A stretch of 36,638 nt of DNA from a virus. The notes under the pieces are model-generated. The model was not told the origin of the DNA and did no database searches. It saw nothing but the letters and a program-made list of their open reading frames with translations. Within the stretch, counting starts at the first letter, position 1. The number at the start of each line of letters is the position of its first letter. A program made the translations under genes and the position numbers. Below are positions 1 through 36,638 of the stretch, piece by piece. The stretch spans positions 1-36,638 of IMG/VR virus record IMGVR_UViG_3300045988_010186; one strand, 5' to 3'.

Positions 1-55
1 GACCTCGCCCTTCTTGACAGCACCAGGCTGAGACATATCCGGCATATAAGTGGAA
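1..55. repeat. 55-bp terminal direct repeat, identical to 36584..36638; overlap of a circular or circularly permuted genome
   Basis: Bases 1-55 match 36584-36638 letter for letter. The capsid ORF stays in frame across the junction. Confidence 0.9.
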
Positions 56-912
56 ATCACGCTCGTGCCGGTAGGGGAAATGCCGTGGAAGCCATCAAGG
101 CCGATGCTAACAGCGTAAATGCTGGAAGTGCCAGCAGCAGTGGTAGACGCGGCGGAAGTGCCAATAACATCGACAGAAGAAGTGCCATTATAGTACTTGC
201 CCATGTCGAACATCGGGATGCCAGCGAACGTTTCAACAACACGGCCAAAATCGTCCTTCGTGCGCTCATAGTAGCCGACTCTACGAGCAGCAGCGCGAGC
301 TTTGAGCAGCATTTCGCCATTCATCAGCAGCATGGTCGCGTCGCCATCAAGCGCGTGAACAAGCTGGTCAAGCTGATCGACAAACGCATTAGCGTTGCTG
401 GTCACCTTCGCGGAATCGGACAGATCGATATCCGTCGTAAATTCGTTCGACGTGCCATTGAGCAGCTTTTTCAGGCCATCAAAAGTATTTGTGACATAGC
501 CAGCGCCGGAAGCAGCGGACGTGCCGTTAATAACAAGATTATGGAAATAGTTGCTCGTCGCCTTGATTTTCTGCTGGGCCTGGAAAGCAAGCTCGTCAAT
601 CGCGCCGGAAGTCTCCTGAAGCACACGGTCAACTTCGAAAGAACCGCCCATGATGACGGCCTTTGCGGTCTTTTCCTCACGCTTTGCTTCACCGGCGGTG
701 TACTCGCTGCCGATGGTTCGAACAGAAGCCGTGCTCGGGGTTTTAAGCTGGATATAACCATAAGTCAGCGTAGAACCGCCAGTGCCCGGAGAAATCGCGT
801 TATCAAACACGAGATTATCAAGCAGGAGGGAAGAACGTCTAAATTCGTCAACCACCATCTGATCAACGCGGTCAGCCATGCCAACCTTTGCTTCTTCAAG
901 AGTAATAGCCAT
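1..912 (-). CDS. Major capsid protein, N-terminal 304 codons; the ORF runs off the window start and continues at 36583..36497 (332 aa in total)
   Basis: ATG at 912 lies just downstream of the scaffold gene. I hand-translated every codon from 912 to 1 and found no stop (MAITLEEAKVGMADRVDQMVVDEF...VISTYMPDMSQPGAVKKGEV). It is missing from the ORF track because there is no stop inside the linear window. Position after the scaffold gene and size are typical of a siphovirus capsid gene. Confidence 0.8.
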   Translation of the reverse strand, partial: MAITLEEAKVGMADRVDQMVVDEFRRSSLLLDNLVFDNAISPGTGGSTLTYGYIQLKTPSTASVRTIGSEYTAGEAKREEKTAKAVIMGGSFEVDRVLQETSGAIDELAFQAQQKIKATSNYFHNLVINGTSAASGAGYVTNTFDGLKKLLNGTSNEFTTDIDLSDSAKVTSNANAFVDQLDQLVHALDGDATMLLMNGEMLLKARAAARRVGYYERTKDDFGRVVETFAGIPMFDMGKYYNGTSSVDVIGTSAASTTAAGTSSIYAVSIGLDGFHGISPTGTSVISTYMPDMSQPGAVKKGEV

Positions 913-919
913 AAATTAT

Positions 920-1489
920 TTATTCCTTTCGATCATATTTTTCGCGCAGAGCGTCTGCCAGCGTTTTCGGCGCATTCTTCGCGCCGTTGTTCGCGGGAGG
1001 GTTATCAACCTTCGCGCCGGTCGCAGTTTCAGTCACGATGAAATCAGCCCATTCGGTCTTGACGTTTTTAGACAGAGTGTCAACATCTTTGATATTTCCT
1101 TGCTCGTCAAGCTCCACACCGTCAACGTCCGAAACTTTCAGGACGCTATCAAGCCGCTTTTCGGAAATGCCTGCGTCTTTTAGCATTTTTCGATAAGCCG
1201 CCAGCTTCGCGCCATGCGTTTCCTTCGCGGTCTGCGCGTTCTTGTAACTTTCAAAATCTTCTTTCAGCGCATCATACTTCACCTTGTAGCTATCCTTGCC
1301 GTTTGCTTCAAGCTGTTTCTCGGTTTCATCCAGCTTTTTCTGAACGTCCGGCAGCTTATCCGCATCAGCCTTGTAGCCGTCGCGCTGCTCCTTTAGCGCG
1401 TCAACGGTTTCTGTGTGCGCTTCAATAATCTGGTCAATTTTTTCATCTTCAATGCCCATTGCTTTGAGCATCTTTCTGGTCAAACTCAT
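920..1489 (-). CDS. Capsid scaffolding protein (GP20-like)
   Basis: 189 aa, charged, coiled-coil-like, K/E/D-rich. It lies immediately upstream of the capsid gene. RBS GGAGG precedes the ATG. Confidence 0.75.
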   Translation of the reverse strand: MSLTRKMLKAMGIEDEKIDQIIEAHTETVDALKEQRDGYKADADKLPDVQKKLDETEKQLEANGKDSYKVKYDALKEDFESYKNAQTAKETHGAKLAAYRKMLKDAGISEKRLDSVLKVSDVDGVELDEQGNIKDVDTLSKNVKTEWADFIVTETATGAKVDNPPANNGAKNAPKTLADALREKYDRKE

Positions 1490-1554
1490 CTTGCAGTAAC
1501 CTCCATTTACTTCGGCGGCATTGCCCTGCCGTTAAATTACTGTTTGTTTATCTT

Positions 1555-1583
1555 ATTATACAGCCTGTAATATTTTTTGTCAA
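1555..1583 (-). promoter_or_regulatory. Consensus sigma70-type promoter (TTGACA-N17-TATAAT) upstream of the scaffold and capsid genes
   Basis: Minus strand reads TTGACA (1583-1578), a 17-nt spacer, then TATAAT (1560-1555). Confidence 0.6.
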
Positions 1584-1593
1584 ATGGTAGCTG

Positions 1594-1923
1594 TCATGCG
1601 TTTCTCATGCTTTCTTCCAGCAGACGCTTGTACTCGTCTGTGTGCTCAGTCGCAGCGCGTCTAAGCATATGATTCGCTTTTTGCTTTCGCGTTCCGTTCT
1701 CGACGAAAATCCCATAATTTACATTTGTGCCAACGTAAGCGGCGGGTTCTTCATTATCGACAGCGTGTGTCATGCTATTTCGAAGGCGGCCGGTTCTGAC
1801 AGGCGTATTGTCTTTCGCATACGTTTCCGCTTTCATACCAATTGCTTCAAACCCGCGGGCAAGCGCCTTTTTCATTGCGAAAAGCACCTCTTCGCTGTTG
1901 TCCTCGAAGATAACGCTGCTCAT
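1594..1923 (-). CDS. HK97 gp10-family neck/tail-completion-like protein
   Basis: 109 aa with the motifs PVRTGRLRNS and TNVNYGIFVENGT, typical of the HK97 gp10 family. ATGA overlap with the upstream gene. Confidence 0.65.
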   Translation of the reverse strand: MSSVIFEDNSEEVLFAMKKALARGFEAIGMKAETYAKDNTPVRTGRLRNSMTHAVDNEEPAAYVGTNVNYGIFVENGTRKQKANHMLRRAATEHTDEYKRLLEESMRNA

Positions 1924-2837
1924 CGTCTACCAACCTTTCTAAAGCCGATAATTTCATATCCCAGACTGCAACGGCAGTTATATACATTCGCGCCGCTTGC
2001 ATTCGGGTCACCAGGAAACATGATTTCGCCAATAAAATTTACAAACGGTTCATCCTGTTTGGCTAGAGCGCCATCTAGTTCCGCGTGCCACTCTCGGGTG
2101 CGATTGTCTTTTGTTGCAATCCATCTCTTTTGTGCTTCGATCCCATCATCATTCGCACGTTTGAGCATATCCATCCGGCCTTTATTCTCCGCTCCCGTGA
2201 CCATTGTTCTCGCGTTTCTGATAGCCGATTCAGCGTTCATATGCTCGACCTTTTGCAGCCGATTGGCAATCTCCGGCATACTTTCACCCTGCAAAATCCC
2301 TTGCAGCACCTCAGAATTCATTTTTTTGGTATTCCATCGCTTGTCTTTGGCGACATCCAATTTTCTCGTCGGCAAAAGTGATTTATCGGATTTGATAAGA
2401 TTTGCAACCGTGCCAGCGTCAACAAGTTCAAACGTATATTTCGGCACTTCGCGCGCGATTTGGTTGCCGAAAAAGTTGTAGTTGGTAGCGTAAGTTTTTG
2501 GAAGTTCACCATTGATGTAAGCAACCGCCATTTCGTTTACCTGTGACAGCTCTTTCGCAGTGCGTTCAACCATTCGCTTGTAATTGTCGTTCATCAAGGT
2601 CTGCTCTCGCTGTGCAGACGCGAGCGCCTTTCCGGCTTTTTTGATTGCATCTTTATCGCCTGATTTTTTAGCCGCGTCATACGCATCCTGCAAAGGCTTG
2701 ATTTTTTCAGCTGATTCCGACATATATTTATTCCAAGACTTTTGCACTTCAACGTGTGCGCGCGAGTAGATACCACGGAGCTTGCGCTCCATGGCATCTA
2801 ACTGTTTATCCGTTTTCCTATGCGCGTAATCTGGCAT
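1920..2837 (-). CDS. Head morphogenesis / minor capsid protein (Mu F / SPP1 gp7 family)
   Basis: 305 aa. C-terminal motif WIATKDNRTREWHAELDG...NVYNCRCSL is characteristic of Phage_Mu_F. Confidence 0.85.
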   Translation of the reverse strand: MPDYAHRKTDKQLDAMERKLRGIYSRAHVEVQKSWNKYMSESAEKIKPLQDAYDAAKKSGDKDAIKKAGKALASAQREQTLMNDNYKRMVERTAKELSQVNEMAVAYINGELPKTYATNYNFFGNQIAREVPKYTFELVDAGTVANLIKSDKSLLPTRKLDVAKDKRWNTKKMNSEVLQGILQGESMPEIANRLQKVEHMNAESAIRNARTMVTGAENKGRMDMLKRANDDGIEAQKRWIATKDNRTREWHAELDGALAKQDEPFVNFIGEIMFPGDPNASGANVYNCRCSLGYEIIGFRKVGRR

Positions 2838-2942
2838 TTATTTCACGCCCATTCTTCGTCGGTGTATATATGCATCAATGTTCCAGCGCGGCCGCGTGCG
2901 CCCGGCGTGGTAATTGGCCGTGTTGCAAGCAATAAATTCCAT
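2838..2942 (-). pseudogene. Decayed copy of the endolysin (amidase) 5' end plus its RBS
   Basis: The 34-codon ORF MEFIACNTANYHAGRTRP... matches the endolysin N-terminus MEFIACNSDNYRSGRTRP.... By hand alignment, about 46 of 55 nt are identical between 2888-2942 and 29054-29108. Similarity then continues with indels and a frame loss. Confidence 0.8.
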
Positions 2943-2956
2943 ATTCCGTCGCCTCC

Positions 2957-4846
2957 TTATTCGATTGGTTCGTCGAGCGTTACAATGAGATTTGCCCCTT
3001 TGCCTTTGGCCGACACTCTGAAGTAAGCAGCGCCCTGCGGGGGCGCGACATTGATATCCGTAGTAAACGCCACTGCTGCGTTTGGGTCGTCAATTTTTGT
3101 CGGGTAATATATGCTTTTCCCAAGATGGTCATAGCTTAATACACTACCCTTCAACGAGAAATCAGCCTTGTACCATGCAATGCGAGAACCGTATTCGTTC
3201 CATTTGATACCATCGCCGCCGATACGATATGTATGGCTTGCACCGCCATTGAACGGTATAAACCCTGTGGTTACAAAGCTGGGGTTGTCGGAAATCACGC
3301 CGCTGGAGCTGAGCATTTTGCCGTCCGTATACGGAGCAGACGCCCCCGAACTGTCCACTGCCGTAGGCACGAGATTGTGATAAGATACCTCCTTTGTAGC
3401 CTTTGCGGTAATCACGACATCGCCCGTAACCGCCGCTATGCTGATGACGCCCGTGTCGGCGTTGTAAGCCGTGGCCGTAATATCCGTGCCGCCCATTGTG
3501 ACGGTGACACTGCTCATGTTGTACCCGCCTGCCGCCGTGATAGTGGCACTGTATGCAGTTCCATCCTCTGCGGCTACCGCCTCGTTGCTGGTGGTGACGT
3601 TGGTCAGGGCGTTGGTTATGCTGTGATAAACCGTCGCGGCATAGCCGATTGTGCGATCAATGCCCGCGCCATAGCAAAAGGAGTACAAGACCTGCTCTGA
3701 GGGATTTATGACATTGACATTGAAAGCCGTGTCTTTTCCCGTTCCCGCTGTCTTGTCATACGGGGCAGGATCCCCAAAGGATATTCCGTTCATGGTGACG
3801 ACCCCGCTGTTGTTTCGGTAGAAGCATGCGTTTGGTGTACACATACGCCATGCGTCAAACTCCGCTCCCTGTCCGTTTGCAACGCTGTGCAGTTTTCCGT
3901 ACTGGTAACAGTGGTTATGCCCATGAACGTTCATGACAAACTTCGCGGCATTGTGCCCGCTGAAATTAACCGTCACGCCGTTCTGCGTGGTGCTTTCCCC
4001 CGCGACATAAGCTTTGACGATGTTCCCTGCCGGATATGCGCCGCCCAAGTCCAGTGGGTAGTGTCCGAGAACTATAATTCCCCATTGAGCCGCATCTGCC
4101 TTGCTGCCGACGGCGTGAAGTGTCTGGGCGAACCACAGCAGCTGCTCTGGAGAGCAACAGTATGCAGCGCTCTCGCCGCTCACTGTCTCGCCCTCGCAGG
4201 TGTTCAGGCAGATAACACGTAGTTTTTTATCCGGGAAGTCACGATAGCAGTATCCATACTCTTCACTGCCATACACAGCACCTTCGTTGTACTTCCAGAT
4301 ATTGTTTTTCAGAAATTCCGCTCCGACGAGCGTGCTGTATTCGCCGGTATCATGGTTTCCTACCGTCCGAAATTGAGGAATACCCTTGTACGCCTCGTCA
4401 AGCCATCCGTTGATTTGGTCAAACTGCTGCTGCATCAGCTTGATCGTAGTTTTGGCATTGCCAAAAGTCACATCGCCAAGCATGACCGCGAAGTCAATCT
4501 GCGGAAGGCTATAAGATAGCACCTTAAGCGCTTGGCAAGCGTGCAGGTTGCCTGCGTTGATGTTCGTCTGCCAGTTGTCTACCTGCGGCCCCGTGTGGTG
4601 GAAGTCGGAGATTGCAAGAAACACAATGCTGTCATCCTGCAACACCGCCTTAACCTTTTCCGCCACCGTCAGCGCCTCCGCCTTTACATATCGGGGGATG
4701 TCGGCGTGGACGATCTGGTCGCCGGTCGTAATGCCTCTCACAGCGCTGCCCATCTGCGCGACTTTGTATTTCGTTGCAGTGCCGTTTTTCGCGCGGATGG
4801 CGGCGGCGATGTCCTGTACGGCGGTTTCTTCGTAGAGCTTTTTCAT
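2957..4846 (-). CDS. Fibre/receptor-binding-like protein: N-terminal anchor, metallophosphoesterase domain, Ig-like domain and C-terminal sugar-binding-like domain
   Basis: 629 aa. Calcineurin-like motifs are present (SDFHH, GDVTFGN, GNHD, VLGHYP, HGHNH). The Ig-like segment reads ...YSATITAAGGYNMSSVTVTMGGTDIT...VTGDVVITAKA. The C-terminal ~135 aa is beta-rich. Confidence 0.6.
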   Translation of the reverse strand: MKKLYEETAVQDIAAAIRAKNGTATKYKVAQMGSAVRGITTGDQIVHADIPRYVKAEALTVAEKVKAVLQDDSIVFLAISDFHHTGPQVDNWQTNINAGNLHACQALKVLSYSLPQIDFAVMLGDVTFGNAKTTIKLMQQQFDQINGWLDEAYKGIPQFRTVGNHDTGEYSTLVGAEFLKNNIWKYNEGAVYGSEEYGYCYRDFPDKKLRVICLNTCEGETVSGESAAYCCSPEQLLWFAQTLHAVGSKADAAQWGIIVLGHYPLDLGGAYPAGNIVKAYVAGESTTQNGVTVNFSGHNAAKFVMNVHGHNHCYQYGKLHSVANGQGAEFDAWRMCTPNACFYRNNSGVVTMNGISFGDPAPYDKTAGTGKDTAFNVNVINPSEQVLYSFCYGAGIDRTIGYAATVYHSITNALTNVTTSNEAVAAEDGTAYSATITAAGGYNMSSVTVTMGGTDITATAYNADTGVISIAAVTGDVVITAKATKEVSYHNLVPTAVDSSGASAPYTDGKMLSSSGVISDNPSFVTTGFIPFNGGASHTYRIGGDGIKWNEYGSRIAWYKADFSLKGSVLSYDHLGKSIYYPTKIDDPNAAVAFTTDINVAPPQGAAYFRVSAKGKGANLIVTLDEPIE

Positions 4847-4847
4847 C

Positions 4848-5786
4848 TCAATAGCTCACCTCCGTGCCATCAGGCAGGGCGGCTATGACGCTGTTGACAA
4901 TCTCCTGCTTATCAGCTGCCGTCCAATAGTCCGTGCCTCTGACAGGGGTCTTGCCGGTCTTGCCGGGGTCACCCTTTGCGCCGTCCTCGACCGTGGCAAT
5001 GGCTGCGCCGTCCACGCTGATTGTCGTTGTCTTGCCGGACTTAGTGGCCGTTACCACCGGGCTGTGGCCGTCTTTGCCGGGCACGCCAGCAGGGCCGGTT
5101 GCACCAGCAGCCCCCGGTTTGCCATCGGTGCCGTCTTTGCCCGGTGCTCCGGTTGCTCCGCGCGATGGCTTGCCTGTATCGGTGCTGCCAACGTACCAAT
5201 TGCCATTGTCACCGATGTGCGGCGTAACGCCGTCCGCACCAGCAGCCCCCGGTTTGCCATCCGCACCCTTGAGGTCTGCCACGGCGATAAGGTTTGTCCA
5301 CGTGCTGCCGCCGTCCGTGCTGTACTGGATGTAGCCGTCCGCAACGCGAAAGTCCATGCTTCCCGCGCCGCCTGTCCGTGCCACCTCATTGATAGCAGCC
5401 ACCAGCGTGTCCTTTGCCTCGGTCGTCAGGTCGGCAAGATCACCAATCTGCTTTTGCAGGTCATCCAAAGTTTTCTGGTCTACAGGTGTAAACACATAGT
5501 CCGACGGCTTGTTACGCCTATTGACTTCAAAAGTCTTTTCGATTTTTGTATAGCCATCATCTGGATTCCCAGACCACGCAAAAACAACCAACGGGGAGCA
5601 GGATTGCAAAAGCCTATCCGGGATGATTGCAAAACCGCCAGACACATCAACGTCAATCGTGCGCCCATAAAACCGATTCTGATAATGCACCTGTTTGATG
5701 GTTTCATCATCAACTACGACTTTGCGGCTCGTGTCCCACTGATACAGTTCGCCGCGACCGTCCGCAAGTTTAATCGTTGCCATCAT
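4848..5786 (-). CDS. Collagen-like (G-X-Y repeat) fibre protein
   Basis: 312 aa. G-X-Y runs occur at aa 174-186 and 210-241 (GATGAPGKDGTDGKPGAAGATGPAGVPGKDG). The motif IGDNGNWYVG is common in phage fibres. RBS GAGGTGAG is present. Confidence 0.75.
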   Translation of the reverse strand: MMATIKLADGRGELYQWDTSRKVVVDDETIKQVHYQNRFYGRTIDVDVSGGFAIIPDRLLQSCSPLVVFAWSGNPDDGYTKIEKTFEVNRRNKPSDYVFTPVDQKTLDDLQKQIGDLADLTTEAKDTLVAAINEVARTGGAGSMDFRVADGYIQYSTDGGSTWTNLIAVADLKGADGKPGAAGADGVTPHIGDNGNWYVGSTDTGKPSRGATGAPGKDGTDGKPGAAGATGPAGVPGKDGHSPVVTATKSGKTTTISVDGAAIATVEDGAKGDPGKTGKTPVRGTDYWTAADKQEIVNSVIAALPDGTEVSY

Positions 5787-7206
5787 CGCTCACCTCGTCT
5801 TCTTCGCTTTCCGGTGCAAATCTCTCGGTTTCCTCATTACGCTTGCGCTTGATAATCTCGTCAATCTGCTCGCCGAGGCCGAGAATAAAGCAAAGTTGCT
5901 CTGTAACAGTTTCATCATCGAGATATTCAGCCGCGGATAAAATCATGTTGATTTCTTCGCTTTGGTTAATGATTTTCGAGCGTTTGAAGCTAACCTCGTC
6001 TTCGATTCCGGCGATTGCAAGAATCTTTTGCACAAAATCAATCACGCAATATTCGTACATGTCCGCCTTGCTGTCAAGCGGCTGGTAAGCTGCGCGAATT
6101 TCAGTTGCCGTTTTCGCCGCAGATGACAAATCGGCAACATTTAGGCACTGAAAATCTTCGTACAGCCTTGTTTTGATTGTGGAAATCGCCGTGTCGGAAG
6201 CCTGGAACGGTGTTTCAACCGTGTGTGCTTCAACCTTTGCCCCGCCGCTCCCGTCACCATCAACGTGGGCGACGTGAACGGTTTTCATGCGCTCGATGAA
6301 TTTTTGATCGTCCTCGTCGTCCATCCCGCCGCAGTTTGTGATTGCCCAGTAAATGTAATTTCCCTCGTCCACATTGTTGACAAGGTTACTATTCAGCAGG
6401 TCAAAGGCATCAAGCGTTCCCTGCCGTCCAACAAGCTCTGACTGCTTTTTGTCGTTACCATAAAGCGGGACAATCGGGAACGCCGGATAATTATCGCCTT
6501 CAAACACTTCGGTGTTGTCCGCAGCGTCCTTCGCATCTCCACGACGTTTAATGATATAAGGTCGCTTCCCACCATCATCGGCGGATTTAATTTCCGCTCC
6601 ATTCTGCGCGACGTAATCCGTGTATCCATCGATTTCATACAGTGTCGCTCTGAGCGGCTTATCTTCCGCCACCTGCCACCAGCGGATACCAGCTTTCAAC
6701 GCGCCGTCCATTTCGTCATACAGCGGCACAAATTCTGTCAGCGAGAACACATCCAAATGGTCATAATTCCAAAAGCCGAAAGACACGCCACCGATAAGCG
6801 CCTCTTTCCCCGCCTTTTGCAACTGGCTATCAAATTCATAGCGATTGCTATGAATTTCTTTCTCTCCGCCAGAAAGCCGCTGCTTCGTGTCGCTCTTGCC
6901 AAACATCGCGCCATTGCCAAGAAGATACTGGTTTTCCTGTGTTACCGCGAAATTAAAAAAGTTTGATGCAATCTTGTGATTCGCGCTCCATGCATCTGCG
7001 TGAGCCTTGCCCCGAAGATCATAAAGCACCTTCTGATAATGCATGATTTTCGGGTTCAATCCGCGATAGTATTGCTCTGCCAGCGATGCAGTTTTATACG
7101 CAAAGCTGCTTTTGTGCTCCCCGATCGCCCCCAAAATGAAGCCCATCCGCGCCGCTTCATTATTGCCGAGCGCGGTCAAGTCCTGATACGTCTTTATGTT
7201 TACCAC
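5770..7206 (-). CDS. Portal protein (SPP1 gp6-like)
   Basis: 478 aa, directly after terL. It has an acidic C-terminus and an overall SPP1-family portal look (...YYRGLNPKIM...NHKIASNFF...). Confidence 0.85.
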   Translation of the reverse strand: MVNIKTYQDLTALGNNEAARMGFILGAIGEHKSSFAYKTASLAEQYYRGLNPKIMHYQKVLYDLRGKAHADAWSANHKIASNFFNFAVTQENQYLLGNGAMFGKSDTKQRLSGGEKEIHSNRYEFDSQLQKAGKEALIGGVSFGFWNYDHLDVFSLTEFVPLYDEMDGALKAGIRWWQVAEDKPLRATLYEIDGYTDYVAQNGAEIKSADDGGKRPYIIKRRGDAKDAADNTEVFEGDNYPAFPIVPLYGNDKKQSELVGRQGTLDAFDLLNSNLVNNVDEGNYIYWAITNCGGMDDEDDQKFIERMKTVHVAHVDGDGSGGAKVEAHTVETPFQASDTAISTIKTRLYEDFQCLNVADLSSAAKTATEIRAAYQPLDSKADMYEYCVIDFVQKILAIAGIEDEVSFKRSKIINQSEEINMILSAAEYLDDETVTEQLCFILGLGEQIDEIIKRKRNEETERFAPESEEDEVSDDGND

Positions 7207-7210
7207 CCCG

Positions 7211-8484
7211 TTAACTCAAAATGGATTGATATTTTTCTACCGTGCTGTTCTTTCTCCACAGCCGCCGCACCTGACTTGCCACGCTGTCGGGCGCATCATC
7301 GTGCTCCGCGTTCTCGTTGTAATCGCAAATCTGGTCGATAAATTCTTTATCAGTCCCGCTGACGAAATAAACGTTGTTCCATTCAGCTTTCAGATACGAC
7401 GTGATTTTCAAAAACTTATTCATGTTTTCATGATAAGTTACCGCTCGTTCACCACGCTTGCGCAGTTCTTTCGCCAAATATCCTTTATCGCCATTATCTT
7501 CGCAGTAGATTTTACCAGCATTAAAACTTTTCCGCAAGGCCTGTATCTCGTCGAGACAGTCATCCACGTGTTTACGCCACAAGCGCCCGTAAAAATAGTA
7601 ATTGCCATCGCGCTTTGACACGATGGTAAATGCGGTATAATCCTCTCCGCCGTATGCAGCATCGATGTGGCAATCCCCCTGTTCAACCAGCGCGGGGTCA
7701 CAATCAGTGCGCGGGTTGTCAAAGATAACATCCTCCGAGGCAATGTGACGAAGCTCATAGTTTGCCGCAAAGAGTGAAGCGGTCATTTTTTCTCGGATTT
7801 CCGCTATTTCCGCGTCGGTCATCAAACCAGTGGAATAGCAGTCATATTTCTCCGGGTTTGGCATTAGCGAAAATGCATCGGACTGATGCCAAGGCGTGCC
7901 AGTGTTGAATATTCTCCCGCCACGGTTGATGATGTTCCGCAGTTCTTGATAAATCAGCTTCGTTCGGTCGCGTTCAGCCTTTGAAATGCGGTCTTGCACA
8001 TTGACAATATCATCAGTAAAAATCCGGTCAAAGTGTTTGCCGGTTAGAGAACCGCCCATGCCAAGCCCAACAAGCTGAGATGTGCCGCGAATATCTGTTG
8101 GCAGGTTGGTGCTTATCTCGTTTGCCGTTGCCGTTGTCAGTCTCAAATCACAGCCATAAATGCACTGGACAAAATACCGCATCTGCTGGCTTTGTAGGAT
8201 TTTCTTGACCTGTGAAATGACCTCTTTTATATCGTTGTCTGTCTTCCTCATAAACAGCGTTTTGCAGTTTGGAAGCAATACCATAATCAGAGACAGGGCG
8301 ATAGAAACACAAGTTGTCTTGTAGGAACCTAACCACGGTGAGCCTGCAACGTTTTATCCTCTTTTCCTCTAACCATATCAATAATCCAGCCGTTGTGCAA
8401 TTCCGTCAGCCTTGTAAAGCCGACAATATGACCGAATTTATATGGGCTGTTCAAAAGGAAATCAACTGCATCTTTTCTCACCAT
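7211..8484 (-). CDS. terL: Terminase large subunit, interrupted by a -1 frame change at ~8329-8335
   Basis: A 51-codon N-terminal ORF (8484..8329, MVRKDAVDFLLNSPYKFGHIVGFTRLTELHNGWIIDMVRGKEDKTLQAHRG*) has a strong RBS (AGGAGG). The main body, in another frame, is open from ...PWLGSYKTTCVSIALSLIMVLLPN and continues through the 357-aa track ORF. The P-loop-like RG(L)GSYKTT spans the break. Confidence 0.8.
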
Positions 8485-8491
8485 ATTTTAA

Positions 8492-9163
8492 TCACCTCCT
8501 ATTTTTTTCTGACAAAGATTCCTCAATTCTCTTTTTAGCTATGTTAAAATATCTATCATCAAGCTCAATGCCTATGAAGCGGCGGTTAGTATTCACGCAA
8601 GCAACGCCTGTTGAACCGCTACCCATAAATCCATCAAAGACAACTTCATTTTCGCCCGAAGAATTGCAGATAAATGTTGCCAGCAAAGAAACAGGCTTTT
8701 CGGTTGGGTGGTTTTGATTTCTTGTCTTATCGGCAAAAAACACATCGTCCATTCGTTTGATGGTAAAGCACTTTCTTCCTTTGTTTCCATACAAAACAAA
8801 TTCGTGCTTTGGTGCGTAGCTTCCTTTCAAATCGCCGCTCCCGTGGTTGTTCTTTACCCAAACAATAACATTTTTTAACTTAAAATACTTTTCAAAAGTT
8901 TTCTTGAAAACATCAATGTTATGCCACGAACAAAAGCAATAAATCGCCGTGTTGTCTTTCATTATGCGGAAACATTCAGCAAAATATCCGTCAAGCCATT
9001 CAAGAGATTTGTCGCCCTTTAATTTTGCATATACTTCTTTTCTTCTATGGCTTTGAAAGCTCATTCCATACGGCGGGTCGGTCAGCACCAAATCCACCGT
9101 GCCATCGGGAATATTCTTCATCAATTCAAGACAATCACCATGCCATAATTCAATCGGATTCAC
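8492..9163 (-). CDS. DNA methyltransferase, N6-adenine/N4-cytosine class (N6_N4_Mtase, DPPY)
   Basis: Motifs LTDPPYG and C-terminal FDGFMGSGSTGVA (SAM binding). 223 aa. Confidence 0.85.
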   Translation of the reverse strand: MNPIELWHGDCLELMKNIPDGTVDLVLTDPPYGMSFQSHRRKEVYAKLKGDKSLEWLDGYFAECFRIMKDNTAIYCFCSWHNIDVFKKTFEKYFKLKNVIVWVKNNHGSGDLKGSYAPKHEFVLYGNKGRKCFTIKRMDDVFFADKTRNQNHPTEKPVSLLATFICNSSGENEVVFDGFMGSGSTGVACVNTNRRFIGIELDDRYFNIAKKRIEESLSEKNRR

Positions 9164-9512
9164 CTTTTACCATTGCCTCCACTTCGTCAATCACGCTTTT
9201 GTCCACATCTGCAACCATGACTTTATCAACCGGCTTCTGCCCTGCTGTGTCGCGCACTAGCTCCCAAGCCTTCCAATCGCCTTTGAGTGCCGCCTGAAAA
9301 GCCTTTGCCGCCATCGCTTCTGTGCCTGTCATTGTCTTGCCGTCTTTGCCTGTCAAGTCAGCATCCATCAAAACTTGCATTGCTTCACGGAGGGACTTTT
9401 TTTCTCGCCTTGCAATGCCAGAATTAATGCCACCTTTTCTTCCGTTTTCTACCGCTTGTTTACCGCTTTTGAACTGCGTTGCTTCGGCATTGGGTGGTCT
9501 TTTATTGGGCAT
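9150..9512 (-). CDS. terS: Putative terminase small subunit
   Basis: 120 aa, first gene after the late promoter and upstream of terL. It has a basic N-terminus (NGRKGGINSGIARREKK), common in small terminases. Confidence 0.55.
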   Translation of the reverse strand: MPNKRPPNAEATQFKSGKQAVENGRKGGINSGIARREKKSLREAMQVLMDADLTGKDGKTMTGTEAMAAKAFQAALKGDWKAWELVRDTAGQKPVDKVMVADVDKSVIDEVEAMVKGESD

Positions 9513-9574
9513 TTATTCACCCCCTTTTAATCGCCTATATAATTTTTCCAAATATTTCTCATAATCCCTTATAA

Positions 9575-9603
9575 ATTATATCATGTTTTCCAGGCGCAAG
9601 CAA
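9575..9603 (-). promoter_or_regulatory. Promoter with extended -10 (TTGCTT-N17-TGaTATAAT) upstream of terS
   Basis: Minus strand reads TTGCTT (9603-9598), a 17-nt spacer ending in TGA, then TATAAT (9580-9575). Confidence 0.55.
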
Positions 9604-9609
9604 CAAGAA

Positions 9610-9633
9610 GCCGCCTACCAAAAGGCAGACGGC
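9610..9633 (-). terminator. Intrinsic terminator at the end of the early operon
   Basis: On the minus strand, GCCGTCTGCC-TTTT-GGTAGGCGGC forms a 10-bp stem including G-U pairs. It is followed by TTCTTGTTGCTT. Confidence 0.55.
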
Positions 9634-9639
9634 AAAAAA

Positions 9640-9963
9640 TTATAGATTGTAAAATGCATTGTAAAGCTCGTCAGCATTTTCGAGCGTGCGATGGGATTTA
9701 TATGCCTCCGACGCTTTTTTGATTCGATCGTTCAGGGCAAGCGCGCTTCGCTTCAAAAACTCCACTTCGCTCTTATCGCTCACATAAGCGCGTGTAATCT
9801 GCCTTTTTAGCTCTACACCGGTTTTTCTGTCGATAACTCCGTTATGATACGCCTTGTAAATAATCCGCAGAGCGGTGTAAAAACAAGCGTCTGCGATGTC
9901 AAGGCCGTGCGGCATATCTTTGTCGTTCATCGCAGCACGTTCAAATGGGAATTCATTTGGCAT
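9640..9963 (-). CDS. Hypothetical protein
   Basis: Track ORF trimmed to the ATG at 9963, which is preceded by GAGGAGG (MPNEFPFERAAMNDK...). Confidence 0.6.
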   Translation of the reverse strand: MPNEFPFERAAMNDKDMPHGLDIADACFYTALRIIYKAYHNGVIDRKTGVELKRQITRAYVSDKSEVEFLKRSALALNDRIKKASEAYKSHRTLENADELYNAFYNL

Positions 9964-10048
9964 CGTCGTCCTCCTCGGCAAGATACCTTTCCAAGCAAGC
10001 ACGGCACTCGCCTATGGCTATGGCATAAGGCGCACTACCGCACTTAGC

Positions 10049-10183
10049 CTAATACTTATCGGGTTTCGGGCGCGTGAAGTCTACCGCATAGTCCAGTATG
10101 CGCTCGGCTGCCTCGTCAAGCAGCGCTCTCTTGCTCCTGCTCTGCGTCCCACGCAACGCCAGTATAAGCTCTTTATCGGTCAT
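10049..10183 (-). CDS. Hypothetical small protein (44 aa)
   Basis: Internal ATG of track ORF 10049..10330 (MTDKELILALRG...). It overlaps the stop of the upstream gene. Confidence 0.4.
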   Translation of the reverse strand: MTDKELILALRGTQSRSKRALLDEAAERILDYAVDFTRPKPDKY

Positions 10184-10661
10184 TCTCGTTACCTCCGTCC
10201 ATTCTCGCGCCCTTCGGCGGTTCCGGCAGCGGCATCCAGTGCGTGACGGCGCAGTCCACGGGATTATTGTATACGTCATCCGGCGTAAACTGCCGAGCTT
10301 CCCACCAGCCTTCGGGGACAAAGTAATCATCGTTTTCTTCGCTGTACGTCCCGTAATTGTACAACTCGTACCAGTTCCATGTGCTGTCTTGTGTCAATAC
10401 GGTTCCGTCCTCGTAAATCATAGGACAGACAAAACAGCAGCCGTTCCGAACACATACCGCCAGAACTTCGGTTTCGTTTGCTGGGAGCTTATCTTCGACG
10501 CTGATCCAGTTCATCGGCTCCTCGGCAGCGGGGAGCTTTTGTATAGCTTCCCTCGTTTCCAAAATACGGTCCCGTGTCTTGTACCCCGCAGTGCGGACAT
10601 AAACAGCCATCACTGCGTCAATGGCCGCCTGCCGTTCGATATATTCATCCATCGTCGTCAC
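10173..10661 (-). CDS. DUF551 domain protein
   Basis: Motifs WISVEDKLP and THWMPLPEPP are typical of DUF551. Confidence 0.7.
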   Translation of the reverse strand: MTTMDEYIERQAAIDAVMAVYVRTAGYKTRDRILETREAIQKLPAAEEPMNWISVEDKLPANETEVLAVCVRNGCCFVCPMIYEDGTVLTQDSTWNWYELYNYGTYSEENDDYFVPEGWWEARQFTPDDVYNNPVDCAVTHWMPLPEPPKGARMDGGNENDR

Positions 10662-10881
10662 CGTCCATTCTTACGCCATAGCTACAAAAGTCGTCATAGT
10701 TTTCTCTGTCCATGTGGAATGAGCACCATCCAAGCCGCGGCTTATTGTACGATCGGCATTGATAACAGCGCACCACCTGCGCAACGTCGGCGGCGGGAAC
10801 ATTGCGAAGCGCATTGATCGCGCTGTCATACGCGACGGGCAAAAATTCAATCGCTAAATCCCGCTCGATGTATTCAGCCAT
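10645..10881 (-). CDS. Hypothetical Cys-containing protein (78 aa)
   Basis: ATG at 10881 is preceded by GGAGG. The N-terminus MAEYIERDLAIE resembles the start of the next gene. Confidence 0.55.
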   Translation of the reverse strand: MAEYIERDLAIEFLPVAYDSAINALRNVPAADVAQVVRCYQCRSYNKPRLGWCSFHMDRENYDDFCSYGVRMDGDDDG

Positions 10882-11479
10882 CCTGCATCGCCTCCACATA
10901 ACACCAGCTTTGAGGCGGGCGGGTAAGCGGCTTAGTCAAACAGTTTTCGCACCATTCAGGTTCTCCGTTTTTCATGCAACCCCAACCGCCTTGCAGCCAT
11001 CCTCCGTGCCTTGCAACATATTCCGGCTGTCCGGCGCGGAACCTATGCTTGCACGCTTTGATTGCTGGCTTGTCCTCTACGCGGAACTTGCTCAGCTCCT
11101 GCGGATTGTCGTAGATTTTTAAGTCAAGTATGAGCCAGCCGTAGCCCATTTTCCCATTGCCGAGATAATCAATTATTTGCTTGTCTGTCATGCCAGCGAT
11201 CCGATGACTGGGGCCAGAATACTCAACACTTATTGGGATGGTCGCACAGCACATAAATTCGCCGATAACTTTGCCGCTCCAATCATCGACAGCGGCGGCG
11301 CTTGAAATCGCATCAACATAATCTTGCAAATTCATGCTTTTAACGCTGGCGCAGTAGATATAGCACTTGAACGGCGTCTCCAGTTTCGGGCGTGTCTTTC
11401 GCACCTCAATCGTCTTTTCACCGCTGGCAATCTTTTCGCACCACTTTGGGCGGATGCTCAGCATGACAGCCTTACTCAT
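10874..11479 (-). CDS. ASCH domain protein
   Basis: The N-terminus MLSIRPKWCEKIASGEKTIEVRKTRP is the classic ASCH signature. Confidence 0.7.
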   Translation of the reverse strand: MSKAVMLSIRPKWCEKIASGEKTIEVRKTRPKLETPFKCYIYCASVKSMNLQDYVDAISSAAAVDDWSGKVIGEFMCCATIPISVEYSGPSHRIAGMTDKQIIDYLGNGKMGYGWLILDLKIYDNPQELSKFRVEDKPAIKACKHRFRAGQPEYVARHGGWLQGGWGCMKNGEPEWCENCLTKPLTRPPQSWCYVEAMQDG

Positions 11480-11966
11480 CCTTCATCGCCTCCAATGCTT
11501 TCTCCGCCTCCTCGCGGGTCAGGAATACTTTCTTGCCTATGTCCGTGCCATCATTACGCAGACGATACACGCGGGCTCCGTCCGGCTTGCGATTGCACGT
11601 TGCCATACACAGATTATCCTCATCCGTGCAAACAACTCTGATGTCCGGGGCTTCAAGCTCCATTTCTCGTGGCACATTATCACGGCCAACATACCATAGC
11701 GTGTCTCCAACCTTGCACGGCAGCACCACCAGCCGTCCCGCCTTGTCGGCCTTAATCCATTCTTTAATCTTTTCAAGGCCATTCTCGTGTACCCATATTG
11801 CAAATTCTGCGGTTTCTTGCGCAAGTTTAGGTGTCAGCCCCGTGTCCTCGTAAGCCTTGAGCTTTTCCCACACCTTGCGCTGTGTGCAGCTGCCACCGTG
11901 CGGGCACGGCAGCTCCCGGCACTGCGAGATGTCGCAGAAATTGCCGTCAAACGTCAGTCTCTCCAT
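11472..11966 (-). CDS. Hypothetical protein
   Basis: Start trimmed to MERLTFDG..., which overlaps the upstream stop by 1 nt. Confidence 0.55.
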   Translation of the reverse strand: MERLTFDGNFCDISQCRELPCPHGGSCTQRKVWEKLKAYEDTGLTPKLAQETAEFAIWVHENGLEKIKEWIKADKAGRLVVLPCKVGDTLWYVGRDNVPREMELEAPDIRVVCTDEDNLCMATCNRKPDGARVYRLRNDGTDIGKKVFLTREEAEKALEAMKDE

Positions 11967-12289
11967 CACTCCACCTCCTGCATCCAGAACTTGTGGCGGC
12001 AATCGTAGCAAAAAGTCTTGGGGCACTCTGACAGAAGAGACGCTACGAGACTGCACGGCTTAATATCTATGATGCCATCAAATAATTTCGCTTCCGGCCA
12101 CTGTTCCAAAAACACGTCCTGCCGTGTCTTGCGCGGATGCTCCAGAGACCACTGCTCAACCACCGCAACGGTTTTTTTAAAAAACTCAATGGCGTTATCA
12201 CATCTATCGCCGTGATACTGACACTTTGTGCAATCGTTGATCGATTTACACATCCGTCTGAATTCGCTAAAAAATTCTGCAACGTCCAT
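11966..12289 (-). CDS. Hypothetical Cys-rich protein
   Basis: ATG at 12289 is preceded by AAAGGAGAAAAC (MDVAEFFSEFRRMCKSINDCTKCQYHGDRC...). Confidence 0.55.
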   Translation of the reverse strand: MDVAEFFSEFRRMCKSINDCTKCQYHGDRCDNAIEFFKKTVAVVEQWSLEHPRKTRQDVFLEQWPEAKLFDGIIDIKPCSLVASLLSECPKTFCYDCRHKFWMQEVE

Positions 12290-12311
12290 TGTTTTCTCCT
12301 TTCGCTTTCCG

Positions 12312-12992
12312 TTATCCCCATTGTTCTGCCATAGCCTTAGCAATTCCGGGGTATGTTTTGCTCCTGGCTTTTGCTGTACGTGGGTCATTCCACCGTAAGA
12401 TTTTTCCGTTTTCATCCGTAGCATAATTCGCAGATGCCCCTACGCTATAACCACCCGGCAGTATTTCTCCATGATTTACAACATCCGTTGGAATGAGCGG
12501 CGGGAGATTTTTAAGCCATAGGCAAGTCGTCTTTCTTGCAGGATGCCCAAACTGATACGGCTGTACGATGCAATCTGGTTTGCGGTAATGCGTTGACATA
12601 TAACCAACCGGATTCTCGACGCAAACACAAGGAATGTCCGCCTCGATAAAAGCCATAAAGAATTCAGCTGCTTCTTTTCTTGCTTTTAATCGTTCAATTG
12701 CTCTGTCTCCATATCGTTCGACGTTGAACCAGCGGTTTCCAGATACGGTAAGGTAGGTGCAGGGCGGATGTGCTATCAGCAAATCCCACTTACCAACCGC
12801 ATGAACCTGCCCGTCCATCGTAGTCACGCTCCCGCCTTTAACGGCTTCGAGAGCGTCACCAAGAATGTGCCATTCCGGGTGCCCACCGGATGGCTTTTGC
12901 ACATCGCAACTGTACGCTTCATGTCCGCGAGCACGAAACGCTTTACAAACTTCCTGCGATTCTTCGCAAGCAATAAGCACACGCATCCTCAC
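12312..12992 (-). CDS. C5-cytosine DNA methyltransferase-like protein
   Basis: Motifs AHPPCTYLTVSG (PC motif IV-like), VENPVG (ENV-like) and a C-terminal RSKTYPGIAKAMAEQW. There is no canonical FxGxG at the N-terminus. Confidence 0.55.
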   Translation of the reverse strand: MRMRVLIACEESQEVCKAFRARGHEAYSCDVQKPSGGHPEWHILGDALEAVKGGSVTTMDGQVHAVGKWDLLIAHPPCTYLTVSGNRWFNVERYGDRAIERLKARKEAAEFFMAFIEADIPCVCVENPVGYMSTHYRKPDCIVQPYQFGHPARKTTCLWLKNLPPLIPTDVVNHGEILPGGYSVGASANYATDENGKILRWNDPRTAKARSKTYPGIAKAMAEQWG

Positions 12993-13432
12993 ACCCCCGC
13001 ATCTTTCGGCTTAAAAATCACGACCATGTTCGGGAACGGCGCGCTGTTTTTGCTGCCGCCGAATTTCAGCCGCCCGCGCACGAACCGTGTCTCGACGTTC
13101 GGCCGCTCATAGATATACGTGTGGAACCATCGCGTGTCCGTCCTCGCTGGCAACAACATGACGATGGTGTTGTTATTCACGTAGTTCTCGTAGCTGGCCT
13201 TTTGCACCCACTTGCCGATCTGCCGACCGTATGGTGGGTTGCACCACACCGTGCCAGGCCAGGGCTGTTTCAGTCCATCCTGCTCTCGCGTATAGTAACA
13301 GGGGCATTTGTGGTTTTGTGCGTCCGCGGCGGCATCCAGCGTAAAGCCGAACTCCGCGTCAAGCATGTCAAAAAAGTCCTGTGGGGTCTCCCACAAATCA
13401 GTCTTGCTGGAAAACAAAACGTCTTTATTCAT
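12989..13432 (-). CDS. DNA N6-adenine methyltransferase (phage Dam family)
   Basis: Motifs DLWETPQDFF and WCNPPYG (NPPY). 147 aa. Confidence 0.8.
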   Translation of the reverse strand: MNKDVLFSSKTDLWETPQDFFDMLDAEFGFTLDAAADAQNHKCPCYYTREQDGLKQPWPGTVWCNPPYGRQIGKWVQKASYENYVNNNTIVMLLPARTDTRWFHTYIYERPNVETRFVRGRLKFGGSKNSAPFPNMVVIFKPKDAGV

Positions 13433-13434
13433 CC

Positions 13435-13707
13435 TTACATCCCCGCTTCCTGCATCGCCTGCTGCATAAACGATAGTTGCTGCCGCAGGTCGTCGATCGT
13501 GCGTTCCTGCCGCGTCATTTCGGCGGAAAACGCCAGTGCCTTGCGCCGCTCGTTGCAGAGCATGGTTTCCGCTTTCTCGCGCTGTTCATTCTCCTGCTCG
13601 GCGTAGTCGCACAGCCTGTTGACAGCGTAGCGTGCTGCCGGTGAGAAATTCAGATTACCACGATCGTGCGCCAGCAGGTCACGCACTTGTTCACAAATTC
13701 TGTTCAT
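13435..13707 (-). CDS. Hypothetical coiled-coil protein
   Basis: 90-aa ORF tightly packed within the operon. Confidence 0.5.
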   Translation of the reverse strand: MNRICEQVRDLLAHDRGNLNFSPAARYAVNRLCDYAEQENEQREKAETMLCNERRKALAFSAEMTRQERTIDDLRQQLSFMQQAMQEAGM

Positions 13708-13712
13708 GCGTC

Positions 13713-14318
13713 TTACTCCTCTCTGCGCTCATAAAACAGCGCATTGTACTGGTCGTATCGGTCTTGGATCGTGTTTGCAACCGGGTAAAAGTTCTCCCAG
13801 AATCCGCAGGGGTCTATCTCCGAACAGCCGCCGCGGTATACACAGTTTGGCACCAACACGTCGCTCAACTCCGGCTCGGTCTCGTGCAACACCGCCTTGA
13901 AATCTTCGGCGTACTGCTGGGTTTCTGGTGATGCCTGATAGCACAGCCGCTTGCGCCAAGTGTCGATCAAATTCTGCGCATTGGCCTCACCCGTGAACGT
14001 GACCGGCGTGTTCTGCGGAAGTTTCCCGCGCGGAACGCCAGTGCGGTCGCTCCTCTGCGTGCGGATGAAGCACTCCCATTTGTGCCGTGACCAGTGTGTG
14101 GCAACCCAGCTCAGAATGTCTCTCCAGCGCCAGCGCACGCGGAGGTCACGGATCGGGCTGTGCTCCGCGATAAGGATATTGCGCTTGAATTGCTCGCTCG
14201 GCTCGTGGCCGAGACTCTCCTTGCCTACGGTAGCACGGCAGTCGTCTACTACCTCGCGCCAGCTTCCTTTGACGCCAAGCAGCTCTGTCTTCGACACTTC
14301 GTTCACCTTCCCTTCCAT
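13713..14318 (-). CDS. Truncated ThyX-like protein (mini-ThyX), paralog 1
   Basis: AEHSPIRDL...ATHWSRHKWECFIRTQRSDR aligns to the ThyX H-x-S/T..E...RHR...SxRY block. NAQNLIDTWRKRLCYQASPETQQYAEDF aligns to the ThyX [25 protein letters not shown] block. Start taken at MEGKV (14318). Confidence 0.65.
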   Translation of the reverse strand: MEGKVNEVSKTELLGVKGSWREVVDDCRATVGKESLGHEPSEQFKRNILIAEHSPIRDLRVRWRWRDILSWVATHWSRHKWECFIRTQRSDRTGVPRGKLPQNTPVTFTGEANAQNLIDTWRKRLCYQASPETQQYAEDFKAVLHETEPELSDVLVPNCVYRGGCSEIDPCGFWENFYPVANTIQDRYDQYNALFYERREE

Positions 14319-14473
14319 TACGCCACCCCCAGTGCCGTGAAGATCACGTGGAACAGCCACCCGGCCAGTGCGATGCCGCCGAGAAAGCTCGCGCAGACGA
14401 TGCCGTCCTCTATGCCCCAGACGATATATTTGCGCACCTTTGCCCGTGCGCGCGGATCTCCGAATACTTTCAT
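14318..14473 (-). CDS. Small membrane protein (51 aa)
   Basis: Not in the track because it is under 60 aa. RBS AAGGAG precedes the ATG at 14473. It has a hydrophobic C-terminal segment (FLGGIALAGWLFHVIFTALGV). The TAATG overlaps the next start. Confidence 0.5.
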   Translation of the reverse strand: MKVFGDPRARAKVRKYIVWGIEDGIVCASFLGGIALAGWLFHVIFTALGVA

Positions 14474-14497
14474 TGTTGTTTCTCCTTACCGGGCGGT

Positions 14498-14671
14498 TTA
14501 GCCGCCAATCGTTTCAAGCAGCTCTTTTGCAAGGCGCTTCATTTCAGCTTTTGCGGTTTTTTGTTCATAAATGGTCTTAAAGCACATATTGCCCTGAATG
14601 TGTGCAATCTCTTTCAGAATATCCATAGCTTCTTCATTTGCCGCGATTTCAAAAATCTGTTTCTGCGTCAT
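14498..14671 (-). CDS. Hypothetical small protein (57 aa)
   Basis: First ORF after the promoter at 14721-14749. RBS AAAGGAA is present (MTQKQIFEIAANEEAMDILKEIAH...). Confidence 0.45.
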   Translation of the reverse strand: MTQKQIFEIAANEEAMDILKEIAHIQGNMCFKTIYEQKTAKAEMKRLAKELLETIGG

Positions 14672-14720
14672 TTGAATTTCCTTTCTGCCTGTTGGCTCTG
14701 TATTTCCATTTGATGATTAT

Positions 14721-14749
14721 AATATACACTATTTTATCGCGCTTGTCAA
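14721..14749 (-). promoter_or_regulatory. Promoter (TTGACA-N17-TATATT), member of a repeated promoter cassette
   Basis: Minus strand reads TTGACA (14749-14744), a 17-nt spacer, then TATATT (14726-14721), followed by ATAATCA. An A/T-rich upstream element is shared with the promoter at 24138-24166. Confidence 0.6.
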
Positions 14750-14778
14750 TACTTTTTTTGATAAAAAGCAAATTTTTT

Positions 14779-15036
14779 TGTAACTAACTTTTTCTCCCAA
14801 ACAATCATAGTTACGCAAAAAACATAGTGTTTTCAATGCTTTGGCGGCTTTTTGGGGTGTAACCAAAACCAAGAAACCACGTTTGTATATTATATATTTC
14901 TAAAATAAAAAATATATCTTTTTTATTTTTATAAAAAGTTAGTTACATAGTTACAAACTACATAAAAAGTAGTAAGAAATATAGTAATATCAATGCTTTG
15001 AGGGGTGTAACTAAGTGTGTAACTAAGTGTAACTAA
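14779..15036. repeat. Iteron cluster flanking an AT-rich stretch; putative replication origin
   Basis: TGTAACTAA occurs at 14779, 15006, 15018 and 15028, inverted at 14939-14947, with the variant TGTAACCAA at 14858. The longer repeat ATAGT..TCAATGCTTTG..GGGGTGTAAC occurs at 14824-14863 and 14981-15011. The core at 14881-14938 is almost pure A/T. The cluster lies directly downstream of VirE. Confidence 0.55.
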
Positions 15037-15058
15037 GTCGGCCAAAATGCCGATTTGG

Positions 15059-16510
15059 TTAAAGCGGCAGCTCGTCCTCGGCCTGACCGGAAACGCGCTT
15101 CCAGTACCTTTGAACGCCATATTCGCCCATTCTTTTCGCGCTCGGCTGTTTTTCCCAGTCAGGAAAAGACTGCATAATTAGACTAATGTCTTGCGATTCC
15201 TTGCGCGTTGGTTTGAGCGGATCGCTGTGAAGGGCTTCGCGCCAAAGCTGGATAATACAAACTTCGTCTTTGTAATCCAGATATTCCTTTACAAGTCCGA
15301 TTCGGTAATCATCCTCGACAGCGCGGTCTTGCGCAGCTCGGATTTGCGAAATGAGCGAACGATTAGCATACGGCGCAAGATTTCCGGAAAAGTATAGATT
15401 CAACGCCTCTGCCCAGCACTGCCTGATGTACGCCTTGATTTCATCCTTATGTTCGAAAAGCTCGTATCCACTCTGATTGACTTTTACCGGGTAAAAACGT
15501 CGGTTTCCGGTTTTGTCGGTCAGAAATTGCTCTTTGTTGGTCGTCCCGATGAAGATGCATTGGCGCGGGTGATCGGTCACGCGCTTATCAAACGGCATCC
15601 GATAACGGTCATTTTGCCGCGTCAGATAGCTTTTTACTGCCTCCTGCTCCTTTACACGGGTCATGGCAAGAAGTTCCGACACTTCGCAAATCCACGCCCC
15701 CTCGACCGCTTCAATGCCGCGCTGACCGTCAAACTCGTTGACCTCGGAAAAATATTCGTCTTCCAGTGCCAGCCATCGAACGAGCGTGCTTTTGCCCTCG
15801 CCCTGTTTTGTGCCGATCAGAACCGGCATATCATCAAATTTGCATCCGGGATTATAAAGCCGGTTAATGCCACCAGCAAAAATCAGGCGGCTAACCTCTC
15901 GCGTGTATGGCGTGTCCTCGCACTTAGTCCATGTATGCAAAAAATCGTAAATGCGGCTCTGGCCGTCCCATCTGATATAGCCAACAATATCGCGCACAGG
16001 GTGATACCGATTCTCGGCCATGACAATACGCAAAGCATCATCCGATTTTTGCACGGAATGAAACCTATACTTTTTCTCGATGTATCGCCGCATTTCGGCA
16101 TCGTCGGCATCCGTCCAGCGCTCCATCTTACCATCAACCAGTTTCTCCGGAGAGTATGTCAATTCGTTGAATTTCAGACCTGCAAATTTCGGGTCGTTTT
16201 CGAGCACCTGTAGGAAATTGTCAACGCTTGAAAGCGGCCTGCCACTAGCATCAAAATCCAAGTTAATTGCAGACCGCTTTTTCGCGTTCTCTCGTGTGTA
16301 GTCAGCCGAAATCTTGTCGAGCGCTTTAGTGTACGCCTTGAAAAGCTGCTCAAATTGCTTTTGGATGCCGAGCTGGTTTGCCTTAATAATCAGCGCCGTT
16401 GACAGCCTGATGCGTTCTTCCTCCGGCTCTTCAGCCAAATCATCCAGCATATCAACCCGCAGTAGGTCAAACGGGTTTGTAATTTTCTCGATTTGCTCCA
16501 GACTAAGCAT
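15059..16510 (-). CDS. VirE-family P-loop NTPase (phage primase/helicase-associated)
   Basis: 483 aa with Walker A GTKQGEGKST and Walker B-like AWICEVSE, and an overall VirE-like layout. Confidence 0.75.
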   Translation of the reverse strand: MLSLEQIEKITNPFDLLRVDMLDDLAEEPEEERIRLSTALIIKANQLGIQKQFEQLFKAYTKALDKISADYTRENAKKRSAINLDFDASGRPLSSVDNFLQVLENDPKFAGLKFNELTYSPEKLVDGKMERWTDADDAEMRRYIEKKYRFHSVQKSDDALRIVMAENRYHPVRDIVGYIRWDGQSRIYDFLHTWTKCEDTPYTREVSRLIFAGGINRLYNPGCKFDDMPVLIGTKQGEGKSTLVRWLALEDEYFSEVNEFDGQRGIEAVEGAWICEVSELLAMTRVKEQEAVKSYLTRQNDRYRMPFDKRVTDHPRQCIFIGTTNKEQFLTDKTGNRRFYPVKVNQSGYELFEHKDEIKAYIRQCWAEALNLYFSGNLAPYANRSLISQIRAAQDRAVEDDYRIGLVKEYLDYKDEVCIIQLWREALHSDPLKPTRKESQDISLIMQSFPDWEKQPSAKRMGEYGVQRYWKRVSGQAEDELPL

Positions 16511-17072
16511 TTTTTCCTATCTCCCTTTCTGCCAAGTATAGCTCGTATTCTGCCAGGTCTTTCTTTTTTAGCGCGTTCGCGTACTCATCTGTAATTGCAT
16601 CCACCTCTCTTTTTGGTTTCTCGGACGTAATTACATCGTCTATTTGTTTCCACGCATCGAATTTAGCCCAAAATTCGCGTTCTAAGCGTTTTTTATTTTC
16701 TTCCCGCGTCTTTATGCTATTTTCACGTTCAGCCCTTATACGGTCAAATTTATGCTTCTGACGCATTGTCATTTTTTCGCCGATTGGATAGCCAAGCGAA
16801 AAATCCGCATTAAGTTTCTCGATCGCGTCCTTAAATCCGAGCCTAAAATAGTCACGAACGAATGATATAACGTCCCCGGACGCGCCGCAAGTGAAGCAGT
16901 GATAGCCACCAGAGCCTGGATACACGTGCATCGACGGGTGTCTTGTGTCCGCGTGAAACGGACAGTACATCTTCCTTGATCGGTTGATGGTGAAACCATA
17001 ATACCGCAGCACGTCCTCTGTCGCAAGGCTGGATTTTATTTCCTCCGCTATGGTTGATAAATGACTATACAT
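16503..17072 (-). CDS. CHC2 zinc-finger protein (DnaG-type zinc-binding domain only)
   Basis: Motif CPFHADTRHPSMHVY...YHCFTCGASGDVISF. The C-terminal half is a charged coiled coil. No TOPRIM motifs were seen. Confidence 0.75.
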   Translation of the reverse strand: MYSHLSTIAEEIKSSLATEDVLRYYGFTINRSRKMYCPFHADTRHPSMHVYPGSGGYHCFTCGASGDVISFVRDYFRLGFKDAIEKLNADFSLGYPIGEKMTMRQKHKFDRIRAERENSIKTREENKKRLEREFWAKFDAWKQIDDVITSEKPKREVDAITDEYANALKKKDLAEYELYLAEREIGKNA

Positions 17073-17096
17073 TTTTAGTTACCTCGTTCGATGATT

Positions 17097-17152
17097 ATAA
17101 AAAAATATGGGAATACCCGCAGGCCGAAAGGTGAAAGCCTACGGGTACTCCC
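17097..17152 (-). terminator. Strong minus-strand intrinsic terminator in the leader of the replication genes
   Basis: Minus-strand RNA GGGAGUACCCGUAGGCU-loop-GGCCUGCGGGUAUUCCC forms a 17-bp stem (including G-U pairs), followed by AUAUUUUUUU. On the plus strand the G-U positions become A-C mismatches. Confidence 0.65.
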
Positions 17153-17228
17153 AAGCAGAGAAACCAACAAAAAGGAGATAAAAAAAAGAAGGGAACCACT
17201 CGTCCGCGTCGAACTCATGGACAACATT

Positions 17229-17257
17229 ATAATACTACATCGGCCGGATTACGTCAA
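17229..17257 (-). promoter_or_regulatory. Promoter (TTGACG-N17-TATTAT)
   Basis: Minus strand reads TTGACG (17257-17252), a 17-nt spacer, then TATTAT (17234-17229), followed by AAT. The geometry matches the other three promoter cassettes. Confidence 0.5.
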
Positions 17258-17266
17258 GTAGTTTTT

Positions 17267-17788
17267 TTATTTTTTTTTACATCCCCCGTTGAATTCGTGG
17301 CACGCACCGCCCTGATAGGCGCAAGATGGCACAAGTAGTCCCGTAAACTCTGGGCACACTTTCAGCACCTCACGACACATCTTTTTCACAACTTCGCGCG
17401 TTTCTGGGCTCGCCATATTGCAAAGTCGTTTGTTTGCGATGATTTGCAGCTCCTCAGCGTTGAGATACCAGATCATATCAACCGGCGCGTCCTGCGGGGC
17501 TTTCGTGCGGTCATAGTAGCTCTGCCGGTCGTTGCGCTGGCTGCGCACAAACGGTTGCGCGTGAACGTGCCTGCACAAATGCACACTTACCCAATACGGC
17601 AAATCGGTGATGCGGAAAGCAAACTGCAGCGTCCTGATCGGGCTGTGCCGCGCCTCCAAAATTTTGCTTTTCCATGCCTGCGATGGCGGCTGAACAGGGT
17701 GCTTGCCAACGGTAACAAGTGTACATTCTTTGCAAAACATCCAGTCGTCGTCTGACGGATATTTAATCAGCTCAACGTTCATCGGCAA
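17267..17788 (-). CDS. Truncated ThyX-like protein (mini-ThyX), paralog 2
   Basis: ARHSPIRTLQFAF...VSVHLCRHVHAQPFVRSQRNDR and NAEELQIIANKRLCNMASPETREVVKKM align to the same blocks as paralog 1 and to ThyX motifs. Confidence 0.6.
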   Translation of the reverse strand: MPMNVELIKYPSDDDWMFCKECTLVTVGKHPVQPPSQAWKSKILEARHSPIRTLQFAFRITDLPYWVSVHLCRHVHAQPFVRSQRNDRQSYYDRTKAPQDAPVDMIWYLNAEELQIIANKRLCNMASPETREVVKKMCREVLKVCPEFTGLLVPSCAYQGGACHEFNGGCKKK

Positions 17789-18012
17789 AACCTCTCTTCG
17801 AACGAAGGCTTTACGACATACCCAGTCAGGTCGTCAAGGCTGACGTGCAGCGCGTCTGCGATTGCAATCAGCATGTTTAGCCGTGGCGATACGAGCCCGG
17901 CCTGATACTTTGACAGCGTTGCACGGCTAATTCCGGTCACGTGCTGTAGGCGGTTAAGCGAATATCCTCTTCGCTCCCGAATCTCCCGGAAATTTTCAGT
18001 GAACGTTCCCAT
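17779..18012 (-). CDS. XRE-family helix-turn-helix regulator (77 aa)
   Basis: ATG at 18012 is preceded by GGAGGGG. The sequence NFREIRERRGYSLNRLQHVTGISRATLSKYQAG is a typical HTH_3. Confidence 0.75.
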   Translation of the reverse strand: MGTFTENFREIRERRGYSLNRLQHVTGISRATLSKYQAGLVSPRLNMLIAIADALHVSLDDLTGYVVKPSFEERFCR

Positions 18013-18508
18013 TTTTCCCCTCCAGCTTGGAAATAATCTCACGCATTCTGGGCGCGGAAACGCCCTTCTCGACGATTTTTCCGTTATTATAGATAGTATA
18101 CCCACCGTTCTCAAAAATAGCAGATACGCAAGTTTTTGCGGCTGTGGTGGTTGTTGCGGTCTGCGCCTTTTTACTTTGCATCCGCGCGGGAATGTCCATC
18201 ATCTCCGGCCGCTTCTCCTCAGTCCACGCAAGGCCGCAAAGATTCCAAATAGCGGCGATCAGATGATCTTCATCGGTTTGACCATCCATATACTTAACCA
18301 GATGCCGCATTGCGCTGTCGGCGAAACTGTGGGCAGGGATGCCCTGCTCCCAGTTCCTTTCCGCATATTTTTTTGCTCCTGCTTCGTAGTGCTTCGCAAG
18401 CCGGAGAAGAACGCACATCGGCAGCAGGTCAAATCTTCCTTTACCTTCGTGAATGTCTCTGACCGCCCCCGTACTAAATGCCGTTCTATTTCCGCTATCT
18501 TTAATCAC
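17996..18508 (-). CDS. MazZ/MazG-like dNTP pyrophosphohydrolase domain protein (dATP/dGTP diphosphohydrolase N-terminal-like)
   Basis: FSTGAVRDIHEGKGRFDLLP...LAKHYEAGAKKYAERNWEQGIP...DEDHLIAAIWNL matches my memory of this phage family. A T/A-rich linker and a ~50-aa C-terminal extension follow. Confidence 0.55.
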   Translation of the reverse strand: MIKDSGNRTAFSTGAVRDIHEGKGRFDLLPMCVLLRLAKHYEAGAKKYAERNWEQGIPAHSFADSAMRHLVKYMDGQTDEDHLIAAIWNLCGLAWTEEKRPEMMDIPARMQSKKAQTATTTTAAKTCVSAIFENGGYTIYNNGKIVEKGVSAPRMREIISKLEGKNGNVH

Positions 18509-18950
18509 TTTTTACCTCCACTTCACCGAAAGCCTGCTCGAACGTCAGGCCGGTAACGGCAAGAATTTTTTTGATTTCGTCTATTTTAAGCGCACTTTTT
18601 CCTGCAAATTTTCCTCGCCATCTTTCAGTCGAGCCGGGGTTATAAACATATCCCATCATTTGCAGAAGCACGGTTGTGTTTACTCCGCTCCTATTCATCC
18701 AATCGCGCAACCCGACATAAATGCACGTTTTTTCGCCACAAAAGCGGTAATGTTTCGCATTTACTCCGGCGCAATATTGCGATACGCGCTGCTTGGTAAC
18801 GCCGAGTTCATCTGCGATTTGCTGAAATGACATACCGTTTTCGCGCATTTTAATCGCAATTTCTCTGTTTCTCGTGTATCTATAGTTCCCTTTTCTCTTT
18901 TCTTTTTTTACCTCCTCGCATCCCGTAGGTGTGCAAGATTCAAAATTCAC
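18501..18950 (-). CDS. HTH DNA-binding protein
   Basis: MSFQQIADELGVTKQRVSQY is a sigma-70 region-4 / LuxR-like HTH. Confidence 0.5.
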   Translation of the reverse strand: MNFESCTPTGCEEVKKEKRKGNYRYTRNREIAIKMRENGMSFQQIADELGVTKQRVSQYCAGVNAKHYRFCGEKTCIYVGLRDWMNRSGVNTTVLLQMMGYVYNPGSTERWRGKFAGKSALKIDEIKKILAVTGLTFEQAFGEVEVKSD

Positions 18951-19449
18951 TTTGCAATCGCTCCTTCGCTTCCCGATATAAAATATCGTGTATTAGTTTT
19001 GGTGTTGTATCTGGCTGGCAAAAAACAATATGTGCATCATATCTTGCCATCCACGCGATCAAAGACGCGATCAGGGCTTGCGGCAGCATCTTCGACCGAT
19101 ATCGTCCGGCGTATGCTTTTTCCCAGCTCGCGTTTTCGATCAGCAGATACACCCGCTCTTCTGATTGTTTCAGCCGCTCGAATTCGTTCACGAACCTCTG
19201 CCGGTTTTGGCAAAAATTCGAGCATATCTCGCTCAACGACATTTTCCGTTCAATGCAGCACGGTACGCGCCATTTTTGCTCGCCCGGAAGCACAAACATG
19301 GCAGAATAGTCACCGCTATCCAGCTTCGCGCGTGTCCACGGCACACCGAAAGCCGCCCATCTTTTGACGGCCTCCGGCGTTTCGTGTTCTCTGCTATCGA
19401 CGATTATGGTCATGGTCGATAGCGCTTTTTGCATTTCAGGTGGGTTCAT
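18940..19449 (-). CDS. ERCC4-type nuclease
   Basis: Motifs IVDSREH, SGDY and IERKMSLSE (the ERK motif). Confidence 0.7.
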   Translation of the reverse strand: MNPPEMQKALSTMTIIVDSREHETPEAVKRWAAFGVPWTRAKLDSGDYSAMFVLPGEQKWRVPCCIERKMSLSEICSNFCQNRQRFVNEFERLKQSEERVYLLIENASWEKAYAGRYRSKMLPQALIASLIAWMARYDAHIVFCQPDTTPKLIHDILYREAKERLQSEF

Positions 19450-19936
19450 TCAATGTCCCGTCGAGTTTATGGATCTCCAGAAACAGCGGGTAAAGCTCTG
19501 TCAACGTCTGATACTTGCGCTCGAAAGAATGCAGTTCTTTCATAGCCGTGTCGAGCAAGGCAGTTCTCTTTTCTGCACATGTAAGAATTTTTTGTGTGCT
19601 TTCATATCCGACCTGTTTGTCAACAGTGAAAAACGCCCTGATAGGTGTCGCATCCGGCTCTTTTTCAACCTCGTTACCGTTTTCGTCAATATCCTCGTTT
19701 TTAATCACAAGGGCGCGGATGATGTACCTCGCCTGCGATACCCGGTATTTTTCTGCCGCGATGTCGTTGTCCCACTCAAACTCGTGATGGAGCGGAGCGT
19801 CATCTGCGCGGCTCGCATCCACAAGAGCCTCGGCGGTCAAACCTCCTTTCTTTTCAAGTTCTTCGCACACCGCTCCCGCTGTCTGTGCGTCCGCTTTGAT
19901 GTGATACTTTGCTGTTTGCTTCCATTCGTAAACCAT
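19436..19936 (-). CDS. Hypothetical protein
   Basis: Start trimmed to the ATG at 19936, preceded by AAAGGAGG (MVYEWKQTAKYHIK...). Confidence 0.6.
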   Translation of the reverse strand: MVYEWKQTAKYHIKADAQTAGAVCEELEKKGGLTAEALVDASRADDAPLHHEFEWDNDIAAEKYRVSQARYIIRALVIKNEDIDENGNEVEKEPDATPIRAFFTVDKQVGYESTQKILTCAEKRTALLDTAMKELHSFERKYQTLTELYPLFLEIHKLDGTLNEPT

Positions 19937-19966
19937 TTTGTTTACCTCCTTTAATTTTTTTTGGGA

Positions 19967-20250
19967 TTGCCTGCCACGACGAGCCACGCCACGCCGCGCC
20001 CAACCAGACCTTGCCTGCCTTGCCGCACCGCGCCAAGCCTTGCCTCGCCTGCCATACCGTGCCGTACCACGCCATACCTAGCCTCGCCTGACCTTACCGC
20101 GCCTTGCCTGCCACACCAATCCTTACCGCGCCGTACCTCACCGCGCCATGCCATACCTAACCTTGCCAAACCAAACCATACCTCACCACGCCTGCCATGC
20201 CAAACCCAGCCCGGCCTTGCCATACCGCGCCTCGCCTCACCAAGCCTGCC
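19967..20250 (-). repeat. Degenerate pentanucleotide array: 58 consecutive GGY(N)N units on the minus strand (NNRCC on the plus strand)
   Basis: A gap-free hand parse gives 52 five-mers plus 6 four-mers (TGCC), totalling 284 nt. 57 of 58 units end in CC and 57 of 58 have a purine before CC. See findings. Confidence 0.9.
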
Positions 20251-20269
20251 ATGATCTATTGATCGTTAC

Positions 20270-20917
20270 TCAAGCATCAACATGGAACATACCATACTGC
20301 CCATCTCTTTCTGGACGCCATTCGCCAATCCCGCAAACATATCCGCCAGCGTTAATCATGTTTACGATGTTTTCAAGGCTGACGCTTCCGTTCGTGTTGT
20401 AGCTGATGCACAAATCAGCGTACCAGTTTCTGAACTCTCCGCGATAACGGATGTCAGCCGTGCCCATGCCGACCTTGACCATATCCTCGCGCATGATTGG
20501 CGTATCACTGTGAATCTCGATCAGGCCATTCTCGTCGCTATCGATGAAGAACATACCGCGATTTTCCATCTTGTTTTTGCTCCAACCAAGACGATATGCT
20601 GCGCTGATTGCCGCCTGTTTGATAGCAGTAACCGGGAAGCCGAACCGCGCGCCATTCTCGACGGCTTTCTGGAATCCTTCTTCGGTCGTTTCTTCCGGCA
20701 TCGGGGTAATCCAGTAAAGCGACCGGATGAAATCGTCAACCGGGTCTTTCGCTTCCTTCTTCTTGCCCTTCGCAAGCCCCATCTGTGCCTCAAGCATCAT
20801 GCGTTTTGCTTTCTCGCTCCATGCGTGGATGATGAGCGGCGTGTCACCGACAATGCGGACGTTCACCTTCTGGATTTTAATCGGCCGAATCTCGATAACC
20901 TCTGTTTTTGCTGCCAT
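20270..20917 (-). CDS. Hypothetical protein of the recombination module (215 aa)
   Basis: Long ORF with RBS AAAGGAGA. I do not recognise the family. Confidence 0.6.
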   Translation of the reverse strand: MAAKTEVIEIRPIKIQKVNVRIVGDTPLIIHAWSEKAKRMMLEAQMGLAKGKKKEAKDPVDDFIRSLYWITPMPEETTEEGFQKAVENGARFGFPVTAIKQAAISAAYRLGWSKNKMENRGMFFIDSDENGLIEIHSDTPIMREDMVKVGMGTADIRYRGEFRNWYADLCISYNTNGSVSLENIVNMINAGGYVCGIGEWRPERDGQYGMFHVDA

Positions 20918-21002
20918 TTTTATTATCTCCTTTTCACTTTATTTCGTCCCGCCTATTCTTTCCCGGGCGGGTGCGGGAGTATGTTATGGTGTTTTTCCTC
21001 GC

Positions 21003-21566
21003 TTAAAACGGCAGGTCTCCGTCATCCTCTGCCGGGAGTTCTGTGAACGTCGTGGATGCCTGCACATTCTTTTTCAGCGGACGATCTTTCATCGGCTTGT
21101 AATTGCCATCGCGGACGGCCTGAGCGTCAAGAAACATACCGCATTCGGTTGTCCAGCCTGTATTACCGTCCCATTCCCACTCGCGGTTACGGAACAGCAC
21201 GCCCACGGTCTTGCCTTTCAGACCAGCCTCGTTCCAGTCCCAGTGGTAGCCGGGGTTGCTCTGCTCGATTGCCCACATCGCATTACCGAACTGCTTTTTC
21301 TGGCTGACAACCCACTGATTGCTTTCATCAGGGACAGTCAGGCGATAATTGCCCTTCCACTTTTTGTCCTCGTTCTGGTTGCTCTTCCACTCTTCCGCGA
21401 AATGGTTTTTGTAATCGCCCTCGGCGATGTCGAACGAAATCACAAGCTGTTCGCCCCACGAGTAAGACTTTACCTCAGCGCCCATGATTTTAGCGACATA
21501 GCCGCCAGCGGGAAGCGGCTCACTCATGCGCATGGCCTCTGCCTTGTAACCGTCAAATGCTTTCAT
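21003..21566 (-). CDS. DUF669-like putative single-stranded DNA-binding protein
   Basis: 187 aa, Trp-rich, lying next to the AAA_24 gene. The C-terminal acidic tip EDDGDLPF resembles the SSB tail. Confidence 0.6.
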   Translation of the reverse strand: MKAFDGYKAEAMRMSEPLPAGGYVAKIMGAEVKSYSWGEQLVISFDIAEGDYKNHFAEEWKSNQNEDKKWKGNYRLTVPDESNQWVVSQKKQFGNAMWAIEQSNPGYHWDWNEAGLKGKTVGVLFRNREWEWDGNTGWTTECGMFLDAQAVRDGNYKPMKDRPLKKNVQASTTFTELPAEDDGDLPF

Positions 21567-21798
21567 TTTTGCTTACCTCCGTATTATCAATTATTTTAAG
21601 CGGACATTTTCCGCCTACATACTTTTGCGGATATGCTGTCAGCTCTTTGTTAAGCTGGCACATCCTCTCATTGCTGGACAAATACGGGCACTGATGACAG
21701 CTAATATCTGCCGTGCCGCGCTTGTCAACCGGAAAAAACACGTCCACTGTGGCAGTCGCGTGGACATAAGACGTGATGCCGGATTCGAAATCAGGCAT
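21553..21798 (-). CDS. Hypothetical Cys-rich protein
   Basis: 81-aa ORF overlapping both neighbours. Confidence 0.45.
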   Translation of the reverse strand: MPDFESGITSYVHATATVDVFFPVDKRGTADISCHQCPYLSSNERMCQLNKELTAYPQKYVGGKCPLKIIDNTEVSKNESI

Positions 21799-22414
21799 CC
21801 TCGCTGCCTCCCATCTGCCAATAATTTCTTATTTGTTCGTCCACATACCGAAGGTCATTATCAATAAGAGGCTTGTCGAAAAGCCCCATCGGGGTCTTAA
21901 CTGTGTCCTGCCCGTTGTTTTGGGTGCTGAAAAGGTATCGCCCGTCCTGCACCACGGTTTTTAGCACGATCGTAAACTTGCCTTCCAGCGTGACATAATT
22001 GTCAAGCATCTTGCCGATGGTCTTAAAATGCTCCGAGCCATCGTCTTTCTGATCGCTGTGACCGATGAAATAAACGATCTTATCATCCGGGAGCTGACCG
22101 CACGCGTCAATCAGGTTGTTGAAGTCGCACGCAAAATCGGTGTACTTCTGGTAGCCAGTGACTTTCGCGTTACGCATGAACGCGTTAACCATCAGATAAG
22201 TCGCATCATCAATCACGATTGACTTCTGCGGTGCGGCCTTAATCGCTCGCGTGATAGCGGCGTAATTGTCGCTTTTGAACGTTTTCAAGTCGTTCCTGAA
22301 CGGAAGCGGCTTACCGGACACATTGACGATTGCCACGTCATCTCGCCCGAAATTTCTTAGGCTTGTGGACTTTCCTGTCCCGCTCTGGCCGTAAACCATG
22401 CAAAGTACTGCCAT
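21791..22414 (-). CDS. AAA_24 / Sak4-like RecA-fold ATPase
   Basis: Walker A VYGQSGTGKST at the N-terminus and Walker B IVIDD. The ~207-aa size is typical. Confidence 0.75.
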   Translation of the reverse strand: MAVLCMVYGQSGTGKSTSLRNFGRDDVAIVNVSGKPLPFRNDLKTFKSDNYAAITRAIKAAPQKSIVIDDATYLMVNAFMRNAKVTGYQKYTDFACDFNNLIDACGQLPDDKIVYFIGHSDQKDDGSEHFKTIGKMLDNYVTLEGKFTIVLKTVVQDGRYLFSTQNNGQDTVKTPMGLFDKPLIDNDLRYVDEQIRNYWQMGGSEDA

Positions 22415-22418
22415 ACAA

Positions 22419-22895
22419 TCACCCTTTCTTTTTCTCGGCGCACCATTCGCCGAATCTCTCTTTTTCGCAGATGTCGTCGATGTTGAAAATAAAATCTTCC
22501 AGAAGTTTCATCTGGTAATACGCACCGCTATCGCCTTGTTCATACCGGAGCACGAAATCATAGTATTCTTTCAGCATAACCAGCTCCAACGGCGTTCCAA
22601 TTCTCTCCGGCACGGACGATTTCCAGCACTGATCGAACATATATCTCGCAAATAGACCTTCGTCAAGCATATACGCAAGCGCGGTTTGCGGTGTAAGCAT
22701 ATCCGCCAGGCAGTCGAAGCAGTAACCGCCGAAAAGCTCGTCATCAAGAAACGCGCTTCCGCATCTGCTACAATGCATCGCCTCGCCGTATGCCTCCTTG
22801 CAAACCGGGCATCCGTCGTGCCATCCGTCATCCTCTTTCCATCTTGCCTGCTCACCATCGTCGAAAACGTGGCCGCAGTTAAGGCACTTGTACAT
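22419..22895 (-). CDS. Zinc-ribbon protein, function unknown
   Basis: CLNCGH...CPVC and CSRCGS...CFDC pairs are present. Confidence 0.5.
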   Translation of the reverse strand: MYKCLNCGHVFDDGEQARWKEDDGWHDGCPVCKEAYGEAMHCSRCGSAFLDDELFGGYCFDCLADMLTPQTALAYMLDEGLFARYMFDQCWKSSVPERIGTPLELVMLKEYYDFVLRYEQGDSGAYYQMKLLEDFIFNIDDICEKERFGEWCAEKKKG

Positions 22896-23112
22896 TCTTT
22901 TTACCTCCTTTTTTTGAAAGTGAAATGAACTCTTCTGCTGTCATTTCCGTTTCAAGCAACCCAAGATACAGGTCGATGCCTCCGGCCCTGATTTCTTTGA
23001 TGCACCTTTCTTCTTCCCTTCCGCCGCTTTGAATGTCAAAAGCTGCTGCGCGAAGCACATATAGCGCAAGGTCTTTGACGCCGGATGCGTTGTCTTTCGC
23101 TTTTCTTGGCAA
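22879..23112 (-). CDS. Hypothetical protein, first gene of the early operon (TTG start)
   Basis: AAGGAG lies 8 nt upstream of the TTG at 23112. Confidence 0.45.
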   Translation of the reverse strand: MPRKAKDNASGVKDLALYVLRAAAFDIQSGGREEERCIKEIRAGGIDLYLGLLETEMTAEEFISLSKKGGKKNVQVP

Positions 23113-23137
23113 AATATCATCTCCTTTTCATGATTAT

Positions 23138-23166
23138 AGTATAAACTATTTTTGTTAAATTGTCAA
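23138..23166 (-). promoter_or_regulatory. Early promoter (TTGACA-N17-TATACT)
   Basis: Minus strand reads TTGACA (23166-23161), a 17-nt spacer, then TATACT (23143-23138), followed by ATAATCA. Confidence 0.6.
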
Positions 23167-23189
23167 TACATTTCTCGAAAAAATATACA

Positions 23190-23210
23190 AAATTCAGACG
23201 AAATTCAGAC
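23190..23210. repeat. Tandem direct repeat AAATTCAGAC(g)AAATTCAGAC in the divergent control region; possible operator
   Basis: Two exact 10-mers with an 11-bp period lie between the minus-strand early promoter and the plus-strand gene at 23273. Confidence 0.4.
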
Positions 23211-23272
23211 CTTTGCTTGCTTTCATTTTCCACCCACATGATATACCATGGGAGTAGAAACGAGGTGCTATC

Positions 23273-23671
23273 ATGGCATATTACAATCCGTATATGAATC
23301 CGATGCAATATAACAATCCGTATATTGATAGGCTCAACGCGATGTCGGCGCAGGGGCAGACGAACACCCAGCCGAGCCAGATCATCCGCGTGAACGGCCT
23401 TCCAGGCGCGCAAGCCTATCAGATGGGCGCGAACGCTTCTGTCGCGCTGTTTGACGCGAACGAAGATTATTTTTACATCAAAAGCACTGACGGAGCGGGG
23501 TTCGCATCAATCAGACGTTTCAAATTTTCTCCATGCGATGATATGCAGTCGGCCGCTCCTGCCGAAGATTACGTGACGCGCAAAGAATTCGACGAATTGA
23601 AAGGAATGGTGCTAAATGGCAAGCAGCATCTTCGGGGAGAACCCGATGCAGCAGATGCAGGCGGGAAGTAA
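23273..23671 (+). CDS. Hypothetical protein with N/Y/P/Q-rich N-terminus
   Basis: RBS GAGGTG is present. 132 aa. Confidence 0.55.
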   Translation: MAYYNPYMNPMQYNNPYIDRLNAMSAQGQTNTQPSQIIRVNGLPGAQAYQMGANASVALFDANEDYFYIKSTDGAGFASIRRFKFSPCDDMQSAAPAEDYVTRKEFDELKGMVLNGKQHLRGEPDAADAGGK

Positions 23672-23834
23672 CCCCATGCAGATGATCGCGCAATTCCGGC
23701 AGTTTGCGAAGTCCATGACGCCGCAAAAAGCCCAGCAGCAGATCGAGAAAATGCTCACATCCGGCCAAATGTCGCAAACGCAGTTTGAAAGCCTGAAACA
23801 GCAGGCACAGTCTTTTATGCAACTTCTCAAATAA
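23616..23834 (+). CDS. Hypothetical Q-rich small protein; start uncertain (the ATG at 23646 with GGGGAG is an alternative)
   Basis: Plus-strand ORF ending at the bidirectional terminator. Confidence 0.45.
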   Translation: MASSIFGENPMQQMQAGSNPMQMIAQFRQFAKSMTPQKAQQQIEKMLTSGQMSQTQFESLKQQAQSFMQLLK

Positions 23835-23866
23835 AAAAGGGCGGCCGTCTCGCCGCCCTGATATAA
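23833..23866. terminator. Bidirectional intrinsic terminator
   Basis: The hairpin GGGCGGC-cgtctc-GCCGCCC is flanked by AAAAAA upstream and a T-rich run downstream. Confidence 0.7.
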
Positions 23867-23874
23867 AATTTATT

Positions 23875-24084
23875 TTAGATGTTCTCTCCGTTGGAGATGC
23901 GCATCATCACATCTTCGGTGATGTTCGTATCTTTTTTCGAATTGTAAAAAATCGAACTCATCGAACCATCGCTGAAAAATGCTGCCTTTTCGTATCTCTT
24001 AATAAGTGCTTTCGCGCTGTCGCTCGTGCTCTTAAAGATGATGTCTCCGTCTTCACTGGTAACAGTCATGTAATACTTTTTCAT
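23875..24084 (-). CDS. Hypothetical protein (69 aa), monocistronic unit
   Basis: It has its own promoter (24138-24166), an RBS (AAAGGAGA) and the terminator at 23833-23866. Confidence 0.55.
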   Translation of the reverse strand: MKKYYMTVTSEDGDIIFKSTSDSAKALIKRYEKAAFFSDGSMSSIFYNSKKDTNITEDVMMRISNGENI

Positions 24085-24137
24085 TTTTAATATCTCCTTT
24101 GTTTAATGTTTTTTGTTGTTTCCCTCTCTGTGATTAT

Positions 24138-24166
24138 ATAATAGCACATATATGTGTAAATGTCAA
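24138..24166 (-). promoter_or_regulatory. Promoter (TTGACA-N17-TATTAT)
   Basis: Minus strand reads TTGACA (24166-24161), a 17-nt spacer, then TATTAT (24143-24138), followed by ATAATCA. The upstream TTTTTATCAAAAAG element is shared with 14750-14766. Confidence 0.6.
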
Positions 24167-24234
24167 CACTTTTTGATAAAAAGGTAAAGTTTTTTTGAAA
24201 AATAATCAGGGGTGCACACCGGTTATTAAATAAA

Positions 24235-24837
24235 TTGAAAGGAATGATTATTCTGGATAATTACAGTCTTTCTGACCTCCGCGCTGCCGTTGATGGTGGC
24301 GGCGAAGGGTGGAACAACGGAGGCGCTTGGTGGATCATCATCCTGTTCCTGTTCGTCTTTATGGGCGGCGGCTTCTGGGGCAACCGTCAGGGCGAATTCG
24401 GGCAGTATGCAACTGCCGCCAGCCAGCAGGAGATCCTGTTCGGCCAGCAGTTCGGCCAGCTCAACGATCGCCTGAACAACGTCGGCAACGGCATCTGCGA
24501 CAGCACGTTCGCGCTTAACAACGCCATCACATCGGAAGGCCGCAATCTGTCCGCACAGCTCGCGCAGTGCTGCTGCGACAACCGTCTTGCCACGGCGAAC
24601 CTGTCCGCTCAGATGAACCAGAACGCCTGCGACATCACCACGGCGATCCATGCCGAGGGTGAAGCTACCCGCGCGCTGATTCAGACTAACGAAATCCAGG
24701 CTCTTCGTGACAAGGTTTCCAGCCTTGAGATGGACTCTCGCTTCTGCGGCGTTGTCCGCTACCCGATGAGCTATTCTTATAGCGCTGGTAATTCTCCGTT
24801 CTGCGGTTGCGGCTGCGGCTGCGGGAATAACATCTAA
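24235..24837 (+). CDS. Membrane-anchored Q/N/C-rich protein with a C-terminal (CG)n tail; start uncertain (TTG 24235 or ATG 24244)
   Basis: The TM segment is AWWIIILFLFVFMGGGFWG. Internal CCC and other Cys motifs occur, and the C-terminus reads FCGCGCGCGNNI. Confidence 0.55.
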   Translation: MKGMIILDNYSLSDLRAAVDGGGEGWNNGGAWWIIILFLFVFMGGGFWGNRQGEFGQYATAASQQEILFGQQFGQLNDRLNNVGNGICDSTFALNNAITSEGRNLSAQLAQCCCDNRLATANLSAQMNQNACDITTAIHAEGEATRALIQTNEIQALRDKVSSLEMDSRFCGVVRYPMSYSYSAGNSPFCGCGCGCGNNI

Positions 24838-24889
24838 ACCACGTTGCCGGTATCGGCAACATGGTGACGCCCTTTTAGGCGAGGTTATT

Positions 24890-24916
24890 GGGGCGGCAAT
24901 AGCTGCCCCATTTTTC
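24890..24916 (+). terminator. Plus-strand intrinsic terminator/attenuator inside the cassette
   Basis: GGGGCGGC-aata-GCTGCCCC forms an 8-bp stem and is followed by ATTTTT. Confidence 0.5.
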
Positions 24917-24938
24917 GTATTATGAAAGGATTGATTAT

Positions 24939-25340
24939 ATGAGTAAATCTGCTATCTACACAACCAACACCAGCGCACCGGCAGTTGCTGTCGGCGGCAT
25001 CATCCCGGTTGGTAACACCGCCAGGCGTTATGGATGCAACATCAAGCAGGATGGTAATGCCATCACGCTTTGCGGCAGCGGATACTATCTCGTAAACGTC
25101 TCCGCGACGGTCACACCGGCAGCGGCCGGAACTGTGTCTGTCACCGCGCAGAAAGACGGCGTTGCAATCATCGGCGCAACCGGCTCGGAAACTGTTGCCG
25201 CTGCCGCGACAGCCGTCAACATTGGCCTGACTGCCATCGTTCGCAACGCTTGCGGATGCGAAAGCAGCATCCTGTCGTTCGTCCTCGGCGGTGCGGCATC
25301 GGTTATCGATAACCTCGCGGTCACGGTCGTGAAACTGTGA
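24939..25340 (+). CDS. Beta-rich protein resembling BclA C-terminal (C1q/TNF-like) domains
   Basis: [36 protein letters not shown]...NLAVTVVKL follows the pattern I associate with BclA_C-like proteins of Firmicutes. This is from memory only. Confidence 0.4.
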
Positions 25341-25348
25341 GGCGCGTC

Positions 25349-25660
25349 ATGAAAATTATCGAAAAACTGTCAGCAATGGTAGACGAGGAAATTGATGACG
25401 CAGGTAAGTACGCAAAGTGCGCCATCAAGTACAAGGGCGAACGTCCCGAACTCGCCAAGACATTTTACGACCTTTCAACCGACGAGTTGCGCCACATGGC
25501 GCTGCTACACGCGGAAGTCGTTGGTATCATCAAGGAGTATCGTGCAAAGCACGGAGAGCCGCCAGCAGAGATGCAGGCCGTATACGACTATTTGCACGAC
25601 AAGCAGTTAGACAAGGCGCAGGAAGTCAAAAACGCGCAGGCTATGTACCGCGAGATGTAA
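25349..25660 (+). CDS. Helical, ferritin-like/four-helix-bundle-like hypothetical protein
   Basis: ATG at 25349 is preceded by GTGAGG. The pattern [14 protein letters not shown]...[13 protein letters not shown] is ferritin-like. Confidence 0.4.
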
Positions 25661-25671
25661 AGAGGGCGCGT

Positions 25672-25980
25672 ATGATCGATTATTCCGAAATTGAGAAGAC
25701 GCTGCTCGAATCGGAAGCTAATTACGATACGTCTTTTGCAGCACTAAACAAAATTGCTCCGCTGTATTGCGCGATGCTTTATAAGATGCTTTCTTCAAAA
25801 ACGGCAGTTTCCCAGCCAGAACCGCTTGACGTGTCAGGTGATAGCGATTTCCTGTCTGCGGTTTCCGGCAAGAACAGCGTTGAGATTTTCGCAATCATGG
25901 ATGAGCTGATGGAGACAATCAAAATCATCAATAGCAAGCTATATTTGGCCGTCATGAAAAAGCTGAATGCAATCGAATAA
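25672..25980 (+). CDS. Hypothetical protein (102 aa)
   Basis: ATG at 25672 is preceded by AGAGGG. It is the in-frame tail of track ORF 25417..25980. Confidence 0.45.
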   Translation: MIDYSEIEKTLLESEANYDTSFAALNKIAPLYCAMLYKMLSSKTAVSQPEPLDVSGDSDFLSAVSGKNSVEIFAIMDELMETIKIINSKLYLAVMKKLNAIE

Positions 25981-26017
25981 AAAAATAGCCGCCTATAATG
26001 GGCGGCTATATTATTTT
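25978..26017. terminator. Bidirectional intrinsic terminator
   Basis: The hairpin ATAGCCGCC-tataatg-GGCGGCTAT is flanked by AAAAAAA and TTATTTT. Confidence 0.65.
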
Positions 26018-26229
26018 ATGTGCTTGTATAATCTTTCCTGCGCCTTATACACGATGGTTTTCGTGTGTTGCGTGCTCAAGTCAAATTCTGACGCAAGCTG
26101 TTCAAATGTACGGCCGTCAAGCAATCTGCGCTTCAAAATCTCGCGGTCGCGCTCGTTGAAAATAAAGCTATCAATCAAATGCTCCCATCGCTGTCGGCTA
26201 AAATCGAATTCCTCCGTTGGCTTAATCAA
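26011..26229 (-). CDS. Small sigma-70 region-4-like / HTH transcription factor
   Basis: ERDREILKRRLLDGRTFEQLASEFDLSTQHTKTIVYKAQERL is region-4-like. Confidence 0.55.
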   Translation of the reverse strand: MIKPTEEFDFSRQRWEHLIDSFIFNERDREILKRRLLDGRTFEQLASEFDLSTQHTKTIVYKAQERLYKHIK

Positions 26230-26515
26230 GGTAAATTACCTCCATATTCACCATCTTTGCAAATTCAATTTCGCGGCGCACGCCCTCGCTCACCTTGGAC
26301 GCGACGATTAGAGCATCACACACCGATAGCAAATCAAGGCACAATTCCATTTCCGGCTCATGCCCGATCTCGTCGTATCCCATGTGTGAGAAGACCAACA
26401 GCGGGCAAACGTAGCAGTTATTTTGGTCTTCCATCTGCAAGTCATGTGTGATTTTTGCAGCCTTGCGAACATTTTCCGGGTCTCCCTGATAGCAGTGCGA
26501 AACATAGTACACCAT
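26222..26515 (-). CDS. Nucleoside 2-deoxyribosyltransferase-like superfamily protein (DUF4406/DUF1937-like)
   Basis: 97 aa. The pattern YYVSHCY...CPLLVFSH...LLSVCDALIV..SEGVRREIEFA resembles this fold family. This is from memory only. Confidence 0.4.
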   Translation of the reverse strand: MVYYVSHCYQGDPENVRKAAKITHDLQMEDQNNCYVCPLLVFSHMGYDEIGHEPEMELCLDLLSVCDALIVASKVSEGVRREIEFAKMVNMEVIYLD

Positions 26516-26524
26516 GTAATCACC

Positions 26525-27313
26525 TCACATTGTGATAACGATATCTTTGCGCTTCCCGCAAAGCGTCATGGTCTGCAAGGCGTGGGATGATGGGATAAGC
26601 ATTTTCTGCGCCGCATAGCCGCCGAAGTCAAGCCAAGCGGTCGAAGAAATTACCTTAAACGGCTTGAAGCTAATTTTATTGTTAAACTTGTCAACGACGA
26701 TTTTTGCGGGCTGTGAAATCATCGGTTTGTGAGTGTGACCGACAATCAGCGCGTCAACGCCATCAAGAACATACCCAAAGCGTTCGTTTCGGTTGATTGT
26801 TCCGCCAGACAGGATGCCGCCACCAGCGCCGTGAGTGACGCAGATGCAGTAGGTCGGGTTTTTCTTACCGTCGCCGTTCAGCTTGCCGATCTGGATTTTG
26901 ACGAAAGCCATGTTTTCACGGTAAAGGTGCTCCAAATCCAGCTTGCACATGATATCATACATCGGATCGCCATCAATATCTTTTCCGCTTCGGCGTTCGT
27001 GGTTGCCGCTAACCGCGCACAAAATTCTATCAGAAATTGGTTTGAGCATTTCCGCCATAACTCGCTTTTGCTCTCGCGGCCTCATGGTTTCATCAAAAAC
27101 GTTTCCGACAGAAGTTTTTACGGTGTTGTTAATCAAGTCGCCGCCGAGCGTGATATATACGTTCGGCGTTTTTTCCACCATAGCGCAAAAATCACGCCAT
27201 TCTTTTGCCATGTGTTCAGCCGCTCCAAGATGCACATCGCTGATTGGGACAATGGTCAAATCTTCATTTTTGGGGAATTTATGCTGAATGATTTCAAAAT
27301 CGGAAAGCATCAT
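26525..27313 (-). CDS. Metallophosphoesterase (calcineurin-like)
   Basis: Motifs ISDVHLG, GGDLIN, SGNHE, VTHGAGGG and VGHTH. Confidence 0.75.
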   Translation of the reverse strand: MMLSDFEIIQHKFPKNEDLTIVPISDVHLGAAEHMAKEWRDFCAMVEKTPNVYITLGGDLINNTVKTSVGNVFDETMRPREQKRVMAEMLKPISDRILCAVSGNHERRSGKDIDGDPMYDIMCKLDLEHLYRENMAFVKIQIGKLNGDGKKNPTYCICVTHGAGGGILSGGTINRNERFGYVLDGVDALIVGHTHKPMISQPAKIVVDKFNNKISFKPFKVISSTAWLDFGGYAAQKMLIPSSHALQTMTLCGKRKDIVITM

Positions 27314-27441
27314 TTGCCCCCTTTCTTTCTCTTTGGGGCTTTTACGCGGCCAGTTCCGTGGCAGATATTACATTTGATATAGCCGGAGTTGCCGCCTACT
27401 TTTCGACGCCTGTATGTCGTTTTAACGGTCTGTCTCGCCAT
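27310..27441 (-). CDS. Possible small basic protein (43 aa)
   Basis: Not in the track. RBS-like GGTGGTGA is present. The sequence is MARQTVKTTYRRRKVGGNSGYIKCNICHGTGRVKAPKRKKGGK. It overlaps both neighbours. Confidence 0.3.
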   Translation of the reverse strand: MARQTVKTTYRRRKVGGNSGYIKCNICHGTGRVKAPKRKKGGK

Positions 27442-27691
27442 ACAAATCACCACCGGCAAAAATATTTTCGCCATTATCTGCATCTTGCGTTACAGTTTGA
27501 TGTACTGTATCGTACTTCGATTCATACACAATCCACATCGCGTTCGTTGCCACCAACAGCGCGATCGTCACGATAAGCGCAATCCAAAGCCGTTTGATAA
27601 CGCGCTCCAGCCGAGACATCACCCCTTCGTGCACGACATACGGCACATTAGGCGGACTCTTTTTTGCTTTGCAGGTGTTGCAATCCGGCAT
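27422..27691 (-). CDS. Single-pass membrane protein of the lysis region
   Basis: The TM segment is LWIALIVTIALLVATNAMWIV. Confidence 0.5.
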   Translation of the reverse strand: MPDCNTCKAKKSPPNVPYVVHEGVMSRLERVIKRLWIALIVTIALLVATNAMWIVYESKYDTVHQTVTQDADNGENIFAGGDLYGETDR

Positions 27692-27695
27692 TTTA

Positions 27696-27908
27696 TCAGC
27701 CTCCCAAAAATACTTTAATCAGCAGCGCGATAATACCGGCGCAGATGCCGGTTGTAAGCCAGTTATTTACCTTCATTCTCTCTTCCAGCACAGCAAACCT
27801 GGTCGAATCTTTTGCCAGCTTACCGCCGATGCCGTTGGTCACGTCGTTGCATTCCTCGCGGGTAACAAAAATCTTTTCTAAACGCTCGATATCATTCTGG
27901 TCAATCAT
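27696..27908 (-). CDS. XhlA-like membrane protein
   Basis: 70 aa with an N-terminal coiled coil and a C-terminal TM segment (NNWLTTGICAGIIALLIKVFLGG). Confidence 0.5.
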   Translation of the reverse strand: MIDQNDIERLEKIFVTREECNDVTNGIGGKLAKDSTRFAVLEERMKVNNWLTTGICAGIIALLIKVFLGG

Positions 27909-27937
27909 GGTAAAAATTCCTCTCTATTCAAAATATA

Positions 27938-27978
27938 TCAAAAAAGGGCGTGAAAATCAACAAAAATCTTCACGCCCT
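27938..27978 (-). terminator. Minus-strand intrinsic terminator between the holin and the XhlA-like gene
   Basis: AGGGCGTGAA-14 nt-TTCACGCCCT is followed by TTTTTTGATA on the minus strand. Confidence 0.55.
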
Positions 27979-27988
27979 ATATTATTTA

Positions 27989-28243
27989 TTAGTATTTTTT
28001 AGGCTCGTCATAGCTCATAGCCCGCACGCTGTCGCTGACACCAGCCGTAGTCGGGTCTACCACAATTCCGAGCAGGCACAAAATGTTGATGACCATGCTG
28101 ATGATCGTCGTAACCTGATCCTGCGACACACGCGGCACGACGCCGCACACGCCGAGCACCTGATACACCAGTGCCACCAGCGCCATGACGAGCGCGGTCA
28201 GCGTAGCCTTGTTCTGCAGCCTAAGTTTCCAGTTAATTTTCAT
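27989..28243 (-). CDS. Holin (phi LC3 / Phage_holin_1 family)
   Basis: MKINWKLRLQNKATLTALV...VDPTTAGVSDS is present. Start taken at M10, 6 nt after GGAGGG. Confidence 0.75.
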   Translation of the reverse strand: MKINWKLRLQNKATLTALVMALVALVYQVLGVCGVVPRVSQDQVTTIISMVINILCLLGIVVDPTTAGVSDSVRAMSYDEPKKY

Positions 28244-28256
28244 GTGCATCCCTCCA

Positions 28257-29108
28257 TCACTTGTTTTCATCCATCATCCGCTGGCACACGATCATCGTGC
28301 GCAGCATATCCATTGATACGTCCAGCTTGCCGTGCTCATTGCCTTTAAGAGCGCCACGGTCGATCAGCCGCTGCGTCTCCTCGCGCGCCCAGCCGGGAAC
28401 GTCATCGATCGTGGCATATCTGGGACTGCGCGCATCCGCGTACCGCTTGCCGATCACCATGCCGCGCACCATGTCACGTGACAGGTCAATATATCCGTTA
28501 TCGTCGCCTTTAAGAGCGCCCGCGTCCATCAGCGCGCGCACCACGTCCCGCGCCCAATCTGGAACGTCCTCGATTTTGCTATATCGTACCATATCATCAT
28601 CCTCCTCTTCGTTCGGGTGTTCCGGCGTCAGCATGGCCAGAAATGCCGTCCACTGCGCCGGGTTATCCACCCAAGGCATGGGGCAGTGCTTTCCCGTCAC
28701 GTCGTAGTGCCGCAACACGTGGTCGGTGTCGATGCCATAGCGCTGCATAATGTCTTTTGCCAAGGCCGCGGCGTTTGTCACGGTCTCCGGCTTGATGTAG
28801 TAACTGCCGTCGGCGCGCTTGCGGCTGCACATCTCGATGCCGATGCTGTTGGCATTGCGACACTCTGGATGCCAGTACGCCCGCGCGCCGCAGTGCCACG
28901 CCGTGTCGCCCTCGCGCACGGACTGCATCGCGCCATACTCGTCCACAAAATAGTGTGCGCTTGCCTGCAGGCCGCCCACGCGGTGATAGTAGTCGCAGTT
29001 GTTTTTTGCCGTGTCTCCGTCGTTTGCCGTGTAGTGCATCACAATGTACTGCACCGGCCGCGTGCGCCCGGAACGGTAATTGTCTGAGTTACAAGCAATG
29101 AATTCCAT
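28257..29108 (-). CDS. Endolysin: N-acetylmuramoyl-L-alanine amidase (Amidase_2/PGRP) with two C-terminal ~48-aa repeats
   Basis: YIVMHYTAND...AHYFVD...SIGIEMC...HYDVTGKHCP is present, followed by an acidic linker and tandem repeats at aa 175-222 and 230-277. Confidence 0.85.
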   Translation of the reverse strand: MEFIACNSDNYRSGRTRPVQYIVMHYTANDGDTAKNNCDYYHRVGGLQASAHYFVDEYGAMQSVREGDTAWHCGARAYWHPECRNANSIGIEMCSRKRADGSYYIKPETVTNAAALAKDIMQRYGIDTDHVLRHYDVTGKHCPMPWVDNPAQWTAFLAMLTPEHPNEEEDDDMVRYSKIEDVPDWARDVVRALMDAGALKGDDNGYIDLSRDMVRGMVIGKRYADARSPRYATIDDVPGWAREETQRLIDRGALKGNEHGKLDVSMDMLRTMIVCQRMMDENK

Positions 29109-29125
29109 CAGATCTTCGCCTCCAT

Positions 29126-30598
29126 TTATTTGTACTTGCCAATGACATAGTAGCTGATCTGCGGCTTATTAACCGTCGCGTCGGATGCTCTCACGCACTG
29201 ATATGCCGGGGCGTGCGTCAGCCGCGTACCTGTATCGTTTTCCGTGTTTGTGGCAAGCCAGATGTTGCCACTTCCAACCGTTGGCGTCGCCGACACGGCA
29301 GGGTTTTCGATAAACGGAAACGGATATTGGCGTGCTGCTTTATTTTCCTCGAGACCCATCCACGATGCTGTATACAGTGCGCCCCATGTTTGCGATGTCA
29401 TTTCCAGTTTGTCCGTATCGAACGTAGCCCACATCTCTGCGATGCCGGATGCCCACTTACGCCAAACCCATTTTCCGGTTGTGCCCTGCTCGATAACATA
29501 ATCAACGCCAACGCCGCCGGAATCGCCGCCGAAAGAGCCGCCAGACCCGCCACCAGATGAGATAATGCTCGTAATGCTGCCTTTTTTTGCTCCGAGAGTA
29601 ATTCTCGAGTTTGAAACCCGCACCAAGTCGGTCGAAATGCTATTTACCACCATCTCCGCGTCAATCCCATGCGGTGGAGAAAGCACGCGGACAGAGTCGC
29701 CAACCTCAAACGACGAGATTGTTTTGTCGAGGTTGTGCAGGTCAATCGCGGTCAAGGTGATGGTGTTGTTCATCGCGGCGTACCTCGTAAGATACGCCTG
29801 CCCATACGATTTTACAACAGACGGGTCGTCGCTGTCAACCTGCATCGTCTTGTCTATGCGCCCATAACGCAACTCGACTGCTTCATTTTGCAGATACGCC
29901 TTCCCATCGTTCACACTTGCGATCGTAAGCCCATCTTTTCCAAGCGGCCAAACTCGCGTGACAAGTGTGCCGACTTCGAGCTGCCCCTCGATGTTAACCA
30001 GGTTCGAGCCAAACGCGATTTTCTGGCTGTTTTCTTTTCCGATTGTTCTTGTGTAGTTAATATACACATCGCCGCCGATGTAGGATGCCCAGATATAGCC
30101 TCCCTTGTCCGACCTCAGCTCTTTCAGCAGTTCAAAAATGTTTTTACATTCTGCGCCGTGTGAAACCGAAAATGTTTGGCTTTCAAACCCGGTAACTTGC
30201 CCGACTTTGATTTCTTTGTCAGCAGTAACGCCATCGTTGTAATTTTTGACAATCGCAGTGACATAGCTTTCAATCCCGCGCGAAGAAACGGTGAATGGCT
30301 CTTTGATGACATCGGCCATCAACGCGATCATGCCATCGCAGCTTACGACGGTATCACCGCGAAAATTTTTGCTTACGCTTGACGCAGTGCCACGGAAGAT
30401 TTCCACGCCATCGGATTCCAACTTAATTACAGATGTGTGCGGTTCTACCCGCGATGCCATGTCGTTTGACGGCGGCAAAGTGAATTCAAGCGAGCTGACC
30501 GCGTTAATTTCTTCTGTCAGAGAGCCGGAAATGATTTCTCGACCGCTTATCTGCGTGGTGGAAAAAAGCAGGTCTCCGTCTACATAGCATACAAACAT
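29126..30598 (-). CDS. Tail-associated protein (Tal-like / prophage tail endopeptidase family N-terminal region)
   Basis: 490 aa, directly after Dit. A Gly-rich linker (SSGGGSGGSFGGDSGG) precedes the C-terminal domain. Confidence 0.65.
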   Translation of the reverse strand: MFVCYVDGDLLFSTTQISGREIISGSLTEEINAVSSLEFTLPPSNDMASRVEPHTSVIKLESDGVEIFRGTASSVSKNFRGDTVVSCDGMIALMADVIKEPFTVSSRGIESYVTAIVKNYNDGVTADKEIKVGQVTGFESQTFSVSHGAECKNIFELLKELRSDKGGYIWASYIGGDVYINYTRTIGKENSQKIAFGSNLVNIEGQLEVGTLVTRVWPLGKDGLTIASVNDGKAYLQNEAVELRYGRIDKTMQVDSDDPSVVKSYGQAYLTRYAAMNNTITLTAIDLHNLDKTISSFEVGDSVRVLSPPHGIDAEMVVNSISTDLVRVSNSRITLGAKKGSITSIISSGGGSGGSFGGDSGGVGVDYVIEQGTTGKWVWRKWASGIAEMWATFDTDKLEMTSQTWGALYTASWMGLEENKAARQYPFPFIENPAVSATPTVGSGNIWLATNTENDTGTRLTHAPAYQCVRASDATVNKPQISYYVIGKYK

Positions 30599-31672
30599 TC
30601 ACAGCCTCTCCTTCATGTACTCAATTTCCAGCGTTCCACTTTTCCCGTCAGCCGTTGCTATGATGTCAGCCCCACCGCGTGGTATGACAAAATACGGGTT
30701 CATCGACGTGTTCGCTTTCAGTACCGTCGAAGTGTAACTGCGGTTTTCATCGAAAACATTTATATTGATGTTATACGCGCGCGGAAGATACGTCGGGGAA
30801 ACAACGCGGTCGCTACCATCGATGTGCGTTGATGTCCATTGTGCCAAGGACAGGCTAACAAACAAAAATCTTGCACTGCTGGACCAAGTAGTGAACACAA
30901 GAACCACGGCCGTTGACGGTGAAGTAAATGTTGTTGGCTGCTTGATTTCGCTTTCACCAATTATGTCCCCTGTTTTGCTACCAGCGCGAATTGTTATATA
31001 TGAGTTTCCGTAAATTCCTTTAACGTCGAGGTTATACTTAGACCCAACGGTCAACCCTGTGACAGTAAGATACACATAACCCTTTGTGGCAGACTTTGAA
31101 ATGGACATCGAAATGTCGTGACTGCCACTCGAATTTTTCGTATAGCTATAATTGACAATACCACCGATCGCATATGTGTCGATGTTCGCATCTCCTTGCG
31201 AAGCCGGCATAAGGTCGCCCGTATTATACACAGGGATTTCCACCGTTGTTGCGCCAGACACAGGCTGCCTAAATGGATTCGCGTCGATCGTCAGCGTTAT
31301 GGTGCGAAAGTCCTGCTGATAATCGTCCTCAATGTCCGTCAGTCTGCCGTAGTAATAATACCCGCTGGTCGTCTCAAACCGGCAGTCTACAATTTGCCCG
31401 AGATACTTTCTGCGCAGCGCGTCAAAATCATAGGTCGAGCCAGCGATCTTACGCAAGGTGACCTCAATGCTGCGGTTACCATAATGGATGCCCTGCACGC
31501 TAGAAAAGTCGAGCACGCCGTCATATGTGTTGATGTCTACCGTGTCCGTTTTTACCGCCGGGTTGTTGATAGTCGCGGACACGACTGCCACTTGCTTGCC
31601 GGTATCGGGCACAATCTCGTCCCATATGCTAGAGCCGTGCAAGCGCATCATAAACGTCAAAAGTTTTCCCAT
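30599..31672 (-). CDS. Distal tail protein (Dit, Sipho_tail family) with a C-terminal extension
   Basis: 357 aa, directly after the tape measure gene. The N-terminal ~150 aa looks Dit-like. Confidence 0.65.
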   Translation of the reverse strand: MGKLLTFMMRLHGSSIWDEIVPDTGKQVAVVSATINNPAVKTDTVDINTYDGVLDFSSVQGIHYGNRSIEVTLRKIAGSTYDFDALRRKYLGQIVDCRFETTSGYYYYGRLTDIEDDYQQDFRTITLTIDANPFRQPVSGATTVEIPVYNTGDLMPASQGDANIDTYAIGGIVNYSYTKNSSGSHDISMSISKSATKGYVYLTVTGLTVGSKYNLDVKGIYGNSYITIRAGSKTGDIIGESEIKQPTTFTSPSTAVVLVFTTWSSSARFLFVSLSLAQWTSTHIDGSDRVVSPTYLPRAYNININVFDENRSYTSTVLKANTSMNPYFVIPRGGADIIATADGKSGTLEIEYMKERL

Positions 31673-34053
31673 CAGGCCATCGCCCTCCTTTCGTTGCCGA
31701 CATAAATGCTGCCAAGCCCCTGATTCATGCGATCAGAGATGCCGCCGACGAGCGTGTTGCCATCAAGATAGATGCCAATCTTGCTAATCTCGTCATGGAT
31801 AGCCGCACGAATGTTGTTTTGAGTGCTTCCAGAAGCAGACGCGCTCGCGCTGATCGTGCCAACGTCAAAGCCGCTTTTAATGCTGTCAACTGCGCTGCTG
31901 ACAGCAGACATCATTCCGGGCATACCAGCATCAATGCCGTTCGCGCCGCCGTCCATGACGTACTGGAATACCTTCTTTGACCACTTCGACGGTGAATGCT
32001 CATCGAAGCCGTCTTTGCCGGTGAACCAGCCTTTAATCTTATCGACAACGCCTTGAACCTTTCCCTTGAGCCACTCGACCTTATCTTTTATGCCGTACCA
32101 GATGCCCGTCAGCAAATCCGATCCGATGTTCTTCCAGTTAAATTCCTTGAAAGCATTCACAATCGCCAGAAAGATTCTGGGCAACTGCGTAATCATGTTC
32201 GGGATCGCCTCGATCATGCCCATAGCAATGGAAAGCGTGATTTGGATAGCCGCGAGTATGATTTCGTCAAGGTTTGTCAAGATGCCGTTAACAATCGCCA
32301 TGGTGATGGTCGGGATAGCCGCCACGAGGCTGGGGATGGTATCAAGAATCCCGTTTACAAGTGACATCAGAATCTCAATGCCAGCATTGATGATCTGCGG
32401 GAGCATCACGATCAAACCAGCTACAAGATTCCCGATGATAACAGGAGCAGACTGGGCAATAATCGGCAGTGCTTCCATTATCCCATCCACAAGCGACATA
32501 ATGATTTCAAGCGCCGCGCCCATAATGGAGGAAAGTGTAGACGGATTTGTGAGTTCTTCCACAAGCGTATAGGAGAGGGCCGTGACAGCCGGAATTAGCT
32601 TCACCGCGAATTTCGAAATGCTATCGGCGAGGTCAGTTACAATCGTAGCGCCAGAGTTGACAATGTCACCGGCCCTGGATGTGATATTATCAACAAAATT
32701 GATAATAATTTCCGACGCCGCATCAACCAGCGCAGGAAGATTTTGAATAATGCCATTTGCGAGAGAGCCAACCACAGAGCCGCCGACGCTGATAATTTTC
32801 GGAAGATACTCGGTCACAACGCCGAGCGCATCAGTCATTACAGAATCGAACTCGGTCAGAAGGCCCTGCATCCCACCAGAATCAAACGCTTTTTGCAGAC
32901 GAGAAATGTAATCTGTCAGTATTTTTACACCGTCTTTTGCTTTTACAGAAAATGTCTCGTAAAGCGAAATACCGAAGCCCTCAACGGCCGATTTCATGAT
33001 TGTAATCGCGCCCTTAAGGTTGTCTTCCATCGTGTCGGCCATTTTCTGAGCAGTGCCGTCAGCGTTTGCGATTGATTCTGTCAGTTTTTCAAAATCTGCA
33101 TCAGAGGAGTTGACGATTGCGAGCAATCCAGACATTGCCTCTGTTCCAGCGATTCCAGACGCAACGGACGCTTTAGTCGCTTCGTCTAGGCCGCTCATGC
33201 TGTCCCGCAAGATTCCGATTGTCTCTGACAGCGGCTTCATGCTGCCGTCAGCGTTTGTCAGCGCTTCGGACGCTGAAAGGCCAAGCTGTGAGAACGCTTC
33301 CTCAACGTCTTTCGTCGGGCTGGCGAGGCGGGAAAGTATGGAGCGCAAAGAGCGTCCGGCCATTTCAGCCTTGATGCCGCTGTTTGCCATTGTCCCAAGT
33401 GCAACAGCAACGTCTTCGATACTGTAACCCATCGCTCCGGCAACTGGCGCAACGTACTTGAACGAGCCGCCGAGCATTGAAACGTTGGTATTTGCACTAT
33501 TAGATGCCGCCGCAAGAACGTCAGCAAAATGCGAAGAATCGGACGCTTGCAGGCCGAAAGCAGTAATAGCATCCGTAACGATATCGGAAACTTCTGCCAA
33601 ATCCTCCCCAGATGCCGCCGCAAGATTCATAACACCAGAAATGCCGTCAAGCATATCCGATGTTTCCCAGCCAGCCATTGCCATGTATTTGAAGGCTTCG
33701 GCGGACTCAGACGCGCTAAATTTCGTGGACGCGCCCATTTCTTTAGCTTTTTGCGTCAGCGCATCAAGCTCTGAACCTGTTGCGCCGGAAATAGCACTGA
33801 CCTCCGACATAGCCGATTCGAAATCCGCGCCCACTTTTGTGACGTAGCCGCCGACGGCGGACACGGCGGTTGATGCCCAGCCAATAGCCTTTACCGCAAA
33901 TTTGCCGAATCCTTTAGCCGCATTTGCCAGCTTCGAATCGAGGCTTGTTGCTTCATCCCCGACTTTCTTAATACCCTCTTGTGCGCCGGAAATGTCAGCC
34001 CCGATTTTGATAAAAAGGTTAAAAAGATTCAATCTTTCACCACCAGACCACAA
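31672..34053 (-). CDS. Tail tape measure protein; start uncertain (TTG at 34053 or 34032)
   Basis: 793 aa with a TP901-type core (AISGATGSELDALTQKAKEMGASTKFSASESAEAFKYMAMAGW). The C-terminal half is long, helical and hydrophobic. Confidence 0.9.
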   Translation of the reverse strand: MWSGGERLNLFNLFIKIGADISGAQEGIKKVGDEATSLDSKLANAAKGFGKFAVKAIGWASTAVSAVGGYVTKVGADFESAMSEVSAISGATGSELDALTQKAKEMGASTKFSASESAEAFKYMAMAGWETSDMLDGISGVMNLAAASGEDLAEVSDIVTDAITAFGLQASDSSHFADVLAAASNSANTNVSMLGGSFKYVAPVAGAMGYSIEDVAVALGTMANSGIKAEMAGRSLRSILSRLASPTKDVEEAFSQLGLSASEALTNADGSMKPLSETIGILRDSMSGLDEATKASVASGIAGTEAMSGLLAIVNSSDADFEKLTESIANADGTAQKMADTMEDNLKGAITIMKSAVEGFGISLYETFSVKAKDGVKILTDYISRLQKAFDSGGMQGLLTEFDSVMTDALGVVTEYLPKIISVGGSVVGSLANGIIQNLPALVDAASEIIINFVDNITSRAGDIVNSGATIVTDLADSISKFAVKLIPAVTALSYTLVEELTNPSTLSSIMGAALEIIMSLVDGIMEALPIIAQSAPVIIGNLVAGLIVMLPQIINAGIEILMSLVNGILDTIPSLVAAIPTITMAIVNGILTNLDEIILAAIQITLSIAMGMIEAIPNMITQLPRIFLAIVNAFKEFNWKNIGSDLLTGIWYGIKDKVEWLKGKVQGVVDKIKGWFTGKDGFDEHSPSKWSKKVFQYVMDGGANGIDAGMPGMMSAVSSAVDSIKSGFDVGTISASASASGSTQNNIRAAIHDEISKIGIYLDGNTLVGGISDRMNQGLGSIYVGNERRAMA

Positions 34054-34672
34054 CGTTTGATAACATCAGCCGCGATTTCCTCTGCTGGTCGATTGTCCAC
34101 CGGCTTCGGATTCACAATGTCATCAAACTTTACTTTAATAAATTCCCCGCCGTTAAAGTTTGCGGTGTTTTTGGTAATCATCCGCAGACACTCGGCGGTG
34201 TATAAACGATAGGCTGATTGTTCAAGCCTATTTTTAAGCAATTTCGGCAAAAGAACAACCAGCCCATGTACACTGCATTTAGGCGCGCCCGACAGACAAA
34301 TCAGGCATTCGTCTCCACCGGCGCGCAGGATTTGAAAAAATCGATCATGTCCTTGTCTGATACAAGCTCCTTTACCTGCTGCATCGTGACCATGATGTTC
34401 TGGCGCGCAATGTCGTCGGCAGCGCAACCATTCATAGCCGCGAGGATGCCAAACACATCGCCGCGGTGCTTTTTCAGGATGATCGGCAGGAGCGTGCTAA
34501 TCTTCTGCACGCCGAAAGTGTAAAGTTCAAGCCGCGACAGTTCGCCAGAGCTATCAATCTTGCTTTTAAGCTCTGCCGCGAGTTCCTCATCGGTCAGGAT
34601 GTTAAGCGCATAAGCGCCAGCCTCACAGAGCACGTCTGCCGCGCGAGAAGTATCAAGTTCGGAAAGTTTCAT
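34029..34672 (-). CDS. Tail assembly chaperone G-T fusion via -1 programmed frameshift
   Basis: The slippery heptamer T TTT TTC (34340-34334) is in the G frame. The -1 frame stays open to 34029 (..FFQILRAGGDECL...GLVVKD). Confidence 0.7.
34301..34672 (-). CDS. Tail assembly chaperone (gpG-like)
   Basis: 123 aa between the major tail and tape measure genes. A slippery site lies near its 3' end. Confidence 0.75.
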   Translation of the reverse strand: MKLSELDTSRAADVLCEAGAYALNILTDEELAAELKSKIDSSGELSRLELYTFGVQKISTLLPIILKKHRGDVFGILAAMNGCAADDIARQNIMVTMQQVKELVSDKDMIDFFKSCAPVETNA

Positions 34673-34698
34673 AATAATTTGCCTCCTAAATTATTATA

Positions 34699-35289
34699 TC
34701 AGACAGTTTCGGCAGTGCCAGCCTTGACGTAAATTTCAAACGGGACGGTTTCCTGCGCGTTCATGGAGTAATGCGCGGTATACTCAAACGCCATCTGACC
34801 TTTAGCCTTGTCGGCAGTCTGAAGCTGGAAGCCGCCAGTAGAAAGCGCGTTCATCAGCTTAATCGCCACATATCCACCGTTCGTCTCGCCATTTTTGTCG
34901 GAGTAATCGCCGACAATCCAAATGTCGTCAAAGTCCGCCTGAGCGAGGTCGTTGCGCGGCGTGACCTTCGTCGTGTCGGTCGTGCCAATATCAGCCGCGC
35001 CAAGCAGAGACTTTGCAACGGCGGTGTCAAGCGTGACATAAGTGCCGGAGCATTTTGCTTCCCAACTGTCAAGTTTTTTGAGTTCCTTCATGTTCTTCGG
35101 GCAGTTGTCGATGTCCTCACCGAAATCGGTATAAGTCGGCGTTGCGGTGAAATTGATGCCGCCAGTGGTCGCGCCAATCTGGCCGCTTTCGCCAACCGTG
35201 CCGGTCGCCGGTGTGAAATCGCTGCAAATGATAGCTGCATTGATTTGCAGCTTCTGGAAAGTGTCAGAAGGAATTTTTGTGAATTTCAA
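34699..35289 (-). CDS. Major tail protein
   Basis: 196 aa, immediately upstream of the chaperone pair. Confidence 0.7.
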   Translation of the reverse strand: MKFTKIPSDTFQKLQINAAIICSDFTPATGTVGESGQIGATTGGINFTATPTYTDFGEDIDNCPKNMKELKKLDSWEAKCSGTYVTLDTAVAKSLLGAADIGTTDTTKVTPRNDLAQADFDDIWIVGDYSDKNGETNGGYVAIKLMNALSTGGFQLQTADKAKGQMAFEYTAHYSMNAQETVPFEIYVKAGTAETV

Positions 35290-35313
35290 ATTGCTTTCAT
35301 TCCTTTCATTTCG

Positions 35314-35679
35314 TTAAATCGTTGTGACGTATTCGGCCGTGAGATTGAAATACTTTCGCCGAATGTCCCTGTCATCATCCGGCATATTTTGGGCGAACGG
35401 GCTACCACGTTTCAGCCAAATCGCGCCATCATCACATTCAATCCACACGCCGCTTTCATGGATTTTGGTCGCAATTTCTCGTGCTTTTGCGTTGCATTTT
35501 TCCCAGCTTGTGTCTCTATACCAGATAGACACAGTTAACGCACATTCGCCGTCACGAAAGCCGCCAGTTACCATGTTATAAGTCAAATAAGGCAATTCCG
35601 CGTCGTCCGGCACAGTGTTTTCTTCATAAGGCGGAAGAAATTGCTTATAAAAATTGTAAAGTGCTGCTTCTTTCGTCAT
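35314..35679 (-). CDS. Tail terminator / tail completion-like protein
   Basis: 121 aa. The call rests on position before the major tail protein. Confidence 0.45.
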   Translation of the reverse strand: MTKEAALYNFYKQFLPPYEENTVPDDAELPYLTYNMVTGGFRDGECALTVSIWYRDTSWEKCNAKAREIATKIHESGVWIECDDGAIWLKRGSPFAQNMPDDDRDIRRKYFNLTAEYVTTI

Positions 35680-35694
35680 TTCCGCATCACCTTA

Positions 35695-36042
35695 TCAAGT
35701 AGGCGTAAATTCCTCGGCAGCCACCTGCGCGACCTGAAAACTCGATCGCGCGGGTGTCTGCACGTCGTCGCTGTCAGAGGTGATACGAAAGATTTTCCCA
35801 TCTTCCAGCCGCTTGAAAACAGTGTGATAGGTCAACTTGACAGGCTTGTGAACCGTGACTGTGTAATTTGAGGTCACGCCCGCTTTCTGCGCGGTGAGTG
35901 CCTCCATGCTATTATCGCATACAATCGCGGCCTTGAATGTTGCGCCCTCTTTCCAGATAACGTCATACCCGCCCTCTGGATTATCCTGCGTCGTTTTGTC
36001 GAGAAACACGCAGTCTCTCATGCTTTCTTCCAACAGCGACAT
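35695..36042 (-). CDS. Head closure / head-tail joining protein (SPP1 gp16-like)
   Basis: Start at 36042 via a TAATG overlap. The call rests on position and size. Confidence 0.5.
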   Translation of the reverse strand: MSLLEESMRDCVFLDKTTQDNPEGGYDVIWKEGATFKAAIVCDNSMEALTAQKAGVTSNYTVTVHKPVKLTYHTVFKRLEDGKIFRITSDSDDVQTPARSSFQVAQVAAEEFTPT

Positions 36043-36476
36043 TAGATTTTCCTCCATCTGTTCAGCTTCGACGCGAACACGGCCTGCCACGAAAGAGGCG
36101 CGCCAGTCTCTGCGTCGGTTGCTTTTTCGTAAGAATACCCGCCGAAAGATTCAGATGTATAAGGCGCGGCGCTGCCGCCCTCCATCTTCTGGCTGTACTC
36201 GTCTATTTCCCCGGCCAAGGCCAAAAACGCCGGAGGCAAGCGCATAGCCCAGACTTCCCCATCAAACACCTCGTCCGTCAAATCCGGAGCGGGGTATTGA
36301 TGCACGCCGTCGTTAAAGACGCTCCCCACAACGCGGAAGTATTGGCCCTCCGCGAGATAGTCAAGCGGCGCGAGAACGCCGTCTTTGACTGAAAAAGTCC
36401 CTTTATGCTTTGCGGAATCATCAGTGAAATAGTTCCGGCAGATAGCACACATATCATCTAACAGCATTTCTCGCAC
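36042..36476 (-). CDS. Head-tail connector/adaptor protein (gp6/gp15-like)
   Basis: 144 aa, the first gene after the capsid gene. It contains the motif SESFGGYSYE. Confidence 0.5.
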   Translation of the reverse strand: MREMLLDDMCAICRNYFTDDSAKHKGTFSVKDGVLAPLDYLAEGQYFRVVGSVFNDGVHQYPAPDLTDEVFDGEVWAMRLPPAFLALAGEIDEYSQKMEGGSAAPYTSESFGGYSYEKATDAETGAPLSWQAVFASKLNRWRKI

Positions 36477-36496
36477 CGCCCATTTTCAGTTATTTA

Positions 36497-36638
36497 TCAA
36501 GCGCCGGTCTTCGGCTTGAGCACGATGCCATTCAGAGCCGCCGCCTTGAGGGTGTTCTTAAGAACGACGCCAGCGACGAGCTCGACCTCGCCCTTCTTGA
36601 CAGCACCAGGCTGAGACATATCCGGCATATAAGTGGAA
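36497..36638 (-). CDS. Major capsid protein, C-terminal end (...ELVAGVVLKNTLKAAALNGIVLKPKTGA*); the last 55 nt duplicate 1..55
   Basis: Same reading frame as 1..912 once the 55-bp overlap is collapsed. TGA stop at 36497-36499. Confidence 0.8.
   Translation of the reverse strand, partial: STYMPDMSQPGAVKKGEVELVAGVVLKNTLKAAALNGIVLKPKTGA
36584..36638. repeat. Second copy of the 55-bp terminal direct repeat
   Basis: Identical to 1..55. Confidence 0.9.

Follow-up and report, generated by a model that had tools for sequence, protein, structure and literature searches.

ThyX, a long-studied antibacterial target, is a flavin-dependent thymidylate synthase in which methylene transfer proceeds via the flavin, with no enzyme nucleophile. 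The locus described here raises the question of whether a viral protein that keeps parts of the ThyX sequence, but has a shortened centre and an altered catalytic signature, would still supply dTMP, and with which residues. The stretch of DNA analysed, 36,638 nt in length and hereafter called the window, is a small siphovirus-type genome with genes for terminase, portal, tape measure and endolysin; its replication module is of the Sak4/VapE/DnaG type, and several DNA methyltransferase genes are present. Megablast of its 12-36 kb portion against GenBank phages returned no match. A sequence-only reading of one minus-strand ORF had proposed a truncated ThyX paralog that may act in pyrimidine hypermodification or may have lost catalysis altogether. 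We refer to this protein and its relatives as mini-ThyX, and to the gene itself as copy 1.

Gene limits, profile matches and predicted fold

The copy 1 ORF is a real gene encoding 201 aa (Table 1). The ORF list also holds a longer version that starts at GTG 14360, which we rejected. Homology to the closest relative of the window, L088 (IMGVR_UViG_3300045988_020474), breaks at 14316, approximately where the gene begins, and the N-terminal peptide of the longer version (AVPRDLHGTGGG) also precedes a completely different gene in L088. This peptide thus belongs to an upstream leader sequence, ATG 14318 is the real start, and the coordinates first assigned to the gene are right. The ATG is preceded by a purine-rich GGGGGTGG stretch. 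That the gene has a paralog proved correct, since a second mini-ThyX (copy 2) lies on the same strand of the window. It has the same motifs as copy 1, which in copy 2 read HSPIR, RH-x8-SQR-x-DR, KRLC and C-x6-C-x6-C, and it lacks the C-terminal extension, which AlphaFold2 models in copy 1 as a helix spanning residues 184-200.

Table 1. Positions of mini-ThyX features and neighbouring elements in the window
Feature	Position	Strand	Basis or remark
Mini-ThyX copy 1 (P1-type)	13713..14318	-	Open 201-aa ORF plus stop codon
51-aa hydrophobic ORF, upstream	14318..14473	-	Stop codon overlaps the mini-ThyX ATG (TAATG); kept in L088
H53-S-P-I-R57 motif	14148..14162	-	HMMER alignment to 6j61 and 1kq4
R78-H79-K80...T87-Q88-R89-S90-D91-R92	14043..14087	-	Altered ThyX signature (RHR-x7-S-x-R-Y), shortened active-site loop
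Arg97, equivalent to T. maritima Arg147 (dUMP phosphate ligand)	14028..14030	-	HMMER, 'eidRekapq' vs 'EVARIVLPL'
N113-A-Q-N-L-I-D-T-W-R-K-R124-L-C126	13941..13982	-	Equivalent to ThyX N163...R174, then first invariant cysteine (Pfam and HMMER alignments)
C159-x5-C165-x5-C171	13806..13844	-	With C126, putative Cys4 metal (Zn or Fe-S) site
P1-type C-terminal extension F173-E201	13716..13802	-	Conserved R-Y-D-x-Y-N; absent from copy 2 (alignment)
Swapped cassette	13650..14315	.	Replaces the 558-aa C5-cytosine methyltransferase gene of L088 (blastn)
Mini-ThyX copy 2 (P2-type), 171 aa	17267..17782	-	BLASTP to copy 1: 40% identity, E 5e-30

Profile searches place both copies in the ThyX/Thy1 superfamily. 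Copy 1 matched Pfam Thy1 (PF02511) with 26.3 bits (E 7.7e-6), above the gathering score of 24.8, over residues 97-149 only (profile positions 138-190), that is, the C-terminal third; copy 2 scored 44.1 bits, likewise with matched positions only within ~138-191. Neither protein reached the cutoff of the NCBIfam thyX equivalog (TIGR02170), which is 87.9 bits against the 23.4 and 37.4 bits obtained for copies 1 and 2, respectively. In PHROGs, copy 1 gave a weak match to the thymidylate synthase family phrog_85 (E 0.004) and copy 2 gave none. Single-sequence phmmer of the PDB retrieved nothing and a profile search was needed: a family profile built from 57 members matched ThyX chains only (HMMER), in two blocks that pair copy 1 residues ~12-74 with ThyX 22-85 and residues 89-163 with ThyX 154-229. 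These are the same two blocks that the sequence-only reading had aligned by eye.

Structure prediction points the same way. AlphaFold2 modelled copy 1 with a pLDDT of 92.2 and a pTM of 0.88, and copy 2 with a pLDDT of 89.8. In Foldseek searches of the PDB with these models, ThyX accounted for all 50 matches listed for copy 1 (E ~1e-7, TM ~0.56) and for every match listed for copy 2 (E ~1e-7, TM 0.67). Among predicted viral structures, the best Foldseek match was again a member of the family, a 166-aa 'thymidylate synthase complementing protein' of an uncultured siphovirus. Copy 1 is therefore predicted to have the ThyX fold with a deleted central region, as the initial description held.

Active-site motifs and four invariant cysteines

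We located the missing region and the catalytic motifs by comparison with the canonical T. maritima and M. tuberculosis ThyX sequences, both checked to be identical to the PDB chains. By coincidence, copy 1 numbering runs close to that of T. maritima ThyX. Between Y91 and N163 T. maritima has 71 residues and between S90 and N113 copy 1 has 22, close to the ~75 and ~22 estimated at first; the net loss amounts to ~49 residues and corresponds roughly to positions 92-141, a peripheral helical region. Both window copies, 150 representatives and four proteins from phages were aligned to the family HMM, and conservation was scored over these 156 sequences, counting the ungapped ones at each position.

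Upstream of the deletion, H53-S-P-I-R57 corresponds to the canonical G-H-x-[ST]-P-x-E-H (H53-E-T-P-F-E58-H59 in T. maritima). The folate/flavin-stacking His53 is kept (146/146), while Glu58/His59 are replaced by Arg57 (143/146) and a variable residue. In the signature RHR-x7-S-x-R-Y, copy 1 does read RHK for RHR and TQRS for SxRY, as had been pointed out, with an invariant D-R following. Across the family, R-H (R78, 133/151 or 88%; H79, 149/151), [ST]87 (153/153) and R89 (153/153) persist, as does D91 (148/153). The third Arg of the signature varies, with G, H, K or E at position 80, and Tyr never occurs: position 90 is T, N, D, S or E and is never aromatic. Downstream, R97 (147/152), N113 (146/153) and R124 (153/153) are conserved as well, so that H53, H79, R89, R97, N113 and R124 are each found in at least 95% of the alignment.

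Equating T87-Q88-R89-S90 with T. maritima S88-G-R90-Y91, which M. tuberculosis ThyX reads S-Q-R-Y, depends on motif spacing and predicted strand register. Copy 2 has exactly RH-x8-S-x-R, and the predicted beta-strand that follows RH coincides with the canonical strand; across R78-R92 of copy 1, pLDDT drops to about 80. Hhalign, run against T. maritima ThyX alone or against a canonical profile of three sequences (74-77% probability), placed the active-site loop differently, with an unreliable register. Addition of the ThyX of IAS virus (gp051) to the canonical alignment resulted in its misalignment. Motif spacing and strand register thus suggest that the Ser88 and Arg90 equivalents are retained. 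With that register, with which hhalign disagrees for positions 87-89, the residues that bind or polarise dUMP in ThyX (Arg78, Ser88, Arg90, Arg147 and Arg174) would all have invariant or nearly invariant counterparts (R78, [ST]87, R89, R97 and R124).

The T. maritima enzyme relies on R78 to stabilise the reduced flavin, on H53 to stack on the pterin of the folate or on the isoalloxazine, and on S88 for a hydrogen bond to the flavin; Y91 sits in a flexible active-site loop (residues 86-97) and its replacement in Y91F slows flavin oxidation ~1000-fold (PMC11940539). Y91 and S88 have been described as strictly conserved (PMC11940539). Tyr91 is not universal, since the solved ThyX structures 3fnn/3ge9 read SQRF. 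The equivalents of Arg80, Asn85, Glu86, Glu58/His59, Arg165 and His178, which we take to be flavin-contacting residues of ThyX, are not conserved in mini-ThyX, and flavin binding is accordingly putative. Taken together, the alignments indicate that the family keeps a putative cofactor and substrate core around a rebuilt, shortened active-site loop.

The most distinctive feature of the family, which the sequence-only reading had missed, consists of four invariant cysteines that canonical ThyX lacks: C126 (152/153), C159 (141/142), C165 (142/142) and C171 (139/139). They are spaced C-x32-C-x5-C-x5-C, with no CxxC zinc knuckles, and recur in the crAss-like, Thomasclavelia and Clostridium phage versions and in chromosomal versions of PVC bacteria. 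Together they are a probable Zn or Fe-S site.

Family distribution, genomic context and likely product

Copy 1, copy 2 and a bacterial member recruited 3327, 4284 and 5694 homologous 90%-identity clusters, respectively, and a profile search of 1.84 billion representatives yielded 1891 clusters at 50% identity (E<=1e-3). By sequence criteria, mini-ThyX is thus a large, uncharacterised, compact ThyX (Thy1) subfamily of gut phages and some anaerobic bacteria, and not an oddity of one phage. Many of its members already bear the label 'ThyX' in databases through the partial Pfam match. Our searches of the literature on ThyX-like proteins and paralogs and on phage, crAss-like and iron-sulfur forms retrieved nothing on the short cysteine-rich form and no assayed member.

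Both window copies keep every family-invariant residue, and in comparisons with close relatives copy 1 has dN/dS values of 0.12-0.24 and copy 2 of 0.04-0.05. The essentially invariant putative cofactor and substrate residues, together with the low dN/dS, make loss of function unlikely, and the early suggestion of lost catalysis finds no support in the 156 aligned sequences. A non-catalytic ThyX-fold protein, acting as a nucleotide- or flavin-binding regulator or as a dominant-negative or decoy subunit directed at host ThyX or host defence, would fit the loss of Tyr91, Arg80, Glu58/His59 and a whole subdomain, as well as the tolerance of the phage for a redundant second copy. We nevertheless consider it highly improbable: the complete ligand-binding Arg and His set is nearly invariant over thousands of clusters and under purifying selection, the gene is conserved on bacterial chromosomes and occupies the position of a bona fide ThyX in a phage genome (see below), and PADLOC found no match.

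The two copies also call for an explanation. None of 160 related viral loci (80 found with copy 1 and 80 with copy 2; flanks of up to ±10 kb) has a second mini-ThyX. L088 carries copy 2, and blastn aligns it to the window at about 89-95% identity over 12984-13649 and most of 14316-29325 (~90-95% over 12984-13649 and 14316-19448), and not between; in the copy 1 position, it has an ORF (13416-15092 of L088) with a Pfam DNA_methylase match. On the other hand, the block formed by Dam, a 90-aa ORF and copy 1 is 88-90% identical to other phages having only copy 1. The L088 methyltransferase and this shared block argue that copy 1 is a swapped-in cassette and that the duplication reflects mosaicism. 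Copy 1 would have arrived with the cassette and displaced the C5-methyltransferase gene in a lineage already carrying copy 2, and the coexistence of both looks like an accident of mosaic recombination. We therefore rejected a heteromer or designed pair of paralogs, as the initial view of the two copies had implied, given the cassette swap and the 0/160 loci with two copies.

Evidence on the reaction product comes mostly from other genomes. The crAss-like phage cr116_1 (Asinivirinae) has the gene order DNA polymerase I, early protein, RNA ligase, HicA, four small ORFs, mini-ThyX and gp052. IAS virus, of the same subfamily, shows the same order, and the slot before its gp052 homolog holds a ThyX of 290 aa that reads S-T-R-Y (Thy1, 91 bits). 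This in-place replacement argues for an equivalent function. In bajarodcaudo virus 1, mini-ThyX adjoins a thioredoxin-family gene and accompanies DUF1599, DNA polymerase, dUTPase, NrdD and UDG, with no other thymidylate synthase annotated. The mini-ThyX gene of Thomasclavelia phage TR-TP1 has NrdG and a dUTPase-like gene nearby. In one representative, the protein forms a fusion with a guanylate-kinase-like domain. Neither the window nor 1.45 Mb of related loci gave a tblastn hit to E. coli ThyA or T. maritima ThyX. Temperate Clostridia phages carry the gene among DNA methyltransferase and recombination genes rather than nucleotide-metabolism genes.

Bacterial chromosomes provide a further setting. 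We scanned species-representative genomes with family-specific patterns, and the best 80 loci all belong to strictly anaerobic lineages, a picture that this choice of patterns and loci may bias. Among them, 27 Kiritimatiellae/Lentisphaerae loci share a non-phage synteny (mini-ThyX, in some cases EF-P, the Fe-S carrier ATPase Mrp/NUBPL, a 513-aa protein and ExbB), with LepA or GroES upstream. The shared order points to a housekeeping chromosomal gene in these gut bacteria. Pfam gave no match at all to this PVC version, some proteins of which NCBI names 'thymidylate synthase ThyX'.

Overall, the context favours thymidylate synthesis, and the most likely reading, which we prefer with caution, is that mini-ThyX continues to provide dTMP as a compact ThyX variant that binds a metal. 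It would form a ThyX-like oligomer, with dUMP, flavin and methylene-tetrahydrofolate bound in shared active sites, and methylation of dUMP to dTMP would provide more thymidylate for phage DNA replication; the four cysteines may bind Zn or an Fe-S cluster, either to stabilise the truncated fold or to let electrons enter. Several observations count against this reading, namely the never aromatic Tyr91 slot, the NCBIfam scores far below the cutoff and the PVC version without a Pfam match. The methyltransferase neighbours in Clostridia phages and the replaced methyltransferase fit a part in DNA modification just as well.

The loss of Tyr91 is real, so the chemistry may be altered. The ThyX fold might have changed its reaction or substrate, so that the product is not dTMP and contributes to modification of the phage DNA, for instance 5-hydroxymethyl-dUMP, methylated dCMP or UMP (compare PolB on UMP), or a base modified on DNA. 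Disappearance of the proposed general acid Tyr91 from a loop remodelled with a new invariant D-R pair, the new Cys4 site, and the place of copy 1 among three or four DNA methyltransferase genes, in a cassette that replaced a C5-methyltransferase, all speak for such a change, for which PolB sets the precedent of a neofunctionalised ThyX paralog (PMC5954106). We deem it unlikely all the same, because the sister crAss-like phages use the same slot for a full-length SxRY ThyX, large phages have mini-ThyX as the sole thymidylate synthase candidate beside dUTPase and NrdD, PVC bacteria conserve it as a chromosomal gene in housekeeping synteny, and the dUMP-binding and -polarising residues are kept. 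Furthermore, a Pfam and PHROGs scan of the window ORFs (not every small one) uncovered methyltransferase, replication, structural and lysis genes but no thymidine-hypermodification gene and no recognised kinase or transferase partner, so that the dUMP hydroxymethylase plus kinase/transferase set of 5-hmdU hypermodification is missing among the ORFs scanned. Neither these genes nor the dTMP-supply context back the hypermodification step first put forward.

Within the preferred reading of a dTMP-forming variant, a narrower version holds that the enzyme has been rewired in anaerobes: with ferredoxin, flavodoxin or thioredoxin as donor, a [4Fe-4S] cluster on the four cysteines would relay electrons to the flavin, or straight to the intermediate, in place of the NAD(P)H-dependent reductive half-reaction. 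The spacing of the invariant cysteines, without zinc knuckles, speaks for it, as do the strictly anaerobic lineages of the best 80 genome loci, the presence of Mrp/NUBPL within ~1 kb or immediately downstream of mini-ThyX at 26 of the 27 PVC loci, and the adjoining thioredoxin-family gene of bajarodcaudo virus 1. However, Mrp or thioredoxin may lie next to the gene by chance, the anaerobes-only distribution may be biased as noted above, Cys4 sites are often structural zinc sites, and thioredoxin and NrdH-like proteins usually serve ribonucleotide reductases; we thus rate this version as rather improbable. Similarly small is the chance we would give to its boldest extension, in which mini-ThyX would constitute a distinct metal-cluster class of thymidylate synthases, without Tyr91 or the helical subdomain and drawing electrons not from NAD(P)H but, through a Cys4 [4Fe-4S] cluster, from ferredoxin, flavodoxin or thioredoxin, and in which gut Kiritimatiellae/Lentisphaerae and thousands of gut phages, some crAss-like phages included, would depend on mini-ThyX alone to form dTMP.

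Mini-ThyX beside known ThyX proteins

The interest of the family lies mainly in the missing Tyr91, the invariant Cys4 set and the apparent housekeeping use in a bacterial lineage. A natural minimal ThyX devoid of Tyr91, the third Arg of RHR and a subdomain would tell the indispensable parts of the enzyme from the dispensable ones, and mini-ThyX may also reveal an anaerobe-specific delivery of reducing equivalents. As the PVC part of the family escapes Pfam, thymidylate synthesis is probably under-annotated in gut metagenomes and crAss-like phages.

Compared with ThyX/Thy1 (PF02511; T. maritima TM0449, 1O26 and 8REO; M. tuberculosis, 3GWC), mini-ThyX has in common the predicted fold and the two sequence blocks, equivalents of His53, Arg78, His79, Arg147, Asn163 and Arg174 and, by motif spacing, of Ser88/Arg90, with an [ST]-Q-R that matches the S-Q-R of the M. 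tuberculosis SQRY. It also shares the phage niche of ThyX beside dUTPase, RNR and DNA polymerase. In contrast to canonical ThyX, it measures 170-200 aa rather than 220-250 aa, having lost the stretch equivalent to T. maritima 92-141 (~49 residues). RHR has become RH[G/H/K/E], Tyr91 has given way to S/T/N/D followed by an invariant D-R, Arg165 is replaced by Gln or Glu, and the position of His178 varies. Mini-ThyX has also gained the four invariant cysteines and, in its P1-type, a helix at the C-terminus. The 290-aa IAS virus gp051 falls on the canonical side, since it keeps S-T-R-Y and the central region, has extra insertions and is devoid of the Cys4 set; it showed no significant similarity to the mini-ThyX profile (2.1 bits).

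PolB, by comparison, is a ThyX of full length that has the canonical motifs, and its gene belongs to an antibiotic gene cluster. This ThyX paralog of polyoxin biosynthesis is a UMP/dUMP C5-methylase and thereby a precedent for neofunctionalisation (PMC5954106). Mini-ThyX resembles it as an extra copy of the ThyX family with a possibly shifted substrate, and differs from PolB, as described, in being truncated, cysteine-rich and encoded in phages and on the chromosomes of anaerobes.

Putative nucleotide-metabolism genes beside phage ThyX-family genes

The gene immediately upstream of mini-ThyX copy 2, the second compact four-cysteine ThyX-family gene of the window, encodes a protein with the Pfam domain dGTP_diPhyd_N, which is the N-terminal domain of the MazZ/DatZ-type dATP/dGTP diphosphohydrolase. 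Those ORFs of the window that were scanned revealed no PurZ. Likewise, a DUF1599 gene lies near mini-ThyX in the large phage bajarodcaudo virus 1. In both crAss-like phages, cr116_1 (mini-ThyX) and IAS virus (full-length ThyX), the slot for thymidylate synthase is directly followed downstream by gp052, a protein of ~200 aa that has no Pfam match in either phage. Lak megaphages encode homologs of gp052, as do phages of Cellulophaga and Tenacibaculum. We consider that gp052 may be a nucleotide-metabolism partner.

Coordinates of the features discussed
Feature	Locus	Position	Strand	Support
Terminase large subunit ORF, 357 aa	window	7211-8284	-	PHROG profile
DNA methyltransferase	window	8492-9163	-	
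DNA methyltransferase	window	12312-12992	-	
DNA methyltransferase	window	12989-13432	-	
dGTP_diPhyd_N-domain protein, 170 aa	window	17996-18508	-	Pfam, 77 bits
Arg/Gly/Trp-rich ORF	window	19951-20223		
Degenerate tandem repeats, periods 39, 20 and 15	window	20021-20168		
C5-methyltransferase, 558 aa	L088	13416-15092		
cr116_1 gp052	L084	7527-8153		
IAS virus gp052	L247	4001-4600		

Methyltransferases, terminase and repeats

The 36.6-kb window phage carries three DNA methyltransferase genes, their types being phrog_67, a short phrog_757 with a PPC motif, and Dam. In its closest relative, L088, a fourth methyltransferase, of the C5 type, occupies the exact site of mini-ThyX copy 1. The first of the three window genes and a low-GC stretch (0.41) lie just upstream of the terminase ORF, which matches only the C-terminal half of its 760-position profile, from 333 to 709. 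Either a split gene or the loss of its N-terminal part may account for this partial terminase match. The tandem repeats, flanked by replication-module genes, may represent iterons or an origin, and the Arg/Gly/Trp-rich ORF overlapping them is probably spurious.

Chromosomal mini-ThyX and canonical enzymes

Directly downstream of chromosomal mini-ThyX, Kiritimatiellae/Lentisphaerae encode EF-P and/or the Mrp/NUBPL Fe-S cluster carrier ATPase, a synteny conserved across L216 (5992-8091) and 26 further loci from these lineages (within L183-L230). These chromosomal proteins yielded no Pfam match at E<=0.001, so annotation by Pfam only would label the gene hypothetical. As for the S-x-R-Y motif, whose Tyr91 (T. 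maritima numbering) mini-ThyX lacks, the solved ThyX of PDB entries 3fnn and 3ge9, a close relative of the M. tuberculosis enzyme, has S-Q-R-F where other ThyX proteins have S-x-R-Y, indicating that the 'strictly conserved' Tyr91 is not universal even among canonical ThyX proteins.

Follow-up and report, generated by a model that had tools for sequence, protein, structure and literature searches.

A compact, four-cysteine ThyX-like gene of gut phages and its diverged second copy in a 36-kb phage genome

The locus raises the question of why a small phage genome should carry two ThyX-like genes, and whether the two gene products work together. The window (the whole 36,638-nucleotide stretch of IMG/VR virus record IMGVR_UViG_3300045988_010186) is a siphovirus-like phage genome that encodes portal, terminase, MuF, tail tape-measure, tail endopeptidase and amidase proteins, together with a VapE/CHC2 primase module and several DNA methylases. 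A reading of its letters and open reading frames (the sequence-only reading) had placed two truncated ThyX-type genes in one operon and had suggested that the products form a heteromer, act on two different substrates, or divide into a catalytic and a regulatory subunit. ThyX, an antibacterial target that has been studied in depth, works as a homotetramer whose dTMP formation depends on CH2H4folate and NADPH. We examined the integrity and homology of both genes (hereafter copy B and copy A), the residues that they retain from canonical ThyX, the size and hosts of the family to which they belong, and the arrangement of the two copies here and at related loci.

Two intact genes of one shortened type

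Copy B was listed as an open reading frame at 17267..17788 on the minus strand, a range whose TTG at 17788 stems from the ORF listing alone. Translation probably begins with the ATG at 17782, which lies behind a Shine-Dalgarno-like GAGAGG and shares bases with the stop of the XRE gene upstream (ATGA). The resulting gene (17267..17782, minus strand) encodes 171 aa, and gene calling done independently on a contig of 100% identity (L169) gives the same product. The protein matches Pfam Thy1 (PF02511) at 44 bits (E 2.7e-11; cut-off 24.8), in agreement with the earlier assignment of a truncated ThyX-type gene, and contains both of the peptides quoted for it, HLCRHVHAQPFVRSQRNDR and NAEELQIIANKRLCNMASPETREVV. 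The first copy, most likely the gene at 13713..14318 (minus strand, 201 aa; copy A), is likewise a shortened ThyX homolog, as had been claimed, with a Thy1 match of 26 bits against the same cut-off of 24.8. For both proteins the match lies mainly in the C-terminal third of the profile. The copies are indeed highly diverged, at 40% identity over 144 aa by BLASTP, and the alignment (E 8e-30) is far beyond chance; both proteins match Thy1 and ThyX structures, and they are homologous rather than unrelated.

Structural models (AF2, built on alignments of about 90 sequences) reached pLDDT 96.0 and pTM 0.89 for B, and pLDDT 95.5 and pTM 0.91 for A, which has an extra C-terminal helix at residues 184-200. 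Foldseek matches in the PDB were exclusively ThyX for both models (probability 1.0; TMq 0.65-0.71 for B and 0.53-0.60 for A). The ThyX alpha/beta core is present in the models, and one flanking helical domain is reduced, about 50 residues (T. maritima 92-143) being absent. Single-sequence phmmer searches with A or B gave no PDB sequence match, and profiles or structure searches were needed to reach ThyX; profiles built from homologs reach the T. maritima and T. thermophilus enzymes. Among PHROGs, B had no match at E <= 0.01 and A matched phrog_85 (thymidylate synthase) weakly, at E 0.0044.

The idea that either copy is a pseudogene, left to decay after a duplication or recombination event, is effectively refuted. 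Remnants of such genes do occur, as a 61-aa second-copy fragment at one related locus (L204) attests, but both ORFs here are full length for their subfamilies (171 aa against about 172 aa typical of B-type proteins, and 201 aa against about 198-205 aa for A-type proteins), both models have pLDDT of about 96, and all residues conserved in the family are kept in both copies. Comparison with close relatives gave dN/dS of 0.03-0.05 for B and 0.10-0.19 for A, which indicates purifying selection on each gene. Decay had been named beforehand as an outcome that would undo the two-gene picture, and neither copy is decaying.

Residues retained and lost relative to canonical ThyX

Residues were mapped onto canonical ThyX/FDTS of T. 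maritima (Tm; TM0449, PDB 1O26; PF02511, EC 2.1.1.148) from HMM alignments, and columns were counted over 89 diverse members of the shortened family (mini-ThyX), which has the fold core in common with the canonical enzyme. In ThyX, dUMP is held by the first Arg of the RHR motif, S88, R90 and R174, and R174 also activates dUMP (PMC6514825, PMC8316439). The dUMP-binding and -activating set (Tm R78, S88, R90, R147 and R174) is kept in 82-89 of the 89 members and in both A and B. Tm R78 corresponds to B R71 (82/89), S88 to S/T81 (S or T in 89/89), R90 to R83 (88/89), R147 to R92 (84/89) and R174 to R119, which is invariant (89/89). Outside this set, the equivalents of Tm H53 (B H46, 88/89), T55 (equivalent to Mtb S71; B S47, with 86 S and 3 T among the 89), H79 (B H72, 87/89) and N163 (B N108, 86/89) are conserved as well. 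The FAD-site equivalents are divided, with H79, S/T55 and N163 kept and the phosphate binders R80 and R165 lost across the 89 members.

The strict RHR(X)7S motif is not matched in either copy, B reading RHV(X)7S-x-R and A reading RHK(X)6T-x-R, with R, H and S/T conserved; the third residue of RHR is thus replaced differently in the two proteins, as the sequence-only reading had noted. Over the 89 members the R80 position is V, I, H, W, F or L (V in B). In copy A a K directly follows RH, and the loop after RH is one residue shorter (KWECF, against VHAQPF in B), which makes the alignment put a W in the R80 column. R165, the FAD-phosphate binder that comes from a neighbouring subunit, has become Q or E in mini-ThyX. 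The Tyr91 lid, which in canonical ThyX covers uracil C5 and flavin N5, is lost (N in B, S in A, and N, D, S, T or E across the 89 members), and Tm E58 is replaced by a near-invariant Arg. The distance from the S-x-R motif to the R147 equivalent is about 8 residues, compared with about 56 in T. maritima, and corresponds to the deletion of some 50 residues that removes the Tm 92-143 segment.

The family has also gained residues. Four Cys are absolutely invariant, at positions 121, 154, 161 and 168 of B (C-x32-C-x6-C-x6-C); A has the same four, with x5 for the last two spacings, and none of these positions is a Cys in the T. maritima sequence of the alignment. They likely form a metal site, which would bind structural Zn or an Fe-S cluster. 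Further new near-invariant residues of the family are W14, T24, R50, D85, R86, Q97 and E163. Both A and B carry all of the 5 invariant and all of the 16 near-invariant family residues (21 in all), so neither looks like a non-catalytic partner of the other.

With R80, R165 and Y91 lost and about 50 residues deleted, mini-ThyX may depart from canonical ThyX in FAD binding and perhaps even in thymidylate synthase activity itself. It has to be considered, then, that mini-ThyX is not a thymidylate synthase, and that the ThyX-fold pocket serves flavin-independent or Fe-S nucleotide chemistry, DNA or RNA modification, or the sequestering of dUMP or dTMP as a counter-defence. The invariant Cys4 site and the new near-invariant residues fit such a departure, as do the weak database scores (26-44 bits in Pfam; no PHROG for B and a weak one for A) and the adjacency of the gene to DNA methylases in small temperate phages. 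We nevertheless regard it as unlikely, given the full set of dUMP-binding Arg and Ser/Thr residues, the retention of H53, H79 and N163 of the flavin/folate site, and the repeated proximity of family members to genes for RNR, dUTPase, TRX and NMP kinase.

Those neighbours are seen at several loci. In one protein (P0378) a guanylate-kinase-like NMP kinase domain is fused to mini-ThyX, on a contig that also carries NrdD, NrdG, dUTPase and glutaredoxin genes. The member in Thomasclavelia phage TR-TP1 lies near an anaerobic RNR small subunit and an NTP pyrophosphohydrolase with dUTPase-like structure, and that in bajarodcaudo virus 1 comes just after a TRX gene, near dUTPase and anaerobic RNR. Several members abut HNH homing endonucleases, neighbours that are typical of phage nucleotide-metabolism genes. 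N-terminal fusions of about 170-230 aa were considered as a clue to the chemistry and set aside, the fused domains being HNH homing endonucleases and hence uninformative. In temperate phages of about 36-40 kb the genes around it encode DNA methylases and replication proteins instead of enzymes for dNTP synthesis, and clustering of neighbours over L010-L080, which brought out one phage group without nucleotide-metabolism neighbours, did not inform on function. Because the dUMP-binding residues are retained and the larger phages have RNR, dUTPase, thioredoxin and NMP-kinase neighbours, conversion of dUMP to dTMP is the most likely reaction.

A widespread single-copy family and a mosaic second copy

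A profile search of 1.84 billion representatives returned 2322, 1007 and 261 clusters (50% identity) at E <= 1e-3, 1e-10 and 1e-30, respectively, and each paralog has more than 4000 clusters at 90% identity. In a scan of species-representative genomes the hosts were mostly gut Oscillospiraceae, Acutalibacteraceae, Lachnospiraceae and Eubacteriales, with further hosts among Bacteroidales, Kiritimatiellae and Lentisphaeraceae. Mini-ThyX is a very large, uncharacterised family of phages and prophages of gut anaerobes, and our literature search found no paper that characterises this subfamily experimentally. B-type proteins have about 172 aa and A-type proteins about 200 aa. The best 120 matches of each paralog are at least 64-66% identical to it, compared with only 40% between A and B; judged by these identities, A and B are two old subfamilies, not the products of a recent duplication.

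Members in GenBank include those of Clostridium phages FA67 and FA70, Thomasclavelia phages TR-TP1 and TR-TP2, a crAss-like phage, a Bacteroides phage and bajarodcaudo virus 1, with one copy per genome in 11 and 10 GenBank phage records. Naming is inconsistent, some of the GenBank phage records having 'ThyX' or 'FAD-dependent thymidylate synthase' and others 'hypothetical protein' (for example Clostridium phage vB_CtyS-FA67 and crAss-like phage cr116_1). A BFVD member, UniProt A0A8S5SD81 (Siphoviridae sp. ctnpt50, 166 aa), is named 'Thymidylate synthase complementing protein' and belongs directly to the family (61% identity, TM 0.87), as do gp64 of TR-TP1 and the 'ThyX protein' of bajarodcaudo virus 1 (36-39% identity). 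These three phages have one copy each, compared with two in the window.

To survey co-occurrence, we collected 249 loci, each extended by at most 10 kb on either side (80 from IMG/VR via B, 80 from IMG/VR via A, 80 from species-representative genomes, and 9 from look-ups of encoding contigs). A single mini-ThyX copy lay within 10 kb of the match at 247 of them. One of the two exceptions (L169) matches the window at 100% identity across 10.9 kb and has both full copies; the other (L204) has a full copy with the 61-aa fragment mentioned above. The nearest relatives of the window (L001-L006, about 90% nucleotide identity over most of the region) have B, at 95-97% amino acid identity and beside the same MazZ-like and XRE neighbours, and lack A. 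The survey thus found no regular pairing of A with B, two full copies within 10 kb being confined to the window's own lineage.

The difference between the window and these relatives lies in a swapped cassette at 13650..14315 (minus strand), which has no counterpart in the genomes of about 90% identity and is occupied there by a C5 DNA methylase. By blastn against the window, backbone homology of two of the relatives (L002 and L003) breaks at 14316 and picks up at 13649, the break in L002 falling two bases from the ATG of copy A. L002 fills the gap with a 558-aa C5 cytosine DNA methylase (PF00145, E 4.3e-32), and in L003 the methylase is split into two ORFs. Next to copy A, at 12989..13707 on the minus strand, lie a 90-aa ORF (13435..13707) and a Dam methyltransferase (12989..13432; Pfam Dam, E 3.7e-33). 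The three genes make up a block of about 1.3 kb that is common to otherwise unrelated phages. The same order of A, 90-aa ORF and Dam is found in L081 and L082, and window positions 14291..12984 are about 90% identical at the nucleotide level in L081 and L094. A-type genes that are 84-91% identical to A sit in phages with different replication modules (Rad52/SSB, or PolA/SNF2), where the 90-aa ORF and a Dam methylase again come after them.

As the block recurs in phages with unrelated replication modules, copy A is a mosaic cassette in a methylase island, acquired separately, and not a duplication partner of B. The two-copy state is rare and specific to this lineage; it results from cassette exchange and does not represent a pair conserved among relatives. 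An assembly chimera was considered as the source of the double copy and is unlikely, because backbone homology flanks the cassette on both sides; the exact A protein is moreover present on about 8 contigs, among them the 100%-identical 10.9-kb Logan contig with both copies, although these contigs possibly come from the same source as the window.

The survey bears directly on the proposal that A and B form a hetero-oligomer, or that one is the regulatory, non-catalytic subunit of the other. The active sites of ThyX are built from three subunits of the tetramer (PMC6514825), and mixed A/B tetramers are for that reason physically conceivable if both proteins are expressed in one cell. Against such a pair stand the single copies at 247 of 249 loci, the absence of A from the nearest relatives, the function of A-type genes in phages without B, and the complement of 21 out of 21 conserved residues in both proteins. 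The features that separate the two genes (described below) point the same way, and we consider a heteromer or a regulatory subunit very improbable. Rather than forming a two-subunit system, they are probably redundant or act at different times.

Whether the two genes are transcribed together was judged from the features around and between them. Immediately upstream of B, as had been reported, are an XRE-family HTH regulator (17779..18012, minus strand, 77 aa; Pfam HTH_3, PF01381, E 1.4e-12), for which the same 77-aa call is made on L169, and a MazZ-like all-alpha NTP pyrophosphohydrolase (17996..18508, minus strand, 170 aa; PF18909, dGTP_diPhyd_N, E 8.6e-22) that matches PHROG 801, dATP/dGTP pyrophosphohydrolase. 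The XRE gene shares bases with its neighbours on both sides, its stop with the start of B and its start with the end of the MazZ-like gene, and the run of overlapping genes (ERCC4, HTH, MazZ-like, XRE, B) closes with B. Between B and the CHC2 primase gene lies a terminator-like hairpin (18 bp) with a U-run, at 17097..17153 on the minus strand; the spacer (about 182-194 nt) folds at -53 kcal/mol (z = -3.7), and none of 200 shuffles folded as well. Copy A stands downstream of a 390-nt gap that holds a promoter-like TTGACA-17-TATATT site (14721..14749, minus strand; 11 of 12 consensus matches), with two small ORFs and copy A following it, although the count of promoter-like sites in the region is not above that of shuffles and the site is accordingly weak evidence. 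The hairpin between the copies makes the claim of one operon doubtful. Both genes lie in the early/replication region and on the same strand.

A MazZ-like homolog lies 1.2-4.4 kb from A-type genes at 19 of 88 other loci. DUF6378, which is found directly upstream of A-type genes at 13 loci, was tried as a further MazZ-like homolog and rejected, BLASTP giving no support and hhalign, with alignments derived from the loci, a probability of 12%. The PF18909 MazZ-type gene, two genes upstream of B, is shared with the Z-genome module (PurZ, MazZ and DatZ) of S-2L/phiVC8-type phages. Unlike in that module, the MazZ-like gene here is paired with a ThyX-like gene, and a search for a PurZ (adenylosuccinate synthetase) match among the scanned minus-strand ORFs of at least 300 aa in the window found none.

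The other proposal was that A and B act on different pyrimidine nucleotides, one converting dUMP to dTMP and the other methylating dCMP or UMP, and so alter the phage nucleotide pool or the composition of its DNA. ThyX paralogs with shifted substrate range exist: PolB of Streptomyces polyoxin biosynthesis, likewise a second ThyX-family gene in one genome, is a UMP/dUMP C5-methylase (PMC5003785, PMC5954106). The low identity between A and B, their different loops after RH, the place of A inside a methylase island and at the site where relatives have a C5 cytosine DNA methylase, and the MazZ-like NTP pyrophosphohydrolase close by could all be taken in the same sense. PolB, however, lies in a secondary-metabolite cluster, whereas A and B are both of the shortened Cys4 type. 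The aligned base- and phosphate-contacting positions are the same in both copies except for S or T at S88, two residues that are about equally frequent in the family, and the R174 equivalent that activates the uracil is invariant. The A-type gene and the C5 methylase occur together in one phage (L086) and hence are not simple alternatives, and the window holds no dedicated kinase or dCTPase-specific signature. As nothing in the aligned active-site positions points to two substrates, we think this division of labour improbable.

Proposed function and what the family may reveal

The reading that we favour, and hold to be somewhat more likely than not, is that B is an intact, compact member of the ThyX/FDTS family that makes dTMP from dUMP as a homo-oligomer, and that A was acquired by mosaic exchange and is not its partner. 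Copy B, an intact and expressed-looking gene, encodes the ThyX core minus about 50 residues of one helical domain plus the four-Cys site. The MazZ-like pyrophosphohydrolase encoded upstream, translationally coupled to B, may supply the dNMP substrate, and the product of B would carry out flavin-dependent methylation of dUMP to dTMP at the level of the nucleotide pool; substrate, cofactor, oligomeric state and metal site are here inferred. Given that the Tyr lid and the arginines for the FAD phosphates are missing, that a helical segment is deleted and that four cysteines have been gained, the cofactor (FAD, FMN or another) or the reductant may differ from those of canonical ThyX. Copy A comes from a different deep subfamily and entered the lineage by mosaic exchange at the C5-methylase slot.

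A bolder version of this change would make the Cys4 mini-ThyX proteins (about 170-200 aa) a distinct minimal class of thymidylate synthase-like enzymes restricted to strict-anaerobe phages, in which the cysteines act as an Fe-S cluster or as a thioredoxin-reducible relay that replaces the NADPH/FAD-AMP part. If true, it would explain why R80, R165 and Y91 are gone and why thioredoxin and glutaredoxin genes recur nearby, and A and B might differ in reductant or substrate. We put this forward as speculation of low probability, and the compact dUMP-methylating homo-oligomer remains the preferred reading.

That a 36-kb phage has two copies is a side effect of mosaic cassette exchange and does not reveal a new two-component system, which lowers the importance of the double copy as such. 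The paralog pair is of modest interest, as a natural set for side-by-side biochemical comparison. The compact ThyX variant (minimal core plus Cys4) is widespread and uncharacterised, and itself deserves biochemical work. Mini-ThyX is very abundant in gut phage metagenomes and inconsistently named in public phage records, and it matters for their annotation. A naturally minimised ThyX would define the minimal catalytic core of the enzyme and might reveal a new route of flavin reduction in anaerobes.

Genes at and around the copy-A position

The stop codon of a small hydrophobic ORF of 51 aa (14318..14473, minus strand) overlaps the start of copy A, the 201-aa mini-ThyX paralog, which it immediately precedes on the 5' side. 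This ORF was found again elsewhere in other A-carrying phages at 82-92% nucleotide identity (for example at 6639..6796 in the related locus L081), and this recurrence marks it as another mobile mini-module. At 13 loci encoding homologs of the copy-A subfamily (A-type; L083 9556..10011 and 12 others), a DUF6378 gene was located immediately 5' of the mini-ThyX gene and overlapped it; in 26 of 88 loci, a DUF6378 gene lay no more than 5 kb away. Homology was not detected between the DUF6378 protein and the MazZ-like pyrophosphohydrolase encoded two genes upstream of copy B.

In related phages, a C5 cytosine DNA methylase of ~545-558 aa lies inside or adjoining the copy-A slot (L002 13416..15092; L003 13063..14610; L086 3591..5225; L108 11039..12673). 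The enzyme appears circularly permuted, since its FxGxG-like motif is positioned at the C-terminus; in L003, it is divided between two ORFs of 364 aa and 134 aa. The window has a methylase island (8492..13432, minus strand), which encodes Dam (12989..13432), an N6/N4 methylase (8492..9163) and a 226-aa product (12312..12992) that contains a PPC motif but had no match in Pfam, together with ASCH-like and DUF551 proteins.

Candidate regulatory and repeat elements

Between copy B and the CHC2 primase gene there is a strong intrinsic-terminator-like element (17097..17153, minus strand) with an 18-bp hairpin and a U-run, and a promoter-like TTGACG-17-TATTAT (17257..17229) is located just upstream of it. 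The primase/VapE genes could have a regulated leader formed by the hairpin and the promoter-like site.

The nearest relatives (L001-L006, ~90% identical) lack a 1.55-kb stretch present at 19449..21002. Two ORFs are found in this stretch, at 19436..19987 and 20270..20917, as well as a tract of degenerate repeats with a period of 5 nt (20021..20237). The tract is a candidate origin, set of iterons or packaging site.

Fused and fragmentary mini-ThyX genes

A 61-aa piece of a second mini-ThyX of the copy-B subfamily (B-type) was found at 8395..8577 in L204, 1.4 kb upstream of a full copy, and is likely a recombination remnant. At L250, one 368-aa gene (8001..9107) fuses a guanylate-kinase-like NMP kinase to mini-ThyX, in a phage region that also encodes a split NrdD, NrdG, dUTPase, glutaredoxin and a PemK-like toxin.

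What the first reader, a model, noticed from the sequence alone, without database searches (positions are those of the whole stretch)
19967..20250. 284-bp strand-asymmetric degenerate pentanucleotide array, (GGYNN)x58, inside the recombination module
The array fills the space between the stop of the 215-aa gene (20270) and the RBS of the next gene (19936).

- The plus strand parses without gaps into 58 consecutive NNRCC units: 52 five-mers and 6 four-mers (TGCC).
- 57 of 58 units end in CC, and 57 of 58 have a purine before CC. On the transcribed minus strand this reads GGY(N)N.
- Only the GG(Y) phase is kept. The other positions drift, although sub-motifs recur (ACCGCGCC several times, GCCTGCC six times).
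- Because 5 is not a multiple of 3, the GG visits all three codon phases. Long ORFs appear on both strands and in several frames (for example MARPGWVWHGRRGEVWFGLARLGMAWRG...). The constraint therefore looks nucleic-acid-level rather than protein-level.

No standard phage feature explains this. Possible explanations are:
- A periodic landing pad for an oligomeric ssDNA- or RNA-binding protein. The precedent is TRAP binding (G/U)AG triplets spaced by 2-3 nt. The neighbouring genes are a Sak4-like ATPase, an SSB-like DUF669 protein and an unknown 215-aa protein.
- Arrays of two-tetrad G-quadruplexes in the G-rich mRNA or displaced strand.
- A cluster of Chi-like G-rich motifs that attenuates AddAB/RecBCD.
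- A primase or replication signal.
- A genuinely translated Arg/Gly/Trp-rich peptide.
Basis: partly seen in the sequence, partly recalled or inferred. Interest (0 to 1): 0.9.

Follow-up and report, generated by a model that had tools for sequence, protein, structure and literature searches.

The report
Phage VIPR guide-RNA repeat array
The 284-bp GGYNN repeat is the guide-RNA array of a phage VIPR system, a CRISPR-like RNA-guided DNA-silencing system first described in 2026 preprints, and the neighbouring "unknown" 215-aa gene encodes the Vipr protein that binds the repeats.

Summary
Window 19967-20250 holds 57 GGYNN units on the transcribed minus strand, and this period-5 signal occurs nowhere else in the window.

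It is not a new kind of element. The adjacent 215-aa gene (20270-20917, minus strand) is a Vipr protein:
- It matches the solved SUSP1 Vipr structure (PDB 36pp) at E=1e-5 alone and E=2.6e-45 as a family profile.
- The residues that contact GGY are conserved.
- The AlphaFold model matches only Cas7/Csm3 RAMP proteins.

Two 2026 bioRxiv preprints describe VIPR. Vipr protomers polymerise on vrRNAs made of GGY/NN pentamers. The NN dinucleotides read double-stranded DNA with one base skipped per repeat, which silences competing phages.

The six 4-nt GGCA units match the preprint's "staggered arrays". They split the array into five cassettes of 7-17 repeats.

Relatives support this reading:
- 42 of 44 homologous loci carry an array at the same place.
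- 195 of 196 arrays are G-rich on the vipr coding strand.
- No reading frame is conserved.
- Phages whose Vipr is 97-98% identical carry quite different cassette sets.

I found no convincing natural target. vrRNA processing is inferred, not shown.

Verdict: a new member of a known, very recently described kind.

The parts
20270..20917 (-). vipr gene: a 215-aa Vipr protein, a minimal Cas7-like RAMP
   Evidence: phmmer against PDB 36pp_D (SUSP1 Vipr) gives E=1.1e-5. A family profile with this protein as first row gives E=2.6e-45 over the full length. H31, R159, C195, E199, W200 and R201 align with SUSP1 H17, R138, C173, D177, W178 and R179. The AF2 model has pLDDT 82, and its Foldseek PDB hits with E<=0.001 are CRISPR effector complexes, mostly type III Csm (Cas7-family backbone).
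20251..20269 (-). Short leader between the vipr stop codon and the array (GTAACGATCAATAGATCAT)
   Evidence: Sequence. Relatives carry a different leader that also ends in ...TTGGCA|GGC.
19967..20250 (-). The whole vrRNA array: 57 GGYNN units on the sense strand, in a 'staggered' architecture
   Evidence: The array lies on the same strand as vipr, as do 195 of 196 arrays near Vipr genes.
20247..20250 (-). Opening GGCA punctuation unit
   Evidence: Every array of this clade begins ...GGCA|GGC.
20193..20246 (-). Cassette 1 (54 nt, 11 units including the terminal GGCA(G)). NN guide: TT GA GA GC AT AA CG TG TT AT
   Evidence: Parsed at GGCA|GGC boundaries.
20109..20192 (-). Cassette 2 (84 nt, 17 units). 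It may be two cassettes fused by a T insertion at GGCAT|GGCGC (inference).
   Evidence: Internal cassette lengths in the clade peak at 44-59 nt.
20050..20108 (-). Cassette 3 (59 nt, 12 units)
20016..20049 (-). Cassette 4 (34 nt, 7 units)
19972..20015 (-). Cassette 5 (44 nt, 9 units, one of them degenerate: GTCGT)
19937..19971 (-). Conserved array terminus GGCAATCCC, then an A-run and the RBS (AAAGGAGG) of the next gene
   Evidence: The same GGCAATCC(C) + A/T-run + AAGGAGG ending is present in L169-L176.
19436..19936 (-). 166-aa gene of unknown function (phrog_15946); candidate vipr-accessory protein (vap)
   Evidence: It always follows the array in close relatives. Homologues flank arrays in 7 other independent loci. 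It has no Pfam, NCBIfam, PADLOC or PDB match.
18940..19449 (-). ERCC4-type nuclease gene. It is the next gene in the operon; any link to VIPR is uncertain.
   Evidence: Pfam PF02732 at E=1.4e-12 and phrog_3490. It is conserved after the 166-aa gene in relatives.

Best explanation
The array is the guide-RNA (vrRNA) locus of a phage-encoded VIPR (Viral Interference Programmable Repeat) system. The 215-aa gene immediately upstream is its Vipr effector.

Shown here:
- The gene is a Vipr/Cas7-like RAMP with the GGY-binding residues conserved.
- The array is a sense-strand GGY/NN repeat.
- Gene and array co-occur with fixed polarity across very distant phages.
- The array is built of GGCA|GGC-delimited cassettes that turn over much faster than the flanking genes.

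Taken from the preprints, for the type II systems of SUSP1 and P. fulva:
- One Vipr protomer binds each pentamer.
- It flips out and holds G1, G2 and Y3, and presents N4N5.
- The NN dinucleotides pair with double-stranded DNA, skipping one target base per repeat.
- The resulting R-loop triplex represses transcription of competing phages, satellites or prophages.

Inferred for this window:
- The array is co-transcribed with vipr in the replication/recombination operon.
- It is cut or partitioned at the 4-nt GGCA units, where two pentamers overlap by one G. This would give five vrRNAs of 11, 17, 12, 7 and 9 repeats.
- Each vrRNA directs a Vipr filament to a 3-nt-periodic DNA site in a rival mobile element.
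- The 4-nt unit probably ends one filament because it breaks the 5-nt register.
For: Protein identity:
- The 215-aa protein alone matches PDB 36pp_D (SUSP1 Vipr) at E=1.1e-5.
- A profile of 31 array-adjacent proteins, with the window protein first, matches it at E=2.6e-45 over residues 2-188 of 202.
- H31, R159, C195, E199, W200 and R201 align with SUSP1 H17, R138, C173, D177, W178 and R179. The cryo-EM preprint names these as the contacts for G1, G2 and Y3.
- The AF2 model has pLDDT 82 and pTM 0.77. All 27 Foldseek PDB hits with E<=0.001 are CRISPR effector-complex entries, mostly type III Csm (Cas7-family backbone) plus type VII.

RNA locus:
- GGY is present in 56-57 of 57 units, and NN uses all four bases.
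- This matches the preprints' definition of a vrRNA.

Linkage of array and gene:
- 42 of 44 loci with homologues at 41-85% identity have an array directly downstream.
- A blind DNA-pattern scan of IMG/VR returned at least 120 stretches, and 72 of them encode a Vipr homologue in the stored flank.
- 195 arrays are G-rich on the vipr coding strand, against 1 on the opposite strand.

Staggered architecture:
- All six 4-mers are GGCA.
- Internal cassette lengths in the clade peak at 44, 49, 54 and 59 nt, which is 9-12 repeats.
- The preprint's fig. S18 legend describes vrRNAs that overlap by 1 nt.

Guide-like evolution:
- Phages with 97-98% identical Vipr (88-90% DNA identity) have intergenic gaps of 102-542 nt holding 1-9 cassettes.
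- 16 of 54 cassettes recur in another phage, some at a different position in the array. None is shared with the window.

Not coding:
- None of 53 arrays has a longer open frame than unit-shuffled controls (median p 0.68).
- Only 32% of arrays are fully open in any frame.
Against: - No convincing natural target was found with the 1-nt-skip rule. Local searches gave noise equal to the 0- and 2-nt-skip controls. Exact-pattern scans of the viral, genome and metagenome collections gave zero or chance-level hits, with the skipped base not at the wobble position.
- There is no conserved 3' tail or pseudoknot between cassettes, unlike the characterised type II systems.
- The preprint says only the ribozyme-interspersed and single-vrRNA architectures were confirmed by sRNA-seq. 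Staggered arrays were not.
- Cassette 2 (17 units) is longer than the 9-16 range. Cassette 4 (7 units) is shorter. Cassette 5 contains a degenerate unit.
- D177 is replaced by E.
- Transcription, processing and RNP formation are untested here.
- The mechanism rests on two un-refereed preprints.
Confidence: 0.9

Rival explanations
1. The array is a VIPR-type array, but here it is inert or works differently from the type II systems. It might be a decaying remnant, might target RNA rather than dsDNA, or might regulate the downstream gene or the phage's own genes rather than rival elements.
For: No natural target was found. One unit is degenerate, one cassette looks fused and one is short. The cryo-EM preprint shows that Vipr-vrRNA can also pair with ssRNA. 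The array abuts the RBS of the next gene.
Against: GGY is intact in 56-57 of 57 units. Vipr is under strong purifying selection: 88-90% DNA identity against 97-98% protein identity. Arrays are maintained across 42 of 44 relatives. The preprint reports no self-targeting, and none was seen here.
Confidence: 0.07
2. The array encodes a translated Gly/Arg/Trp-rich low-complexity peptide (the 90-aa ORF 19951-20223, minus strand).
For: One frame is open across 273 of the 284 nt. It has an ATG, a GAGG 6 nt upstream, and a stop codon that overlaps the next RBS. GenBank annotators have called ORFs across equivalent arrays in Mycobacterium phages.
Against: Open frames are no longer than in unit-shuffled arrays (0 of 53 at p<=0.05). 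Many relatives have stops in all three frames (for example L126, L128, L129, L149, L150). Cassette lengths are 5n-1, so the frame shifts at every boundary. Cassette content is unrelated between near-identical phages. No Pfam or PHROG match.
Confidence: 0.01
3. The array is a DNA- or RNA-structure element that works independently of any guide function: two-tetrad G-quadruplexes, an R-loop origin, a Chi-like cluster, a primase signal, or a Rho-loading site on the antisense transcript.
For: GC skew is extreme, about -0.49 on the plus strand. GG recurs every 5 nt. The locus lies in a replication/recombination operon.
Against: None of these ideas explains the strict pyrimidine at position 3, the GGCA punctuation, the 44-59-nt cassette modules, or the near-obligate linkage and shared polarity with a Cas7-like RAMP gene across phages with unrelated gene contexts. 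There is no Rfam hit.
Confidence: 0.02

Closest known systems
Type II VIPR systems of Escherichia phage SUSP1 and a Pseudomonas fulva prophage (bioRxiv 10.64898/2026.04.26.720920 and 10.64898/2026.04.26.720927; PDB 36pp)
   Same: A ~20-kDa single-RRM RAMP with the same G-loop motif (CG.G[DE]WRP) and the same H and R contacts. The guide locus is made of GGY/NN pentamers on the same strand as vipr. The system is phage-encoded, and a small accessory gene lies next to it.
   Different: Here the repeats form one uninterrupted 284-nt array punctuated by 4-nt GGCA units. SUSP1 has separate ~100-nt vrRNAs, each ending in a conserved 3' tail or pseudoknot. Sequence identity to SUSP1 Vipr is low (a single-sequence match over only about 60 residues). 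D177 is E. Targets are unknown.
'Staggered vrRNA arrays' of VIPR (fig. S18 of the first preprint)
   Same: Adjacent vrRNAs overlap by 1 nt, so the end of one marks the start of the next. This is exactly what a GGCA|GGC tetramer is (GGCAG and GGC.. share a G).
   Different: Only the figure legend could be read, so the VIPR type (I-VII) and the example locus could not be compared. The preprint does not report experimental confirmation of this architecture.
Class 1 CRISPR-Cas backbone (Cas7/Csm3 filament on crRNA)
   Same: The same fold (all Foldseek hits with E<=0.001). Subunits polymerise along a guide RNA, and a thumb periodically interrupts base pairing.
   Different: There is no CRISPR repeat-spacer array and no large, small, Cas5, Cas6 or Cas1-2 subunit genes nearby. 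The periodicity is 5 nt with 3 nt sequestered, not 6 nt with 1 flipped. The guide is non-contiguous.
TRAP binding to (G/U)AG triplets in the trp leader
   Same: An oligomeric protein reads a triplet repeated with 2-nt spacers on single-stranded RNA.
   Different: The fold is unrelated. TRAP forms a closed ring and VIPR an open helical filament. In TRAP the spacers carry no information; here they are the guide.

Membership tests
VIPR system (Vipr + vrRNA) | Vipr protein: a small (~20 kDa) stand-alone RAMP with an RRM core, glycine-rich loop and thumb | tested here: met
   Length 215 aa. The PDB 36pp SUSP1 Vipr is the only PDB match to the protein alone (E=1.1e-5), and the family profile matches it at E=2.6e-45 over the full length. 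The AF2 model has pLDDT 82, and its top Foldseek hits are all Csm3/Cas7 RAMPs.
VIPR system (Vipr + vrRNA) | Residues that hold G1, G2 and Y3 (SUSP1 H17, R138, D177, W178, R179, C173) | tested here: met
   The window protein has H31, R159, E199 (a conservative D->E change), W200, R201 and C195 at the aligned positions. R159, W165, G196 and R201 are invariant in the 31-sequence alignment.
VIPR system (Vipr + vrRNA) | Tandem pentamers next to vipr, with GGY conserved and NN hypervariable | tested here: met
   G1 57/57, G2 56/57, Y3 56/57, with N4 and N5 using all four bases. The array starts 19 nt after the vipr stop codon. 42 of 44 homologous loci have one. Polarity is 195:1.
VIPR system (Vipr + vrRNA) | Individual vrRNAs of about 9-16 repeats | tested here: inconclusive
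   GGCA|GGC boundaries give 11, 17, 12, 7 and 9 units here. The clade mode is 9-12 units (44-59 nt). The boundaries are inferred from comparative modularity, not from RNA ends.
VIPR system (Vipr + vrRNA) | vrRNAs are expressed, processed and bound by Vipr | not testable with these tools
   This needs sRNA-seq or RNP pull-down. Only sense orientation within the operon, and the lack of a terminator between vipr and the array, could be shown.
VIPR system (Vipr + vrRNA) | NN dinucleotides match DNA of competing mobile elements under the 1-nt-skip rule (>=80% NN match) | tested here: inconclusive
   There are no targets in the 2.7 million positions (both strands) held locally, and hit counts equal those for the 0- and 2-nt skips. 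Exact-pattern scans gave 0-3 hits, close to chance expectation, in unrelated genes (Rieske protein, miaA, terminase, non-coding DNA) and with the wrong codon phase. Mismatch-tolerant searching of the collections was not possible.
VIPR system (Vipr + vrRNA) | Adjacent vipr-accessory (vap) gene | tested here: inconclusive
   A conserved 166-aa gene always follows the array, and its homologues flank arrays in 7 other loci. It matches no known family.
VIPR type II (SUSP1-like) architecture | Each vrRNA ends in an invariant structured 3' tail or pseudoknot | tested here: not met
   Cassettes abut directly, with only the GGCA overlap between them. The only constant flank is GGCAATCCC at the array end. 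The locus is therefore not type II, but it fits the 'staggered' architecture.
CRISPR-Cas (class 1) | A CRISPR array of >=20-nt direct repeats with unique spacers, plus cas operon genes | tested here: not met
   Tandem Repeats Finder finds only period 10-39 sub-patterns of the pentamer array. The neighbouring genes are Sak4, an ERCC4 nuclease, an HTH protein and unknowns. There are no PADLOC hits.
Low-complexity protein-coding gene | One reading frame conserved among homologues | tested here: not met
Rfam RNA families | A match at the gathering threshold | tested here: not met
   No hits in the whole window.

The most novel reading that the evidence does not exclude
In this 'staggered' class the 4-nt GGCA unit may itself be the punctuation mark. 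By breaking the 5-nt register it would end one Vipr filament and start the next, so the array would be partitioned into guides without a tail, a ribozyme or a Cas6-like nuclease.

The GGCA|GGC-delimited cassettes also behave as exchangeable modules. Phages whose Vipr is 97-98% identical carry 1-9 largely different cassettes. This implies either an active route for guide gain and loss, or very fast recombinational shuffling: a spacer-like memory in a virus that has no Cas1-Cas2.
Probability: 0.3. Interest if true: 0.7.

Novelty: new member of a known kind. Interest (0 to 1): 0.45.

Why it matters
The finding independently rediscovers, from raw sequence, a system that was published only as preprints in April-June 2026. 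It also assigns a function to a gene family (phrog_4652) that Pfam, NCBIfam, PADLOC and PHROGs still list as unknown.

What it adds beyond the preprints as I could read them:
- Comparative evidence that GGCA|GGC-bounded cassettes are the evolutionary units of staggered arrays. This is the architecture the preprint did not confirm experimentally.
- A measure of how fast the guide repertoire turns over relative to vipr.
- The observation that the well-studied, genetically tractable Cluster F mycobacteriophages carry the same gene and array pair, currently mis-annotated. The main text of the discovery preprint does not mention mycobacteria.

It does not open a new category.

Tried and rejected
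- Rfam at gathering threshold on the whole window: nothing.
- Megablast of 24 kb of the window against INPHARED phages: no match.
- The 12-bp tetrapeptide repeat of Tweety gp54 in Cluster F phages (PMC2884959): read and rejected as a different element.
- Literature searches for 'pentanucleotide repeat': nothing relevant.
- Crude ORF-based orientation calls were noisy in high-GC contigs. I replaced them with orientation relative to the Vipr gene.
- Before the PDB hit I considered R-loop origin, G-quadruplex, RNA polymerase pause array, antisense rut site, Chi cluster, decoy restriction sites and pentapeptide-repeat protein. All were dropped once the link to Vipr was clear.
- The first AlphaFold run, on a shallow alignment (82% identity or more), failed with pLDDT 38. 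A more diverse alignment worked.
- Target searches were inconclusive. The hits were:
  - local 0/1/2/3-nt-skip scans, where only the trivial 3-nt-skip self-match appeared;
  - exact 1-nt-skip patterns for cassettes 1, 2 and 3 and for three clade-conserved cassettes in the viral, genome and metagenome collections;
  - L178, a non-coding, eukaryote-like contig;
  - L179, an acidic phage protein, 28/34, with the skip at codon position 1;
  - L180, a chromosomal Rieske-type gene;
  - L181, miaA of a Nanopelagicales MAG, 22/22;
  - L182;
  - L183, a terminase, with the skip at codon position 2;
  - L184.
  I judged all of these to be chance.
- The 166-aa downstream protein could not be identified with Pfam, NCBIfam, PADLOC or PDB, alone or as a profile.
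- The preprint's supplementary tables (type assignments, vap sequences) are not held.

Full report
**1. The observation**

Plus-strand 19967-20250 parses into 57 units ending in CC:
- 50 pentamers;
- six tetramers, all TGCC;
- one decamer that hides a single degenerate unit.

CC autocorrelation is 50 at lag 5 and close to zero at non-multiples of 5. The period-5 power is about 60 times the window median, and nothing else in the 36.6-kb window comes close.

Read on the minus strand the unit is GGYNN: G1 57/57, G2 56/57, Y3 56/57, with all four bases at N4 and N5. All flanking genes lie on the minus strand. GC skew reaches -0.49.

**2. It is not a local oddity**

A distant BLASTN of the region against GenBank phages matched only through the array itself. 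The hits were Mycobacterium Cluster F phages (Cheoctovirus). They carry 150-350-bp (NNGCC)n arrays in an intergenic gap of the early lytic operon. The G-rich strand is again the sense strand, and the 4-nt variant is again TGCC.

Most are degenerate arrays of 75-730 bp, and contigs often carry several.

**3. It is not translated**

I collected 44 IMG/VR loci that encode homologues (41-85% identity) of the upstream 215-aa protein. Of these, 42 carry a sense-strand GG-phased array immediately downstream, 60 to more than 1,100 nt long.

The longest stop-free stretch in each array is no longer than in arrays whose units were shuffled:
- 0 of 53 arrays reach p<=0.05, and the median p is 0.68;
- only 32% of arrays are open in any frame.

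The 90-aa ORF in the window is therefore a by-product of a G-rich 5-nt period.

**4. The partner gene**

I clustered the sense-strand ORFs that flank the arrays found by DNA pattern alone. One dominant family of about 200 aa appeared in 49 loci. An iterated local HMM seeded with the window's 215-aa protein recovers it in:
- 72 of the 120 pattern-found loci;
- all four Mycobacterium phage loci, where it is the gene just downstream of the array.

Mattes gp52 aligns to the family profile with hhalign probability 99.9 and E=5e-37.

Pfam, NCBIfam and PADLOC have no model for the family, and PHROGs lists it as phrog_4652, function unknown.

The PDB does have a relative. The window protein matches 36pp chain D, 'SUSP1 Vipr protein', at E=1.1e-5. 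A 31-sequence profile with the window protein as first row matches it at E=2.6e-45 over residues 2-188 of 202.

A first AlphaFold run on a shallow alignment failed, with pLDDT 38. A more diverse alignment gave pLDDT 82 and pTM 0.77. The Foldseek PDB library used stops at 8 April 2026. In it, all 27 hits with E<=0.001 are CRISPR effector-complex entries, mostly type III Csm with some type VII, so the model matches Cas7-family RAMPs.

**5. What is known about Vipr**

[quoted passage not shown] Their main points are as follows.
- Vipr is a minimal RAMP of about 20 kDa that is mostly virus-encoded.
- vrRNAs consist of 9-16 YNNGG repeats. GGY is conserved and NN is hypervariable.
- One protomer binds per repeat in a right-handed filament.
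- G1 is read by H17 and D177, G2 by R138 and W178, and Y3 sits in a pocket (R179, C173) that excludes purines.
- The NN dinucleotides pair with double-stranded DNA and skip one target base per repeat, usually the codon wobble base. This forms an R-loop triplex that silences transcription.
- Natural guides target satellites and prophages.
- Seven types exist. Array architectures include 'staggered arrays', whose vrRNAs overlap by 1 nt (fig. S18). The preprint reports sRNA-seq confirmation only for the ribozyme-interspersed and single-vrRNA architectures.

**6. Membership of this locus**

The window protein has H31, R159, C195, E199, W200 and R201 at the positions of SUSP1 H17, R138, C173, D177, W178 and R179. 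The strict pyrimidine at position 3 and the exact GG are what those pockets require. Arrays near Vipr genes are G-rich on the vipr coding strand 195 times and on the other strand once.

The six tetramers are explained by the staggered architecture. GGCA|GGC is two pentamers (GGCAG and GGC..) sharing one G. Splitting there gives cassettes of 54, 84, 59, 34 and 44 nt, which is 11, 17, 12, 7 and 9 units.

**7. Comparative support for cassettes as units**

Nine contigs encode a Vipr that is 97-98% identical to the window's (P0002, P0004). In the eight of them that reach the next gene:
- the distance from vipr to the next gene ranges from 102 to 542 nt;
- every array starts ...TTGGCA|GGC and ends GGCA|GGCAATCC + A-run + RBS;
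- each array is a string of 1-9 GGCA|GGC-bounded segments.

Internal segment lengths across the clade peak at 44, 49, 54 and 59 nt. The vipr DNA is 88-90% identical to the window's and the downstream gene 80-83%. None of the window's cassettes recurs in these phages. Only 16 of 54 cassettes have a relative at 85% identity or more in another phage, and some of these sit at a different position in the array. In shared cassettes, differences at the Y position leave the NN string unchanged. This is how a guide repertoire should behave, not a structural repeat.

Cassette 2 may be two cassettes fused by a T insertion (GGCAT|GGCGC). That is my inference.

**8. What I could not show**

*Targets.* I replaced each GGY with one wildcard. 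The five guides and 63 clade cassettes then gave no match in the 2.7 million positions held locally beyond what the 0- and 2-nt-skip controls gave. No self-target appeared in the window.

The public collections accept only exact patterns. Cassettes 1, 2 (first 10 units) and 3, plus three clade-conserved cassettes, gave zero to three hits each. That is near the chance expectation for 18-22 specified bases. The hits fell in unrelated places:
- a non-coding, eukaryote-like contig;
- a chromosomal Rieske gene;
- miaA of a freshwater actinobacterium;
- an acidic phage protein;
- a terminase.

In these hits the skipped base never fell at the wobble position. I regard them as chance.

*Expression and processing.* These cannot be tested here. 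There is no convincing promoter or terminator between vipr and the array, which is consistent with co-transcription.

*The accessory gene.* The 166-aa gene downstream (phrog_15946) always follows the array, and its homologues flank arrays in seven other independent loci. It matches nothing known. It is a candidate vap. The vap sequences and type tables of the preprint are not held, so I cannot assign a VIPR type.

**9. Verdict**

The array is the vrRNA locus of a VIPR system, and 20270-20917 is its Vipr gene (confidence 0.9).
- The peptide option is contradicted by the data. The G-quadruplex, Chi and primase options have no support.
- The position inside a recombination module is incidental.

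The kind is already described, although only months ago and only in preprints, so this is a new member of a known kind. Three residual points of interest remain:
- the comparative evidence for GGCA-punctuated cassettes in the architecture the preprint left unconfirmed;
- the very fast cassette turnover;
- the presence of the system in Cluster F mycobacteriophages.

Noticed in passing
L001 2997-3249 (Mycobacterium phage Mattes); L002 2979-3229 (Quico); L003 1478-1824 (Donkeykong); L004 1445-1638 (ByChance): Cluster F mycobacteriophages (Cheoctovirus) carry a VIPR locus in the early lytic region, after cro and the antirepressor and before xis. The array (39-69 units) lies upstream of the Vipr homologue (Mattes gp52, Quico gp57, Donkeykong gp49, ByChance gp40), separated by a ~140-nt C/A-rich spacer. 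The main text of the discovery preprint contains no word beginning 'Mycobacteri'.
   Followed up: partly
L003 1453-1839 (Donkeykong gp48); L004 1495-1653 (ByChance gp39); L001 2259-3005 (Mattes gp52): The GenBank annotations are inconsistent over these arrays. Hypothetical proteins are called straight through the repeat in some phages and not in others. The annotated start of Mattes gp52 looks about 49 codons too far upstream: the Vipr homology begins at MADNEKLI, which is where Quico's annotation starts.
   Followed up: partly
L150/L151 3684-4795; L153 2684-2870, 3657-4024, 5322-5480; L154 1017-1266, 1487-1574, 3651-3823, 4531-4707: Some relatives carry arrays totalling about 1.1 kb. Others carry three or four arrays in separate intergenic gaps of the same operon, so guide loci are not restricted to the gap next to vipr.
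   Followed up: no
window 19436-19936 (-): The 166-aa protein (phrog_15946) has a conserved LH..FEWD...AA...R..QAR motif. It is found next to arrays in seven other independent IMG/VR loci (L036, L039, L044, L069, L092, L094, L096). It has no Pfam, NCBIfam, PADLOC or PDB relative. It is a candidate VIPR accessory protein.
   Followed up: partly
window 20270-20917 compared with L169-L176: The vipr genes are 88-90% identical in DNA but 97-98% identical in protein, which indicates strong purifying selection. Meanwhile the adjacent array shares no cassette with the window.
   Followed up: yes
window 20109-20192 (-): The 84-nt cassette contains GGTATGGCATGGCGC where relatives have the boundary GGTATGGCA|GGCGC. 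A single-base insertion may have fused two guides into one 17-unit guide.
   Followed up: no
It matches only phrog_18107, function unknown.
   Followed up: no
window 14940-15038: There are two small tandem repeats (TAGTTACA x2 and GTGTAACTAAGT x3, partly reverse-complementary to each other). They could be an operator or an origin-like site.
   Followed up: no
L013 6916-6986, L106 1416-1492, L077 4-95, L116 6672-6748, L110 5150-5396: A few of the IMG/VR pattern hits are true microsatellites ((ATTCC)n, (AATCC)n, (TTGCC)n, or a 10-mer repeat). Others are homopolymer runs (L118, L124, L047). None of these nine loci has a Vipr homologue. They are unrelated to VIPR arrays and would contaminate any naive pattern-based census.
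   Followed up: no
L169 6179-8648 (operon of a close relative): Downstream of the VIPR locus the relatives encode a dGTP diphosphohydrolase-like domain, an HTH protein, ThyX, a DnaG-type zinc ribbon and a VapE-like primase/helicase. The VIPR locus therefore sits in the middle of the replication operon.
   Followed up: no
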